From NCBI GenBank assembly GCA_037379345.1, contig CM074511.1, positions 62,812,862 to 62,876,861 on the forward strand: a DNA stretch of 64,000 nucleotides, given 5' to 3'. The position numbers and the translations under genes are program-made. The notes beneath the pieces are model-generated. The model saw nothing but the letters and a program-made list of their open reading frames with translations, was not told the origin of the DNA and did not search any database. Shown one piece after another: positions 1-64,000 of this stretch. This DNA comes from Perna viridis. Taxonomy: Eukaryota. Each line of letters starts with the position of its first letter. Positions within the stretch are counted from its first letter, which is position 1.

Positions 1-697
1 AAAAAATCAGGCCTTTGCAATGTACAAGAACTATATAACTTACTAATAGAAATTCATTCTGAAAATAATCTTGATTAGGAAATCATTTCTTTACCTGCAT
101 AGCTTGCATTTCTGCTGAGAACAGTTTCTGAGAGGGGGAAAGACATATGTTTTTGCAGACAAAAACAAACTTTAATTTTTAGAAAGACCCATTGACGGAT
201 GAATAAGTTATGGGACCTGTATTAAATATTTCCCAAAACTACATTTCCATCTTGGAAAATCTTCTCTAAAACTACTGAATGGATTGAAACAAAACTCAAC
301 ATAAATGTTCTGTACAACATATTTAACAATCTGTGCTCAGAGATTTTTGATCTTGCTGTTACTAAACACAGATCACAGGGGTCAAATTGCAGAATTTTTC
401 AAATAGCTCAAAAATAGTTCAGTTCAGCTAAAATCTGGCAGGGACTAAGACTGTTCAGCATGATGAAATGGACCTATGCTGCCATGTTCTGTAACATTTT
501 TAACAACCTTTCTGTGGGTATTTTTTATCTTGTGTAAAATCTGGCCACTGTTACTAAAAATTGACCATAGGGACCAAAATGGCAAAATTTTCCAAATATC
601 TCAAGAACAGTTGGTATTAGCTAAAATCTGCCGGGAGTAAAATTTGTCAGCATTGGCGGGATGGACCTATGCTTAAATGTTCAGAAAGATCCGTTGA

Positions 698-1805
698 GGT
701 CTCACTAACCACTTCTAACATTTCCATTACTTTACATGTTAAAAAGTAATTTTCAAAGTCTCACTGTGAATTCCCAGGACAAATGACATCTTAAAGTTGC
801 ATACCGTTGCAAAGCTTGGAAAGTAAGGCTTCCAAAATCATTATGCTAATGGTACGATGATAGTAGAAATTCTTCACAAAATTTACTTGAATAAATAATA
901 CTGAAAATCCACATTTTTACCTGTTCTGCTTACTGACAGCATGGAGGCAAATTACTCACACGTGTAAACAATATTCATACACTTTTGTAGTTAATTACAT
1001 ATATGATTTTTAAGTACACATTCTTAGCTTTATTTTGACTACTTTTAGCCAGCACTCCACAGTATTGTAGAACTGCCTAATTTTGGTCTTGTAATCTGAT
1101 GCTTTGTAACATTTATCACTTTAAAAAATTGTCAAGCATCTGTAAATCTATATATCTAGAAATAGCTCAAGCCAAGGCCTTCAGGATGCAGTAAAAATTT
1201 TCTGGAAAAAAATTACCCACAGCATATAGGGTTACCATAGAAACCATGCAAAAGTATGCGAAAATTTGCAAAAAAATTCATAAAATCAGGTTTAAAAATA
1301 TCAAATTTCCCGCAAAATATCTGAAATTTTTATTTCAATCCCTGAAACTGTTCAAACTTTTCCCTTCAAAAACCCCTTCCTCATATGGGCATCACCGGTT
1401 AGATTTTGAGCTATTTCACTTTGTAATCCACTTATTAAATTTAGCATGGTAAAAAATTGACTTACTTTCACTTTCACAATGAAGTCAAATTGTCATTGAA
1501 AAAAAGCCCCTTCAACATTGAAAATATATAAAACATTGCAAAATACTTTTAAAAGGCTCCTTTTTTCAGAAAATGTTTTATCAACAATAGATTCTTCATT
1601 TTTAATCACTATAGCAACCACCAGTTTCCATTTATGTCATTTTTCATCCCTAGCCAAAAGTGCGAAACTAAACTTAACTGTGGAGTGCTGGCTTAATCAT
1701 AATACACACAAATAATGCACTTACAATGCATATGTCTAGGTTCAGTGTGTTTTTGGTACTACATAGAGGGGGTGGCCATTTGACCCGGAAGTTGTTAGTG
1801 AGACC
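698..1805. mobile_element. PIF/Harbinger-like MITE (outer), carrying a nested MITE
   Basis: TIRs GGTCTCACTAACCACTTC / GAAGTTGTTAGTGAGACC; 3-bp TSD TGA at 695-697 and 1806-1808. A second copy lies at 6919-7380 and a terminal fragment near 18460-18538. Confidence 0.8.
1048..1692. mobile_element. Nested PIF/Harbinger-like MITE
   Basis: Perfect 16-bp TIRs GCCAGCACTCCACAGT (1048-1063, 1677-1692); TTA duplicated at 1045-1047 and 1693-1695. The empty site is seen in the 6919-7380 copy. Confidence 0.85.
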
Positions 1806-2497
1806 TGATGGTTGTTTGAGTTATGGTTCCTGGAATCTTGTTAACCATTTATGTGTGTCACTAAAAAGATGATGAAGCATTTTGCTACCTTAAGAGTGTC
1901 AAAATTACCTGTCTTCAATTTGATATTTAAATCACTTCACAGAAATCTCATTGCTTCAACACCAGGCGAGGGCCATCTCTTTGCATTGTTTTAATTAGAT
2001 GCTCCCTATGGATTAAATGATTCATGTGAAAATAGTACAGTAGGATCAAGACTCTCAAGAGTCCAGCTGAAGCATGCTAAAAAGACTTTTTCACCTGGTG
2101 AGCGATTCCGACTCTCTAGAGCCTCTAGATTTTTGCAGTAAGCCTCTACTTGCTCTAATACACTTTGTAACATATTGTAGGGTCAAAGAAAATTCAGACT
2201 AATTTAGATATTGGTATTCATGTACATGAATCAGATTATGTCTTGACCAGCTTTGGGGGTAAATAAAGAATGACTTATAATTGAACAATACATGTATTCT
2301 TGCAAAATGTTCATGCTAGCAACCCAGCAAAGTCAGATAATGTTTACTGCCTCTTCAGATAAATATATATATTATCAAATAAAATCAGTTATATCTATTT
2401 AAATGTTGTTGAATCAAATATTTTATGGTATTATGGGGCCACTTTTGGTTGTTACTGACATAAGTTATAAATGTGGAATGTCTTGATTACTTTTTAG

Positions 2498-5400
2498 GAG
2501 CTACCATTAGAAGACATAACTAATTCAAAGCATGAGTCTGGGAACAAACACAGTTTTTCATGTGGTGGAAAAAGATTATCCTCTGAATCTACTGACTTTA
2601 ATCAAACTAAGCGCCACAGGCCAGGAAATGTACAATCTCCAGAATTTAATGTTATAAACACAAGTAGTCCTAAGCAGCTAAGGAATCAGATAGTTGAGTC
2701 TCTAGCATGTAGAGAACCAGATCAAGGTAGTAAGTTGAAATTGAGTGACATATCCTGCATTCATGTCTATTAACTATATTCATTGATTTCAAACATCTCA
2801 TTTGTAATAGTGAGCTATATTAACCCATAAAATATTTTTTAAAATGCCTTGCCATGTAAGAGAAAGTAATATGTATTTATTAAAAGATTAAAATTTAAAA
2901 AATTGAACCAGCAGAAAGAAAAACAGCAAGTAGTTTATAATACTTACAGAGCATCATGGTGAACTGTTCTGTGGTAAACATCATGGTGAACTGTTCTGTG
3001 GTAAACATTATGGTGAACTGTTCTGTGGTAAACATCATGGTGAACTGTTCTGTGGTAAACATTTTGTGTATTTAAAAAGATCATTCAGTTAAGTCACAGC
3101 ATCTCAATCTGATGTCTTTGTCAAACTTCCTTTATTCCATTTTGATACTTTGACATCACATTTAACACTTAAAACTTCTTTGCAGATAGCTTTAGATCTC
3201 CTCTATCACATCAGGGCGGTCAAGATTTTCTGAGTCTACATTCTTTACATCCTAACAATGTACATATATATGACAAAATTCCAAGAAGTCTTGGGCCTTC
3301 TGAAGATAGAGTTCCTGCAGTATCACAGCACATAGTAGGCCAACAGACAAATGAACCAGTGAAAGATGTTCTAGCAAGATTGAAATCAAGGACAAAACAG
3401 GAAAACAATGCACAAACCCCAGCAAGAGGAAGACGGAAGTTTCCTGGTCCAGCTGGACTGTTACCTAAGATTGTAAGTACATGCTCATATATAAATTGGA
3501 TAATAGAAAATAATTTTTTATATAAAATGTTAATACACTTTATTGTATTGCAAAAAAATAAATGAAGTGTCAAAAAATAACATTGGAACTTCATACCTGG
3601 TTGTTAACCCCTGTCACAATTTGAGGGAGACTCCCACATTTGAGTTAATGTGCATCCTTTCATGAAAAAATCCTTTGAATAAAATCCATAACAAATATTT
3701 CTATCACATATTTCTCGGCTTTTACTGGAGGGAATGATTAGATGTTTGGAAATGCCTTAGACATGATGACTTGTACCCTGTCTCCCCTTTCCAGTTTTTT
3801 TATTAGATTTTTGATATATGGCTTTATCTCCCCTTTCCAGCTTTCTAGATAATTTTTCATTGCACCCATTAGAAGGAATGATCAGATGTTTAGTGATTAG
3901 ATGAACTTTTACGATATTATTTAATTTATTGAACATTTATTGAAAATTTCTGTTATTAACAAGAAACCATGAAGCCACTGAGGACATTCACTCAACCTTT
4001 AACACTTTAAAGATTAAATGTACATAGCATTTTTTTAATATAACAAGAATGGATTTTGATAATATGCCATCTGTGTATATGGTCATTTTTGAGGGTACAA
4101 GGGGGTATAGATTTAGTGTGCATTGCTCACACAGTTTCTATATTTTAATATCTTATAGTTTTAGCACAAAAAAGTTTGTCATGCAAAACCTCCCACATAC
4201 ACATTCTCTGAGGTTAACATGTATAAAGCTTTCTGATGCACTGAATGTAAAGCATTTTTTATATTACCATTTGTATCACCCCAACATTTATTGTACAATG
4301 TATCAAGATTTAAGAAAGGGAACATTGCTTAGGAGCTAACATGTATAAATTGTCTTCACGTATTGGAATACATGTAGTACTACTGGGGCCATTATTAAAA
4401 ATGCTATGGTATGCCTAACTGTTAAAATATCATGTTAAATTAGAGTCAGAGATTTATTATGCCATATTTGATCAAAATGAATTCCATATATCTGTTTTAT
4501 TTTTCTTTCTAGTTCTAGTATAAAGCAACCATATTATAATTGCTTTTGCTCTATGCAATAACTAATGAGTAAGTTCCAGTCTAGTGTGAAATTGATTTTC
4601 AAGTACATGTATCAGAGAATATTGAAATGTTTCTTGGTCTTTACACATTTTGTAGTAGATTACTGTGAAAGTACTTTCATTTATGGATACCTGTTTTTGT
4701 TGATTAGGGTATAAACACAAGTTCATGGATTTTTGAATTGGTGGTATTGAGGTTTTCAGTTTACACATCAATGGGAAGTGTTTTTGTTGGTAACCATATT
4801 CCATGATTTAGCTTACACAAGGTAACCACAAAAATTGGTACTCCACGAATAATAGTAATCTCCCAGTACTAGATTAGTAAATCATAGATTTCTTTTTTAA
4901 TATTGTGTTTTAAGTCTGTCACATATTTAGTTTTCTTATCTCGATGTATCAGCAACCAAAAAAAAAGATTTACACAGAATTATTGAAAGAATTCTTTGGG
5001 ATGCCTAGATAGAAAACCAGAAGCACTGCAGTGAGTATGTAAATATGAAAAAAAGTTTTTTTTTCAGTGTCCTGGAAATATAAAAGATAATACTTGTATG
5101 GCTAAAAAGTTTGTCTCAACCAGTCCAGAAGTTGTAAGACAGGTAAACAATATTAATAATTGTTATTGGAAAAAAACCTAAAATGAGCTTATATGAGAGG
5201 TTGTGCTGCCAATGTGAAAAATTCAAATTTCCATGCAAATGCACCCCAAAAATTTTTTAATGAGAAATACATGGCCTTTGAAAAATTCTAACTTATTATA
5301 ATTAGTTTAAATTTGTGAAGGAACCAGTATAATTACAGCAACTAATTCAGCATGTGAGTGATAATTTTTTTTTGTGAGCATTTTTTAATAAAATTAGAAA

Positions 5401-8400
5401 GAAGAAAAAAAAAGAGTACTTGTTGATATACATACTTTTATTCAACATTAGTTGTAATGTTAAATTTTTGAAGGAAAGTTACATTCTAAATGGCAGGGTA
5501 TATATTCCATAATAGACTCCACTCACTTTTTAAACAACATCAAAAAATTTGTATAAGTTGGTTGATCTTTATAAGATTTTATAACAAGATTTCAGACCAG
5601 AAAAGGAAGATTGTTATTGATTTTTTTGGCCAAAACAAGCATCTCATATAATTTATCTATGTAACCCCAGTAAAAGTGTATGGATGTATATGATATTGTT
5701 TCATTATATTCTATACCACAAAGGTGAGAGTGGAATTGATTTTGTCGAACAGTTCAAGAATGAAGGGCCAAAAGGAGTCTCAAGCAAGCATTTTCCTGAT
5801 GTCTAGATAATATCTTGACTATAAGTGATAAAATCTTTTTAAAATTGTACCACAAGGTGCCATACTATCAAAGGAAGATTTGAATTTGGGGCTTTATGAC
5901 TTGAACCAATTAGGAATTGTGGGCCAAAAAGGGGCCAGAAACAATTGTTTTTCTGATGTCCAGACAGTACATAACTTGAATAACTTTTAAAATTGTACTA
6001 CAAGGTGCCATACCTCAAAAGGAGACTGGGATTGGTTTTTTGTGTTGTGAATTCAGCCAATTAAGAATTAGGGGCCACAAAGGGGTCAGAAACAAGATTT
6101 TTTTTGTTTTTTTTTGGTTTTTTGTTTTTTATGATAACTGGAAGAAAAGGGAAAGGAAGAATTCTTCCACAAGGTACCGTACCCCTAAAGGAAGGTTTGG
6201 ATTGATTTTTGTTGTCATGACTTGAAGCATTTAAAAATTGGAGGCAAAAGGGGTCAAATTATTATCCTGTGTCTAATGTCTAATCACAATAAAGAAACCA
6301 AAGCTGTATCCTGTTTGAATGGTGTGTCAATATTTGCCCTAACTTTTCTTGAGCCAACCTCGCGGTCATATCAAGCTGCACACTGAAGCATTTTATTTTC
6401 AATGAAATATCACCATTTAACTGTTTTTTGCAACCATCAAATCAAAATTGATGATGACAATTCTTAAAATACAATACTATGAAATATATCTTAGAAAATG
6501 GCAATCACAAATCTATTTAAAAGATAATCCACACATTGCTAGTCAACTCAGATGTGAGCACCCACAATTGATGTCTAAAAATCTTCTAAAACAATACAGC
6601 TAAATGTACTTCATAATTGTATCATTTACTTTAATAGTTCTTTATACTTCAGGATGATGATTCTGTGATATTAAGCTCCCACTCAGGTGAGGAGGTGTTT
6701 AATGACACACCATGGCAGACATTGCTTATTGATCTTGGGGAGGATGGAAGGAAACTAATTAAACAGTTCTCAATTGCAACAAGTCTTCAAAAAGTAGGTT
6801 TTGCTGTTATGTAACAAGAGGATATGGAAATGGTATTTATTTGTAAGGTCCACTCAGACCACTTATCCGATTAGAGTTCAACCATTTCAGGCTTTTAAAA
6901 CACATTTAATACATCTTAGGTCTCACTAACCACTTCCGGGTCAAATGGCCATCCCCCCTATGTAGTACCAAAAACACACTGAACCTAGACCTATGCATTG
7001 TAAGTGCATTATTTGTGTGTTTTCTGATTAAAAGTAGTCAAAATAGAGCTGAGAATGTGTACTTTTAAAATCATATATGTAATTTACTACAAAAGTGTAT
7101 GAATACTGTTTACATGTGTGAGTAATTTGCCTCCATGCTGTCAGTTAGCAGAAAAGGTAAAGATGTTGATTTTCAGTATTTTTTATTCAAGTAAATTTTG
7201 TGAAGAATTTCTATGGACATTGTACCATTAGAATAATGATTTTGAAAGCCTTATTTTCCAAGCTTTACAACGGTATGCAACTTTAAGATGTCATTTGTCC
7301 TGGAAATTCACAGTAAAACATTGAAAATTACTTGTTTAACATGTAAAGTAATGGAAACGTTAGAATTGGTTAGTGAGACCTGAAGAACCAAGCTTTCTGA
7401 CAAAGTTGTCTGCCCCTGGAATGAACATTGTATTGAAAAATTATTTAATTCAATTGTCTTGTTCTATGGAACTATTATTATAAGTACAGTAGATTCCTGT
7501 CATTTGCATATACATTAAAAATACTTTCAGATAAAAACATGCAACTGATTAAAATTTTTTGTATTTAACATCTACTGTTAGTTCTTTAAAAAATGCTTTT
7601 ATTGCTAAAAAAGGCAATTCCTTTAAAAAAAAAAGAACTCCTATTATGATGTACGGCTGATTTATCCATTAAAAACTGTTTTGAGTCAATTTAAAATTTG
7701 CTTTTGTATTATCAATGAAATTTTCCATTTCTTGCATACTGTAATGTAATTGAGAGGATTTTTCCCTTGATATGAATGAGAAAAATCTTAGTTTGATGTT
7801 ATGGCTGCAACATTCCTCATTCCTTGCTGTAAAAGTGATGAAAATGAAACTGGATAACAATATCTTAACTAACAGTTGGCAGATTTTGAAGTAGAGGGAC
7901 CAAGAAACAAATTTTAGGTTGTGGAATGTTAGAAATTCATGTTGATGATGAGAATCACTAACCCTTAATATAATGCTTCATTGAATGTTGCAACTTCTTT
8001 TGTTCTGCTTTACAGGTGTTCTGTACATTTTTATAATAAATTAATTTCCTTTGCAGACGAGGAAGAAGTTGTTACCCAAGGGGAAAGTTCCTCTAGTGCT
8101 AGCATTGATAGAAAGTGTAGATTGGCAAGGCTCAGATGCCAGTGTTTGTCTAAAAGATAAATCTGGTTTGTAAATTTTCTATTCTCCAGTCACATTTGTT
8201 TTGGTTTAAAGTATGTATTTGGTAATAATTTTTTTATTAATGCTTTTCTTTCTTTTATGAACTATTAGAAGAAAAACAAACATGGAAGAAAGCTTTAAAA
8301 GTGGAAAGGTTTGATTACTTCATAGGAAAATATAATGGTGTTATAACCCATTCTTGCCTGATTAAAATTAACACTGTAATGATGAAATTTATTCTGTAGT

Positions 8401-9751
8401 GCATTTAAAACTTCAAGAATAGAATTAATTGCATTAAAACCAAAGAATGTAATCACTCATGTGAAACAGCTTTTTTAGCTCACCTGGCTAAAGGCTATGT
8501 AAGCTATTGCCATCACTTATCTTCCATCGTCATCATTAACAATTTCTCAAAACTTTTCTCCTCTGACACTTCTTGACCAATGGGAACCAACCTTAGTATG
8601 AAAGTTTCTTGGGGTATCTTGCATAGAACTGATGTTGGGATTTTTGATCCATGGAAAAACATGGCCACTGTTAATAAAAATAGAACATTGGGGTCAGACA
8701 GTTGTTTTTCGCATATATCTCCAAAACAGTCTGGTTAAGCCAAATTTGACTTTGATTAAAGTATTCAGCATGATGAGATCTTTCTGTGGTGAAATTTTCA
8801 TTGTAATCTGAAAAGCCATGTTGGAGTTATTGCCCTTTTTCGAGGTTTTTTGCTATTCTTTAAGGTTATTTCTTTCAAAAATCTTCTCCTCTGACACTAC
8901 TTAACCAATTGGAATCAAACTTGGTATGAAGTTCCTTGGTGAATTCTGCATGGAATTTTTGATCCATGGAAAAACATGTCTGCCGTTACAAGAAATATAA
9001 CATAGGGGTTAGTCAGTAGTTTTTATCATATATCTCCAAAACTGTTAGGTTTAGCCATTTTCTGATACGTGATTAAAGTGTTCAGCATAATGCGATCTAT
9101 CTGTGTGAAAATTTTCGTTTTAATCTGTTAAGCCATGTTGAAGTTATTACCCTTTTTCCACTCTTTTTTCTATTTTTAATGATGTTTCAAAAAAAATCTT
9201 TTCCTCTGACACTACCACACTAATTGGAACCTAATTTTTTATGAAAGTTCCTTAGGGTATTTTTCATAGAATTGATGTAGGGATTTTTGATCCATGGAAA
9301 AACACGGCTGCAGTTACTAAAATAGAAGAAAGGGGTCAGTCAGTAGTTTTTCTCATATATCTCCAGAACTGTTAGGTTGAACCAAATTCTTTCAGTTGCT
9401 GAAATGATCCTTATTATGAGGCCTACAAAAGTCTCTGCAGGATCAAAGTTGTTGGACGACTCCTTGTTAGAGTTATTGCCCATGAAAGGCAATAAGTGAG
9501 CAGTTTTCAGCCGATATCGTTAAAACTATAATAGATAGAATGAAACTATTGTTTGATGAAATGATCCTTATGATAAGACCTACCAAAGTCTTCTTGCGTC
9601 AAAATTGTTGGACAACTCCTTGTTAGATATTGCCCTTGAAAGGCAAAAAAATAACCAGGTGAATGTTTCAGGCTCCAGGGATTCTCTTGTTCCACACCTA
9701 ACAGGTTTATGAACATGTTTTTGTTAATGCTATTATATAAGTATGGGGCTT

Positions 9752-9785
<34 letters not shown>

Positions 9786-12700
9786 CCAAGAGGCTCCCAG
9801 GAGCCTGAATCGCTCACCTGGTATAATTTCAACTAAAAAACAACTTTCATTGAGTTCTATACAGTAGTTTCTGAGGAGAAGATTTCTGAAAGTAATAACA
9901 GCAAAAACATCCAAAAAGGCAATAACTCCAACATGGGTCGACAGATTTTCACCAAAATTTGACCACAGATAGATCTCATCGTGCTGAATACTTTTACCCT
10001 ATGTCAGAATTTGATTAAACCTAACGGTTTTAGAGATGTATGTTCTATTTTTGGTAACAGCGGCCATGTTTTTCAACCGATCAAAAATCCAAATGGTCAT
10101 TTTATTAAGGATACCCTACAAAACCAAAAAAAAAAAACCAACTTTCATTAAATTCTGCTGTCTGACCTCTATGTTCTATTTTTAGTAATGGCGGCCATGA
10201 TTTTTATCCGATCAAAAATCTAAATGGTCATTTTGTGCAGGATACTCTAAGGAACAGTCACTGTAAGTTTCATGCAAATCTATTCAGTAGTTTCAGAGGA
10301 GAAGATGTTTGAAGAAATAGCTAATGACAACGACGACGGAAGCCAAGTGAATGCAATAGCTCACGTGGCCTACGGCCAGGTGAGCTAAAAATTCCTTATG
10401 GTTTTTGTTGTTGTTGATGTTTGTTTCAACATTAAGATGTCTATTACAAAATCTGTTAATGGATTAGAAAGACGATATATGTAGCTTTTACACCTTTTGT
10501 ACAGTTTTTTTGCAGTTGGATAAAATATCATTGAAAACTGAATTTAAAAAGTCAAATACAACATCGTTGACATTTCTGGTCATTAATTAGTTCACTATGC
10601 ATACAGTGGCTAAAAGTAGAGAGATCGAATTGTCCTGCTTTTTTTCACATTTTTTTGTACAAACTTAAACACCAAGTTGAAGTTATAACAATTACACTCA
10701 TTTCTGGCTATATGTAAAAAAGTAACATTTAAAATAAAAATTGCTTCTTTCAACTGTACCAAGAAAGTATAAATTGGGAATTAGTCACTCTACAACCAGC
10801 CAGAGACTATTAGCCACCAGTTAAAGGTGAGACTAATTTTGACAAGCCTCAGAAACAACAAATATACAGGTTTGCTATAATGAGCATCACATTATTCCCT
10901 AAGCTTATCAGAAATCAGTATCCACAATACAAGATTAACAACAGATGGTGCAGGTTTGAACAATTTGATAGAACCACAACCCTCCCCTTCGTCTTGCAAA
11001 CAACAAAATACATTATAATTGTTGTTAAAACTCAATTCAAAAGAAATCTGAATCCAGTGTGAAAATAGGAAACAAACCAAGCATTTGATCAATTAAGAAT
11101 AGATTAAACTTGAACCTCAGTCAGTCATAATCTGTCCTATTTTAGAGTTTAGCAAAGAATGAAATCTTTAATTATACAAGAAAAGCATAACACATGCCAT
11201 GCCAACAGTTAGATAGAATAACTGTTTAAATTCAATATAAAGGGCATTTGTTTCAAATGATTTTCACTATCTTGAATTATAAAATTGAGTCATTAAGTTC
11301 AAGATCAATCTTAAAGCAAAATCTTGGATAGTGAAAAACTTGTGAACTGTGTATTGTGTTATTGTAACTTGAACACTAGGAAGTAAGAAATCAAACCTTC
11401 ATTCCAAAAGATACTATTATTAATGACTATATCCACATTAACTTATGTAAATAAGTCTATTTTATTTGAGTATGTTATTTTCAAATGTTTTATAGATTTT
11501 ACTAAATCAGTAATCAAGCCATGATTACAATGTTAATAATAAGTTTGACTTGATTTATTTCTCTCGTGGGTAAAAGTGTTGAAGTCATTAACAGCATTTA
11601 GTAAAACATGTCTAGATGAGGTATGGTTTAGATTGTCTAATCTGGAATACAATATTGAATCTAAGACCATTACAGCAAGGCAGACAAATTGCAGTTTTAA
11701 ATGTATCAGGAAATCCAGCTACCAGTTGATGTGGGCCTATCTTGTCCCGTTATTGTGATGGTGTAAAGAAATAGATAATATAACTGGTCATTTATTCACT
11801 ATAGTTTTGCAATCAATAAAATGTTCCTGAGCAATTAGTTTCCCTATTAACTTTGGACATGTTGGACATCTTTATTCATGTTGTGTAATAAAGCATTAAT
11901 GTATTGATTGATTTATTTGCATTTAAATAGAAGTTGTAAGCCCTTTAATGTCCGTGATGTCTTTAATAGACAATAAACTATGATACTTGCTTGAGTATTA
12001 TTGATTTATCAAAAACTCCCATATAGATATGAGGGAATTAGTGTTGATCTTTATAGTTCAAACATGCCATTTCAGAATTTCCGATATATGACGTATTTGA
12101 TCTAAACTTACTAATGTGAGACAAATGTTCCTGCTGTGGACTTTGTTGTAGCATATTGATGTAAATTTTGTTTCAGGGAAGGATACAAAGACAATAACAG
12201 GACACTGTCTTGATATAAAACCAATACCGGTATGTGGATGAGGCTTAGAACTGTCATAAAATGTGAGACCTCCCCAATTCAAGCTAAATCTGTTTCTGTG
12301 TTTTTGTTGAGTCTGTGCACTGTTGTCTTTATATCGCAACGACTAATTAAAAGAAAAATATTGTAAAACCAGGGAAAAACAATTTTGATTCCAAGCAGGC
12401 AACATCCTGGCAATTTCAAAACAATGTAATGTTGGTGATATTTGTAACAAAATGTTATATTCTGTCAGCTGTCATTGACAATGTTATGTCTTACTGCCCT
12501 AATAGAATAATGGTAGCTATGTGAAAGTCTATTGGGCTATGATGTACACATTGGGTCTTTTTCTGAACACATTTGAAGTATTTAACATGATTTTTTAAGC
12601 ATGTGTGTGAAAATAATATTAATGCCTTATTTTTTTTTTGGCTGTATTCAGTAGCTATGATTTTCCTCAATTCTAAATACAGAAATATCATATAATTCAA

Positions 12701-15700
12701 TATTGACAATTTCAAACCCATGAATTGATGATTATTAAATTTATCAACATTTTTGTGGTTTGCATCTTGAAGAGATAATTGCGCCACCAAAGGGAAGGAG
12801 AAGTTTATTGATTTTCTATAAATTTAATTTACTTACAATTCTGACATTGCTGTGTAGAAAAACATATTAAGTAAGTCATTTGCAAACAAGATTTTATTTG
12901 GCTTTTCATTATAGATTTTTCAGTAGACTGGAGAACTTTTAGGAGAAGCCTAAATAAATTGATCACGTTGACAGATGATTTTTTTCCTGTTATGTACGAG
13001 ATATTTTTCCTTGGTATTAAAATACTCCCTTGTGTAAAATGAAAGTCACACTTAAAAATGAAATATGTTGAAAATTAGGTAAAATGTCTATTAAGAAACT
13101 GTAAAGGTAATGTTAAGAAGACTTTATTTATGTAACCTGGTACCAACAATATCCAGGTAATGATCACAACTTTATTATAACCCGAAAGATTGTTGACTAA
13201 AATTAAAGTGATTTCTGAAGAAAAAAACAGCTTGGGTTTAGGGTACGACAAAATTTCATTGTCAAATTTTTTAGGCCAGTTGACACAATGAAAAAAAAAA
13301 TATTAAAAGGAAAAAAAATTATTCTTGTTTAGAATCAACTTTTTGGATATGTGTATTAAATTTTTTTTATTGTTTTGTACAAACTGTCTGCAAAACATTT
13401 TTATGTGATATCACTAATTTGGGATCTGACATTCCGATCCATTTACCTTTATAGTGTTATATTGATGTTAATCAGTTTCAGTTTTCCGGAATACCATCAT
13501 ACTGATTCTCTAAAGGACCAATTGTTATTGATTATACATTGAATATTAGGGGAATTTCTTTAACTATATTACATTTCATAACTTAAGCTGTTATGAGGAT
13601 GTATTTGCCATGCAGTGATTGACAAAGAACTAATCAGTGAAGATGTTGCAACTGTAACATGTCAGGATAAGAAAGTGGAATTTGACATGTCTGTTAAAAT
13701 TTATAAGCTGCATTTCAAATATATCTTCTTTTCAAATGGTGGTTCCAGCATATTTCTGTTTTCCTAATGTAATCAACCAAAATTTCCAGCCGATTACTGT
13801 ACCCCCTACAAAACTCACACACTTACTTTATTACAGGTAAAGTCCAAGGCACAATACATCATAGTTTAATGAAAGATCACCAGTGTGACTTACAACCTGG
13901 CACTGCAGTTGTTCTTAGACAGGTAAGGTTCATCATAGTTTAATGAAAGATCACCAGTGTGACTTTACAACCTGGCACTGCAGTTGTTCTTAGGCTGGTA
14001 AGGTTCTGGACTTGACTGTTCAACCTGGTACTGCATTGTTCTTAGACAGGTAAGGTTCTGGGCTTGTCTGTTCAACCTAGCACTGCAGTTGTTTTTAGGC
14101 TGGTAAGGTTCTGGGCGCTTGTCTGTTCAACCTGGCACTACAGTTGTTCTTAGGCTGGTAAGTGGTAAGGTTCTGGACTTGACTATTCAGCCTGATACTG
14201 CAGTTGTTCTTAGACTGGTAAGGTTCTGGACTTGTCTGTTCAAGTTGGTACATGTACTGCATTGTTCTTAGACAGGTAAGGTTCTTGACTTGACTGTTCA
14301 ACCTGGTACTGCAGTTGTTCTTAGGCAGATAAGGTTCTGGGCTTGTCTATTCAACCTTGTACTGCAGTAGTTCTTAGACAGGTAAGGTTCTGGACTTGAC
14401 TTCAACCTGGTACTGCAGTAGTTCTTAGGCAGGTAAGGTTCAGGGCCTAATATTACACCCAGGTACTACTGTTGTTCTTAGACAGGTAAAGTATAGGGGC
14501 TTAGTAGTATTATTAAATATTATTGAAGTAGGTTATATTTATTTCTTCTGCACAGACATTCATTGTGTTCTATTACTTGTATCAGGAACTGAAAATAGTT
14601 TTAAAAAATATGCCCTTTTAGCTTTATTATTATATTCTCATTGTGACATTGTATAAATTTCATAATTTATTGTTTGAAATGAAGAAATGTATCAGGTCTG
14701 ACCGATCGAGACCTTCCTCTATAAGGTCACTGACAAAAATGAAAATGTAGTATTTTTGCCATTCCTTCTATCAGTTCCCCTTGCAGGTCCAGGTGTTAAA
14801 AGAATAGGCCTGCAGCAGCGCTAAGCTTGTCATAAAAGGCGACTAAATAGTGCTCAGAATCCTAGCCGGGGTTAGGGTGCTCTGCCCACAGAGCAACTGG
14901 GATGTGTGCCCCAGGTGGTGGAATGGGGTACCCCTGGCATGTTGAATGCTGGGGTTGTCAGGCTATAATACGGAAAACCTGACTGCAAACCATAGTGGTG
15001 CACTGTGTTGGGAAAGATGCCACATTCCTCGCACGTTAAAGAACCTTACTGTGGTATTCTCCCGGAGTAGGAACCATTGGGCTCCGTCACAGGAGGCTAA
15101 ATGCCCCGACCCTACCCACCTCTCCCTATTTCCAGTGGCAATCAAAATTTGTCGACCCCATTGTCCTTGTGTCCCATCCCTTTTTCATTTCATCATCATT
15201 TCATGTTCATTTTATCATCAATTTCATGTTCATCGTCTGAATATAGCTGAAATATTGCTGCTCGGATGTTAAACCCCAACAAACAAACAAACCTTCTTTC
15301 AGTATAATGAAATATAATGTAAATACTGTAAACAATAGATGTAAACAACTAACAAATAGGGACCATTCCTTTGACATCATCTGATTAGATTTCACCTAAT
15401 GTTAACTAAATGTTAATTTATTTAAGTACTGTTCTGTTTCTGTTATTTTCAAGTCAGATCAATACCTTCCTAACTAGTCAGCAGTGGGGAACAAAAAACA
15501 TGTCATGCAAACTAATCAGTGATTTATAGCTCAATATAAACTGGAGGATTGGGAAAATAACTGGTATTTTCAGGGATTATCTGCAAAATATAGAACTTTA
15601 TTTGTCTTTTCTATTCATGACTGAAGTGTGAAATTATCGTTGTTTATTCATGGGGTCTTTCAGTGATGGCAAATTAAGATAAAGTTATCAAATAAATCCT

Positions 15701-18700
15701 TCTTTTGTTGATGGCCTGGGCTGTTGTTAGATGAATTACTAGTTATATTTACATGGAAGTTAATTTCATTATGCTGCATAGAAAATGAATATTGATATGT
15801 TGATAGTTTGAAGAAATAGGGGACTTTTAGTTTTCTACTTCATTGTTATTTTTATTGAATCTAACATGTACGTTTTGTCAACTTTAGCTTCAATGTCTTT
15901 ATTTGTTTTTTGATTTTTCTTAAGTTTTGATACTTCCATGTTTTGGTAGCATTATTTCAAAAGATATCCTGTTTTAATTACAGTATCATATTATCACACT
16001 TCAAACCTTTAAATTTCTGATAATTTTACTTTATTGATAAAGATTTTTCAGTTGAATATTCCTGTTGATGAACAAAGATTAATGTTTTTTCAGTATCATT
16101 ATAATCTATCAAGCATCTTGTGCATATTTAAGAGTACTAATACATGGTTAATAACCTATCCATCATCCTTTGCATGATATTTAGGAGTACTAGTACATGG
16201 TTAATATGTGATAACCTATCCAGCATCCTTAACATAATATTGAGGAGTACTGGTACATGCTTAATACATGATAACATATCCTGCATCCTTTACTTGTTAT
16301 TTAGGAGAACTAATACATGCTAAATATATGAGAACCTATCCTGCATCCTTTACATGAGACATGTATTTAGGAGTACTGGTACATGCCTAATATGTGATTA
16401 TCTATTCAGAATCTATTACATGATATTTAGGAGCAAATAATTATACACAGGTTCAGCGAAATAGTTGCCCCCACCCCCTGCATACACTGCCAATAACATA
16501 AAAGTAAACTGAAAGTGAAAACAAAACAATGCATCCAGAGGCCAAAAATTCCTTTCTTTGGACAGGTGCAAAAAAATGTGGCAAGGTCAAAGTACTTTGG
16601 CCTGATCACAACCCTCTCCCTTTTAAATTTGGCCACTGTATTAGTGCACAATTAGACACACCTAAAAATCAGTTCAAAAAAGTCTTAGTCTCTTATTAAA
16701 ACAGAAATAAAGAAACTGATTGTATGTTGCAAAAATGAACAAACAATGGACTACTTGCAGTTAACTGACATACTAGCTCCAGACCAGTTTAAATGCACAA
16801 AAAGTTATGCTCTCACTGTAGGTAATATCAATCCCAATGCTTCGCATGTGGGATTGAGAATCATGGTACTTCATATGTCATACAATAAGTACACATGCAG
16901 AAAATTGCTTTTAGATTTAGTGTGTTAGTTTCTATGTAAAGACCCCATGAGCCAATCAATGTTACTAGTACATGTAATACCAAAAAATGCCATCTTGAAT
17001 GATTTGACAGCAATATCATGCCTATATCCCTTAAGAATAAGCCTTTTCAATGGTTTAGTTAACTTTTTGGATGAATATTGACCTTTCCATGCTTTTTGAA
17101 GAATATTTCCTTTAAATTTGTAATCCTTCACTTGATATTTAGGAGTACTAGTACATGCATATATACTAAAAACTTATCCAACATGATTTTCATGATATTT
17201 AGGAGGACTAGTTCATGCCTTAGTAATTGTAGTGGCTTCTACACTTCTATAAGTTTTTACTAAGACTAATTGATTTTTATCTTCTGGCAAGCCGTTAGAC
17301 TTTGACTTGAATGATGGTGCAAACAGTTTGCAAGCAATGTTCCACCATTCAAATGTATATTACTTCCTTAATAATGGTTTCCCCTTTGTTGTCGTTATAA
17401 CAGAGTTAAAAGAGGCCTTTTGATGTATAGCTTGTGTTCTGATTGAGTTTTGTAAACAATGTAAGACTATGTAAGAAAGACTTCTAACACAAAGTATTGA
17501 TTTATATGTTATATTTCTAAATAGAAACATAAAAAGGTTGTGACAATGTAATTATACCATTAAATTGGTGCACATCATTGATTATTCTCTGTTCTTTGTC
17601 CTTTCTGTAAGGAAAAAGAACAGGTAATGCATCTCAATTGATTTTACATGTTACCATCTTTTTTCTTCAGAAAAGAATGTTAAGCATGTCAATATATGTA
17701 ATTCGAATCGTCTTTTAGAAACTGAAAAGGACAAATCCATATTGGCATTTAGTGGCAATGCATGTAGTTGTACCATTAATTTCGTTGTGTGTCTTAATTT
17801 TGTAAAAAGAACAAAATTGTAATAGGAAATTAAAATTTTTGTTTCAACCTGATAAAACCATGAGCCTTGAACCGTAAAGATATTGGACTGGAATAGTGAT
17901 AGGAACTACAAACCATTTCCAAAATAAATATAGAAGATTTGTGTTAAGGTCATATTATCCATCACATCAATAGAAGGGGGAGGGGCACATTGTTTTGTCT
18001 TGTAGGTCTGTTTGTCTGACCATCTCAGTTCATGTTTTTTTTCTTTTTTTACTATAAAATAAAGTTTGGGGTATATGAGAAATTCCCTGTTCATCCATTT
18101 CAATTCCTCAATTTCTTGTAAGCAGATCTCCTTCACTGCTGAAGAGATTTGATGAAATTTAATAGGAAGATAATGCATCATATTCAGATGTTCACCAGAA
18201 GCCCAAAAGCACAGCTCTTCCTAAGCCCAGACACGATCTTCTTTCTATTTGAACAGGAATTCCTTGTTTTTAATCTGAATTTTTAGTATAAAAAATAGAT
18301 TTTTTTTTCTGGCAGTTAACAGAAAATGGATAGATATGGTTATTTAGAATTATTTATTCCAAGTAAATTTTATATAATTTTATATGATCATCATACCATT
18401 GGCAGCCTTATTTTCTAAGCTTTATGATTGTATGCAACTTTTAGAACATGTTTGTCCTTGAAATTCACATTTAAACTTTGAAAATTACTTTTTTAACATG
18501 TTAAGTAATTGAAACTTTAGAAGTGGTTAGTGAGACTTAAAGGTTTACATGTTAAACCAAAAATGCAACTCATTCTAAGTGGCAGCCACTCAAAGAATTT
18601 TGATAAAATTTTATAGGCATCATATGTATGTGCATGAAGTTATATATGTATAGTCAGAGGAATCAAGAGGAAGGTAATCCAACTTAAAGGTCTTTACATA

Positions 18701-21700
18701 TTAAAACATCGTATGTGCAAATCCTCATGTACAACTTTAGGGATTTTTATCGAATTCTATAGGAAATTTGGGCATGATATGTAGATTTGCATGAAGGAAT
18801 ACAAATATTGTTGGAGGACATCAAAGGGAGATGTTCTAACATTTAAACTTCCTGGGGTATTTTCTTTGTGAGCTTGCTATTGTTATTATTTATTTTTTTT
18901 TTTATTTGAATGAAACTTTACACAGGCATTCAGTACATTAGTAGATTTGCAATGTCTTTGTAATTTTTAGGAGGGTGATAAAGCTAGAACTTGGATTGTC
19001 TTTATTATTCATACATCCCACCTGGTAGTCCTTTCAAACATAATTTATCATCTGCCTTTTTCATTTTTATGCCAATTATGCTTTCATTCTTGTGAATTTT
19101 TTCAAGGATTTTAAAAATATACTAATAAGGAGCTGTGTATATTTTCAGGTCAGCATGATAAGTCCATCAGCAAGGAACCACTATCTGAATGTAACACCAT
19201 CTAATATTGTAGCGATTTATAGCAACTCTTCCAATGGATTGAGAACAGTCAAGAATTTTGCTGAAGATAAACTTTTGAGTTCTGCTCTTAGTAATATTGA
19301 GCCTTACTTGACTGAGGAGAATAATACCAGGAGACTATCAGGACTAAATAGTCCAGTGACTCCTCAGGTAGGTGGTGGACCACGACCTAGACTTAATTCG
19401 CCACAGTCTCTACTAGTTACACAAAATCAAAGACCAACATTTACTCCTGGACCAGTTCAAGCTTTAAGCTCTGGAACCTATAGTTCAACAATACGGACAC
19501 CACAAAGTGTCAAACCTGTAAATAGTCCTCAAGTACCTGGACAAAGGCTTGCTTTTGTGAGTGGACTAAGTGGAAACTGTAATTTTGGTGCTAATGGTCC
19601 ACCATTTAGTACTCAACAACAACCTCTCACTCAAATTCCACAAAGACCTCCATCCTCTAACAAATTTAGATTTATAAAAACTCCTAGTGTTGGAAATAGT
19701 GCCATATCGACATCTTCCCACAATAGTGCAATGAATATGTCAAATGCCTGTAGCATGAATCATAACAAATCAGAATCAACTCCTTCAATGTACACCAATG
19801 GTGCTAACAAACAAGTCTTTAATAGAGATAACTCACAGACTAGGCCATTTGTTTGTACAATGAACTTAGGACAGAAACCATCTTTTAACAGAAATATTTG
19901 CTCTACAGACTTCTCAACTAATAATGATACCCTTTCTGCCAAGTTAGGTGGTAATAATTTTGATAATCAAGTATCATTGAGACCACCTCTAGTATCTCCT
20001 AGTGTCCAAACAACAAGACAACATGAGCCAGCAACTATAAATACCTGTAGCAATGGGTCGGCTAAAAAAAGCTTCAAGTTTAAATCATCAGAATCTAATA
20101 TATCACCTGAGAACAACAGCTTACCTGGCACTACGTCCTTAAGAGAACCACCAAGACCTTTTCTAGAGGCTGAATCTTTATGGCAGGATGGTAAGTTTTG
20201 ATCAGAGTGGTAGGATGTATGATAGAATTACATGTCTGCTGTAGGCAGTGATTTGTCGCCTTATTATACCCCACCACATGAAGTTCTAACATATCATGTG
20301 ATACCCTCTGAAAAGTTGCCCTACAGTTTCCAGATGATAACTTGAGAAAGGATCAATGATATTTTTTTTTGAAAATTTGCACAGTTGTTAAGTACCATAA
20401 AATACAGGTCAAGTCAATTTTCAGCATATTCCAAAATGTAGTTTTCGAGTAGAGCCATTTTGAATATTTTGCCATCCCCCTTTTTTCACCATTATGTACC
20501 AGGATATCACTTAATGTTCTATTTATACTACCCAATTTTTTTAAAGTGTCCCTGCCTATGAGTTTTGTTAGAATTCTTGTGCTTGGCAGAATCACAAAAT
20601 TCTGGGAGAAACTTTAATTTTGAGGAATTTTGCATTATTTTGAGCCAATTTTGCATGGAAGCAAATTATGTGTGTAAGGAAAAATGCTGAATATTTTGTG
20701 CATAATTTCATCACAGAGTTTTGGAGTTGACAAAATTAAAACTAAGGATTTTCCAAAATTTTGACATTTTCGAGGCAGAAGTTCTCATGAATGATTGTAA
20801 AAGCAATTTGTATAGGTAACAACGGTCAATACAATACACACAAAACTTGTCTCCTAAAAATCAACAAAACTTTCAAAATTGACTGACCAAAACACAAACA
20901 AAATTGGAAAAGAACATAAATCAAATACAGCAACTTTGTTATATACTTCTCCTGATGAAAACTTTGTTATATACTTCTCCTGATGAAAACTTGCTATTTG
21001 TTTTATAATCTGCTAAGACTATTACTGCTGGTACATTTTCCATGGAAATTTACAAACTAACTTTTTTTTGTATTATCTCACACAGATGAGATTTTACTGA
21101 TTATGATATGTCTTTTCTCCAGACACCAAAGTTGTCATAATTTGTCTGCTATGATATAGATATGGTACCTAAAAAACTAAGAAGAAAAAAATTAGATGAG
21201 AATTATGTAACAATGTATGATTTCTGTAGTATTCTTAAGAGATGTAATCTTCAAAAAGTAAATTAAAGTCATTTCAGAAATAAAAGAAATTGAAGCATTT
21301 CCACTCAAATAGAGTTAATACCATAGTAAAAGATTTGTCTGCATTATAAAAGAAGTTTGGTAATGGCCTTGGTTGCCTAGATATTAATGATATTCATCAA
21401 TTTTCCATTCTTGAGATTTTCTTTAGATGCCAAGTTTACCCCTGATGGTCTGTTATTGATGTAGAATTAAGACCACTCTTGTGAGACCTTGTCAGATGCA
21501 TATGAGTGACAAGGAATATTATTAAGTTGTTTTTTTTTGTTTTTTTTTGTCTTCATGGGAATTTCTTGTTTTTCATATAGTATTATTTATGAAAGGAGTG
21601 GCAGTAATTAACCAAATTACAAGAAAGTCAAACATAGGTTATTTGGATTATTTTTACATATAAATTGGTTGTTGGTGAACTTTTTGTACTAAAGGGTTAC

Positions 21701-22196
21701 TCTATGGTCATGAATGAAGAAATAATAAGGATTATTCATTTAGAGTTGGAGCCTGGAAAACAGGCTAAGGTTGTTTTTGTCTGTTGCTTCTGTATACCGT
21801 TATAGTAAAGATTTTAGCTGAGAAATGTTAGACAAGAACAAAGCAGCCAGTGTGGACTGGATTTGTGAGATTTTCATGCCTTGAAAGACATGAAATTTGT
21901 ATAAACATGTACTACAATGTTTTACATTAAGTCATTTTATTATATTATTTCTTTAATTTCTGTTATATAACTTCAAGTTTTCATGCACTTAATGCATTCA
22001 TTTATCAACTGCATGAGTTTTAATAAGGAATTACACTTCATAGTATGTTTAAGTCGATTCTAGAATTTTTAAGACTAACTAATACATTTAATCATGTTTC
22101 CAACTTTTAGCTTTAATATAAAAAATGTAATATCATTTTGTAATTTCAGATCTGAGTGATGACTTGTTATCACAGCTCTCAGAGGAGATGATTTAG
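2498..22196 (+). CDS. HROB: Homologous recombination OB-fold protein (HROB/MCM8IP/C17orf53 orthologue), 5'-incomplete, multi-exon
   Basis: Phase-compatible GT-AG exons: 2498-2729 (or 2726), 3186-3472, 5068-5142, 6653-6793, 8057-8165, 13837-13922, 19149-20190, 22150-22196 (TAG). They encode RRKFPGPAGLLP, then the OB fold (PWQTL...FSIATSLQK-TRKKLLPKGKVPLVLALIESVDWQGSDASVCLKDKSG-KVQGTIHHSLMKDHQCDLQPGTAVVLRQ-VSMISPSARNHYLNVTPSNIVAIYS) and the acidic tail DDLSDDLLSQLSEEMI. The first and third exons rest mainly on splice and frame fit. Confidence 0.88.
2952..3062. repeat. 27-bp intronic minisatellite, 4 copies
   Basis: Unit CATCATGGTGAACTGTTCTGTGGTAAA repeated almost exactly. Confidence 0.95.
5690..6400. 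repeat. Degenerate dispersed repeat with internal tandem subunits (Helentron/HINE-like); related copy at ~22860-23360
   Basis: Recurring blocks such as TTTAAAATTGTACCACAAGGTGCCATAC and GGGCCAAAAAGGGGCCAGAAACAA occur at both loci. Boundaries are approximate. Confidence 0.5.
6919..7380. mobile_element. PIF/Harbinger-like MITE, uninterrupted 462-bp copy in opposite orientation to 698-1805
   Basis: Same TIRs as the outer element; the interior is the reverse complement of 698-1047 joined to 1696-1805. Confidence 0.85.
8471..9691 (+). mobile_element. Non-autonomous Helentron-type element (HINE-like) with internal tandem repeats
   Basis: Starts TTTTTTAGCTCACCTGG...; internal repeats contain GATTTTTGATCCATGGAAAAACATGG three times; ends CCAGGTGAATGTTTCAGGCTCCAGGGATTCTCTTGTT (subterminal IR plus hairpin). 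Confidence 0.7.
9754..9782. repeat. (TA)n microsatellite
   Basis: Direct observation. Confidence 0.95.
9784..10390 (-). mobile_element. Second HINE-like element of the same family, opposite strand
   Basis: Reverse-complement termini: ...GGCCAGGTGAGCTAAAA at 10390 and AACCAAGAGGCTCCCAGGAGCCTGAATCGCTCACCTGG at 9784. Confidence 0.7.
13923..14490 (+). repeat. ~55-bp minisatellite derived from the 3' end of an HROB exon plus its splice donor
   Basis: About 10 copies of CAACCTGG(C/T)ACTGCAGTTGTTCTTAG(A/G)C(A/T)G-GTAAGGTTCTGG follow exon 13837-13922. Confidence 0.9.
14776..15291 (+). mobile_element. Full-length SINE-like non-autonomous retroposon
   Basis: 12-bp TSD CCTTCT(A/T)TCAGT at 14764-14775 and 15292-15303; (AAAC)n tail after ATAGCTGAAATATTGCTG...GTTAAACCCC; central GCACGTTAAAGAACC resembling Nin/Deu-type SINE cores; GC-richer than the flanks. 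Confidence 0.75.
16100..17220. repeat. ~66-bp degenerate minisatellite interrupted by an insertion (~16435-17115)
   Basis: Unit ATAACCTATCCAGCATCCTT...ATGATATTTAGGAGTACTAGTACATG at 16100-16430, resuming at ~17120-17220. Confidence 0.75.
16690..17110 (-). mobile_element. 3' fragment of a probable Penelope-like retroelement
   Basis: ORF end GNILQKAWK...KKLTKPLKRLILKGYRHDIAVKSFKMAFFG...IDWLMGSLHRN* resembles the C-terminus of bivalve Penelope-like ORFs, from recall only. Confidence 0.4.
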
Positions 22197-23374
22197 CTCT
22201 GTAGATGAAAAGAGACTCGAAAACAATCATGCATCTTGTATAATTATCAATCTTTGAAGACTATTAATGTATTCATATTCATTTAACAGAGTTATACTTT
22301 TTAAGAACCAGTCCATAAACAATTAAGACTTTGCCAATGGTATAGGTTATTCAAGGTGCAGGAAAAAGTAACTGAACACATGATGATCTAAATATTCCTT
22401 TTTTCAGAACTATAGTCCTTTTTATATACAGATCTCTATTTTGGAGGGAAAAACTAGCATTTCAATCAACTAAATCCAGAATAATAATTCTTAGAAAGTG
22501 CTAATTTCATATATGATCTATATAATAGAATTCATATTGCACCAACTGAACAACAAACGAAGACTGGATATATGTCTGTAACTATTTCTAAATAAGAAAT
22601 AAAAGTAAATTTGATGGGATTTTGACATTCATGAATCACTTCCTGTCTAATTTTTATAAAGACTATGAAACAGTTTATTACGTCTTGCTACAGTGAAACC
22701 TATCCGATTAAAAACCAATCTAATTAGAATTACGACAACCTTAATGCTGAATTTTCTTGAAAACCTTCAGAATCTGACTGAAATTAGATTAAGAGAGTTT
22801 AGTACTAAGGGTTTCTATCATCAGTTTTTTTTTGTATTGATTTTTTAAAGATTACTGTTGATAAACTGATTTGAAAGGCAAACTAAATACACTTTATTTG
22901 ATTTTGGGGGTTATGGACCCAACCGTTTTTTTAATAAGGAGCCAAAAAACCATTCCATACAAATCAACTTTGTAACTCAAAAGCATATGGATGTGTAATT
23001 CCACAATATTTTATATCACAAAGGTTAGACTGAGATTGATTTTTGATATCAGACTTGCACCCATAAGGAATAAGGGGCCAAGAAGGGACTAGAAACAATA
23101 ATTTTCTTGATTTCTGGACAATTACTTGACTATTGTGAAATGGATTTATTTAAAATTGTACCACAAGTACCATACCACTAAAGGAACTCTAGGATTGATT
23201 TTTAGGGTTATGACTTGAGCTGTTTAAGAATGAGGAGCATAATAAGGAACAGAAACAAGCATTTCATGATGTTCAAACATTTACTTAAGTAGATGTGAAT
23301 AGATCCCTTTAAATTGTATTACAAAGTACTGAGAGATATTTTTGGGATTGTGACTTGAGCTTAATTAGTGTATA

Positions 23375-24180
23375 CATACATCTGTATTAACCAAAGTCAA
23401 TAAAACTGTAGGTTATACAATTACAAAGAATGTTAATTCAATACATATTAAATAGTCAGCAGAAGGTTATGTTGAGAAAGTTATACGGTAACATGGCTGA
23501 TCGTACTTTCATAGCTCGAAATATAAATTTACCCAAATTAAAAAGTTCTTTAACATTACAAGAACTCATAAATCATAGATAGTTTTTTTCCAATAATAAG
23601 GTTTAATAAAATACGACCTAAAACCACGATAGAGAGGACATTTTAACGCAAAATGCATCTCATCGTCGATGTCATCTTTACAAAATAAACAGTCTATTGT
23701 TTCTAGAGATGGCGGAAAATTGACCGCACTCAATAGCTAAATTATGACTGCTAAGTCTCAACTTAGTAATACATTTTTTATATACATCTGGTATAGGTTT
23801 ACATAAATAAAATTGAAGGCATAAATTCTGAACCATGTATTGATAACTAATACATTTACTTGAACTTCTCAAGAGACTATCAAACTCTTGTATCTGACAA
23901 TCATATAAACGTTGTTTGATCAATAAAAAAAAAAAGCATTGCAGACCTTTGAAATATCACCAAGACCTATTCTGAAAAACTCATTCTTGATCAAATGCAA
24001 CCAATTAGTGCTATTACTAGAACATTTCAACAACTGTTCATATAAATACATAATTTTTCAAAATACAATTTGAAGTACATAATAATTTGAACCAGTATTT
24101 GAAAATTTTGCACTTTCTAGTATACAACAAGGGCATTCTGTCTAGTTCATAGTAAACCATCATGTTAATGTCACCACTTG
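23375..24180 (-). mobile_element. 5'-truncated, decayed non-LTR retrotransposon (ORF2 C-terminus)
   Basis: IKQRLYDCQIQE...ITKLRLSSHNLAIECGQF...DDIDDEC...CPLY...FIKPYYW...KELFNLGKFI, the typical Cys/His-containing C-terminal region of LINE ORF2. Confidence 0.75.
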
Positions 24181-24489
24181 AGAATTTTGAAATTATGAAA
24201 AAAATGTGTATATTTGTCCAAATATGAGCAAATAAAAGCCCGGAAATCCTCTCCCCTTTTATAACTTTTAAGTCGAAACCCCCTTCCTTTATAAAATTTC
24301 TGGGTCCGCCTATAATACTAATTAGCCAAATTCCAAAGAAAATAGAACGTTAATGGTAAACTAACAAACATCCGGACTCATTCAAGTGGATAATAATGTA
24401 AATTTGTTGGGATATGGCACCGACTTCTATGATATTTTTAAATAAAAAAAAATCCTGGTCCCAAAGGCCTGTGCCTTTTTTCATAAAAA

Positions 24490-24930
24490 AGTGCGAATGT
24501 GGGAGGTCGTGAGTTCGGCCCATGACTAAGTCAAACCAATATGGTAAGCCGTTGTGGAATTTATTCCCCATATATTGATATCAATAAATATTTATCAGCA
24601 TGTTCATAGATTATTTATTGATATTGATAAATAGATGAATTAGTAACATGTTGATAAATATTTAATAAATTCCAGAACGGCTAGCCATACACCAAGTGAC
24701 GTATAAATTGGGCACTGCTTTTCCGCAAATCACCAGTACAGAGTGACGACTGGTTTGCTGGAAGTCAGAATATCTGCGAGTAGGGTGGCATGCCTACCCT
24801 TGGACTTGTGCTTCTGTGAGCTAGCACAATAAAAATCCAACTGAGCGTGTAGGACTATTACGAAGCTGGACTGTTCGATTGGTAATTCGTTTTCGTCCCA
24901 TAGGACGTTGAACAATAATAAATCAAATAA
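24490..24930 (+). mobile_element. tRNA-derived SINE (Meta/RUDI-like), split by a small MITE at 24540-24689
   Basis: B-box-like GAGTTCGGCCC then GTCAAACC, core GACTGGTTTGCTGGAAGTCAG...GTGAGCTAGCACAATAAAAATCCAACTGAGCGTG, A-rich tail. The insert has TIRs TATGGTAAGCCGTTGTGGAATTTATT / AATAAATTCCAGAACGGCTAGCCATA. Confidence 0.7.
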
Positions 24931-25564
24931 TTATTCATAATTATGGGCTGATTTCTCGACTTGGCAACTTAAAAAACTCTAAGCAATTTCCATGAAACTT
25001 TTGTGGGGTAGTTTATTTTATTTCTAACGCTTCATTGCTTTAAAAGGCAAGTTTTCGGGAGAAAAACAGATTTGATTATTAGTTTGATTAAAGCAGCCGT
25101 CAATTTTAAACCCAATACCTAAGTACTAACTTCTAGTAATTAGGGTGGGCAATAGAATAAGTTGATTGTTCAACAGCGCCTGAGAACAGACAATAATCTC
25201 ATTTAAGACCATTCAGAAACACAGTACCATGAAAAACTGTCAAAAGAGTCTACAATTGTCATATTTATGCCTATGTACCTTTAAAGCTAAAGTTATCCTG
25301 CACTTCATACCTTTGTTACCGTTTTATAGTAAAATCTACCATTAGTGATATGTGGCTCGGGATGAGATATCCGACAGTGGCACGAGTAAATAAGTTTGAA
25401 GCAAAAAAATTCCAAAATTGACCTGTTAGAACTGTTTTTTAATCGACTCATCCATTCTCGTTATATTGTTACTTTTATTATTTTCGTGCACATTGGCTAT
25501 CAAACCACAATCGTTTGAATTTAGTGACATGCACACACACACATATATATGTCTCTTATTTGTA

Positions 25565-26515
25565 TGGAAGTCTATTTCTGTCATCGTGATAAACATAAGT
25601 CGCGAAAAATTATCTGGAAAAGTCGTGATGATTTGGGTATTTTGTCGACATAGATGACAATTTTATCTCAAAAAGTCACGATAATTTTTCGCAATAGTTA
25701 AGATTATTGTGTCGACCGTTCGATATAATTACATGAATTTTCGCGACTTTAAGGGAACCGACGACAACTTGTGCCTTTGACATAAAATATTTTCACGATA
25801 AATTATGACAGTTTTATACTAATACAACGACTTTATGTGCTAATTATCATGACAAATCGTAATATATTATCTCAACTGGTCGTAAAAGTTATGATATCTG
25901 TCGACATAAACTATCGCAATCTGAGAATTGAAAGTTGTGAAAAGTAGTGTTCACAACAAAACATGTGAATTGCGATATATAATGTTGACATTTTCGTGAA
26001 TTAACTTGACTTATTGGCTTAATATCTCGACAAAAGCTAGTTTTTCGTGGTAAGTAACGATAAATTATCGCGAAATTTCGCGTTCGTCGAAATAATACGC
26101 CAACAATTCAAGTTATTTCACAAAAAAGTCAACATGATTTATCACAATGCAAAAATTTTGTAGCTGACACTACTTGGCATTTTCATAACCTTAAACTATA
26201 AAATTGCGATAGTTCATGTCGACATATGTTCACGACAAGTTGAGATAACTTGTCTCCATTTTGTCACAATAATGAGCTCTAATGTCTTGATATTGATAAA
26301 AAGCTATGCTAAAATATTTATGTCGGCATGACTCTCTATAAGTCGTGATAATTAACTCGAACGGTCGACATATTTATCTTAAATATCACGAAAAATTATC
26401 GTGACTTTTTGAGATGAAATAATCATTTATGTCGACAAAATATCCCAATTATCACGACTTTTCGAGGTAATCTTTCGCGACTTTTACTTATCACGATGAC
26501 AGAAATAGACTTCCA
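25565..26515. mobile_element. Foldback/palindromic non-autonomous DNA transposon with TA flanks
   Basis: Perfect terminal IR TGGAAGTCTATTTCTGTCATCGTGATAA flanked by TA on both sides; the arms stay alignable as reverse complements to the centre near 26040. Confidence 0.85.
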
Positions 26516-28039
26516 TAGTGATCAAACAATTAGCCCGACTAGTTCGTGTTTAGTAATTATTGACTTCCCTGTACTCGTTGGGCTACGGCATATTTGATAG
26601 TGGTTTCGTGCCACAAAGGGGATCAACATGATCTCATGATAGTTTTGGCTCCAGCTTGATGTTTTAGCATGAATTATGCTTGTTGGAAGTATCATGCCTG
26701 AGCAGTCCGGAGGTCATTTGGGGAACCAGTTGATTGTCGAAGTTAAAAGATTTTTTTTAAAATATTGAATTGTGGATGTTCAAGAAATTTATAAATGTGT
26801 CGATGAATATTGTTATACATACCAATAGTCGTTGGTAATACATTTAAAAATAAGCTATACCAATCGGGGCATCCTTCGGGTTTTTTTCCGGAAAAGACCA
26901 GTGATGTTCCCGTTTCTTTGATGTTCGAGTAAGTAAAGTGCAAGTTGAATAACAGGTTTCAACTTTTATTTCACACTATACTAGATTATATTGATTTTTA
27001 AAATCTGCATTTGAAGCGATCAATATTTTATCTAACAAAATCATTCACATGCTATTGAAGCAGTGAAAGCACTGAAACTTGAATGTACATAGTTTCAAGG
27101 TTAAAGGGAGATAAGTCATCTCGTGGGTTTTACACTAATCCAAAGGATTATGCCGTCTTGGGAGGCTAATTTTTATTTTGCTTGGTTGCCAGTGAGGCAT
27201 TAAGGTCAGAATTTTAAAGTATGCCTCAGCGAACATCATAATTTTACGAGCTTCATGCTCTGAGGCTTGATGTAAATCCTTAGTGAACAGCCATATTCTG
27301 ACATGTACAATACAGTGCACTCTAAAGTAGCCATTGGAAATTACATTTTTCAAAAATAAAATTAGAGGGCTGTGTGGTTGCGATGACCGTTCCTCCCCTT
27401 TTAGTTGAAGTGAACCTATTAGACTTCGTCCAACTTTACCAAATAATAAAATAGTGGGACATTTTGACAGTGTGTGTTTTTTTAATTAGCCCAATTTGTA
27501 AATTAGAATCCTTGGGGAAGTAGCTCTTTTTCCGTTTTTATGCAGGCTATGTAGTCTAAGCTTAAGTAGTTATCATAAAAAATGTAAGAAAATTAAAACT
27601 TGGAAAAACATCCAAAAACTGTAAGTATTGTCACTTGGAGTTTGTTTTTGTTCCAATGTAGAATGACCTTCAGAATGAGGTTAAGTTAATTGGATAAATG
27701 ATTAAATACCTTGGTATTCAAGAAACTATAATTACCTTCTATTATCAGCACTGTCTTTAATTTAATGTTCTGAAGCAGCTGATGCATTTGTTCATCATAC
27801 AGTGTAATGGACTTATAATTGATAAAACGATGAAATAAGTTTGCATGCTACATTGATATCAGTGTATTAATATTAACATACAAAATCAGTATTTATCAAC
27901 GTGTATTTATCATAGCTAATTGATAGGACATTGATTAACAATTCATTCACATCTTCTCGACCTACTAGCTTCTGAAGTGTTGTTTATAAATAGCTTTGTT
28001 TGTTTCCCAATACCAGAATCATTTCTGGAGCTGACCGAT

Positions 28040-31000
28040 ATGGCGGCACACAATAAACGAGTCATTGTTATAGGAATAGACAACAGCGATTTTGCCGAAA
28101 AGTCCTTTGATTGTAAGTATCATTTCTTTCATAGGTTACTATATTTTATCTGGCTTCTTACTGATATTTTTTTTTTATCTACGTGTTCTTTATAACTTGT
28201 ATGATAACTTACATAAAAAATATGTGCACTGGATAAGTGCCAACTATAGATAGCATAACTTATACATTAATTCCTTCTAATTAGTCTTAACTTTAATGCA
28301 CTTGCTTGAGGTCATTGAAAATTCTACATGGTTTTGAAATGAAAAAAAAATTATTATGAGCTAGAACTTAAATTCTCTTGCAGACAAATTTGTTTCGAAC
28401 TTAATTTGCTACCACCAAATTAAAGGGCTGTCGTTATCGACTAGCCTCTGGGATCCTGTTGCAAACAAAATGCATGTTAAACTTATGATGTAACGAGCTT
28501 AAATTGGTCTGAATTTATTTCGTAAATTCAAGCAGATTTTGCTGAAGCCTATGAAGTTTTACAGGTGTGATAATTTTTTTTTCATGGGAATGGGGATGCC
28601 TTACAGTTTTATTTGTCTATTTTTTTTTGTGCGTACACCGATCCATCTTTTTACTGGCTTAACAATATTGTAACTAATCTATAGAATTTTGCTAAGACTT
28701 TGCATTTTTTAGTACATACGTTAAGAGAATTGTGACGATTTACAGAGAGAAACTAATAGACTTTGCACTTTTGGCCCACATGTGCTTGCATTCACTATCA
28801 AATGTGCAGCCCGACTAGTACCATAGTCTGTCTGCATAGAAGAGGTGCTGCCGTAGTTGGTCAGGATTTTATTGTCGGGCCGCTGTCTCGTAAGAATTAC
28901 CAACATCTAACATTTTTTAATTAAAAAAAGTTCGTTTTTTTCCTAATTAAGCACACTTCTAGGAAAATTTAGATTACAATCGCCAAAATGGTTATTGTCT
29001 TGTCCGTTGATTATTCCAGGGCATGCCTTTATCCTATCTAAATGCAAATAAATACGCTGAAAGTTATTAGATAAAGACATCTCTTATATTTATTCGGATC
29101 TTATTTGAGCATACATGTACACATACAAGATGCTCTTTCTTATGTAATTGTGTGTCCAAAAGAGAAGCTGGGGGTGATTTAAATAAGATTCAAAGAATAA
29201 TAAGTACATTTGTTAGCATTTGATCCCGAATACCGGGAGATTTATTGTAAAAAATAAACAAGAAACGGGGTTACAGCCAAGATGTATGGATGACTTTTTG
29301 AAAATATGTATTTGGGTGCCGGTCTTAGATTAGAAGATTTCTTTAAGTTCCATTAGTTTTGTTTGTTTTCTATCCTATATATGATAATTTATCACAGTTA
29401 CCCAGCACCTGTGACCTAGGTATTGTTGTCTTGATGCTGTTGGTATCTGATATCCAATTTTTTAGTGAATGTATGACAGATATACTTTTCGTTCATATAA
29501 TTTTATTATTTATAAAATACAGTATTTTCAAAAGGGGAGGGGCGCGCACACATTTGTACGAAGTCTGGACACCTTTTATTTGATTCTAAAGAAAAATCCA
29601 GGGAACCAGAATTGGAGCGGTAAAAAATGGATAACGACTAGACAAGCAAAATAGACACACGCAACAAAGAAAATGAAATAAACAAATGTAACACTCCCAC
29701 AGAAAAATAAGTAAATGAGCATCCTGGACTCAAACTGGGTGCATGGATCAGGCGAACCGGTAATGTAAGCGTCCTCTGCTTTTCAAGAAACACCAGCCTA
29801 ATTGCTCGTAAAATGTCGCGGTCGGGCTCAGAGGCTTGCTCCCACTGTCGAAAATGCAGCCCGGCTAGTATATAACACAAAGGTTTTAAATTACATAAAT
29901 TAAGGTGTTATGGGATAACTATGGCACTGTGAATTCTAACATTTTTTTTTCAGGGCGCTCGTTCTGCATCAGCTTTATCTATTTTCGTATTCATTTTTTA
30001 TCTATTTTTCACATGAAATTTAATCGAAAAATTTAATCTCAAATAGGGTATTGTGACAACATTAGGAGGTCTAACGATGAAGTGGTGTTAGTTCACTGTC
30101 CAGAGACTTATGATTTTACCATGGCGAGTGAGTATCAATGAAACTTTCGTGTTCAGTATGTGTCTGTCATTAACAAAGACAGCTCGGGTGTATTCGCAGT
30201 CAGTAACCGAAGAGAAATCCAATTGGACAAACATTCGAGCAAATATCGAAATGAACACCTGCTGAGAATTATATAACAATTCTACAAAACTTGAAGTATT
30301 GGCAAAAAACAAATGATTAACGAAACCTGATAAATGTCTGATTTCGAATGAAATTGATAAATTTACTTGGTAAGAGTGTTTAAAAGATTTAATAGTCACT
30401 CAGTTAATATCCTCTCTTCAGAACCACCCAACCTATCACACCCAACCTATCACTTAAATATAGAGAATGATAAAAATGACACAAAATGAAATTCAGATTG
30501 CACATGAATAAACTTTTTGCCAGTAAATTCAAAAGCAAAAATTGTTAAGCAATTAATTTTCTACTTTATTTTGAAAATAGGTCCTGCAGTCGTAAAACAA
30601 CTACTGGAGGAATTGGAAAAATCAGTGAGGGCCATAGAACAAAAGTACAAAACTAAAGCAAAAGCTAAAAATGTAAGCACCATTTTTTTGTGATTGCTTA
30701 AGGAGGTAGACCTGGGGTAAGGGACAGAACTCTTGAAATAAGTGATATGTTTGCATCATATTCAATTTCACCAAATCCTATCAAGCTTTCATCTGAAATA
30801 GAATTAAATCAATCCTAGTTGCTTTGATTCTTAGATGAGATTAATGTAAAATGCTTAACACAAATGTTCGAATGATTTGTAAGAGTTATGCGCCTCACTC
30901 TAGGTCTACCTCCTTAAATAATTTCATAATGAATTTCGAAACAAAATATACATTAAAGACATGACAGTAAAATATTATAAATTTCTATTGTCTTCGCTTT

Positions 31001-31542
31001 CTTACTGGAGAATGCATCTTGTACATCTAATTCAGAAGTGTTATTAAGCTTAAGCCTATGTGGCCAGTGTTCAGAGTGACACAAAAAAAGGTAGAATAAC
31101 TTCCAAATGTCTAATGACTGCTTGAATAAGGAAGAATGAGGTCGATGCTGGACATTTTTACGGAATAAAATTAAAGAAGGTATATACTATTCTTTTTACA
31201 TTTTAGCAGAAATTTGAGAATACAGTATATAACAGTATATCGGAATTTAAATAATGCACTCAAGTGCACCAAATTAAAATTAGAAATCAAAGGCGTGCAT
31301 GTACTAGTGGAAAATGTAGATGTTTAAAATGATATTCCTCTTTTTTGTAGGTTGATGGCAAATTCCGAACAGGGCAAGGAAAACCCGGCGAACTTCTCAT
31401 TTCCATTGCTAAAGAGGAAAACGCTACAATGATAATCACCGGTTCACGAGGTCTTGGCAAGATAAGACGGACAATATTAGGAAGTGTTAGCGACTATGTG
31501 ATTCACCATTCTCATATACCAGTGTTGGTGTGTAAGAACTAA
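28040..31542 (+). CDS. Universal stress protein A-like, copy 1
   Basis: Exons 28040-28112, 30047-30127, 30581-30672, 31351-31542. Protein MAAHNKRVIVIGIDNSDFAEKSFDWY...GSRGLGKIRRTILGSVSDYVIHHSHIPVLVCKN*, with the USP ATP-binding motif G-2x-G-9x-GS. Confidence 0.93.
30702..30913. mobile_element. Kolobok-like MITE in USP copy 1 intron 3
   Basis: TTAA on both sides; TIRs GGAGGTAGACCT / AGGTCTACCTCC. Confidence 0.75.
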
Positions 31543-32887
31543 CTGGAAATCGTACAGACAGTAACGATCCTGTTCAATGACTTCTATTGTACATGTAAAC
31601 ATATTGTTCATAGAAATATTCTTCTGATGACATTTTCGCAGTCCAAGTTGATGGATTCATGAACAACTACTCCTTTCGTTTTGTTTTTCATATTATTGAA
31701 AAAAAGTAGCACGAGTGATACAAGTTATTAATGAATTATAGTGATATATGATGGAGCATCAATTCACTACCAGGATTTCGAAGTCACCGTTTCGTTTTTG
31801 AGTCAATAATAAAGTTTATTATCTGTATCAGCGTTAATGTAAAGTTACACGGTCATTAAGATCTTCTATCATTTGGTAAAGTGAAACATATTCACATGAA
31901 AACACTTTAATATCTTATATTTTTTTCATGCTACACAATGTGTTATTGTATCATTCTTTACAAGAAGAAGGTGTGATATCGTTTTTATTGCCAAGTCGTG
32001 AGACCTTAACTCTTACATACCCAAGTAAAAAAATCTATATTTTGATTTCTGTTATGTTAAACTGTGTGTTTACTTTGTCACGCGTGCTTTATCCCTTCAA
32101 TTATTTTATCTGCCTTGAATTCATGCGACATTTTCAATCTGAATATTTTCCCATTTTTAGAAGTTCTGTGTGTTATAGCATGGATTTACTCCCATTATCT
32201 ACATACAGTACACACAAAAGCAAGTTAGGCGGGATATTGATAGTGGGGTAGTTTCGGTGAACAAATTAGTAGACATGTAATTAATTAATTAAATAGTTAA
32301 ATGTTACTGATTTAACTGAATGAACATTATACAATAAAACCTGATCAAACCGAACCCAGAATAAACACAGTTTAAACCATTGTTGTCATTACAAACAGAA
32401 CAGTACGAAACGTTCGGTTAAAACAAGTATAATGTGATACATGTAAAATGTAAAAATATAAATCTGTGACAATGATTTTGTCAGCTACCGTCACATGTTA
32501 TTGACTGAAATATTATGTCATCACTGTATGAAAATATGGAAGATTTCAGGTTTATTTCCCTTTAGCTATTTCAGTCTTTCATATTACACTATCGAAAGTA
32601 CAAAAGGTGTGTACTACTAAATGTTGCTTTTATTCGTTTTGGTATTATGGAACGTGACAGTCTATGTGTTTCTATCATTCTACAATCCAATGAAACAAAA
32701 ATGCTCAATGTTTAATGCTAGGTTGATTTCGACCTTCAACTCGATCTGGTAAAGTGATGAAATCAATTTCCGTTAAATATTTACCTTAATACGATTTACA
32801 CATAATATCAGTCTAGCCTGTGTGGAATAGTGCAATTGACTAGCATATTACATTACAGAATAGTAACATAGAAGCTTGGTATTAAAG

Positions 32888-35800
32888 ATGGCAGCAAACG
32901 ACAAGCGAGTCATAGTTATAGGAGTCGACAACAGTGATTTTGCAGAAAAGGCGTTTGACTGTAAGTATCAAGTATTGCTGCATAACAAACATTTTTCTAC
33001 AGCATAAGATAGGAAGGTCCCATATAAGTACGCTTTATGTAACACGAGTCTTTGCACGGTGCTACACATGTTCAGACTCGAAATGTGGGGTTTTCCTGCA
33101 TAATTGTAGTCAACAAACATGAGTTAAGAGGACTCCTTTTCACAAATTGCTATAGAATAGAATATGATACATTTATTTCAAATCAATGGTCCTAGTAACA
33201 AACATCATTTGGGAAAATTTATATGTTCTAAATTGATTTATACCAACTAATAAAAGAGTATATATGTACATGCTTGCCAGACAACCTCCAGCACTGCTGG
33301 GAAAATCTTTCTTCCCTACATTATAATAGCGGCCTAGACCAAATGAGTTACAAACGCAGTAGGACTGCAAACATTAACTTGATACCCCCATAACTTCCCA
33401 ACCTTTGACCTCCAAAATAAATTGGATCAAAATCTACAATAGGAGGTGTACAATGGGATTATGTACAATAAATATTTTGTGAAAGTTGCATTCAATTCTA
33501 TTCAGTGTGTGTGTGTGTGTGAGGAGTAACGGAGTACCCCTCTGTGTAGCGGAAGGGTGGATTGAAGTATGGACGGAGCTCCGGACGGAAGGAAGTCCGG
33601 AAGGACACTCCTATCACTATGTGCATCCCCAAATCAAAGTTGGGGTATAAAACTACCACAACCCTTGCTTTCTTAGTTTGAGGAATGTGTCCTGTGTATA
33701 GCCATATATATACCATGATTTATTTTCCATTAGCAACCAATATATTGTAAGAGATATTTAAAATGTCTTATCTGAAGTAGCAATAAACATTGACAGATGA
33801 ATAGTACATCAGTAATATACTCGGGCCAAGTACTTTACACTGACAGGACATCGTACTCCCACTTCCCAAAGATTGTGTAAGAATGTAGTTACTTAAAGGA
33901 TACTACCAGCATGCTCTACAACAAAATTAAAATCAACAAAAATGTAAAATGTGTTATTTTATTTGGTATAGCAGGAATAATTAGGTTTGTTGGAAGAGAT
34001 CAACTCGGGCAAAGAGGAGTAACTCTAGTGTCCATATAATTTACGCGTTTTTGCGGAGCAAATTATTTATTAATTATATACAGTGGATAAAGGACAATTA
34101 AAACTTACGTTTCTAAATATTCTACGCAAGATTTTTGTTTCATCTTCCTCGTCCGAAGAAAACCAAAATATTAGGCTAGTATATTTAACGAAAAAAAAAA
34201 ATAGCATTCTGAATCAAATTTCCTTCCTTGTACAGGTGTTACAGGTTCTACTTTATTTGTCACAATCTAGGAAAAAAACTGTTTAGGAGTGATAAAAATC
34301 TTGTAAAGTAGGTAATTATATTGCTAAAATAAGTTTATAGAGAATAAAGGATAATTGTATAGTTGAGGCATTGTTTATAGGATTACCCAGACATAACGTT
34401 ATATGTTGTATAATCGAAGTGCTCGTGTACTTACTCCAACAATGCTAGAGGTTGTCTGGCAAGCTATTTTCTGACTTGGTGTTGGGGTATGGAGGAACGG
34501 AATTCCAACCTTTTACGTAGTAGGAGTACTCGTGTACTGAGTTTGTTAATAGCGATTGAGAACATTGACATTTGTTAGTTTAGTTTAAACATATTTTATT
34601 TGCAAATAAACAAATATGGATTAGATACGAGTCATTCCAACTCACATGGTCTTCTCCGTACATGGAATATAACACACAATAAACTGTTGAACAAGTAACG
34701 ACAAGTGTAGTGTACAGATATTGAAAATTTAACCTTTACAACAGTAGGTCCAAATTACAAAAGGGAAAAAAGTCATAATTTGGTGTAAAACGTTAATAAA
34801 TAATAATAATAAGAAAATAAATAAGAAAAATGCCAAAGGTATTATCAGTCTAAACAGAATCGACCTGAGTGCTGAATAAAATGGTGTAATGTTTTAAAGT
34901 TGTCAGCATTGCTGGTGTTATCAAGTATCGCGCTACCAAATAAAATCATAGTTATCCGATCTTCACCAGTATCCGGAAGATTGTCTATGTATAATCTACG
35001 TTGATCTACATACCAAAAACATTCTAGAAAAAATAGATACTATCCTCAATAGGCCAGCCACAGATGCATTTCTGGTCAGGCACCAAGCCCACCCTGAACA
35101 AATCAGCTTTGAGTGTACTACTCATGTGACGTAGTCTTGTATGCAAAATATTTAGTTTTCGAATTCCATCATAATATGAGGGTGGTTTGAACACGGGATT
35201 CTGATTTCTCAGTAATTGTTTGAAATTATTTAAGGTTGGTACCTGTCTCAATCGTAGGTCTAAACTATTCCACAATCGTAGAACAGATTGAAAGAATGAC
35301 TTCGAAATAGTTTTAATACGGGTTTGAGGATAAACATAGTTGGCCTCATTTCTCAAATTATATCGACTGGTTGTGCCTACAATAGGTGTTAAACAGTCTC
35401 TTACATATGCTGGTACCTTACTATTGTGTACTCTATGGAATAGACCGAGTTTACGTCTTCGTCGACGATCTGTTAATGTCTCCCAACCAGTTTCAAAATA
35501 TAAAGATTCAATACTTGCATATCTTGGAAGACCGGTTACAATTCTGACAGCTTCATTTTGTATTTTATCTAATTTATTTGCACATTCTGCAGAACATTCA
35601 TCCACAGTTCACAAAAAATATTCCAGTAAGTAAAATGTAAGTATGATATATCTTGTTCAAATCTGATCTGTTCAGAGTGAACTTGAGCTTTCGCAGGACA
35701 CATAACTGAATTGTTGCATTCAGAAATATATAATCAATATGGGTTGACCACTTACAATCCGAAGACAACACTACTTCTATATGTCTGTGAGTATCAACCA

Positions 35801-38800
35801 TCTCTACTCTTGATCATTGAATTTAATATTGATTGGTTGTTCTATTTCTTGGTTTGTAAGTATACAGCCTTGGTTTTGGCAGGGTTGAAGTCTACCCTCC
35901 AGTCTTCAGACCATTTTTGTAGTTCATCAAGGTCTGAGTTAATGGTATGCTCTATTGTTAAATGTTTATGTGACGAACAGCATAGTGAGGTATCATCAGC
36001 AAATAATCTAGTAAAACTATTCAAATCAGATATATCATTTATAAAGATAAAAAATAGTAAGGTTCAAGAACTCCCGCGTTGATAAAAGACTCAGATGACA
36101 TAGAATTATTAACAAAGACTCTCTGTCGTCTTTTATGTAAGTAGCTTTCAAGCCTTTAAAGTACGTTATGATCAATTCCATATGATTTAAGCTTGACTAT
36201 TAACGACTTATGCCATACCTTATCAAATGCCTTCAGTTAGAGCTTCACATATATTATGATAAATCTCAGTCAGTTGATGGATTGTACTGTGCCAAGCCAT
36301 GGAACCTGACTGAAATTTATATAACAATGAGTTTGTAATAAGATAGTTGTAAAGGTACTTGTATACTACTCTCTCAAAAACCTTCCCGATGTAACTTGAT
36401 AACGCGATCGGTCGATAATTAGAAGCCAGAGACTTCTCCCTCATCTTAAAGCAAGGCATAATTGAGACAAGCCTCCAAAATTCCGGAAACACTCCCGTCG
36501 ATAATGATTTATTAAAGAGTATATGTAACGGGATCGATATACTATCAGCGGTGTTCATATTTTGTATCAGGTATCATTCGCAGAAAGACCTTGTGTTGCA
36601 ATTCGTCTTCTGCATGTACACACATCGTTCATTTCTTGCAGAATGTATATTAAAGACAATATACGCCCACGAGTTTTTTCTTGATTTTTTTTTGTATCTG
36701 AGAAATGATTCCGCGTTTAACTGATGCAAAAATTGATGGATTGGTTTCAGAGCAGTTTTTTCTTCAGATGTGGAGTTTTTTAGGGACCACGTATGTGACT
36801 GACTTTGACTTTTACTCTCATGAGGGCATAGGGCGAATATTATTTCTTTCCACCATTTCATAGCTGTCCTCAGCTGTTCATTTCGTTTCTTTCGAGGTTT
36901 GATAAATTTTATTAAGTTTAATATATTTTTTGAGTCCTCTGCCCAAATTGTTATGGCCTTTTTCTTGTTTCTAAGTACTAAATATTATTGATGTTTTTCA
37001 ATATAATATATTTTGTTGATGACTTTTTATAAAAAAAATCCTTTCCCAGACGATTAGTTAACTTGACTTTACGGTATGTAATTTGCCCATCATTGAAGAC
37101 CATGTGGTGGCCTGAAAAAAGTATTTGTTCGGTAAAATGATTGGATGTAAGCCGATGACCAGACAGACGTTGTACAACCCCGACATTTGATTACGTTCTT
37201 TGACTGACCTTCATTACATGCATTGTTGTGCATGTGTTTCATTAATAATGAGGTGCATGTCAGATACCGCGTTTGCGCAGTTTACTTCATGCAACAATGC
37301 AACGGTCACACTGACTTTTTACAGGTTGTATAATTTCGAACGCCGAAGTCATTCGAACAAAATCGTCTCACTATCAATTATAAAAGTTAAATCAATATCA
37401 TCGGCATAATCTAACCAGTAGAAGCCGTTTGTTATGAATAGCAGCCAAAAAATGTCTGGAGTGGGGCCAGGGTTTTGAACTGCTAGGAGAACCTCTAAAA
37501 AATCTAAGTAAGGTATTTCAATTAGTACCTGAAAGAATGAGAAACCGTACAAGTCTTAGTTATCCTTAGCCAATTTCACGATGAATTGCAATGCAAAAAC
37601 ATTTAAGGTTCATGTGTAAAGTAAATATTACAAGCCGTTTTAACAATTTTTCTCCATCATATAAGACAATAAATACAATATATCTGACATCATATAAATT
37701 ATATAAGATAGATGTAAATATATTTAAGATATCTTGTTCAAAGTTAAGGTATCCGACTTTATTTATAAGATGTCTTGTATATATTGCTAGGACATGAGAT
37801 ATATAATTATTCCCAAACAATATACGGATTTAAGTATCTTCGCTTTGATTTAAATGTTTTATTTTCGTCTGGGACCACGTGATATTTGATATCACACCAT
37901 GGACGATGTACACGTAAAATGAACAAGCGATTTGAAATAAGGTTTTATAACTCGTGACATATGAATATTGCAAAATACAGTGTATCAACTCGATTTTTTT
38001 TATTTGATTTGATTTTATCGCCGAAGTTCGTTTGTTATGGTATTGAAATTAGATAACTTGAGTTGATATTTTGTGATATTCAATGTTCACTATTGTATAT
38101 GTAATCCATAATTATGTATTAAGTAAGTTGACTTGTCCCATTTTATTTTAAGTCATGATATCGTATACATTTGTATATATCTAAAATTCTTAAGGAAGCA
38201 ACCATTTTATGTTGGACGCTAGTATCAAATTTTAAATAAAGGACATGACGATGATGTATGTTTAAATAATCCAGGATGAACACTCGCGTAATTCCTGGAC
38301 ATGCTTTAGTGGAAGATAATAAAGTCAGGCCAGTAATTATACTGGCAAAATATTTGATCATAGCCCCCTTCCCCTAGAAATCGAATGGTTGTTCCCCTAA
38401 TGGAGAACGAATAGTAAAATAAACATAATTAACACACATACACGAAATTTACATAGTATACATTTGAGTGCTTCTAAAAATATAACACATTCGTATACTG
38501 AATTAGATTTAGGCCTCTGATTTATGTTTTATTTATTTATCATTTTACAGGGTATGTTGACAACATTAAGAGAACAAATGACGAGGTTATATTGGTTTAT
38601 TGTCCAGACGTGTATGATTTTAAAATGGCAAGTAAGTTGGGATTTTTCTTCTACCATGTACTGAAAATACATGTAAATGTATTTACATTACATATCGAAA
38701 CCCATAGGATGTAGATGTATACAAAGAACATACATATTTCTCTGCTATATATGATATCCCTGTGGTTGAATACCGAGAGCCCCCTTTTTATGTATGCTTA

Positions 38801-40703
38801 TTTGGGTTGTCACTCAGAATATGGGCAAAATTCCAGGATGGAAATTCCAATCATTTAAAAGCTGCGTTTCTTTAAAGAAAGAGTTTTCAGTTTTCGAAGT
38901 AAAGAAAATAGTACAAAGAAAATGCATTCAGAACAGGCTAAGGCATCTTTTGATGCAAGAATTGACAAACCAGAAGAAAATTCGTACAGTAAAAAAAGTA
39001 TGCAAAACAATAATATTGTTTATAATCATGTCTAGCTATATGTGGGAATTGTAGTCATACTGTGTGAACGTCAGGATTCGGATAAAAGTCGTTTTGATCG
39101 AATGGTCAGACTTTCTTATATAAAAAGATCACCACTGTAGATTAAATGACTATACAATCGTGGAGACCTATAATCTGAACGATCGTCGAAATTATACGGA
39201 TACTAGTTAAGGGACATAACAAAGCAGAGAGAACACGAACGAATATCAAAAGAAGGAAATGTATCAATCAAAGCAAACGCGCGCATACACACACACTCAC
39301 TCGCACACACACGCACACACACATACATTAATTTTATTGCGTTTAAAAAGTATAAATACCTACACGAGCTTCAAGCCGCAAGGACTAAATAATCTCCAGG
39401 GAGGCACTGAAGATGTACATCATGATGTATGTTTGAATTTTACATTGAACAATGGCGAACGCAAGCACTTTAGCAATCTTAACTTTGACGTATTAGTCTC
39501 AATAGTATTATAGCTAATAGTTAATTGTGAAGGTTGTACATTTGTGCTTGAACTGATGGATTTTTATTTCACCGATAGGTCCTGGAGTTATAAAACAACT
39601 TATAGCAGAGATAGAAAAGTCTGTTAAAGATATTGAAGAAAAGTACAAAGCAAAAGCGAAAGCTAAAAATGTAAGTATTTCAGCTATATTCATTTTCTCT
39701 ATTTTCAATTTAAAAGCATTTTCAATTTACAGGACTGGCATTGTTAGTCTATGGTTTCCGGTAGGGTTGATAAAATGCGTTATAATTTATATCAACTCCT
39801 GTTCCGTGCATCCAAAATTGTTTATAGACCCTTTTGTGCTAACTGTAGATTATTCGATGAGCATGCGCAGAGCATGCTCAATACACACTTCCGCGAGGAA
39901 AATTCTTTTGTTCTACCCAAGCCCTACCTCGCGGAAGTGTATACTGAGCATGCTCATTAACTTACCACAAATGGGTCTATTGAATTCTGTGTAAAAACAT
40001 CATTTTCTATTGGTCTTGGACCAGAAATCTGGATTATCTGGCAAGTCCTTTAAAGATTATAAAATTGGGAATTCCTTGCTTCCCTGTCAAGTTCGTGACA
40101 TGAATAAGTTGAAGAATTAGGACTGATTTGATACAGATTCCGCATGATGTGCTCAGTTTATGGCTGATGTACTCGGCTAATGGCTTGCCTTTCTATGGGG
40201 TGTTCCGAACGGTGTACTCAGGAAATGGCTTGCTTTTATTGGGTATTTCGTTCGTAAGTTAGCATATTTTCATAGACATGATAAATATTCCAACATCAAC
40301 TTTTGTAAGCTAGTCAACGAATAAAATTTGTTTGGCCTAGAGTCAAGAAGACTGTTCTCAAAATCACTAGTGTATCCCTCTAGAGTATCGGACTATAGCA
40401 ATACAAAGAAGAATCTTGTTGATTGATCAAATGTTCGCTTTCTGAATTGCCCACGAGGTAAAATTATAATCAGTCTATGAATCTACCAATGTCTGTTAAT
40501 AATGTTTGCAGGTAAATGGAAAGTTTCGAACAGGTCAAGGAAAACCTGGCGAACTGCTTGTCTCTGTATCAAAAGAAGTTAACGCAGCCATGATCATCAC
40601 CGGTTCAAGAGGCCTCGGTAAAATCAGACGGACCATTCTAGGAAGTGTTAGTGACTATGTTCTTCATCATGCCCATGTGCCTGTTATTGTTTGTAAATCA
40701 TAA
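32888..40703 (+). CDS. Universal stress protein A-like, copy 2
   Basis: Exons 32888-32960, 38551-38631, 39579-39670, 40512-40703. Protein MAANDKRVIVIGVDNSDFAEKAFDWY...GSRGLGKIRRTILGSVSDYVLHHAHVPVIVCKS*. Confidence 0.93.
34575..36560 (-). mobile_element. 5'-truncated CR1-group LINE (reverse transcriptase pseudogene) in USP copy 2 intron 1
   Basis: Frameshifted RT motifs SNYRPIAL, LLYKFQSG, RLFADDTSL, FNPAKT, and C-terminal LHTRLRHMSSTLKADLFR...CICG. The 3' end reads GGAGAAGAC...AATAAAATATGTTTAAAC(TAAAC)n. Confidence 0.9.
39824..39980. mobile_element. Small palindromic MITE in USP copy 2 intron 3
   Basis: Termini ATAGACCCTTTTGTG / CACAAATGGGTCTAT; inner IR GAGCATGCTCAATACACACTTCCGCGAGG / CCTCGCGGAAGTGTATACTGAGCATGCTC. 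Confidence 0.75.
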
Positions 40704-42300
40704 ATGTCGTTTTGACATGTAATTCTGAGTAACAGTGAAAAGGCTTTAGATCTATGTCTTGATGAAACGAAAACATAACTTTTATCATAAAATGCGAAAA
40801 TGCACATGAAAATGTGAAATTGACATCACTTAGTAATGATGTTGAAGTGAGATAAACCTAGTACATGAATATACATATTTATTGTGATGTTCTCCTGGAC
40901 AATTATTTTAATGCATAGAAACAAGAAGTCAAATTATTGCTTTAAGTTAAATAAAGTTTTATAGACATCTTATTGTACATTGGTCATAAACATGTACGTA
41001 ATACATGCATTAGTAGTACAGTACACATGTTCAATTGTAAAGACCACGAAGTTTTAAAGTCTGCACGAGCATGTTTAAGACGAATGGTGTTGGTGTGCCT
41101 TCCCCAAAAATGATAGAGCACGGGTTGAAATGGTACAATAAGGGAAAGCAATGGACAAACTGAGTTTAGTAATACAGCATAAGTGTAAACATAATACACA
41201 CTTTCATCTAGTAGTACAAATAATCAATAATTGCTCTCCGAAAACTTCCACCTTTACACGGCGACTTACACTCCTTCGAATTTTAAAGGCTGAATTTTTG
41301 CATAAAACACACCCTTAGGATTTGAACATAAGTATTTCAGTGACAGATATTTGTTTTAAGACTGAACAAGAGGAATTAATATTACACCATGCTTAGGATC
41401 CTTACTTGTTTTAAATTTTGTTTCTCCAACCGGAATGAAGACCCATTATAGAAGAACTGGAAATGAAATAATAGAAAACTTGAACTACTCGTTAAGTAAA
41501 TTATTCTGTCCAGTAGAAATGAGTAATTAGATGAGACAAATGCGACCAAAATTATGGGCGTATTAACGGATACGATTATTGTAATATACAGAGTTCAAAT
41601 TTATCAGCCAATAAATGATGTTATTTAAGACAGACAAAAAGTATCAGATTTTTTAAATACAGTAACCCCTCTTACGAATAAGGGATACAAAAGTAGTAAC
41701 GGAGTATCTGAAACAAATAGAAAAGAATGAAAATATGATTAGGATGGGATATTGGAACCCCAGAAAATAGTTAATTTAGTAATGAAATAGTCCTTAAAAG
41801 GTGCTTCAGCAATGTGTAAAACATAGAAAACTCATTCGACCTATGAATTCACATGTATAAATAATCACAGAGGAAAAACAATACGATCAATCGAAAGAAG
41901 CACCGATTCATCATCTGTTTTTAACCAAGATATTGCGTGCACATCCGGTGATCAGTCGTTTCTAATCCTATCATTTTTTAAATATAAAACGTGTATGTGA
42001 AAAACCTTGAAAAAATGCTTAGAAGAACTTTTTTCAACCATTAAATTACTTTTTGTTAATCAAACAAAGTTTATCTTTGTACAGAAAGTTGCAGGAACAA
42101 AAAACTATACCTTAGCTTGCTGCATGGACCTTAATTTGATCTATGACCTTGATTTCCCGCGGACCTAACATGTCCTAGTTTTCAATAGAAAATAGGATGC
42201 ATTCAATAGAATGCAAAATTCAGAACCGATGGAAGGAATGTCTCGTTATCCTCTCTCTTTCTCGTGTTTTTCTGATAGGTAGAAGCGTGTTTGTTTTAAG

Positions 42301-42721
42301 AGGCGATGAATTAGTCAAAATTATTATTATTCAAGGAGGAACTGAAATATGCATGGAGGTTCTCAATTATTTCGAACCTCCACAATTCGATTTTAGGAGC
42401 TCCTCAAATATTTCTGAATCTCCACAACTCGATTTCAAGACCTCAACGATACGATTTCAGGAGCTCCTCATATATTTCTGGACTTTCACTCTTCGAGTAC
42501 AGAACCTCCATGAATTCGATTTCATAATCTTCTTTAATATTTCTGCACGGACCCCTAAAATACAATGTAATAAGTTATTAATGGAGGTCATAAATACAAT
42601 TGTGGAGGCCAAGGCATTGAGGAGCTGCTGAAATCGAATTTTAGTGGTCCAGAAATAACTGAAGACCATGAATATTATAGGACCTCCTTAAATGATAATA
42701 ATTTTGACTAATTCCGCGCCT
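42301..42721. mobile_element. MITE with long imperfect TIRs
   Basis: AGGCGATGAATTAGTCAAAATTATTAT... at the left matches the reverse complement of ...ATAATAATTTTGACTAATTCCGCGCCT over roughly 100 bp. Confidence 0.75.
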
Positions 42722-43356
42722 AACATATTTGAACAAAAAGCATTAACATTCAAAATTGCAGGTAGGTTCGCCAACCATAATCGATAAATATTCCATTTTT
42801 AATTTGAAAGTCTATATTGTTTAATATAGTTTACTAGTAATTAAATCTTATTTAAAAATGTATGGTTTTATCACCATATGTGGTGAGACAAATTTTCATA
42901 CATTAATTAATCACCTTAAATGATTACCATACTTATTTTATGTAAGGTCACAACCAGATCAAGAACATTCTTTGTTACCAATTTTCCATTATAAGAATTC
43001 GAAATATGTTTGTGCGCATAATGTTTTAAACGAATTAAAGAAAGATGCAGTTACATTATATAGAATCACAACATATATCATTTATAGCCATTTACAACAT
43101 AATAAACTAAGAAGTTTATCGTTGGTATTTACCTTTTGACATGTAAGATACATGCGCAAAAAAACATTTTTGTTTGTGTACACAGCGAGTCCTTGGATCT
43201 TTGTTGTTGTATTCAATAGTTTTTACATACCAGATATAACCAGCTTTTCACTGTTGAACTGAAGATAATTCACCCGAATCTCTCGGTCTTTTATGAATAT
43301 TCATAGATGCATTGCTGACTGTGCTTGTCCAAATACTGTCACAGCATACAACAGCG

Positions 43357-46329
43357 ATGGCTGGAAAGGTAGTGGCTATTCCCGTGGATGGTAGCGATAA
43401 TTCAGACTTCGCTTTAGACTGTAAGTATACTTTTTTTCTGCTGATGAATTTTGATATTTATACTTGTTCAGATGACAGGTGCGCTATAAATATAACGAAT
43501 ATTTTGCAATGAACCGTTGAAGGGTCGTTATAAAATATGCCGTACTCAGAGCCGATAGAAATTGCAATTCTATAACCAAACGGAAAGAAGAAAATATATT
43601 TTGAATTGTAAAACAAGTTAAAACACGTCGTACACAAATTGAGCTGATGCATTGGACAGCTGTTGGAATCCCCACAAAATCCTACAAGAGGAATCGGTAT
43701 GTACTGATGGTTTTATTGAAGAGAGTGTGTATATATATACGAGTATGACTATGAATTATAAGTAGAAAACTAAGCAGGACACGAATACACATGTAAACAT
43801 TATCGACGTCGGTGTCTCTTTACAGTAACAATAGTACAGTACTATTAAATCTACTTTCTTTTGTTGAATTCAACGACAGAACTTAATTCAGAGGGTCAAC
43901 AGTAGTGACGTAGTAAGAATTAACCAATACAAAAATATCAAACTGGTAGAAACAAACGACTTAGTTGATATAATAATGTCCGAAACCCATCACAAAACTA
44001 AACATGAACTGATTTCTTTTTTGACAAATACGTTTGGTATACCATGAATTCGAGATTTTATTGATTACGAACGAAAAATCTACGTATTGTGTTTATCAGG
44101 CATTTGTGTTTTTTCCCACATTACTGTTTCAAATTATTAATTAATCAACTATATCGACAATGCACGCAGCTAGCTCAAGCTATAAAAATAGTATTTAGAT
44201 TTAGAATTTGCGACTTAAGCAACGTTTTAAACATTGCTTTTCAGTCTATGAGAAAAATGTCCGGGCGTCTACTGACAAGGTGATTTTGATACACATTCCA
44301 CAGCTTTATTCCTTGACAGATGCAAGTAAGTCACCTTTGATAGCTATAAAAGCAAGATTATTTGACAAAGAGGTGACAAACCTTCTAATAAAAATTCTTG
44401 CGAAACGCAAAACAAGGGTTATATTTAAAGCTCTGAAATCAAAAGATGTATACTCTTTGTGTATCAAATCGAAGTAAATTTACAACACATACATTTAAAT
44501 TATATATTCTCTTCTTATATCATCTCACCTACATTTGGGAGATATTTAAAAACCCCTTCTTAAGAAAAGACATGTGATAACTTTATGTTGTGATAGTTAT
44601 TCATCTATAAAATACTGTTTAAATAAAAGGTCACCATTGTGGCACTGCAGACATGAAATTTATGCGAATATCAAATGCTCATAAAACGAAAGAATATATA
44701 GATGCTGATACATTTATCAGTAACGATATAAATCGCAAATGATAAATTCTTTTCTACTAATGTGAAATTTTGACTTAAAAAAATTAAGTAAAACAATCAG
44801 AACATGATTTGAGGCTAAGGTGTCTGGATGCGATCTTTTTCAGAGGATCAACACTTGGTTCGAAAAAAAAGAATGCATAGTATAATAGACACATGATGGT
44901 AGCACTGACATACATGTACATGCATATTACCCACCTAAATCTGTTTTACAATGATCCAAACAAATAGATAGTGTGACACCATGTGACACGTAGTGCTTAG
45001 TGCGGCAACTTGGAAAATCCGTTGCCTCACCAATCATAGATTGTCACTTTATAAACTGAAAAACACAAACAACCAAACAAAAAAGAACATTATATTGAGT
45101 ATTTGCGTAGACAATTTTATAACACACGAGCATTAGAGTTCATATAAACAGGCCAATATTATATGTATTATTATAATTCTGTGATATTTCTATTATCGGT
45201 TTGGAATCTGAAATTTCTTTGAAAACAAAATCTGATTGAAGGTTGTGTTAGATCATGGATAGTTGTGGTGTACTCTTACTATTACTTTGATTGCGAATTC
45301 TACATCTGTTTTACAAGACAAATCTTAATTGAAATGAAAAAAATATGGAAAACTTGTCCCGCACTTTGTCACCCTGAAACCTCAAGATTAAATCTCGTCA
45401 TTTCCAAAAGCATTGTTTTATCGATTGAAGGTCCGGGTGTTATCAACGACTTAGTAAAGAAAATGATGGACTCAGCTAACAAAGTTAAAAAACAATACGA
45501 AGATAAACTGAAAGAACGTGGGGTGAGTTAAACCTATATTACCATCATGCTTCCTCTTGTAGTTGTCTTCAATAAAGGCTCGTGGCCCCAAATTGACAAG
45601 GCCCATACTCTATACAATTAGCACTATTTAGGCTTCATTTTAATGGAATAATAATGGACCTGGTTGATGTCAAGTTTGTTGACTTAAGCTTTGTTATGTA
45701 TTTAGTATGATAAAGGCCTTTTTACTTTCTTTTTTTAACCGTTTACACTTCGGAAAGCGCCTTGCAAACTCTCCGTCTTTTTTGTTAAAGAGGACGGAGA
45801 TCTTCTTGTTTGTTGGTCACAGAAGTTGACATGTACCGCATTGTGTTTTTTACACCTTAAGTCTGTCATAGCTTCTGAATGAACGTATTTTTCATTGGTC
45901 CAGTGGTAACTCTTCCCAAGGACATCAAAATTGACAGCAGCTGCTTCTTTTCAAACTTTTTCATATTTGAGATAAGATGATAAATGGTTTGCTTGTAAAG
46001 AGTAAGAAAAGTGTGTTTAAGCGGGTAACACGTTTTCCTTTGGCTTGTTGGAATATAATTGTTATGGATCTGTTAAACCATCCAGCTTACAAGTTTCAAT
46101 TTAACCTTTGACTCTTTTTTTTTAGATAGAAGGAGAGGTAAAAGTTGGTTTAGGAGAAGCAGGAGAACAAATATGTGCCTTTGCTGCCAAATTCGACGCA
46201 ACCATTATAGTAATGGGGTCACGTGGTCTTGGTAAAATACGACGGACATTTTTGGGCAGTGTCAGTGATTACGTTTTGCATCATGCTCATGTACCCGTTT
46301 TGATCTGTCGACCACCCCATACCAAATAA
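43357..46329 (+). CDS. Universal stress protein A-like, copy 3
   Basis: Exons 43357-43420, 44245-44325, 45431-45522, 46126-46329. Protein MAGKVVAIPVDGSDNSDFALDFY...GSRGLGKIRRTFLGSVSDYVLHHAHVPVLICRPPHTK*. Confidence 0.93.
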
Positions 46330-47404
46330 CAGAGACAAAGGCCAAGTCCACTTTGTAATTTATAACCTTGCAATATAAATGTTTACTAAAGTTTGAAGTA
46401 TGAACTAACAAAATTTATGTATTGTCGTAACCATGGTATACTTTTCACCATTTTGTTCATAACTTGTCTCATATTATAGGTAGTATATATATATGAAGTA
46501 TTTGTCTTGTATATTTTGTATGTTACAGGTTTTACTCAACAAATCCTATACCAAACAGGTTCTTTCTTGTTTTCTGCTTTTTAAAGCCTTTCGATTTGTC
46601 TTGGTAATGTAGAACTGTCATATGCATTAACTGATGGAGGATATCTGTCTTCCGAAATATCACATATGATTTTTGTCATCTTCTGGTGATGTTGAACATA
46701 TCAAGACGTTTATTTAAGTTTATGTTATGTCCTGAATTACTCTCTCACTGGTAACAATTTTTCGTCTTTTTTTAAATGAAAAATATTAATTTTGTAATTT
46801 AATTACCGGTATCAACTTAAAGGTAAAAGGTAAATTTATATCTAATTCCGACCAACAGCTACATTTAGAAAATGGTCAATTACAATGTATGCAAGTTCAT
46901 TTTATGCATAGGCTTGGGTATTTTTCTTTTTTTTTCTCTCTGTTTTAAAATCGGCATGTAATACGTTGTAATTGAAAATCTCGACTAACTGAAGTCAGGC
47001 TTATATTATAACCCTTACCATCAATTAGCCATTTCCATCAGAACCCTAAACATTCCTTGCGGACAGACTGGTCTGTCTCGGATCAGTGTCACTGATAATT
47101 CTGTATTCTTAGAGAATATGTGATCCAGTTTAGTCTAAGGAAAAATTTTCAATTTGATGCCAAATGCCGAACAATTTAAAGAAAATGTTCACACGACCTA
47201 CTAAAATCATTGATAAAATAAAAAATGTAGAGCTGTGCTGTGCAAATAAACAAAAATAACCGGAAAATAAAGCAAAAACAGGAACATAAAAAAAGAAAAC
47301 AAAAACAAGCAAAAAAAAAACCAAAAAACAAACAAACAAACAAACAAAATTATCTGTCAAAACTCTTTTTTTTTCAATGAACTGTTAATTGATGACTCAA
47401 TAGT

Positions 47405-47690
47405 TTAAACTTTTGAAAGAGCAATCAAGGGAACCAAGATTCTGGCGGAACATAAAAGAATGTTATCCATGGACAAAGACCAGACATGGAAAACATGCAC
47501 ACACAAAAAAGAACAAGAACATAAAATAACCAAAATAATATATACAAAGTAGCAAAAGTAACTGAACAACTCGGACTCCCTTACAAACTGGGAGTGTGGA
47601 CCAGGTGCACCGGTAGGGTAAGCGTCCTCTGCTGAGACGATACGCTTGGTGTTTAAGTCTATTTGGAGGTAGCACGTGATAATAGGAAAG
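47405..47690 (-). repeat. Dispersed repeat; related copy at ~29600-29810
   Basis: Both loci share GTAAGCGTCCTCTGCT, CAAACTGGG and CAGG(T/C)G(C/A)ACCGGTA. Confidence 0.55.
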
Positions 47691-48248
47691 ATATTGGCAA
47701 TGATCAACATTATATAGCTGGTCTGATATTATATAAGACCTAAAACCATAGACATTGTTGAAAATTACAGAGGTGTATTATCCTCAGTTCTGAAACGCTT
47801 CAAACATTTGCAATTATGATAAAGCAGGTGCAAGAAATTTTTCTACGATACTTCAAAGGTATATGGAAAAAGTATGATGGAGAATATAGACGCTGGAAGG
47901 GGATGAAAAGAATGAGGACTCCATGCTTTTTATGGTCAATTTTGGCAAACAAATAAACGTTATTATCAATTTTTTTATAAACAAAAATGATCTCCAATCA
48001 CTACCCCATCCCTGAATCCACCAACACATTTACAAAGACTGATACTAGCAAGTACTGTGACATGTTCTGCATATCAATATGTTGCGCTACGATGAAACGA
48101 GATCAATAATATACTTCGATTTTCATATCAACTGTCAATACAACTGTGTGATAAATAAATTAGCGACCTCTATGTGTTAAAGGATTCTTTGTAAACGAGG
48201 CGTATATCCAGTCCCGGTGAAGGTCGATTCCACAATCCCCAGGTGAAT

Positions 48249-50389
48249 ATGGCTGATGGAAGTAGAATCGTAGCAGTGGCTGTGGATGGAAGCGTTCACA
48301 GTGACAATGCTTTTAACTGTAAGTATGCTTTTATCAAATAATCAATAGTTATGAAGTAACGAGAATATGAGTAGTTTCTTAATTGCGGAATATTTTACCA
48401 ATTAAACTGCTAAAGATCGTTTCCAGTAAGCTTGATTGTTTGCAAAATAACGTATTTTCGATATTAGAAAATTGATTAATTTTGATACACATTCTGTCCA
48501 TGAACATTCTGTTAATAAAATAAACAAGAGTGATGTACTCGGACATGTTTATGAATTAAGAAACATTTAAATTTCATTTTGTTTGTCATATTAGAATTTT
48601 AAAGTATTATATAGTAGTGTGGGCTAGTTTCTCGAGTACTCTATAATGTGTAGTGTGTGTAAACCAATAATCTTTAAAACTGTGTTATTTTTCACGGCCA
48701 CGTGGTTTTCATATTTTGATATTACTCAAATGCGCCAGTGCATGGAAACAACTCGGTAAACGAGTGTATACTTTAAAACAAACTACATCTATTTTCAGAT
48801 TATGTCAGTGGAGTTCGAATGTCCAACGATCACCTTGTACTTATCCATGTACCTGAAGATTACAACTTTACCGACGCAAGTACGGGTCGGATATTTTTTT
48901 GATAGCACATTTTCTAACTCTGGTTTCTTTCTAATCATAACCACGATGTATTTAATGCCTTCTGCTACGATGGTACAGTCCCATGACGTATATACAGAAC
49001 AAACTAAATAGCTTTGATGGTCGAAACGGATCGTTGTGGTATGCAACTGCATAATTATCCCGAGATTTTGGAAAGGGATGTGGGTTGCAGCCTACTTCTA
49101 TTAATTGCCCATTTTGCCCCCCCCCCACACACAAAAAAAAAAAATTAAAAAAATGCACGGAATTAAAAAAAAATAAAATAAAAAGGGGATGGAGGGTATT
49201 CAAATACCCGAAACCGCTTCCTGTCTTCACCACTTGATACTTTTTGTATGTAACAAACTTTTTAGGTTAACTTTTAAAACTGTTAAGTAGTACTCCACAT
49301 AAGAATCATGGAAAGTGTTATTCATGGTGGGAAAGCTGAAATATTTCTATTTTTTGATATTTAGTAGTTTAAAATGTCATAGTAAACAAAAAGTAACGTG
49401 GCTTTTCATATAGCCCTTGTTCATAGGAGAAAAAGATTATAAAGAATGCACTGTAGAATTCAAAACTAAGGGAGATAACTCTGCAAATGACACTAAAATA
49501 CAATAAAATCTGTTGGATTTTCAATGTTGATTATCTCTTGAAAGCAAATAGATTGGAATGAATAATCATACATTTCATCATATGGACCTATAAAGCAACT
49601 TAAAAACAAAAAAATAAAATATGCAGCCTTTTTTGGGGTGTAGCACATATCACACAATTTGCATGATTCTTACAAAGTCTGCTACTTAAAATTGTACTAC
49701 AGGCAGTAAAAATCATCTCTGCAACATCTTTGGCTTGAAAACATCTTTTTTTTTAATTAATTAGAAAATAATAAGTTTTAAGTGTAAAACATGTCTATAT
49801 GGTTTAAACTATAACATTTTTATTGACTGATTGATTGATTGATTGATTAACTAACTGACTTCTTATTGACAGGTCCAGGAGTTATTGAATCCTTGCTGCG
49901 TAAAATTACAGTGAAGGCAAAGGAGCTGGAAAAACAGTATACTGAAAAACTGAAAGGCCTAGATGTAAGTTCTCGCTGTTTTTTTCGGAAAACAGAGACC
50001 ATGCAACGACCTGCTGTCTCTTTATCTGCTGTCGGTCCCTCGATAATACTGTATACAATATAAGTATACAATATAAGATGATAGCACGATATGCCAATAT
50101 GCCATATGTGGTCTTACAGGTCTGAACGAAAAGAATGTTTTTTTTTCTTTTTTAATTTTTATTTCAGATTAGCTATAAGTTCGAAATTGGATTTGGTAGT
50201 CCCGGTGAACAGATTGTCCGCATTGCAGAAAAGTCTAAAGCTTCTATGATTTTGGTTGGCTCACGTGGGCATGGATGGTTGCGGAGGACTGTCTTAGGCA
50301 GTGTCAGTAGTTATGTACTCCACCATACATCGATTCCCGTCCTTGTCTGTAAACATTTTGAGCAGCTAGAACCGGAAGCCAAGAAGTGA
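48249..50389 (+). CDS. Universal stress protein A-like, copy 4
   Basis: Exons 48249-48318, 48799-48879, 49873-49964, 50168-50389. Protein MADGSRIVAVAVDGSVHSDNAFNYY...GSRGHGWLRRTVLGSVSSYVLHHTSIPVLVCKHFEQLEPEAKK*. Confidence 0.92.
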
Positions 50390-50869
50390 GCAGAAGTGGC
50401 GATTTACATTCATTCAAATACAGTGGAATTGTTTGTTGTACAGAGGAGTATAGTCTCAGTCTCAGATTAAAAAAAAAGTCCTGATCCAAATATATTTTAT
50501 TTACCAATTATCAGACCTCATTTTCACTTTTTTTTTATTAATAAGCAAATATGTTTGTAGGTTCTTCGTTGCAATTCGTTGTATTCACTGAGAAGTGAAA
50601 GGAGTAAGCGCCAGTTTCCGAATAACACTTATGCATTCATTTGTATTTTAGTATATGATATTAACAGTGAGATCTCAGGGACATCCACAGTACAATTTTT
50701 TAAAACTGATTTTTTTGTATGTTAATGTACTGCTATTGTAAACATAAACTAAGTTACTATATATCTTACTGTTATATGTTCTTTAGCTCATCAACAATTT
50801 TAATTGAAAATCTTCACAAATATCATTAAATGTCAATTTTTTTTTTTTAAATTTTTGATCCAGCATCAT

Positions 50870-51472
50870 CAGTAAGGTTTAGTCAATCTTGTCTGCGATC
50901 AATGATTTAAAAGCATGTCATTGACTTTTTATCTCATCAAAGTGTTCTGCATGATCAGATCTATCTGTGATTAAATTTTCGTTTTAATCTGTGAAGCCAT
51001 GTTCGAGTTGTTGCCCTTTTTTGACGTTTTTTTTCTTCTCACCTGAAACTGCTCGACCAATCTGAACTAAACTTGGTATAAATGACCCTTAGGGTGTGCT
51101 GCACAGATCTAATGTGAATTTAGCCAAAGTCTGTCCTCGTTAAAAATATTGAGCATGATGAGATCTATCTGTGGGCAATTTGTTGTTTTATTTTGTGAAG
51201 CTGTGTTGCAGTTTTTGCCCTTTTTCTACATTTTCCTTATTATTAATCCAATTTCTTTCAAAATAAACCATAGGGATCAGACAGAAGTTTTTCGCATATA
51301 CCTCCAAAACCGTTAAGTTTAGCCAAATTGCCGAAATGATCTTCATTACAAAGCCTACAAAAGTCTGGGTCAAAGTTGTCAAAATTGTCAGACCACTCTT
51401 TGTTAGAGTCATTGCCCTTGAAAGGCAGAAATTTAACCAGGTGAGCGATTCAGGGTACTGTGATCCTCTTGT
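50870..51472 (+). mobile_element. Partial HINE-like element, same family as 8471-9691
   Basis: Shares GCATGATGAGATCTATCTGTG repeats and ends CCAGGTGAGCGATTCAGGGTACTGTGATCCTCTTGT. Confidence 0.65.
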
Positions 51473-51693
51473 CCCAAATATTTTATGCAATTTGATCAAT
51501 TGTATTCCTATATCCTATAGCTACTTTAAGGTTGACTTACATTAAAAGAACAAAAGTTTACTATTTACTGCGGTCTGCTATATGAAAATAGGATTTTGTC
51601 TGTCAGGTTGTACTTTTTATAGAGCCTTTAAGAGGTAAAGATATGTTGATGCAAAACAGCAGAATTTACAGAAACTATTATTACTTATAGGTT

Positions 51694-51815
51694 ATGTCGA
51701 TAAAATATATCTGGACTGGGAAAATCCTGATGTCGATAAAATATATCTGGACTGGGAAAATCAAATCCTGATGTCGATAAAATATATCTGGACTGGGAAA
51801 ATCAAATCCTGATGT
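51694..51815. repeat. 36-41-bp tandem repeat, 3 copies
   Basis: Unit ATGTCGATAAAATATATCTGGACTGGGAAAATC(AAATC)CTG. Confidence 0.9.
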
Positions 51816-52519
51816 CATCAAGGTCACTACTAGACAAGATATTATTAAATAAGAAATATCGATTTCGGCCGAAACGTCACCAACACAATAACATGACACT
51901 GATTAATTCACTACATGATAACCATTTATATATACAGGGTATCCTTACTAGATTTAACAGTAATGAAGTGATAACAATTTTAGAACTTTTGGGAAAAACA
52001 AACGAGGCCCAGTAAATCAAAACCAAGTAATCTTCGATCCCTATATATATATCCATTCAGATTTGGTGGTGTCTTTGATGCTCGTCGGTTTAACACTGTC
52101 TTTTTACATTTTTTGTTTTTATCTGCGTCACCAAAGATAAAAACAGGTCTAGTAATCGCTCGAATTGGTGCGTCCGTCCGTCTGTCACGCTTATGGGTAC
52201 GGTACCTACTTTGTGTAATTTGTAACTAAAAAGTATAAATTAAATATTATTCAAACTTTGCACTGTGTTTATATACATATTGGAGGTGTAAACCCCTTTT
52301 ATGAAGACATTTTATTATTTTCCCTGATATTTTCGGCGTCTTGAACTTAGCCGTATTTAGTCACTTTATAGTGACGATATCTTCCTTGTGAAATCTGTAA
52401 AACAAAGTACGCACATATTGCATCAATTTGTATCGATTGTTTATATTTTCACTCTTCGAATTAAATATAGATGAATAGATGGAAAGAACGAAGGCGACTT
52501 CAAAAGAATATAACTTATG

Positions 52520-53931
52520 GATTGATTTCATAGCTATGTTAAAGATAAGAAACAACAGGTAGTTATACAGACTTGGTCAGATCTTTGCAATACGTCGGAT
52601 GGAGTACCGCAAGGCTCAGTATTTTGACCCCTTTATTTATAAACAATATAAATGACATAGCAGATAGTCTATTTTCCCTTTGTGGAAGTTTTGCTGATGG
52701 TACATCTTTCGGCTACTCGAGCAACAATATAACAGAAGTAAAAATGTTATTGATCGCGATCTTTTATCGTTGGACAAATGGTCAAAAACGTGGTTAATGC
52801 ACTTTAACCCAAATAAAACAAAATTTATGATGTTTTCAAAAGTCGATATTCCAAATATAAATTTCAGTCTGAACGGAAAAGACATTCCGCTTAACAAAAC
52901 TCATAAACATTTAAGAGTTACTTTTAATGACGACGCAATGTGGAACGATCACATAGAAAATCCAGTTACCTAGATTAGAAAGCATATTCTTCGAAATTAA
53001 AAAAAATTAAACTTTCTTGGAATCACTTAAAAAACTATTCAAAGTGTATATCCGCTCTTTATTTGGATATGCTTCGGAAATCTCTGTGATAGTAAACACC
53101 CAAAAGCTGGTAACTTTACACCTCGAAGCTGCTAGAATAATAACTGGCTAACCGATATTCAACAAATCGGAGCAAGTATATAGCGAAATTGGATGGGGCA
53201 AAAACTAGAAGATCGACAAAAACGTAAGAAATTTATTTCATAAAAAATATGATAAAATGGCTCCGGATTATTTACACGACGATTCAATCTACTACAGTAT
53301 ATCCGCTTCGGAATGGTGAAGATATAATTGTTCCTTTTTTTTGTCGGTTGTCGATGATTCGTGATTTTTTTCATCAACAATAATCGAGTGGAATAGATTA
53401 GACAGAACATTGAGAGAGATTCAGGCACAAAAAAATTATTGTGTTTACTGACCGCAAATGATAAATTAACTGTTCCCTAAACATTGTTGTTACAGCCCAA
53501 AAAATTTAAATATATTGATAACTCAACTTCGTAATTCTTCATCCTTTGTAAAATTTGATTTTTATAGAGTCAATATTATACAAAGTCCGTCGTGTCATTA
53601 TGGTCATACATACGAGACTGCTCAGCATTACTTTTTTGTATGCCCTTTTTATAACAATTCAAGAACCAAACTAATGAGCGACCTACAGTGGGTTCTTGAA
53701 TTTTGCAATATAGATCTACATCTACTTGTTGGTCTTGCAGAAAATCTATCAGAAAAACAATATCAGGTTGTGCTGGACCGTGTATATTCCTTCGTTAAAT
53801 GCACTAAAAGATTCCTTATTGCTTGAGCTAAGTTAGTGCATATTACATCACATCACATCTCACCACATTACCTTATGTCATATTTTTATTGTCTCGTTTT
53901 AACTTTGTAAAACATAACACTATTGAATTTG
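52520..53931 (+). mobile_element. 5'-truncated decayed CR1-group LINE, left part (interrupted by the Polinton)
   Basis: GVPQGSV, NINDIAD...FADGT, WSKTWLMHFNPNKTK, HKHLRVTF, and C-terminal ITQLRNSSS...ETAQHYFFVCPFY. ORF ends at 53826. Confidence 0.85.
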
Positions 53932-54062
53932 AGTAGTGTCAAAAGGTCGATTCTACCCCACATGCAGAAATGCTGCATAAAACCCCCAACCCCGACGGCC
54001 AAATGCAAACAGACAGCATCCCTATTGAGCATAGGGTAAATACAAGAATTATGGCTTTCGTA
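53932..54062 (+). repeat. Polinton left terminal inverted repeat
   Basis: Matches the reverse complement of 62615-62745 with 10 mismatches in 131 bp (counted by eye). Confidence 0.95.
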
Positions 54063-57000
54063 CAGAGCACAAGTCAGGTCGCTCCAGCTGAGGATAGTGG
54101 GGATGTGGATAAGGACACCTTAAAGAAAGGTGTGCCAGAGATTGAAATAAATAAAGGGATGACATCCAATAGTGATAATATGAATCGCTACCAGGATTTC
54201 TTTCTGGAGAATGAAGAAGATTTGGAGGATACCACTCCAACCCCAAACCCCCAAAGGCAGCGGGAGTGCTGCGATAAACCCAACGTGATCGAGGTGTATG
54301 AGCATATCCAGCAGTGCCAAAATTGCGGTGCACAATGAACCAAGCCGCGATTTGAGTACCAACAAGGGGAGCAGAAGACCACATGCGGCGTCCCACTCGA
54401 GAGAAAGAAGGGGCAATTCTGCAAGAGCAAGCCCGGGAAGGATGGTCTTTGCTGGAGGCATAGCAAGGAACCACGCCAGCAGGAGGAGGAGGAGGAGGAG
54501 GTCATTCCAATCGTAGGTAAGATCGTGGTCAAAGAGACCACGAAGGCACTCCGTAAAATAGCTAAGGAAGAGGGTCTGAGGCTCAAGAGAGGAGATCTAC
54601 TCCAGCAGGTGGAAGAGAGCATCAGAAGCGCCTCAGTCGAAGATGAGATTAAGATCACCGAATGGTGTATTTGGCACGGTCATCATCGAACCTTTGAAGC
54701 CGCATGACGTAGCTACGTTTCTCAAGCTAAGTCGAAGCACGATCTCCACCCCATCTCAGATGCTCTCGCCCAAAAGAAGGGATTGAAGGTCCACTTAGTG
54801 TTCCTAGTGGACATGGTGAAAACGAGCCCCACGACCAAAGAGAATATCTACATCACCACTCCCTTCAGATCACGCACGACACTGCTCATGGAATCTGACG
54901 ACCTCGACTTGGAGATCGCCTCCATGATGGAGAAGATCAAGGAGAGTATGGCTAGTTATATGCGCGAAGGGAGTGGATGGACTTTCAGCAGCGTCGATAA
55001 GCTAGAAATCCATCTGAACCAATTCAAGCCGCTCAAGGGGAGTTCCTTCATACCGACGCCATCGGCACTCGCGAAAAAGAAGGCGATCGTCAATATGAAG
55101 AATGAGGACGATGCTGCTTCCAGTGGGCGATTCTCTCAGCCCTGCATCTCGACGAGGTGGATCAGAAGCATACCAACCGGGTGAGCCAATACGCGAAATG
55201 GGAGAACGAGCTAAAATTCGAAGGCATCGACTTCCCGGTCTCCCTCAAAGCGATCGATAAATTCGAGAGGCAAAATGCCTCTATCAACGTCTTTGGCTTC
55301 GATGGCATTAAGAAGGGTGAGGATGAGGAAGAGGATCTTCAGGTTTATCCCCTCAGAATATCCAAGGGTACAGGCCCCACCCAAGTAGATATCCTCTTCT
55401 TGACTCGCGAAGGTAAGCAGATTATTGCTGGATCAAGAGCCTCTCTCGACTCCTGAGCTCTCAAATCTCAGAGCACGGCCATGAGCTCTTCTTTTGCCGC
55501 AGATGCCTCTGCCAATTCTGCAGGCAAGATATGCTGGACGAGCATACTGAATATCTGCAGGGAGAAGAAGCCGATGGTGATGAGCAACGAGGATAAGAAG
55601 AGCTTCGAAGCAAGCACGCACTGCCACATCTGCGGCGGCGCATTGAATGGGGATAAGGTCCGGAACCACGACCACCTCACCGATAAGTATCGGGGCGCGA
55701 CACACAACCAGTGCAACCTAGATTTTCAGCTTCCGAAGCACGTGCCCATCATACTCCATCATATCTGAGTGGGTACGATGCCCATCTTTTCGTGAAGGAA
55801 TTCGACGGGGGAAAGATCACCTGCATCCCGAATACGGATGAGAAATATATCAGCTTCTCGAAGCAACTAGACGATGGCCTGGAGATGAGATTCATCGATT
55901 CGTGCAGATTCATGCTCAGCTCCCTCGAAAATCAATTGATGAATCTCACGCCCGATAAATTCAAGGCGGTTTGGGGATGCTCTGGCGATAAGTACGAGCT
56001 AATAATTAGGAAGGGGGTCTATCCCTACGATTACGCCGATGGGCCTGCCAAGCTGGAGGAGACTCAGCTCCCACCCAAGGAGACCTTCTTCAGCACGCTT
56101 ACCGGTGAGCACATCAACGACGAGGACTATGCACATGCTCAGGGAGTCTGGTGGCCTTCGACTACTAGACGCTGCGGGACTATCACAATCTCTGCCTGGA
56201 ATCCGACGTAGCCATACTGGTGGATGTCTTCGAAGACTTCAGGGACATCTGCATGGGAAAATTATGGGCTCGATCCTGCCCACCACTTCACGCCCCCGGG
56301 CTAGCCTATGACGCAGCCCTCAAAACCACCGGGGTCAGATTGGAGCTGCTCTCCGATCCGGACATGCTGCTGATGATCGAGAGGGCAACCAGAGGGGGCG
56401 TCGCCAGGATCTCCCACCGCCACGCCAAGGCCAACAATCCCTACATGGCCGACTACGATCACTCCCAACCCACCAAATATCTCACATACCTCGACGCTAA
56501 TAACCTCTACGGTTGGGCGATGGCACAGCCACGGGAGACTTCGAGTGGATGGAGCCGGAGGAGATCGAGAAGGTCTTTGAGTATATATCCCGACGATCAC
56601 GAGTACGGAGCCATGGTGAAATGCGATCTGGAATATCCGCAAGATCTTCACGACGCCCACGACTACCCTGTTGTGCCGGAAAACGTGGAAAATGACAAGG
56701 TGCGCAAGCTCGTGCCTCATCTAGGCAAGCGCGAAAAATATGCCCTCCACTATCGAAATCTCAAGCTCCACTTATCGATGGACATGAAGCTCGTCAAAGT
56801 CCATCGCATCATAGGGTTCAGGCAATCCCCCTGGCTCAAGTCGTATATCGAGCTGAATACGAAGCTTCGAGCCGCAGCCAAGACCGACTCCTAGAAGGAA
56901 TTTTTCAAGCTCATGAATAATTCGGTCTTCGGCAAAACGATGGAAAATATTTGGAAGCGCGTCGACGTCAGACCAGTCACCACCGCGAAGCAGGCCCTGA

Positions 57001-57668
57001 AGCTCGTGGCCAAACCCAACTTCGATCGCCGCGTCGTCTTCACCGAGAATTTGGCAGCCGTCCATATGAAAAAGACCAAGCTGAAGTTCGATAAGCCCGT
57101 CTACGGAGGAGCATGCATCTTGGATATCTCGAAGCTCCTGATGTACGACTTCCACTACGGATTCGTGAGGAAGACGTACGGCGATAAGGCCCGACTGCTT
57201 TTTACCGACACAGACAGCTTGGCCTACGAAATTCAGACCGTCGACTTCTACAAAAACATCGCGCCACACGTCCAGGAAAAATTCGATACGTCCAACTACC
57301 CCACCGGCGTGAATAAGAAGATCATCGGGATGTTCAGGGACGAGTGCGGCGGCAAGAACATGACCGAATTCGTAGGGCTACGGGCGAAGCTATACGCCTT
57401 CAAGTTAGGGGATGACGAGACCACCACGAAGGCGAATGGAGTCACCAAGAGCGTCATCAAGCGCAGCATCGCCTTCGAGGACTACAAGCGATGCCTCGAC
57501 ACCCAGCAGGAGATTCACCGTCCGATGAATATCATCCGGATCCATCCCCATCAGATCTACACGGAGATCAACAAGATCGCTCTGTCCGCCAAAGATGACA
57601 AGCGCCACATCCTCCCGGACGGCATCAGCACTCTCACCCACGGACACTATCGAATCGCCCGCGACTGA
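54051..57668 (+). pseudogene. polB: Protein-primed family B DNA polymerase (with terminal-protein region and endonuclease VII-like insert), frameshifted
   Basis: EGSGWTF...PLKGSSFIPTP...KKAIVNMKNED, CHICG...VRNHDHLT...YRGATHNQCN, SGYDAHL, RFIDSCRF, RKGVYPYDY, YLDANNLYGWAM, FFKLMNNSVFGKTMEN, LFTDTDSL, EFVGLRAKLY, ALSAKDDKR. Several stops and frameshifts; the true start may be 54051, 54159 or 54180. Confidence 0.95.
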
Positions 57669-57723
57669 CGTCCCCCACCACCCCTCTGCACTTAGCAGGT
57701 TCTGACGGATGCGGATGCCCATA

Positions 57724-58084
57724 CTGTGGAGTAGAGATCGACGTTGTGCTTCCGCAGCATATCCTTCATCTCGCGATTATAAAATTCCGTCCCCTTATCG
57801 GTCCATAGCTTTTTGGGGGTGCGATCCTTGAAGACGGTCCGGAAGGCATCTCGCACCGTGGCACCTTTCTTTTCCTTGAGCGGCACCAGCCAGCCGTACT
57901 TGGAAAAGACGTCGATTATGCTCAAGAGGTACTAGTATTTGAAGCCTCGGTTATCGCAGGAGAAGGCGCTAATATCCACGAGATCGGCAGCTCAGATCTC
58001 GTCCACCCCACCTACCACCACGCGACGCTTCTGGAATTTGCGTCGGATTGGCTTATGCAGCTCTTCGGCTAGTTCATCCGACCA
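57724..58084 (-). pseudogene. Retroviral-like (rve/DDE) integrase, N-terminal half
   Basis: WSDELAEELHKPIRRKFQKRRVVVGGVDEI(*=W)AADLVD...IIDVFSKYGWLVPLKEKKG...PKKLWTDKGTEFYN...VDLYST. Two in-frame stops; truncated before the catalytic Glu. Confidence 0.93.
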
Positions 58085-58520
58085 TACATTTTCCCCCAAA
58101 CCCAGCCCAAATCGCGCTTTAGTGCCGATGATGGGTTTGACGATGCTACGCTCGAAGCGCTCACGTGCGGTGGGGATGGCATCGAGGGAGGCTAGCATCG
58201 TCTTATCGCAGATCGAATTGCGTGCGGCCGTATCCTTGTGCTTGGCATAACAAAGATCGTGGCGATAGGCGACCTCATCGACTCGATTGATGGGCCTCGA
58301 CCAAGGTTTGGGGGTGCCGTCGGCATCGAGTCGCTGGCTGAGTCTGGTCCCCGGACCGGTGAAATTATGCCCAGATAGATGCATTTCGACGGGCATCCGA
58401 TTGATCAGCTTATTCATGAGTCCAGCGCCCTCCTCCGTCTTGATGAATTGCGACTTCAGCGTACCGCACCCGGCGCAGGTCCCCACCTTCTGCCGCCGCC
58501 GTCCGTCATTGCTCGTGATC
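58085..58520 (-). CDS. Parvovirus-type phospholipase A2 domain with upstream CxxCG zinc-ribbon half, in frame with the integrase
   Basis: HLSGHNFTGPGT (Ca-binding loop), PINRVDEVAYRHDLCY (HDxxY catalytic motif), ICDKTML; preceded by CAGCGTLKSQF. The 5' end appears truncated. Confidence 0.88.
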
Positions 58521-58522
58521 AA

Positions 58523-58720
58523 ATGGACGTTGAAGATCTTACCTATGATGAGCCCACCGCGAGTCCTCGGCATAACCACTTTCTCCTCCCACAGCGATCC
58601 ACCCGTGGTCTGCCATCGGGAAATCGGACTGCGGCAAGACTACGCTGCTGAATAACCTCCTCACCATTCCTGACCATCGATCTCACAAGCCCCAAGACGG
58701 CAGGGAAATATCTATGCAAC
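58523..58720 (+). pseudogene. Packaging ATPase (A32/FtsK-like) remnant: N- and C-termini joined
   Basis: MDVEDLTY...PRHNHFLLPQRSTRGL, then a frameshift to IGKSDCGKTTLLNNLL (Walker A; G at 58618), followed almost at once by TIDLTSPKTAGKY, which resembles the ATPase C-terminus. Confidence 0.75.
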
Positions 58721-58837
58721 CACCGTGCTGCATCGAGACCGTACGTGGCCATTAGTGCACGTACCCATCCATATCGGGCAGTGATAAATGTAAGAAGCAC
58801 TCGAAGCTTTTCCCCGAGGCATGCTATCGGTGTGGTG

Positions 58838-58984
58838 ACGCTAAGGGGCGATCGATCCAACGCTTAGGGGCGATCAATCCAACGCTTAGGGGCGATCAAT
58901 CCAACGCTTAGAAGCGTTCGTTCCAACGCTTGGGGGCGATCAATCCAACGCTTGGGGGCGTTCGATTCAACGCTTAGGGGCGAT
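58838..58984. repeat. 22-bp tandem repeat inside the Polinton, ~6.7 copies
   Basis: Unit ACGCTTAGGGGCGATCAATCCA with variants. Confidence 0.95.
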
Positions 58985-59001
58985 GGCGAAGCTATAAATA
59001 A

Positions 59002-59623
59002 ATGACGTTTATCAAGATCACCGATCCCAAGCAATGTGAAGCGCTTGCTCACTACCCATCGAGCAAGCGATGATGAGCACCAGCCTCGGCCCGCGACGCA
59101 CTATCTCCAGCTCAGTATGACTTCCAAGGCCGATCATGCCTTTGGATTGCGAGTGGACGACGATTCCATCATAATCGGAAGTCTGCCCGTCACTTTTGAT
59201 GGAGACGATATTTTCGTCGATTGTAAGCGCTATAAGTGTACCCCTGGCCTATGGGAACTCATGGTGCTGAAGCATCCCAAAGATTTCGACGTGGTAGACC
59301 TGAATACCTATGGCGATATCATACGAGCATCGGGGGCCATGTATTCCATCCTCTCTCGCACTCCAAAGTCCAATCGAAGCCGCAAATGGAAGGAGATTGT
59401 ATCCCACTTTTATAAGCAAGATAAGTATGGCAGCGGGATGCCGACCGTCTTCCTCCCCACGTGCTTCGACCAGCTGCTGGGTCGTCTCGATTTTTGCGCT
59501 GCCGCATACCAGGCTGGAAATAATGGGGTGCGCAACGAAATCGTGGCCATACTCGACGCCATGAGGAAGTCCGGTCATATCAGCAGGGAGGAGTACGAGA
59601 AGCTGCATCGAAGGCTCCTCTAG
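59002..59623 (+). pseudogene. Conserved Polinton/adintovirus hypothetical protein, 5' part disrupted
   Basis: Starts MTFIKITDPK after TATAAATAAATG, then a frame break. Motifs DHAFGL, YKCTPGLWELM, KWKEIV, FLP...RLD...AGNNGVRNEIVAILD are recalled from Polinton accessory proteins. Confidence 0.65.
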
Positions 59624-59634
59624 ATAAATTAACG

Positions 59635-59968
59635 ATGCCTTTAGTATTGAATCACGGTTATCGCCGAAGGTATGCCGTCGGCGGGCGAGGACTATTCGAT
59701 GCCATCACCAATCTAGCAGGACGCGTGCTTACCTCTTCCGCCGTCAAGACGTTGGGTAGTAAGGCCGTGAGCGCTGCTTCCAATGCAGCCCTGAAAGGCG
59801 TGGAGAAAGTTGCGGCTAAGGCCGTGGACCACGTCGTCCATCGAGTGACTCGTAAGAAAAATCCTCCCCCAAGACCAAGAGGACCTCGCAGCAGCAGGCC
59901 CGTCTCAATGATCTCATCTCTGGCGGGGGCATCGCCACCATCCACGACTTCGCTCGGCGCTATAAATA
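59635..59968 (+). CDS. Small basic Ala/Lys-rich amphipathic virion protein (cupiennin-like / adenovirus pVI- or pVII-like candidate); 3' end uncertain
   Basis: YRRRYAVGGRG|LFDAITNLAGRVLTSSAVKTLGSKAVSAASNAALKGVEKVAAKAVDHVV; lies directly upstream of the MCP. Confidence 0.6.
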
Positions 59969-59977
59969 AAATATATA

Positions 59978-61262
59978 ATGGCCGATATGCTTTCTATCAC
60001 CGAAGGACTGACTTTCGATGAAAGTCTCCAGGAGTATCAGGTTCACGAATACGAACCTCAAGCCGGGGCGCAGCTGAATAATGCCGGCGCAGAGATACGC
60101 ATCAATATCGAGAGCCAAGATCTCTTCCTCCACCCCGCCGAAAGCTATCTCTTGATTGAAGGCCGACTTCAGAAGAATGATGGCTCTGCGTATGGCAACA
60201 GCGATCTGGTATCGCTCGTCCATAACGGTGCTATGTATCTCTTTCGTAGCATCAGCTACCGACTCTCCGGCCAGCAGATCGAGCACCTCAACGACCCCGG
60301 CATCGCCACCACCATGCTAGGAATGCTGACGTACCCCGACGACTTCTCCAAATCGCAAGGCCTCAACCAACTATTGTTCAAAGACTCCACGACCAATGCT
60401 GAGGCAGAAAACGTTGGATTTGCAGGACGTCACGGGTATATCATCACCAAGCCAACCAATAAGGGATCCTTTTCTTTCTCCATCCCACTGAAGCACGTCT
60501 TTGGCTTTGCCGAGGACTACGATGAGATCGTCTACGGATTCAAGCACGAGCTTTCCATGGTGCGTGATTCGGATGCTAATGCCATTCTCCGTGCTGCCGC
60601 CGTCAACGACGTGGCCAAAGTAGTATTGAGTAAGGTTTCCTGGTTCGTCTCCCGAGTCATTCCCTCTGACGAAAAAAAGCTGCGCCTCTATAAGACCATC
60701 CAGAGCAAGGCCAAGATCGATTGCGGATTTCGCATGAGGCAGTGCGACTCCATCACCGTGCCGCAGACTTCACAATTTCACTGGCGTCTAGCCGCTAAAA
60801 GCGGGCGAGAAAAACCGCGATGGATCATCGTCACCTTTCCGACCGAACGGAATAATGACCAGCTGCATAATGCCGCTGTCTTCGACCACTGCCGATTGCG
60901 AAATATCCACGTGACCCTCAATGTGGAGCGCTATCCCGCCGTTGAATTCAATGCCGGCTTCACCCAATGCAGTGTCGCTAGGCTCTACAGGGAGGCTTCC
61001 GAATTCTGCAAGAAATTCTATAGCATGGAAAGTCTGCTGAGCAATGGCGGCATCAATCCCTCCGACTTCATCGATCTCTATCCCCTATTCGTCATCGACG
61101 TGAGCCATGTCCGAGCGGTTGAAAGAGTCGAGGGTGGATATCCAGATCCGAGCCGATTTCGAGCGCAACGTTCCTGCCAATACCCAAGCCGTCGCCCTGG
61201 TCATCTCCGATCGAATCCTCCAATTCGAATCCGACGGCCAGACGATGAGCGTCGTCTTCTGA
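59978..61262 (+). pseudogene. Major capsid protein (double jelly-roll, hexon-like) with one frameshift near 61110
   Basis: DESLQEYQVHEYEP...IRINIESQDLFLHPAESYLLIEGRL...FSFSIPLKHVFGFAEDYDEIVYGFKHELSMVR...EKPRWIIV...FDH...ERYP...YPLFVIDVS. The C-terminus continues in another frame as ERLKESRVDIQIRADF...ISDRILQFESDGQTMSVVF* (TGA 61260-61262). Confidence 0.9.
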
Positions 61263-61271
61263 GGAGGGTAA

Positions 61272-62018
61272 ATGGACGCTTCACTTTTGCGGAAAATCGC
61301 CACCAATACCGAGCCCAAACACGGGTTCTCCTTCATCGTCTCTGGGAACGATAGCCAGATCTTGACCTGCTTCAACCCACCCATCCAACTGCGCGAGGAG
61401 AAAGCTTACGAGATGGCCCTCGTGAATCTGGAGACGTACTACTCCATCCCCAATATTCATGTAGCTAATAATTCCTTCCTTCCGCTACTCTCCCGATGAT
61501 GTCGCACTGAGCACCGGCTCTTATGGCATCGACGATATCAATGATAAGATCCAGCGGCAACTGCGGCTCCATAAGCACAAGGCTAAGATCCTTCTCGATG
61601 CCAATCGCGCGACTCTGTGAGCAACCCTCACCCACGCCAGTAATTATCAAGTGGATTTCGACGTGCCCAATAGCCTAAATACGGTGCTTGGATTCGAGCG
61701 CCGGACGTATACCTACGACCGAAGCACCAACGGCTACGCGGAGGGTGAGCGCATCGCCAATATCATCAGCATCAATAGCATCCTCGTGAATAGCGATATC
61801 ATTCACGGAAGCTACGTGGACGGCACCCAGCAGTCCACCATCTATAGCTTCTTTCCCGCGGTCGATCCGGGCATGAAAATCATCCAGACCCCCAAGAATC
61901 TGGTCTAACCCTGAGGACCATCGACCGCATGCAGACGTATCTGACCGATCAGGACGGTCGCCCCATCGATATGCGAGGGGAGCATCTCACCATCCGCTTT
62001 CATCTGCGTGAGGTATAA
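61272..62018 (+). pseudogene. Minor capsid protein (penton), frameshifted
   Basis: FNPPIQL...YEMALVNLETYYSIPNI...NNSF; GSYGIDDIN; NSLNTVLGF; NIISINSILVNSDIIHGSYVDG...IYSFFPAVDPGMKIIQTPKNLV; LTDQDGRPIDMRGEHLTIRFHLREV*. Confidence 0.88.
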
Positions 62019-62022
62019 ATGA

Positions 62023-62124
62023 ATGGATTATCAAGAGTACGGTCTGAACTTGACGAAAGGTCAAGCGGAAAAAATCCAGCATGCGGCAAAGAAGGGATGT
62101 CCCATCTTGGGCATGCTCCTCTAG
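62023..62124 (+). pseudogene. Collapsed remnant of a conserved Polinton accessory gene
   Basis: MDYQEYGLNLTKGQAEKIQHAAKKGCP joined to ILGMLL*; resembles the N- and C-terminal motifs of a normally longer adintovirus protein (recall). Confidence 0.5.
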
Positions 62125-62134
62125 GTATAAATAA

Positions 62135-62478
62135 ATGGACTCGTAGACTCTAGGAAGCAATCCTACAGGCAAGCTAGGATCAAATCGACCGAGCGAGAGC
62201 TCAAATCCGAAATGCACAAGTACAACTGACTGTCGAGGATCTATAAGCGAGTGGACAAAGTGGTGTCTTTTGCTCTAGATACATGTGCCGTGCTCAATGT
62301 CATTTGCACCACCGGTACACTCAGCACTGCCACAACAGGGATAGGTGCCCTGGCATGTATTCCCTTGAGCTCACTAGCCATCCTGAATTCGATCGGAATG
62401 GTGGTATTGACGGTCCTATCCAAACGCATCCGCAAGAAACGCATGAAGCATGAAGACACCGTGCGTATCGTCAAAACC
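62135..62478 (+). pseudogene. Coiled-coil plus two-hydrophobic-helix protein (adintovirus gasderminX-like), 3' truncated
   Basis: YRQARIKSTERELKSE...IYKRVDKVV...ATTGIGALACIPLSSLAILNSIGMVVLTVLSKRIRKKRMKHEDTV; start follows TATAAATAAATG. Confidence 0.55.
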
Positions 62479-62626
62479 TACCGTCCACCTCTATCACCTC
62501 CATGATCTTGTAGATTACCCCGATGGGTAGGTCCTTCCATTTCTGAGCTTCCTGACTCTGCTCCTCGACCTTTTCCTGGAAGAAATCTTCACTGATGAAG
62601 TCTTCTCCGATAGATACGAAAGCCAT
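62471..62626 (-). CDS. Small acidic ORF starting inside the right TIR (51 aa; possibly a truncated OB-fold/ssDNA-binding protein)
   Basis: MAFVSIGEDFISEDFFQEKVEEQSQEAQKWKDLPIGVIYKIMEVIEVDGRF*; too short for the supplied ORF track. The function is inference. Confidence 0.55.
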   Translation of the reverse strand: MAFVSIGEDFISEDFFQEKVEEQSQEAQKWKDLPIGVIYKIMEVIEVDGRF

Positions 62627-62745
62627 AATTCTTGTATTTACCCTATGCTCAATAAGAATGCCATCCCTTTACATCTGGCCGTCGGGGTTGGGGGTTTTAT
62701 GCAGGATTTCTGCATGTGGGGTAGAATCGGCCTTTTGACACTACT
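62615..62745 (-). repeat. Polinton right terminal inverted repeat
   Basis: Reverse complement of 53932-54062. Confidence 0.95.
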
Positions 62746-62751
62746 AATTTG

Positions 62752-62865
62752 TATGCCTATACTTTATTGTAATTACTATTATTTCAGGAGAAGACTTCAT
62801 AATACGTTATTTTACTTGTGTCTGATCCATTTTGTTTATTACAAATAAAATATGTTTAAACTAAA
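62752..62865 (+). mobile_element. 3' terminus of the interrupted CR1-group LINE
   Basis: GGAGAAGAC...ACTTGTGTCTGATCCATTTTGTTTATTACAAATAAAATATGTTTAAACTAAA matches the 3' end of the related LINE at 34575-34660 on the minus strand. Confidence 0.8.
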
Positions 62866-64000
62866 AATATAATTTAAAAGATAGGCTTGTTTGGTGTAAA
62901 TATTGTTAATTGATAATATTGTTGTCCTTGATATAATTTCACCATTCTGAATGCATGTAGCATCGTAGCAGTGAGCCAGTTTGGGTAATATTTAGGTTCG
63001 TTGTCGGTTTACATTTAACACATGTCCTGTTAAAAGTGTGTATTTCTAAGCATCTAGTTGAAGAGACACGTATATAAACTTTTGAAACGCCGAACTCTTA
63101 GAGTATTATTTCAGCAATAAGGTCTGCGTGCACTTTTAAGTTCATAGAGCACAACATCTTGTACCACATATACAATCATTGATACACCTGGTTCTGAAAA
63201 CCCAGTTTCTTAACAGACAATCAAATTGAAGTATGTATCTGGTTTCTTGATCGTTACCCATTCCCTTTATAAAAATAATTATTTGGAGCCGCCACTGCAT
63301 CAGCTCTCCGGATGTATTCTTAGCATACCTCTTTATACGCTCTACACGTTGACGTACTCTCAAATAGTTAAGAGTGGGGAAACGCTCTCGGACCCACGTG
63401 GGGTATGGGAGTAGGCCATAACTTCAACACAGCAGCCCAGCCGATAGTAGGACACACTCTGACCGAGTCCTTCTGTCAGGTACCCCGAAGGCTGAGCTCC
63501 ACTACCTCTAACTACTAACCAATATCTAACAGAATTCTCGTACGGGGCGGTCGTGTGATATCTCTGTAAGGATAGTCAAGACCGTAAAAAATCATCATTA
63601 CCTCTTCATATTTCCTTTTTTATGACTATTTATAATCTTTTTGGGGGTTAATTCTTAGCTCAAAATCAAATAGCACAGCTACTACGCGTCTAAGGATCTA
63701 TAGACAACATGAATAATGACTGTTAACAATTGGTTTATTCGGAAATGTAGATGCATAGAAATGCATAATATAACTAATAAGATGTTAGAGGTCAACTATT
63801 TTGAATTGGACCATTGGTAATCCCACACTGTTTTTTCTAACTTCCTTAGTATTTTTATTTAGCATTCATATTGAAGATATTATTGTGCTGACAAACATAT
63901 AAAGGTGAAGCAGGTCCAGGAATTCAGAAAAGTCCATAATTATTAGATGTACTACTCGATTTATCAATATCCATCAGTCCAAAGTTTCGAGGTGAGCCTC

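Follow-up and report, generated by a model that had tools for sequence, protein, structure and literature searches.

The segment from 53932 to 62745 of the 64-kb window (the whole stretch of DNA that was analysed) is a Polinton element of 8,814 bp. It begins with AGTAGT and ends with ACTACT, giving (AGT)2//(ACT)2 termini, and is bounded by terminal inverted repeats (TIRs) of 131 bp (53932–54062 on the plus strand and 62615–62745 on the minus strand) that are complementary at 121 of 131 bases and differ at 10. A perfect target-site duplication (TSD), AATTTG, is found by sequence match at 53926–53931 and 62746–62751; the chance of such a 6-base match, computed from the composition of the flanks, is approximately 5e-4. 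The GC content is 52.4% inside the element and 33.1% outside. An earlier reading of the letters alone (the sequence-only reading) had placed the ends, TIRs and TSD exactly here, and the GC-rich island that it described is also borne out. The termini and the 6-bp TSD agree with those of Mavericks/Polintons, whose TIRs carry (AG)3 or (AGT)2 ends (PMC8097293), and the tandem AGT appears compatible with sliding-back priming.

The element is inserted in the 3′ UTR of a host LINE, the 3′ remnant of which (53470–53931, plus strand; weak zf-RVT match, E 0.08) immediately precedes it and the tail of which resumes at 62746–62865. Within this tail, positions 62814–62865 resemble the tail of a second LINE at 34579–34632 (89% over 54 nt). 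Insertion within a host gene was considered and rejected, as no Pfam-recognised exons flank the element on both sides among the 133 of 684 candidate host frames that were scanned; a long intron is still conceivable. No second copy of the element is present within the window. Just 5′ of the structural-gene block lies a 22-bp tandem repeat of 6.7 copies (58838–58984), for which a role as a hairpin was rejected (folding z of -1.46, with 17 of 200 shuffles equally good). A small ORF on the minus strand (62471–62626), with its ATG inside the right TIR, is probably truncated, and the Pfam and Atlas searches with it were uninformative (best Atlas score 0.76).

The polymerase (pPolB) pseudogene occupies 54051–57668 on the plus strand and is revealed by tblastn of the relatives P0171 and P0172, which supports its earlier recognition. 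Its frame opens with an ATG at 54051, within the final 12 bases of the left TIR, where the alignment to P0172 also starts. Stops are present at 54336, 54705 and 56892, frame changes near 55112, 55421, 55570, 55765 and 56160, and deletions of approximately 45 residues near 54560 and 96 residues near 55570. The remains cover 1,148 of the 1,319 residues of P0171, an intact sibling with 89% identity over the query, and 1,192 of the 1,368 residues of P0172. The relatives match DNA_pol_B_2 (PF03175) at E 1e-22 to 1e-25 (approximately 80–90 bits); the Pfam scan of the frames of the window returned no PF03175 match for the polymerase pieces of the element itself. A motif presumed to mark group 1 is carried by 117 of 120 polymerase matches, and the one presumed to mark the Alpha type by none of the 120. 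The weak PF03175 scores suit a divergent polymerase class, and the polymerase is probably of the Beta/group-1 type. The N-terminus of Polinton pPolB holds terminal protein and vOTU domains (PMC11161782), neither of which gave a Pfam match in P0171 or P0172.

The frame of the major capsid gene (59978–61262, plus strand) matches DJR-like_dom (PF21738) at E 5e-43 in a Pfam scan of 22 frames, and it covers 428 of the 429 residues of the intact sibling capsid P0001 (92% identity), with a single frame change near 61109 and no stops, as the sequence-only reading had stated. The structural model of residues 1–377 superposes on the PBCV-1 capsid with a Z of 19.2 (rmsd 3.4, 302 aligned) and on the Sputnik capsid with a Z of 17.9, and in a wide fold search the best 15 rows consist entirely of viral proteins that form capsids or capsid scaffolds (Z 19.2 to 8.7). 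The profile and the fold thus both assign this region to the double jelly-roll (DJR) capsids. It is followed by a minor capsid pseudogene (61272–62018, plus strand), which is recovered by tblastn as three HSPs to a 259-aa ORF of the related locus L001 (E 4e-58) and has frame changes near 61479 and 61905 and one stop. Pfam gives no match for it, and its product, previously listed as a penton, is a putative penton by gene position.

The packaging ATPase, also named in the sequence-only reading, is present as an A32/FtsK-like remnant (58609–58720, plus strand) composed of two abutting stubs: a Walker A stub at 58615–58662 (81% over 16 aa) and a weak C-terminal stub at 58658–58720 (E 0.07). The corresponding L001 protein matches Pox_A32 (E 8e-10), and residues 46–229 of this 257-aa relative are missing here. 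A full-length gene was rejected, as the six frames contain no more than two Walker A-like matches, of which one is spurious, and nothing beyond the stubs aligns. Four further plus-strand genes are recognised through L001. The conserved Polinton protein at 59002–59623, broken near its start, is 34% identical over 181 aa to a 290-aa ORF (E 8e-27), with no Pfam family at the cutoff. The small amphipathic-looking protein at 59635–59966, 5′ of the capsid gene, is 45% identical over 65 aa to a 155-aa ORF (E 6e-13), lies in two frames relative to P0011 and has a weak Antimicrobial_7 match (E 0.03); from a reading of Starrett et al., it is a candidate “cupiennin-like” protein. The N-terminal stub at 62023–62124 probably derives from a core protein (38% over 26 aa to a 192-aa ORF, E 0.003, which itself matches Adeno_PX weakly at E 0.017). 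Finally, a broken and truncated gene at 62135–62505 encodes a hydrophobic-hairpin protein (25% over 110 aa to a 231-aa ORF, E 2e-5), presumably “GasderminX-like”. An adenain-like cysteine protease occurs in 74% of Polintons; no protease was detected by Pfam in 22 frames, by four motif patterns or in the sequenced part of L001, which is incomplete, and the gene may have been deleted.

The minus-strand region 57692–58576 contains a pseudogene in which a partial zinc ribbon, a parvovirus-type phospholipase A2 (PLA2) domain, a linker and the N-terminal half of an rve integrase follow one another in one frame. Integrase and PLA2 sequences are indeed present, as proposed (rve, PF00665, E 9e-9; Phospholip_A2_4, E 5e-7), but they had been listed separately and belong to one reading frame rather than to two genes: one HSP spans residues 3–257 of the 446-aa P0121 at 80%, and this close relative retains an intact PLA2-rve-chromodomain fusion. 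The copy in the element breaks off near 57725, after stops at 57994 and 57934, and is without approximately 190 C-terminal residues, which comprise the rest of the catalytic core and the chromodomain. In the structural model of P0121, the PLA2-like and integrase domains are separate and the linker (131–155) is of low confidence. The integrase part superposes on the foamy-virus integrase (Z 21.2, rmsd 5.0, 237 aligned), and the PLA2 part gives a match of middling quality (Z 7.9, rmsd 3.3, 86 aligned); when the PLA2 sequence was compared with those of solved structures, the best E was 0.18.

Both Pfam domains are present in 45 of 50 long matches, and 28 of the 50 keep the two PLA2 motifs together with all three catalytic motifs of the integrase, although many of the 50 are mutually similar and could stem from a small number of genomes. 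Not every relative has the fusion. Of 90 cluster representatives extending to the end of the PLA2 domain, 18, at 39–67% identity to P0121, continue in frame into the integrase start and 72 do not; both domains are found at E 1e-3 in only 6 of 150 representatives; and in L001 the two parts are in different frames. In three Atlas clusters (111, 72 and 184 members), rve is present in 93–100% and PLA2 in 78–99% of the proteins, and in many relatives DUF5679 precedes PLA2. Of 41 fused proteins, only 2 contain a Met in the stretch from the end of PLA2 to the first catalytic Asp, in keeping with a single protein. Judged by these comparisons, the fusion recurs across distant lineages and is a modestly novel architecture. 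No published description of a PLA2-rve-chromodomain fusion was found; the Starrett slide and sequence files and the bioRxiv supplements, which lay outside the search, might show it.

The pPolB pseudogene, rve integrase, DJR capsid, putative penton, A32-like ATPase remains, TIRs with (AGT)2//(ACT)2 ends and 6-bp TSD are shared with Polintons/Mavericks, which are classified as Eupolintoviridae (formerly Adintoviridae), class Polintoviricetes (PMC12451622). Those elements usually measure 15–20 kb, whereas the present one has been reduced to 8.8 kb through deletion, has no protease that was found and has its integrase fused to PLA2. Like the Beta adintoviruses of the Terrapene type (Starrett et al. 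2021, PMC8502044), it has a polymerase weakly similar to pfam03175 and candidate ORFs resembling the GasderminX and Cupiennin genes (provisional labels; homologues in L001); Betadintovirus itself has a divergent OTU-PolB class that is less than 30% identical to the pfam03175 type. It differs from them in possessing a PLA2 domain, which is called an Alpha virion-module trait in PMC8502044. In that scheme, the Alpha PLA2X is a separate gene with a C-terminal pX domain, whereas here and in P0121 the PLA2 is in frame with rve; the Mytilus adintovirus of Fig. S2 sits in the Alpha panel and is probably a different lineage. The insect Maverick CAP/PLA2 gene (PMC5803895) and the parvovirus VP1 PLA2 belong to the same Pfam family and share the Gly-Pro-Gly and His-Asp motifs, but in the insect study PLA2 is a stand-alone ORF and the integrase and chromodomain form another. 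In stony-coral polintoviruses (PMC11131425), more than 40% of the regions likewise encode a DUF5679 protein; the words phospholipase, PLA2 and fused do not occur in the main text of that study.

Among named relatives, the closest in capsid and polymerase are Polinton proteins from Mytilus (P0005, P0011, P0172, P0174 and P0176), which are 77–84% identical and fall in the same supported capsid clade of 11 rows, the smallest clade with named members. They are annotated as uncharacterised or hypothetical and are non-identical to the present proteins, which indicates a sister subfamily. Judged by these viral relatives and by GC content, the host would be a mussel, probably a Mytilus. In the 38-row capsid tree, the terminal branch of this copy is 0.083, as compared with 0.0088 for its sister P0001, and the copy deviates at 15 of 154 conserved capsid columns (the maximum among the other 111 rows is 13). 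Stops, frameshifts or deletions affect all of the genes examined, and by our own sum approximately 2.7 kb of coding sequence is lost across six genes. The copy had already been called defective, which stands, but the damage is heavier than was said, since the polymerase, integrase and ATPase are broken and no protease was found. The suggestion that intact siblings may exist holds gene by gene for the three genes searched (capsid 92%, polymerase 89%, integrase 80%), and a whole intact element may exist as well. A GTDB scan of 48 candidate stretches yielded two loci, both relatives at approximately 55% and neither a whole element. Such decay is common, since defective copies make up the majority of those known (96% in vertebrates; PMC8097293), and of the 107,631 dsDNA viral regions in bivalve genomes, 58.5% are assigned to the Polinton order.

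The element is an ordinary dead Polinton of a very large known class, and its ends, TSD, DJR fold and position in the LINE tail agree with the earlier view of a germline-integrated, capsid-encoding Polinton/adintovirus. We consider it highly probable that a single germline integration of a Polinton (a eupolintovirus, in the older naming an adintovirus), with a polymerase probably of the Beta/group-1 type, left the 6-bp TSD as an rve-type insertion scar, and that the copy then decayed in place through many independent lesions, with recognisable remains of a full gene set. The long capsid terminal branch, the altered conserved columns and the lesions in all genes examined argue for this order of events. 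It is rather unlikely that the element instead belongs to a non-autonomous, defective-interfering-like 8.8-kb subfamily, in which the deletions preceded insertion and a helper Polinton copied and integrated the short genome. Intact TIRs and an intact TSD alongside the coding loss, and deletions that hit trans-acting functions (integrase core, ATPase), would suit such a history; however, the deletions are scattered and occur together with stops, frameshifts and a long terminal branch, which is the pattern of decay in place, the TIRs have diverged from one another and the window holds no second copy. From this single copy, deletions before and after insertion are indistinguishable. An assembly chimera or a contaminating viral contig, to which the abrupt GC step and the occurrence of related contigs mis-binned in bacterial MAGs might point, is scarcely credible given the perfect TSD, the continuation of the LINE tail past the insertion and the pseudogene-level decay.

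In Polintons, replication of the linear genome starts at the TIRs and is carried out by a terminal-protein-primed polymerase; a particle would be assembled and filled by the capsid, penton and ATPase. The fusion protein would be packed in this particle, where its PLA2 part may help to breach the endosome and its integrase may arrive with the genome, possibly freed by cleavage at a conserved G-x-G boundary; it is likely a virion polyprotein that delivers the integrase. The present copy would be incapable of all of these steps alone, and at most its intact ends might be mobilised by a helper. A role for the PLA2 unrelated to entry, either as a neutral by-product of adjacent genes or as a DNA- or membrane-tethering module, is the less probable reading by a clear measure, albeit one to be taken seriously: PLA2 occurs more often as a stand-alone gene and the two genes adjoin, which makes fusion an easy accident, but His-Asp-x-x-Tyr is retained in 46 of 50 long matches and in 15 of the 18 representatives with a fusion, and fused forms occur among sequences that share only approximately 40% identity. 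It is also improbable that PLA2 and integrase as a rule occupy separate frames that programmed recoding joins at the A-rich linker, with the in-frame fusions derived. The L001 frames do diverge at an A-run, its integrase frame has no Met before the first catalytic Asp, and most representatives stop soon after the PLA2 domain. However, in-frame forms fill clusters of up to 365 members, and the tails of 42 short-tailed representatives fit both frame offsets (3 and 5), with shuffle controls that are optimistic since the tail patterns were written after the tails had been seen. The presence of both offsets is better fitted by random indel decay or homopolymer error than by one programmed shift, and a single conserved programmed frameshift at the junction is not supported for this reason.

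In its most extended form, this interpretation envisages a widespread Polinton subgroup of aquatic animals with a virion polyprotein that runs from a zinc ribbon through the PLA2 entry domain, a G-x-G site with a basic linker and rve to a chromodomain, a particle-borne integrase that integrates on entry in the fashion of retroviruses before viral gene expression, and an intact infectious member circulating in mussels; taken jointly, these propositions are possible but tentative. The fusion also runs counter to the division of accessory genes that has been proposed between Alpha and Beta. Mussels are easily sampled and the intact sibling genes are public, which makes this a cheap target. Because particle formation by Polintons and the integration of the incoming genome are still open questions, the fusion matters more than the element itself, and the joining of an integrase to a virion-type entry domain predicts that integrase peptides would co-sediment with the capsid.

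The element at 53932-62745 (8,814 bp) starts with AGTAGT and ends with ACTACT, and its TIR arms (53932-54062 and 62615-62745) are complementary at 121 of 131 bases, forming the sole inverted repeat longer than 27 bases among nine pairs detected in 52000-64000. AATTTG lies on either side, a 6-base match with a chance of approximately 5e-4 given the flank composition. These Polinton ends, as proposed by the sequence-only reading, match the Maverick signature of (AGT)2//(ACT)2 ends and a perfect 6-bp TSD stated in an excerpt of PMC8097293. The element splits the 3' end of a LINE: the LINE ORF remnant stops at 53826, and 62814-62865 resembles the tail of a second LINE at 34579-34632 (89% over 54 nt). 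A chimeric assembly is unlikely because the element interrupts a LINE whose tail resumes on the far side. The second LINE (34579-36573, minus strand) is 5'-truncated and retains reverse transcriptase remains. An HROB-like exon also lies to the left (E 7e-6); exons at 3173-3565 and 19044-20201 (plus strand) are those of an HROB-like gene whose C-terminal extension is long and of low complexity. Additionally, Usp-domain exons at 31351, 40503, 46126 and 50156 (133 of 684 candidate frames scanned) belong to a plus-strand array in which four or more universal-stress-protein genes of the animal genome stand in tandem (31351-50386). The GC content is 52.4% in the element and 33.1% outside, and CpG observed/expected is 1.02 compared with 0.57 in host DNA; this undepleted CpG despite heavy decay suggests that the element was unmethylated in the germline.

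The frame 59966-61351 matches DJR-like_dom at E 5e-43, and its unbroken 377-aa piece has 1,205 relatives among 2,700 candidates. The closest is P0001, an intact 429-aa capsid protein with 18 member sequences (92% identity), and among named proteins those of Mytilus trossulus (80%) and M. edulis (79%) come closest. The window covers 428 of the 429 P0001 residues with a single frame change near 61109 and no stops. The model of the 377-aa piece (pLDDT 77, pTM 0.80) matches PBCV-1, faustovirus and poxvirus D13 in Foldseek (best E 2e-7, with low TM scores of approximately 0.3) and viral capsids in BFVD; against PBCV-1, Z is 19.2 with an rmsd of 3.4 over 302 aligned residues (48,161 chains searched). 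The HMM and fold results thus confirm the double jelly-roll capsid described from sequence, and the mapping to P0001 its one frameshift; with the ends and TSD in agreement, the Polinton identification is real and correct. In a capsid tree of 38 rows (30 best matches, six further matches, the window and L001, a 14.7-kb Polinton fragment, 1-14689, from a GTDB scan), the window falls within a supported 11-row clade that includes both Mytilus proteins. The capsid gene is decaying, because the window branch is long (0.083, compared with 0.0088 for P0001) and 15 of 154 conserved columns are altered (at most 13 in each of the other 111 rows).

The polymerase pseudogene (54051-57668), delimited by mapping relatives back, is interrupted by three stops, changes frame at least five times and has two internal losses of approximately 45 and 96 residues. 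Its C-terminal piece has 7,695 matches among 8,000 candidates scored; the nearest are P0171, an intact polymerase of 1,319 aa (89%), and Mytilus proteins (77-84%). A motif that we take to be group-1 occurs in 117 of 120 polymerase matches, and one that we take to be Alpha in none of the 120. PF03175 is matched by no window polymerase piece and only weakly by intact relatives, which is consistent with the divergent Beta class described by Starrett et al. (PMC8502044). In the Fig. S2 text of that paper, the Alpha panel includes an adintovirus from Mytilus. The polymerase is likely of Beta type.

Comparison with L001 shows further genes, all in broken form: a putative penton gene, the stub of a probable core protein, a gene for a protein with a hydrophobic hairpin, a small amphipathic protein and a conserved unknown. 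The ATPase noted earlier is recognisable, reduced to a Walker A stub adjoining a weak C-terminal stub, with residues 46-229 gone. No protease was found in the element, and the structural-gene half of L001 (3858-11329) shows none either; the lineage may lack a protease or carry it beyond the polymerase. The uncovered residues sum to a loss of approximately 2.7 kb, a figure that divergence from L001 could inflate, so the parent element was probably at least 11.5 kb. L001 and the 3-kb L002 (1-3162) of the same scan are probably animal in origin and are binned in bacterial MAGs; an L001 ORF (11552-12685) resembles a Penelope-type retroelement by eye, with no Pfam match. An ATG lies nine bases before the inner end of each TIR, at 54051 (plus strand, polymerase) and 62626 (minus strand, small ORF), and for this reason the TIR is read as containing a putative promoter and the start codon of these two inward-facing genes. 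TATAAAT occurs four times in the element (plus strand; 58993, 59961, 62014 and 62126), and every copy lies no more than 17 bases ahead of the predicted start of a structural gene (mean 0.7 and maximum 5 in shuffles); the motif is probably a promoter or start signal that the late genes have in common. A tandem array (22-bp unit, 6.7 copies; 58838-58984) separates the ATPase remnant from the structural genes; in L001, a 12-bp array precedes the homologous gene.

PLA2 (PF08398) and the rve integrase (PF00665) share one minus-strand frame in the element. Residues 3-257 of P0121, a closely related intact fusion protein (446 aa, 13 members; PLA2, rve and chromodomain), align to the window as a single HSP with 80% identity and two stops, and the remainder is absent. 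In the P0121 model (pLDDT 76, pTM 0.51), a helical domain with only moderate likeness to rice PLA2 (Z 7.9) is followed by a disordered linker and then by an integrase part matching foamy-virus integrase (Z 21.2). The lineage of this element has a fused PLA2-integrase gene.

Among 50 matches longer than 340 aa (from 834 candidates), many of them alike and possibly from few genomes, 45 carry both domains and 28 carry all five tested motifs. In a less biased survey, the PLA2 part alone was compared with 1.84 billion representatives; of the best 150 of 1,196 matches, 60 stop short of the domain end and were left out. An in-frame run into the integrase start is found in 18 of the remaining 90 (17 of 108 with a less strict cut), with 39-67% identity to P0121, and only six of the best 150 have the length needed for both Pfam domains to score. 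Most of the 90 are stand-alone or broken, which counts against a general fusion. Three Atlas clusters (111, 72 and 184 members) show both domains on most members, so the architecture already exists in databases under automatic names; no description of it was found in the mainly open-access literature searched.

In L001, PLA2 and integrase lie in different frames that switch at an A-run, and the integrase frame has no Met ahead of the first catalytic Asp. The tails of 42 short unfused representatives are compatible with both frame offsets (3 and 5), by patterns drawn up after inspection. A single programmed shift at the junction is disfavoured since both offsets occur, and these tails favour decay or homopolymer error. 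G-x-G at the boundary is present in 40 of 43 long matches with the integrase start motif and in 16 of 18 fused representatives. It also occurs in 52 of 72 unfused representatives, which assigns it to the PLA2 domain and does not prove cleavage.

The element was inserted by an rve-type enzyme, and decay came later. By the established biology of Polintons, replication would be protein-primed from the TIRs, and capsid, penton and ATPase would assemble the particle; the tandem AGT at the ends would be compatible with sliding-back priming. Parvovirus PLA2 domains function in entry (portions of PMC8502044 and PMC4061559), and by this analogy a fused integrase would be carried in the particle and be at hand when the genome arrives. 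Its release might come from adenain-type cleavage, whose preference would suit the Gly-rich boundary. This reading as a whole is less likely than not.

The Polinton class is large and mostly dead. Of vertebrate Maverick copies, 96% are defective (PMC8097293), bivalves have 107,631 dsDNA viral regions, 58.5% of them assigned to Orthopolintovirales (2025-26 preprint 10.1101/2025.04.19.649669), every mollusc genome in PMC10294476 has Mavericks, and PLA2 is common in one Maverick group (10.64898/2026.06.19.733378). Polinton PLA2 is already known as the stand-alone CAP/PLA2X (passages of PMC5803895, PMC8502044 and PMC3671162), whereas here it is fused to the integrase. The element is far from intact and ordinary as a Polinton; by virtue of the fused integrase, it counts as a variant of a kind already known.

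Follow-up and report, generated by a model that had tools for sequence, protein, structure and literature searches.

A putative Gag-Pol-like link between a zinc ribbon-PLA2 protein and the integrase of Polintons

How a Polinton integrase is delivered to the incoming genome is the question raised by a locus in Perna viridis, where a PLA2 domain runs into an integrase within one reading frame. We analysed the whole 64,000-nt stretch around it (the window) together with relatives of the element it contains. The reading that we favour, with modest confidence, is a Gag-Pol-like one, in which a -1 slip would yield a minor fusion of a core protein to the integrase, to be packaged and cut by the viral protease.

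A dead Polinton copy with a PLA2-integrase read-through

The element in the window is a deleted, dead Polinton (adintovirus) copy. It shows the Polinton hallmark of terminal inverted repeat arms (131 nt) with identical 6-bp flanks, and comprises the following features, in which L numbers denote loci of relatives.

53932..62745: Polinton/Maverick (adintovirus) copy, internally deleted, 8.8 kb; GC content about 52%, that of the flanks being 33%
53932..54062, plus strand: left terminal inverted repeat with AGTAGT end; 6-bp target-site duplication at 53926-53931
54711..57668, plus strand: protein-primed PolB, broken (tblastn with the L001 PolB, E down to 2e-162)
57725..58084, minus strand: integrase N-terminus and partial rve core, broken by stops; Asp codons at 57985 and 57799
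58085..58108, minus strand: PLA2-integrase junction, with G-x-G (58100-58108) and a short in-frame linker
58100..58420, minus strand: parvovirus-type PLA2 domain (PF08398; invariant columns), NFTGPG from 58366, HDLCY from 58261, downstream Asp at 58207
58421..58429, minus strand: zinc ribbon/PLA2 G-x-G site
58430..58521, minus strand: DUF5679 zinc ribbon remnant, second CxxC only (58466-58477)
58524..58662, plus strand: packaging ATPase 5′ remnant, head to head with the PLA2 gene (blastn to L026 and translation; family named by comparison)
59002..59623, plus strand: '59002 protein', a conserved ORF, broken; G-x-G at 59429-59437
59635..60021, plus strand: cupiennin-like ORF, with a short N-peptide, G-x-G at 59683-59691 and then a probable amphipathic helix
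59978..61259, plus strand: double jelly-roll MCP (major capsid protein; PF21738, E 5e-43)
61272..62015, plus strand: penton/minor capsid protein, broken (homology to relatives)
62615..62745, minus strand: right-hand arm of the terminal inverted repeat (131 nt; 92% complementarity), followed by the target-site duplication at 62746-62751

The name penton/minor capsid protein for 61272..62015 is our assumption, the homology itself being shown. The PF08102 match of the cupiennin-like ORF is weak and below the cut-off. An adenain/Ulp1-like protease gene was found in relatives of the window copy; tblastn with the protease ORFs of L001, L056 and L089 gave zero matches in the window copy itself.

Upstream of the 59002 ORF lies a 22-bp tandem array (58838-58984; 6.7 copies, 85% matches). 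TATAAAT-AAATG-like motifs stand directly 5′ of several element genes (58990, 62011 and 62123, with 59964 seen by eye), and a similar motif separates the head-to-head ATPase and PLA2 genes of L026. Judged by eye, seemingly just the two ends of a PZ/GasderminX-like gene are kept, near 62022-62126, and the left flank at about 52800-53830 resembles a decayed LINE ORF2 end. The host flank also carries a 41-nt repeat in three copies (51686-51803).

The first-pass annotation, which started from the letters of the window, had PLA2 passing into the integrase N-terminus without a stop or a new Met. This is correct: the minus-strand frame runs for 193 codons from 58573 to 57995, and the join reads as quoted there. 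Within this ORF, PLA2 matches PF08398 above the cut-off (residues 63-131, E 4e-7) and retains the HD, the Tyr, the Asp and the GPG loop, and the rve core (PF00665, E 9e-9) continues in the PLA2 frame. The three other Gly motifs that had been pointed out, before PLA2, in the 59002 protein and in the 59635 protein, are present as well. The zinc ribbon assigned to the read-through survives in part: its second CxxC is there, while its start and first CxxC are gone, with 67 nt missing relative to L026, the closest DNA relative (89% identical), and a deletion point at 58521/58522. We rejected 58573 as the ORF start, since this Met derives from antisense ATPase sequence; the first 17 codons are spurious.

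The frame meets stops at codons 194 and 214 (57992-57994 and 57932-57934). The integrase ends at about 57725, ahead of the catalytic Glu, and the half with the Glu and the chromodomain is deleted. Siblings of the copy, seen through contigs and reads, are plentiful in host sequencing runs (977 and 206 contigs in two runs, on 1.8 kb of the element), and the first integrase stop is absent from them. RNA reads gave no usable signal of expression: on the window gene they numbered 15 and 36 (about a fifth and a quarter of two runs), none of them 99% alike. Zero reads covered 58093-58336, and the majority lay on the strand that usually means antisense to the PLA2-integrase gene; five reads from a diverged sibling cross the junction in frame.

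The junction itself is 10 nt shorter than that of L026 and lacks the run of 6-12 A found in relatives. Because the relatives of the window clade are mostly split and overlapping at this point, as described below, the in-frame join of the window is best read as a junction deletion in a decayed copy. Taken alone, the copy is a case of ordinary decay; it is a pointer to a putative expression strategy in its family.

Junction frames across the lineage

A search for long homologues yielded 78 proteins among 1,027 candidates. PLA2 and rve Pfam domains occur together in 72 of these 78, usually in the order DUF5679-PLA2-rve-chromo over 445-475 aa. The ESM Atlas contains three clusters with the fused architecture (111, 72 and 184 members) and one further rve cluster, with DUF5679 in 31% of its members. 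The long homologues and the three Atlas clusters bear out an earlier guess that PLA2-integrase fusions occur in related elements. Some in-frame fusions have a junction free of any A run (L081, the P0076 cluster and others), which means that the elements tolerate being fused; they lie mostly in two supported clades (99/99 and 100/94) of a tree made from 51 of 60 chosen rows, the remaining 9 being skipped where the anchor motif was absent. As the linkage is lineage-wide and includes these A-run-free clades, the fusion protein is a natural product and did not arise by a large deletion. An origin by large deletion joining distant genes was rejected on the same ground. At the level of sequence, zinc ribbon (DUF5679)-PLA2 and integrase-chromo are thus linked across the lineage in two forms, a single ORF or a -1 overlap.

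The modules are also shuffled. P0079 (25 members) is DUF5679-integrase-chromo without PLA2, and P0181, P0251 and P0275 have PLA2-GxG followed by an apparent DUF5679. In P0333 and P0339 (Mytilus galloprovincialis by source) internal deletions join PLA2 to the chromodomain; both are 78-79% identical to P0083, a close relative. Among the 50 matches listed from a viral fold search with the fusion model, integrases and a single entomopoxvirus PLA2 each stand on their own, and none is a PLA2-integrase fusion. For DUF5679, the best fold comparison was with the NrdR ribbon (Z 5.0, rmsd 2.3, 46 aligned); Cren7 scored Z 3.6 (rmsd 2.7, 45 aligned), and Foldseek gave zero matches at E<=0.001. A DUF5679 protein is reported for over 40% of coral elements in the available part of 10.1101/2023.10.06.561300.

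We read junction frames in 82 loci, namely the 80 top-ranked among 559 metagenome loci and two elements from IMG/VR, using frameshift-aware alignments to natural fused proteins; the ranking of the 80 favours in-frame joins, and many loci come from few datasets. The two IMG/VR loci were the informative ones in a search with alignments (23 weak PLA2-only matches were left out), and a search of IMG/VR with a single protein gave no matches. Ten of the 56 full-length loci are unbroken outside the junction: eight are net -1 (seven without L002, which is ambiguous as its shift lies downstream of the A run), one is +1 and one is in frame. Mutual identity among the seven clean -1 loci is 60-86%. Breaks elsewhere affect 42 of 43 in-frame full-length loci; among the -1 loci that are free of ambiguity they affect 3 of 10 (P 6e-6 by Fisher test, L002 left out; copies are not independent). 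Clean loci among the 26 partial ones comprise eight -1, one +1 and three in frame. Host siblings of the window copy show all three junction frames.

The usual intact state in the window clade is therefore a PLA2 stop a few codons past G-x-G and the A run, with the integrase overlapping in -1. A stop and an intergenic spacer in intact copies had been named as the finding that would make the fusion a deletion artefact. The stop is there in most intact copies of the window clade; in place of a spacer there is the -1 overlap. A single PLA2-integrase ORF is kept in some clades, with the window clade mostly split, and G-x-G is conserved in relatives at both linkers (zinc ribbon/PLA2 and PLA2/integrase). 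In one subfamily (L031, L088 and L093) PLA2 terminates ahead of the A run and an early Met is missing from the integrase frame, an arrangement for which a slip model does not account.

Protein data extend these counts, with frames inferred from tail residues rather than from DNA. The C-terminal tails of short ZnR-PLA2 homologues correspond to the beginning of the integrase translated in another frame: among the 120 listed of 579 matches, 76 tails are -1, 18 are +1, 6 are in frame and 20 gave no call. For 146 sampled members of ten clusters the corresponding numbers are 106, 6, 1 and 33. The clusters headed by -1 tails comprise 5,896 members, the 77 fused clusters 1,105. The junction is spanned in frame by 28 of the 60 listed members of the four largest fused clusters, and the cluster nearest the window (11 members, read by hand) has seven -1 and three +1 tails.

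Could all of these elements make one constitutive polyprotein, the -1 and +1 copies reflecting decay of a homopolymer, or errors in its sequencing, within a poly-Lys linker? The in-frame fusions among long homologues and in the Atlas, and those free of A runs, agree with this, and A runs are established slippage hotspots. The ratio of -1 to +1 shifts at the junction in the DNA set, 15:2 for clean loci and 18:7 for all, compares with 55:31 elsewhere (P 0.08 and 0.63), and so the direction bias is not significantly above the background deletion bias. Against a constitutive polyprotein, clean window-clade copies run 7:1:1 for -1 although the ranking favours in-frame joins, -1 tails outnumber +1 tails by 106 to 6, and -1 clusters exceed fused ones about 5:1. 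Moreover, the -1 state is found repeatedly, at A runs between 6 and 10 long, and other A6 runs in the same genes are unshifted. We consider it improbable that the polyprotein is general; it probably holds for the A-run-free clades.

The first-pass annotation had envisaged a virion polyprotein carrying an entry enzyme and the integrase. Lineage-wide linkage and the conserved G-x-G sites sustain the association, and a constitutive single polyprotein in the window clade is not sustained. Given the stop after PLA2 in most intact copies of this clade, the constitutive polyprotein read in the window copy most likely stems from decay, while the fusion would probably be a minor, recoded product.

The A run and entry into the integrase frame

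Among 14 shifted clean loci, 13 have at least 7 consecutive A at the junction, compared with a single stretch of that length in the other 15,237 nt of these genes; the same is true of L001 and L026, whose Lys codons are mostly AAG. Ten clean -1 loci have enough sequence for the integrase start to be judged. In six of them (L074, L089, L097, L105, L066 and L068) the integrase frame has no Met ahead of the first catalytic Asp, and in four (L001, L056, L071 and L077) it has one. We take this Asp to be the first catalytic residue from the rve motif and from a foamy-virus alignment that begins just downstream of it. Over the 37 codons upstream of the first Met, pairwise differences in eight loci fall 131/132/481 by codon position, and these integrase codons ahead of the Asp are under protein-level selection. 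With no Met and such selection, the codons must be entered from upstream.

An alternative is that two separate proteins are made, the integrase being started independently through a non-AUG codon, reinitiation past the PLA2 stop, a separate transcript or splicing. In that case the A run would be a transcription signal and the in-frame fusions accidental. Intact copies do stop after PLA2, usable integrase-frame Met codons lie close to the junction in L001, L056 and L077, and TATAAA-like motifs precede other element genes. Alpha-adintovirus PLA2X and integrase are also described as separate genes in the passages at hand of Starrett 2021 (PMC8502044), which treat PLA2X as a gene of its own. However, six of the ten clean loci have no Met ahead of the catalytic Asp, and by eye the junction is A-rich with no pyrimidine tract. 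Independent starts would give no preference of -1 over +1, and intact clades with in-frame fusions exist. We regard separate expression as unlikely, and a -1 slip itself as quite probable.

Speaking against a classical ribosomal cassette, we found no stimulatory RNA structure over the 60 nt 3′ of the junction, the z value averaging 0.10 (n=12) and that of the control 0.07 (n=24), with pseudoknots outside the model. An XXXYYYZ heptamer is present in 9 of 12 -1 loci and in 11 of 14 in-frame loci, and therefore does not discriminate; none was seen by eye in the window copy. Neither test includes the odd L088, nor L075 and L091, which are duplicates. A bare A run would suit either sliding of the ribosome on poly(A) or a polymerase stutter that adds one A. 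Polymerase-stutter sites such as those of Ebola GP and potyvirus PIPO similarly combine a run of 6-8 or more A and no RNA structure with one added A that reaches a second frame. Those sites are used by viral RNA polymerases; no Polinton is known to encode one.

In the -1 slip model, a small virion-core protein with the layout zinc ribbon-[GxG]-PLA2-[GxG] would carry the integrase as an extension at its C-terminus. The default product of the window clade would be a ZnR-PLA2 protein of 160-180 aa, and a -1 slip at the A run just past the second GxG, whether ribosomal or a one-A transcription stutter, would extend a minority of molecules into integrase-chromo. In sister clades the fusion would have become fixed in frame.

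Retroviral and LTR-retrotransposon Gag-Pol has a structural ORF upstream, a -1 enzyme frame without its own start, an A-rich slip site and release by protease, and occurs in shifted and single-ORF variants. The relatives studied here are similar in that the enzyme frame overlaps the upstream ORF in -1 without its own start (in the six of ten clean -1 loci). They differ in belonging to a dsDNA virus, in having a zinc ribbon-PLA2 protein upstream instead of a capsid protein, and in encoding the protease as a separate gene; no stimulatory structure was found, and recoding is here inferred from sequence.

The nearest described systems are alpha-adintovirus PLA2X and the Sf Maverick 'CAP', a PLA2 whose ORF is separate from that of the integrase as far as the consulted text of PMC5803895 goes. 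They share with our elements a parvovirus-type PLA2 in the Polinton virion module and an rve integrase with a C-terminal chromodomain. Unlike them, the elements described here have an N-terminal DUF5679 ribbon on PLA2, an integrase joined in frame or by a -1 overlap, and Cupiennin- and GasderminX-like genes in the same element. For adintovirus Penton and Hexon-Adenain, -1 frameshifts have been proposed by KnotInFrame prediction (Buck 2024, PMC11071296). That proposal also concerns hidden virion-protein isoforms made by -1 slippage in the same virus group; its genes differ, and PLA2-integrase is absent from the passages seen.

We found no description of a PLA2-integrase fusion or frameshift in the literature covered, a scope outside which lie subscription papers, Repbase and bioRxiv supplements; the map graphics of PMC8502044 may show adjacency. 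The sections available of PMC3671162, 10.1101/341131, PMC13215967, PMC12567637, 10.64898/2026.06.19.733378, PMC11161782 and PMC10120064 contain nothing on a PLA2-integrase link. The comparison points to a previously undescribed, putative expression strategy in the family of the window copy, by which the integrase would be tied to a PLA2 core protein in a Gag-Pol-like manner.

G-x-G motifs and the fate of the fusion protein

G-x-G-hydrophobic motifs were counted in non-redundant ORFs from the 82 loci, with family names after Starrett 2021 by comparison and the ATPase outside the count. PLA2 ORFs contain 31 against 4.3 expected, in 19 of 19 sequences. Enrichment is also seen in the cupiennin-like (11/1.8 observed/expected), PZ/GasderminX-like (53/9.6), 59002 (6/1.9) and helical ORF (4/0.6) families. 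There is none in MCP (1/1.5), penton (0/1.9), protease (1/2.4), PolB (0/1.1, two sequences) or integrase (4/2.5). P values for the enrichment are inflated because homologous sites are inherited. The motif marks putative core proteins and hardly occurs in the capsid proteins, the polymerase or the protease. When a natural fusion is modelled (mean pLDDT 83.9), the two G-x-G sites fall within linkers with pLDDT<50 (residues 47-51 and 159-166).

The sites had been put forward as targets of adenain-type cleavage. The adenain consensus, (M/I/L)xGxG as quoted in the accessible text of 10.1101/341131, is matched by 0 of 219 G-x-G-hydrophobic sites (first 200 residues of 197 PLA2 homologues, many redundant), none having M/I/L at the required place. 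We therefore rejected them as adenain consensus sites. The Polinton protease belongs to the same Ulp1 family as adenain according to the part seen of PMC11161782, and cleavage at GxG by a protease of this family is, in our estimate, likely. The parallel with adenain-matured core proteins of adenoviruses and adomaviruses (10.1101/341131, in the portion available) is that of small core proteins with Gly motifs; unlike in those, the consensus is unmet and a hydrophobic residue follows G-x-G.

Linkage and slip could both be real with GxG serving as a flexible or helix-capping linker, the fusion remaining uncut, or acting unpackaged in the cell through chromatin or membrane targeting. The failure of the sites to match the adenain consensus would fit, Gly is common at domain ends, and GxG is enriched in the helical ORF family too. 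Set against this are the fixed places of the motif in four unrelated small protein families, with up to seven occurrences in the PZ-like one, and its near-absence from MCP, penton, PolB and protease. The adomavirus core protein LO6, moreover, is cleaved in virions (10.1101/341131, as far as the text consulted extends). We judge an uncut or unpackaged fusion very unlikely.

In the processing model that we prefer, the fusion would enter particles together with the core protein, which is the abundant product, and cuts in the GxG linkers by the Ulp1/adenain-like protease of the element would follow, freeing PLA2 for entry and the integrase for the incoming genome. PLA2 would aid membrane escape, by analogy with parvovirus VP1 (PMC8502044). 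We rate packaging of the fusion slightly above an even chance; no Maverick-Polinton virion has been observed so far, according to the part available of 10.64898/2026.06.19.733378.

Whether the scheme extends further is, in our view, evenly balanced. A conserved, structure-free -1 site in many animal Polintons would tie the integrase to ZnR/PLA2 and set the integrase dose per particle, and a G-x-G protease code common to all core proteins would free both enzymes. This would be an equivalent of Gag-Pol that arose in a dsDNA virus. If so, databases mis-call such integrases as N-truncated or frameshift-broken, and many copies now taken as decayed on account of a 'frameshift before the integrase' would really be intact, with an effect on counts of potentially active elements. 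Integration would be built into the particle, as in retroviruses, and the Polinton protease would gain a testable substrate motif.

Two of the small proteins have further Gly sites. The PZ/GasderminX-like protein (L001:4685-5353, L002:7665-8279, L056:684-1280 and L089:6151-6732) has G-x-G-hydrophobic sites in tandem, four to seven of them, and in this resembles a core precursor that is processed at several points. The layout of the 59635-60021 ORF, with its N-peptide, Gly site and probable amphipathic helix, is that of adenovirus protein VI, and relatives of this ORF have a second Gly site near the C-terminus.
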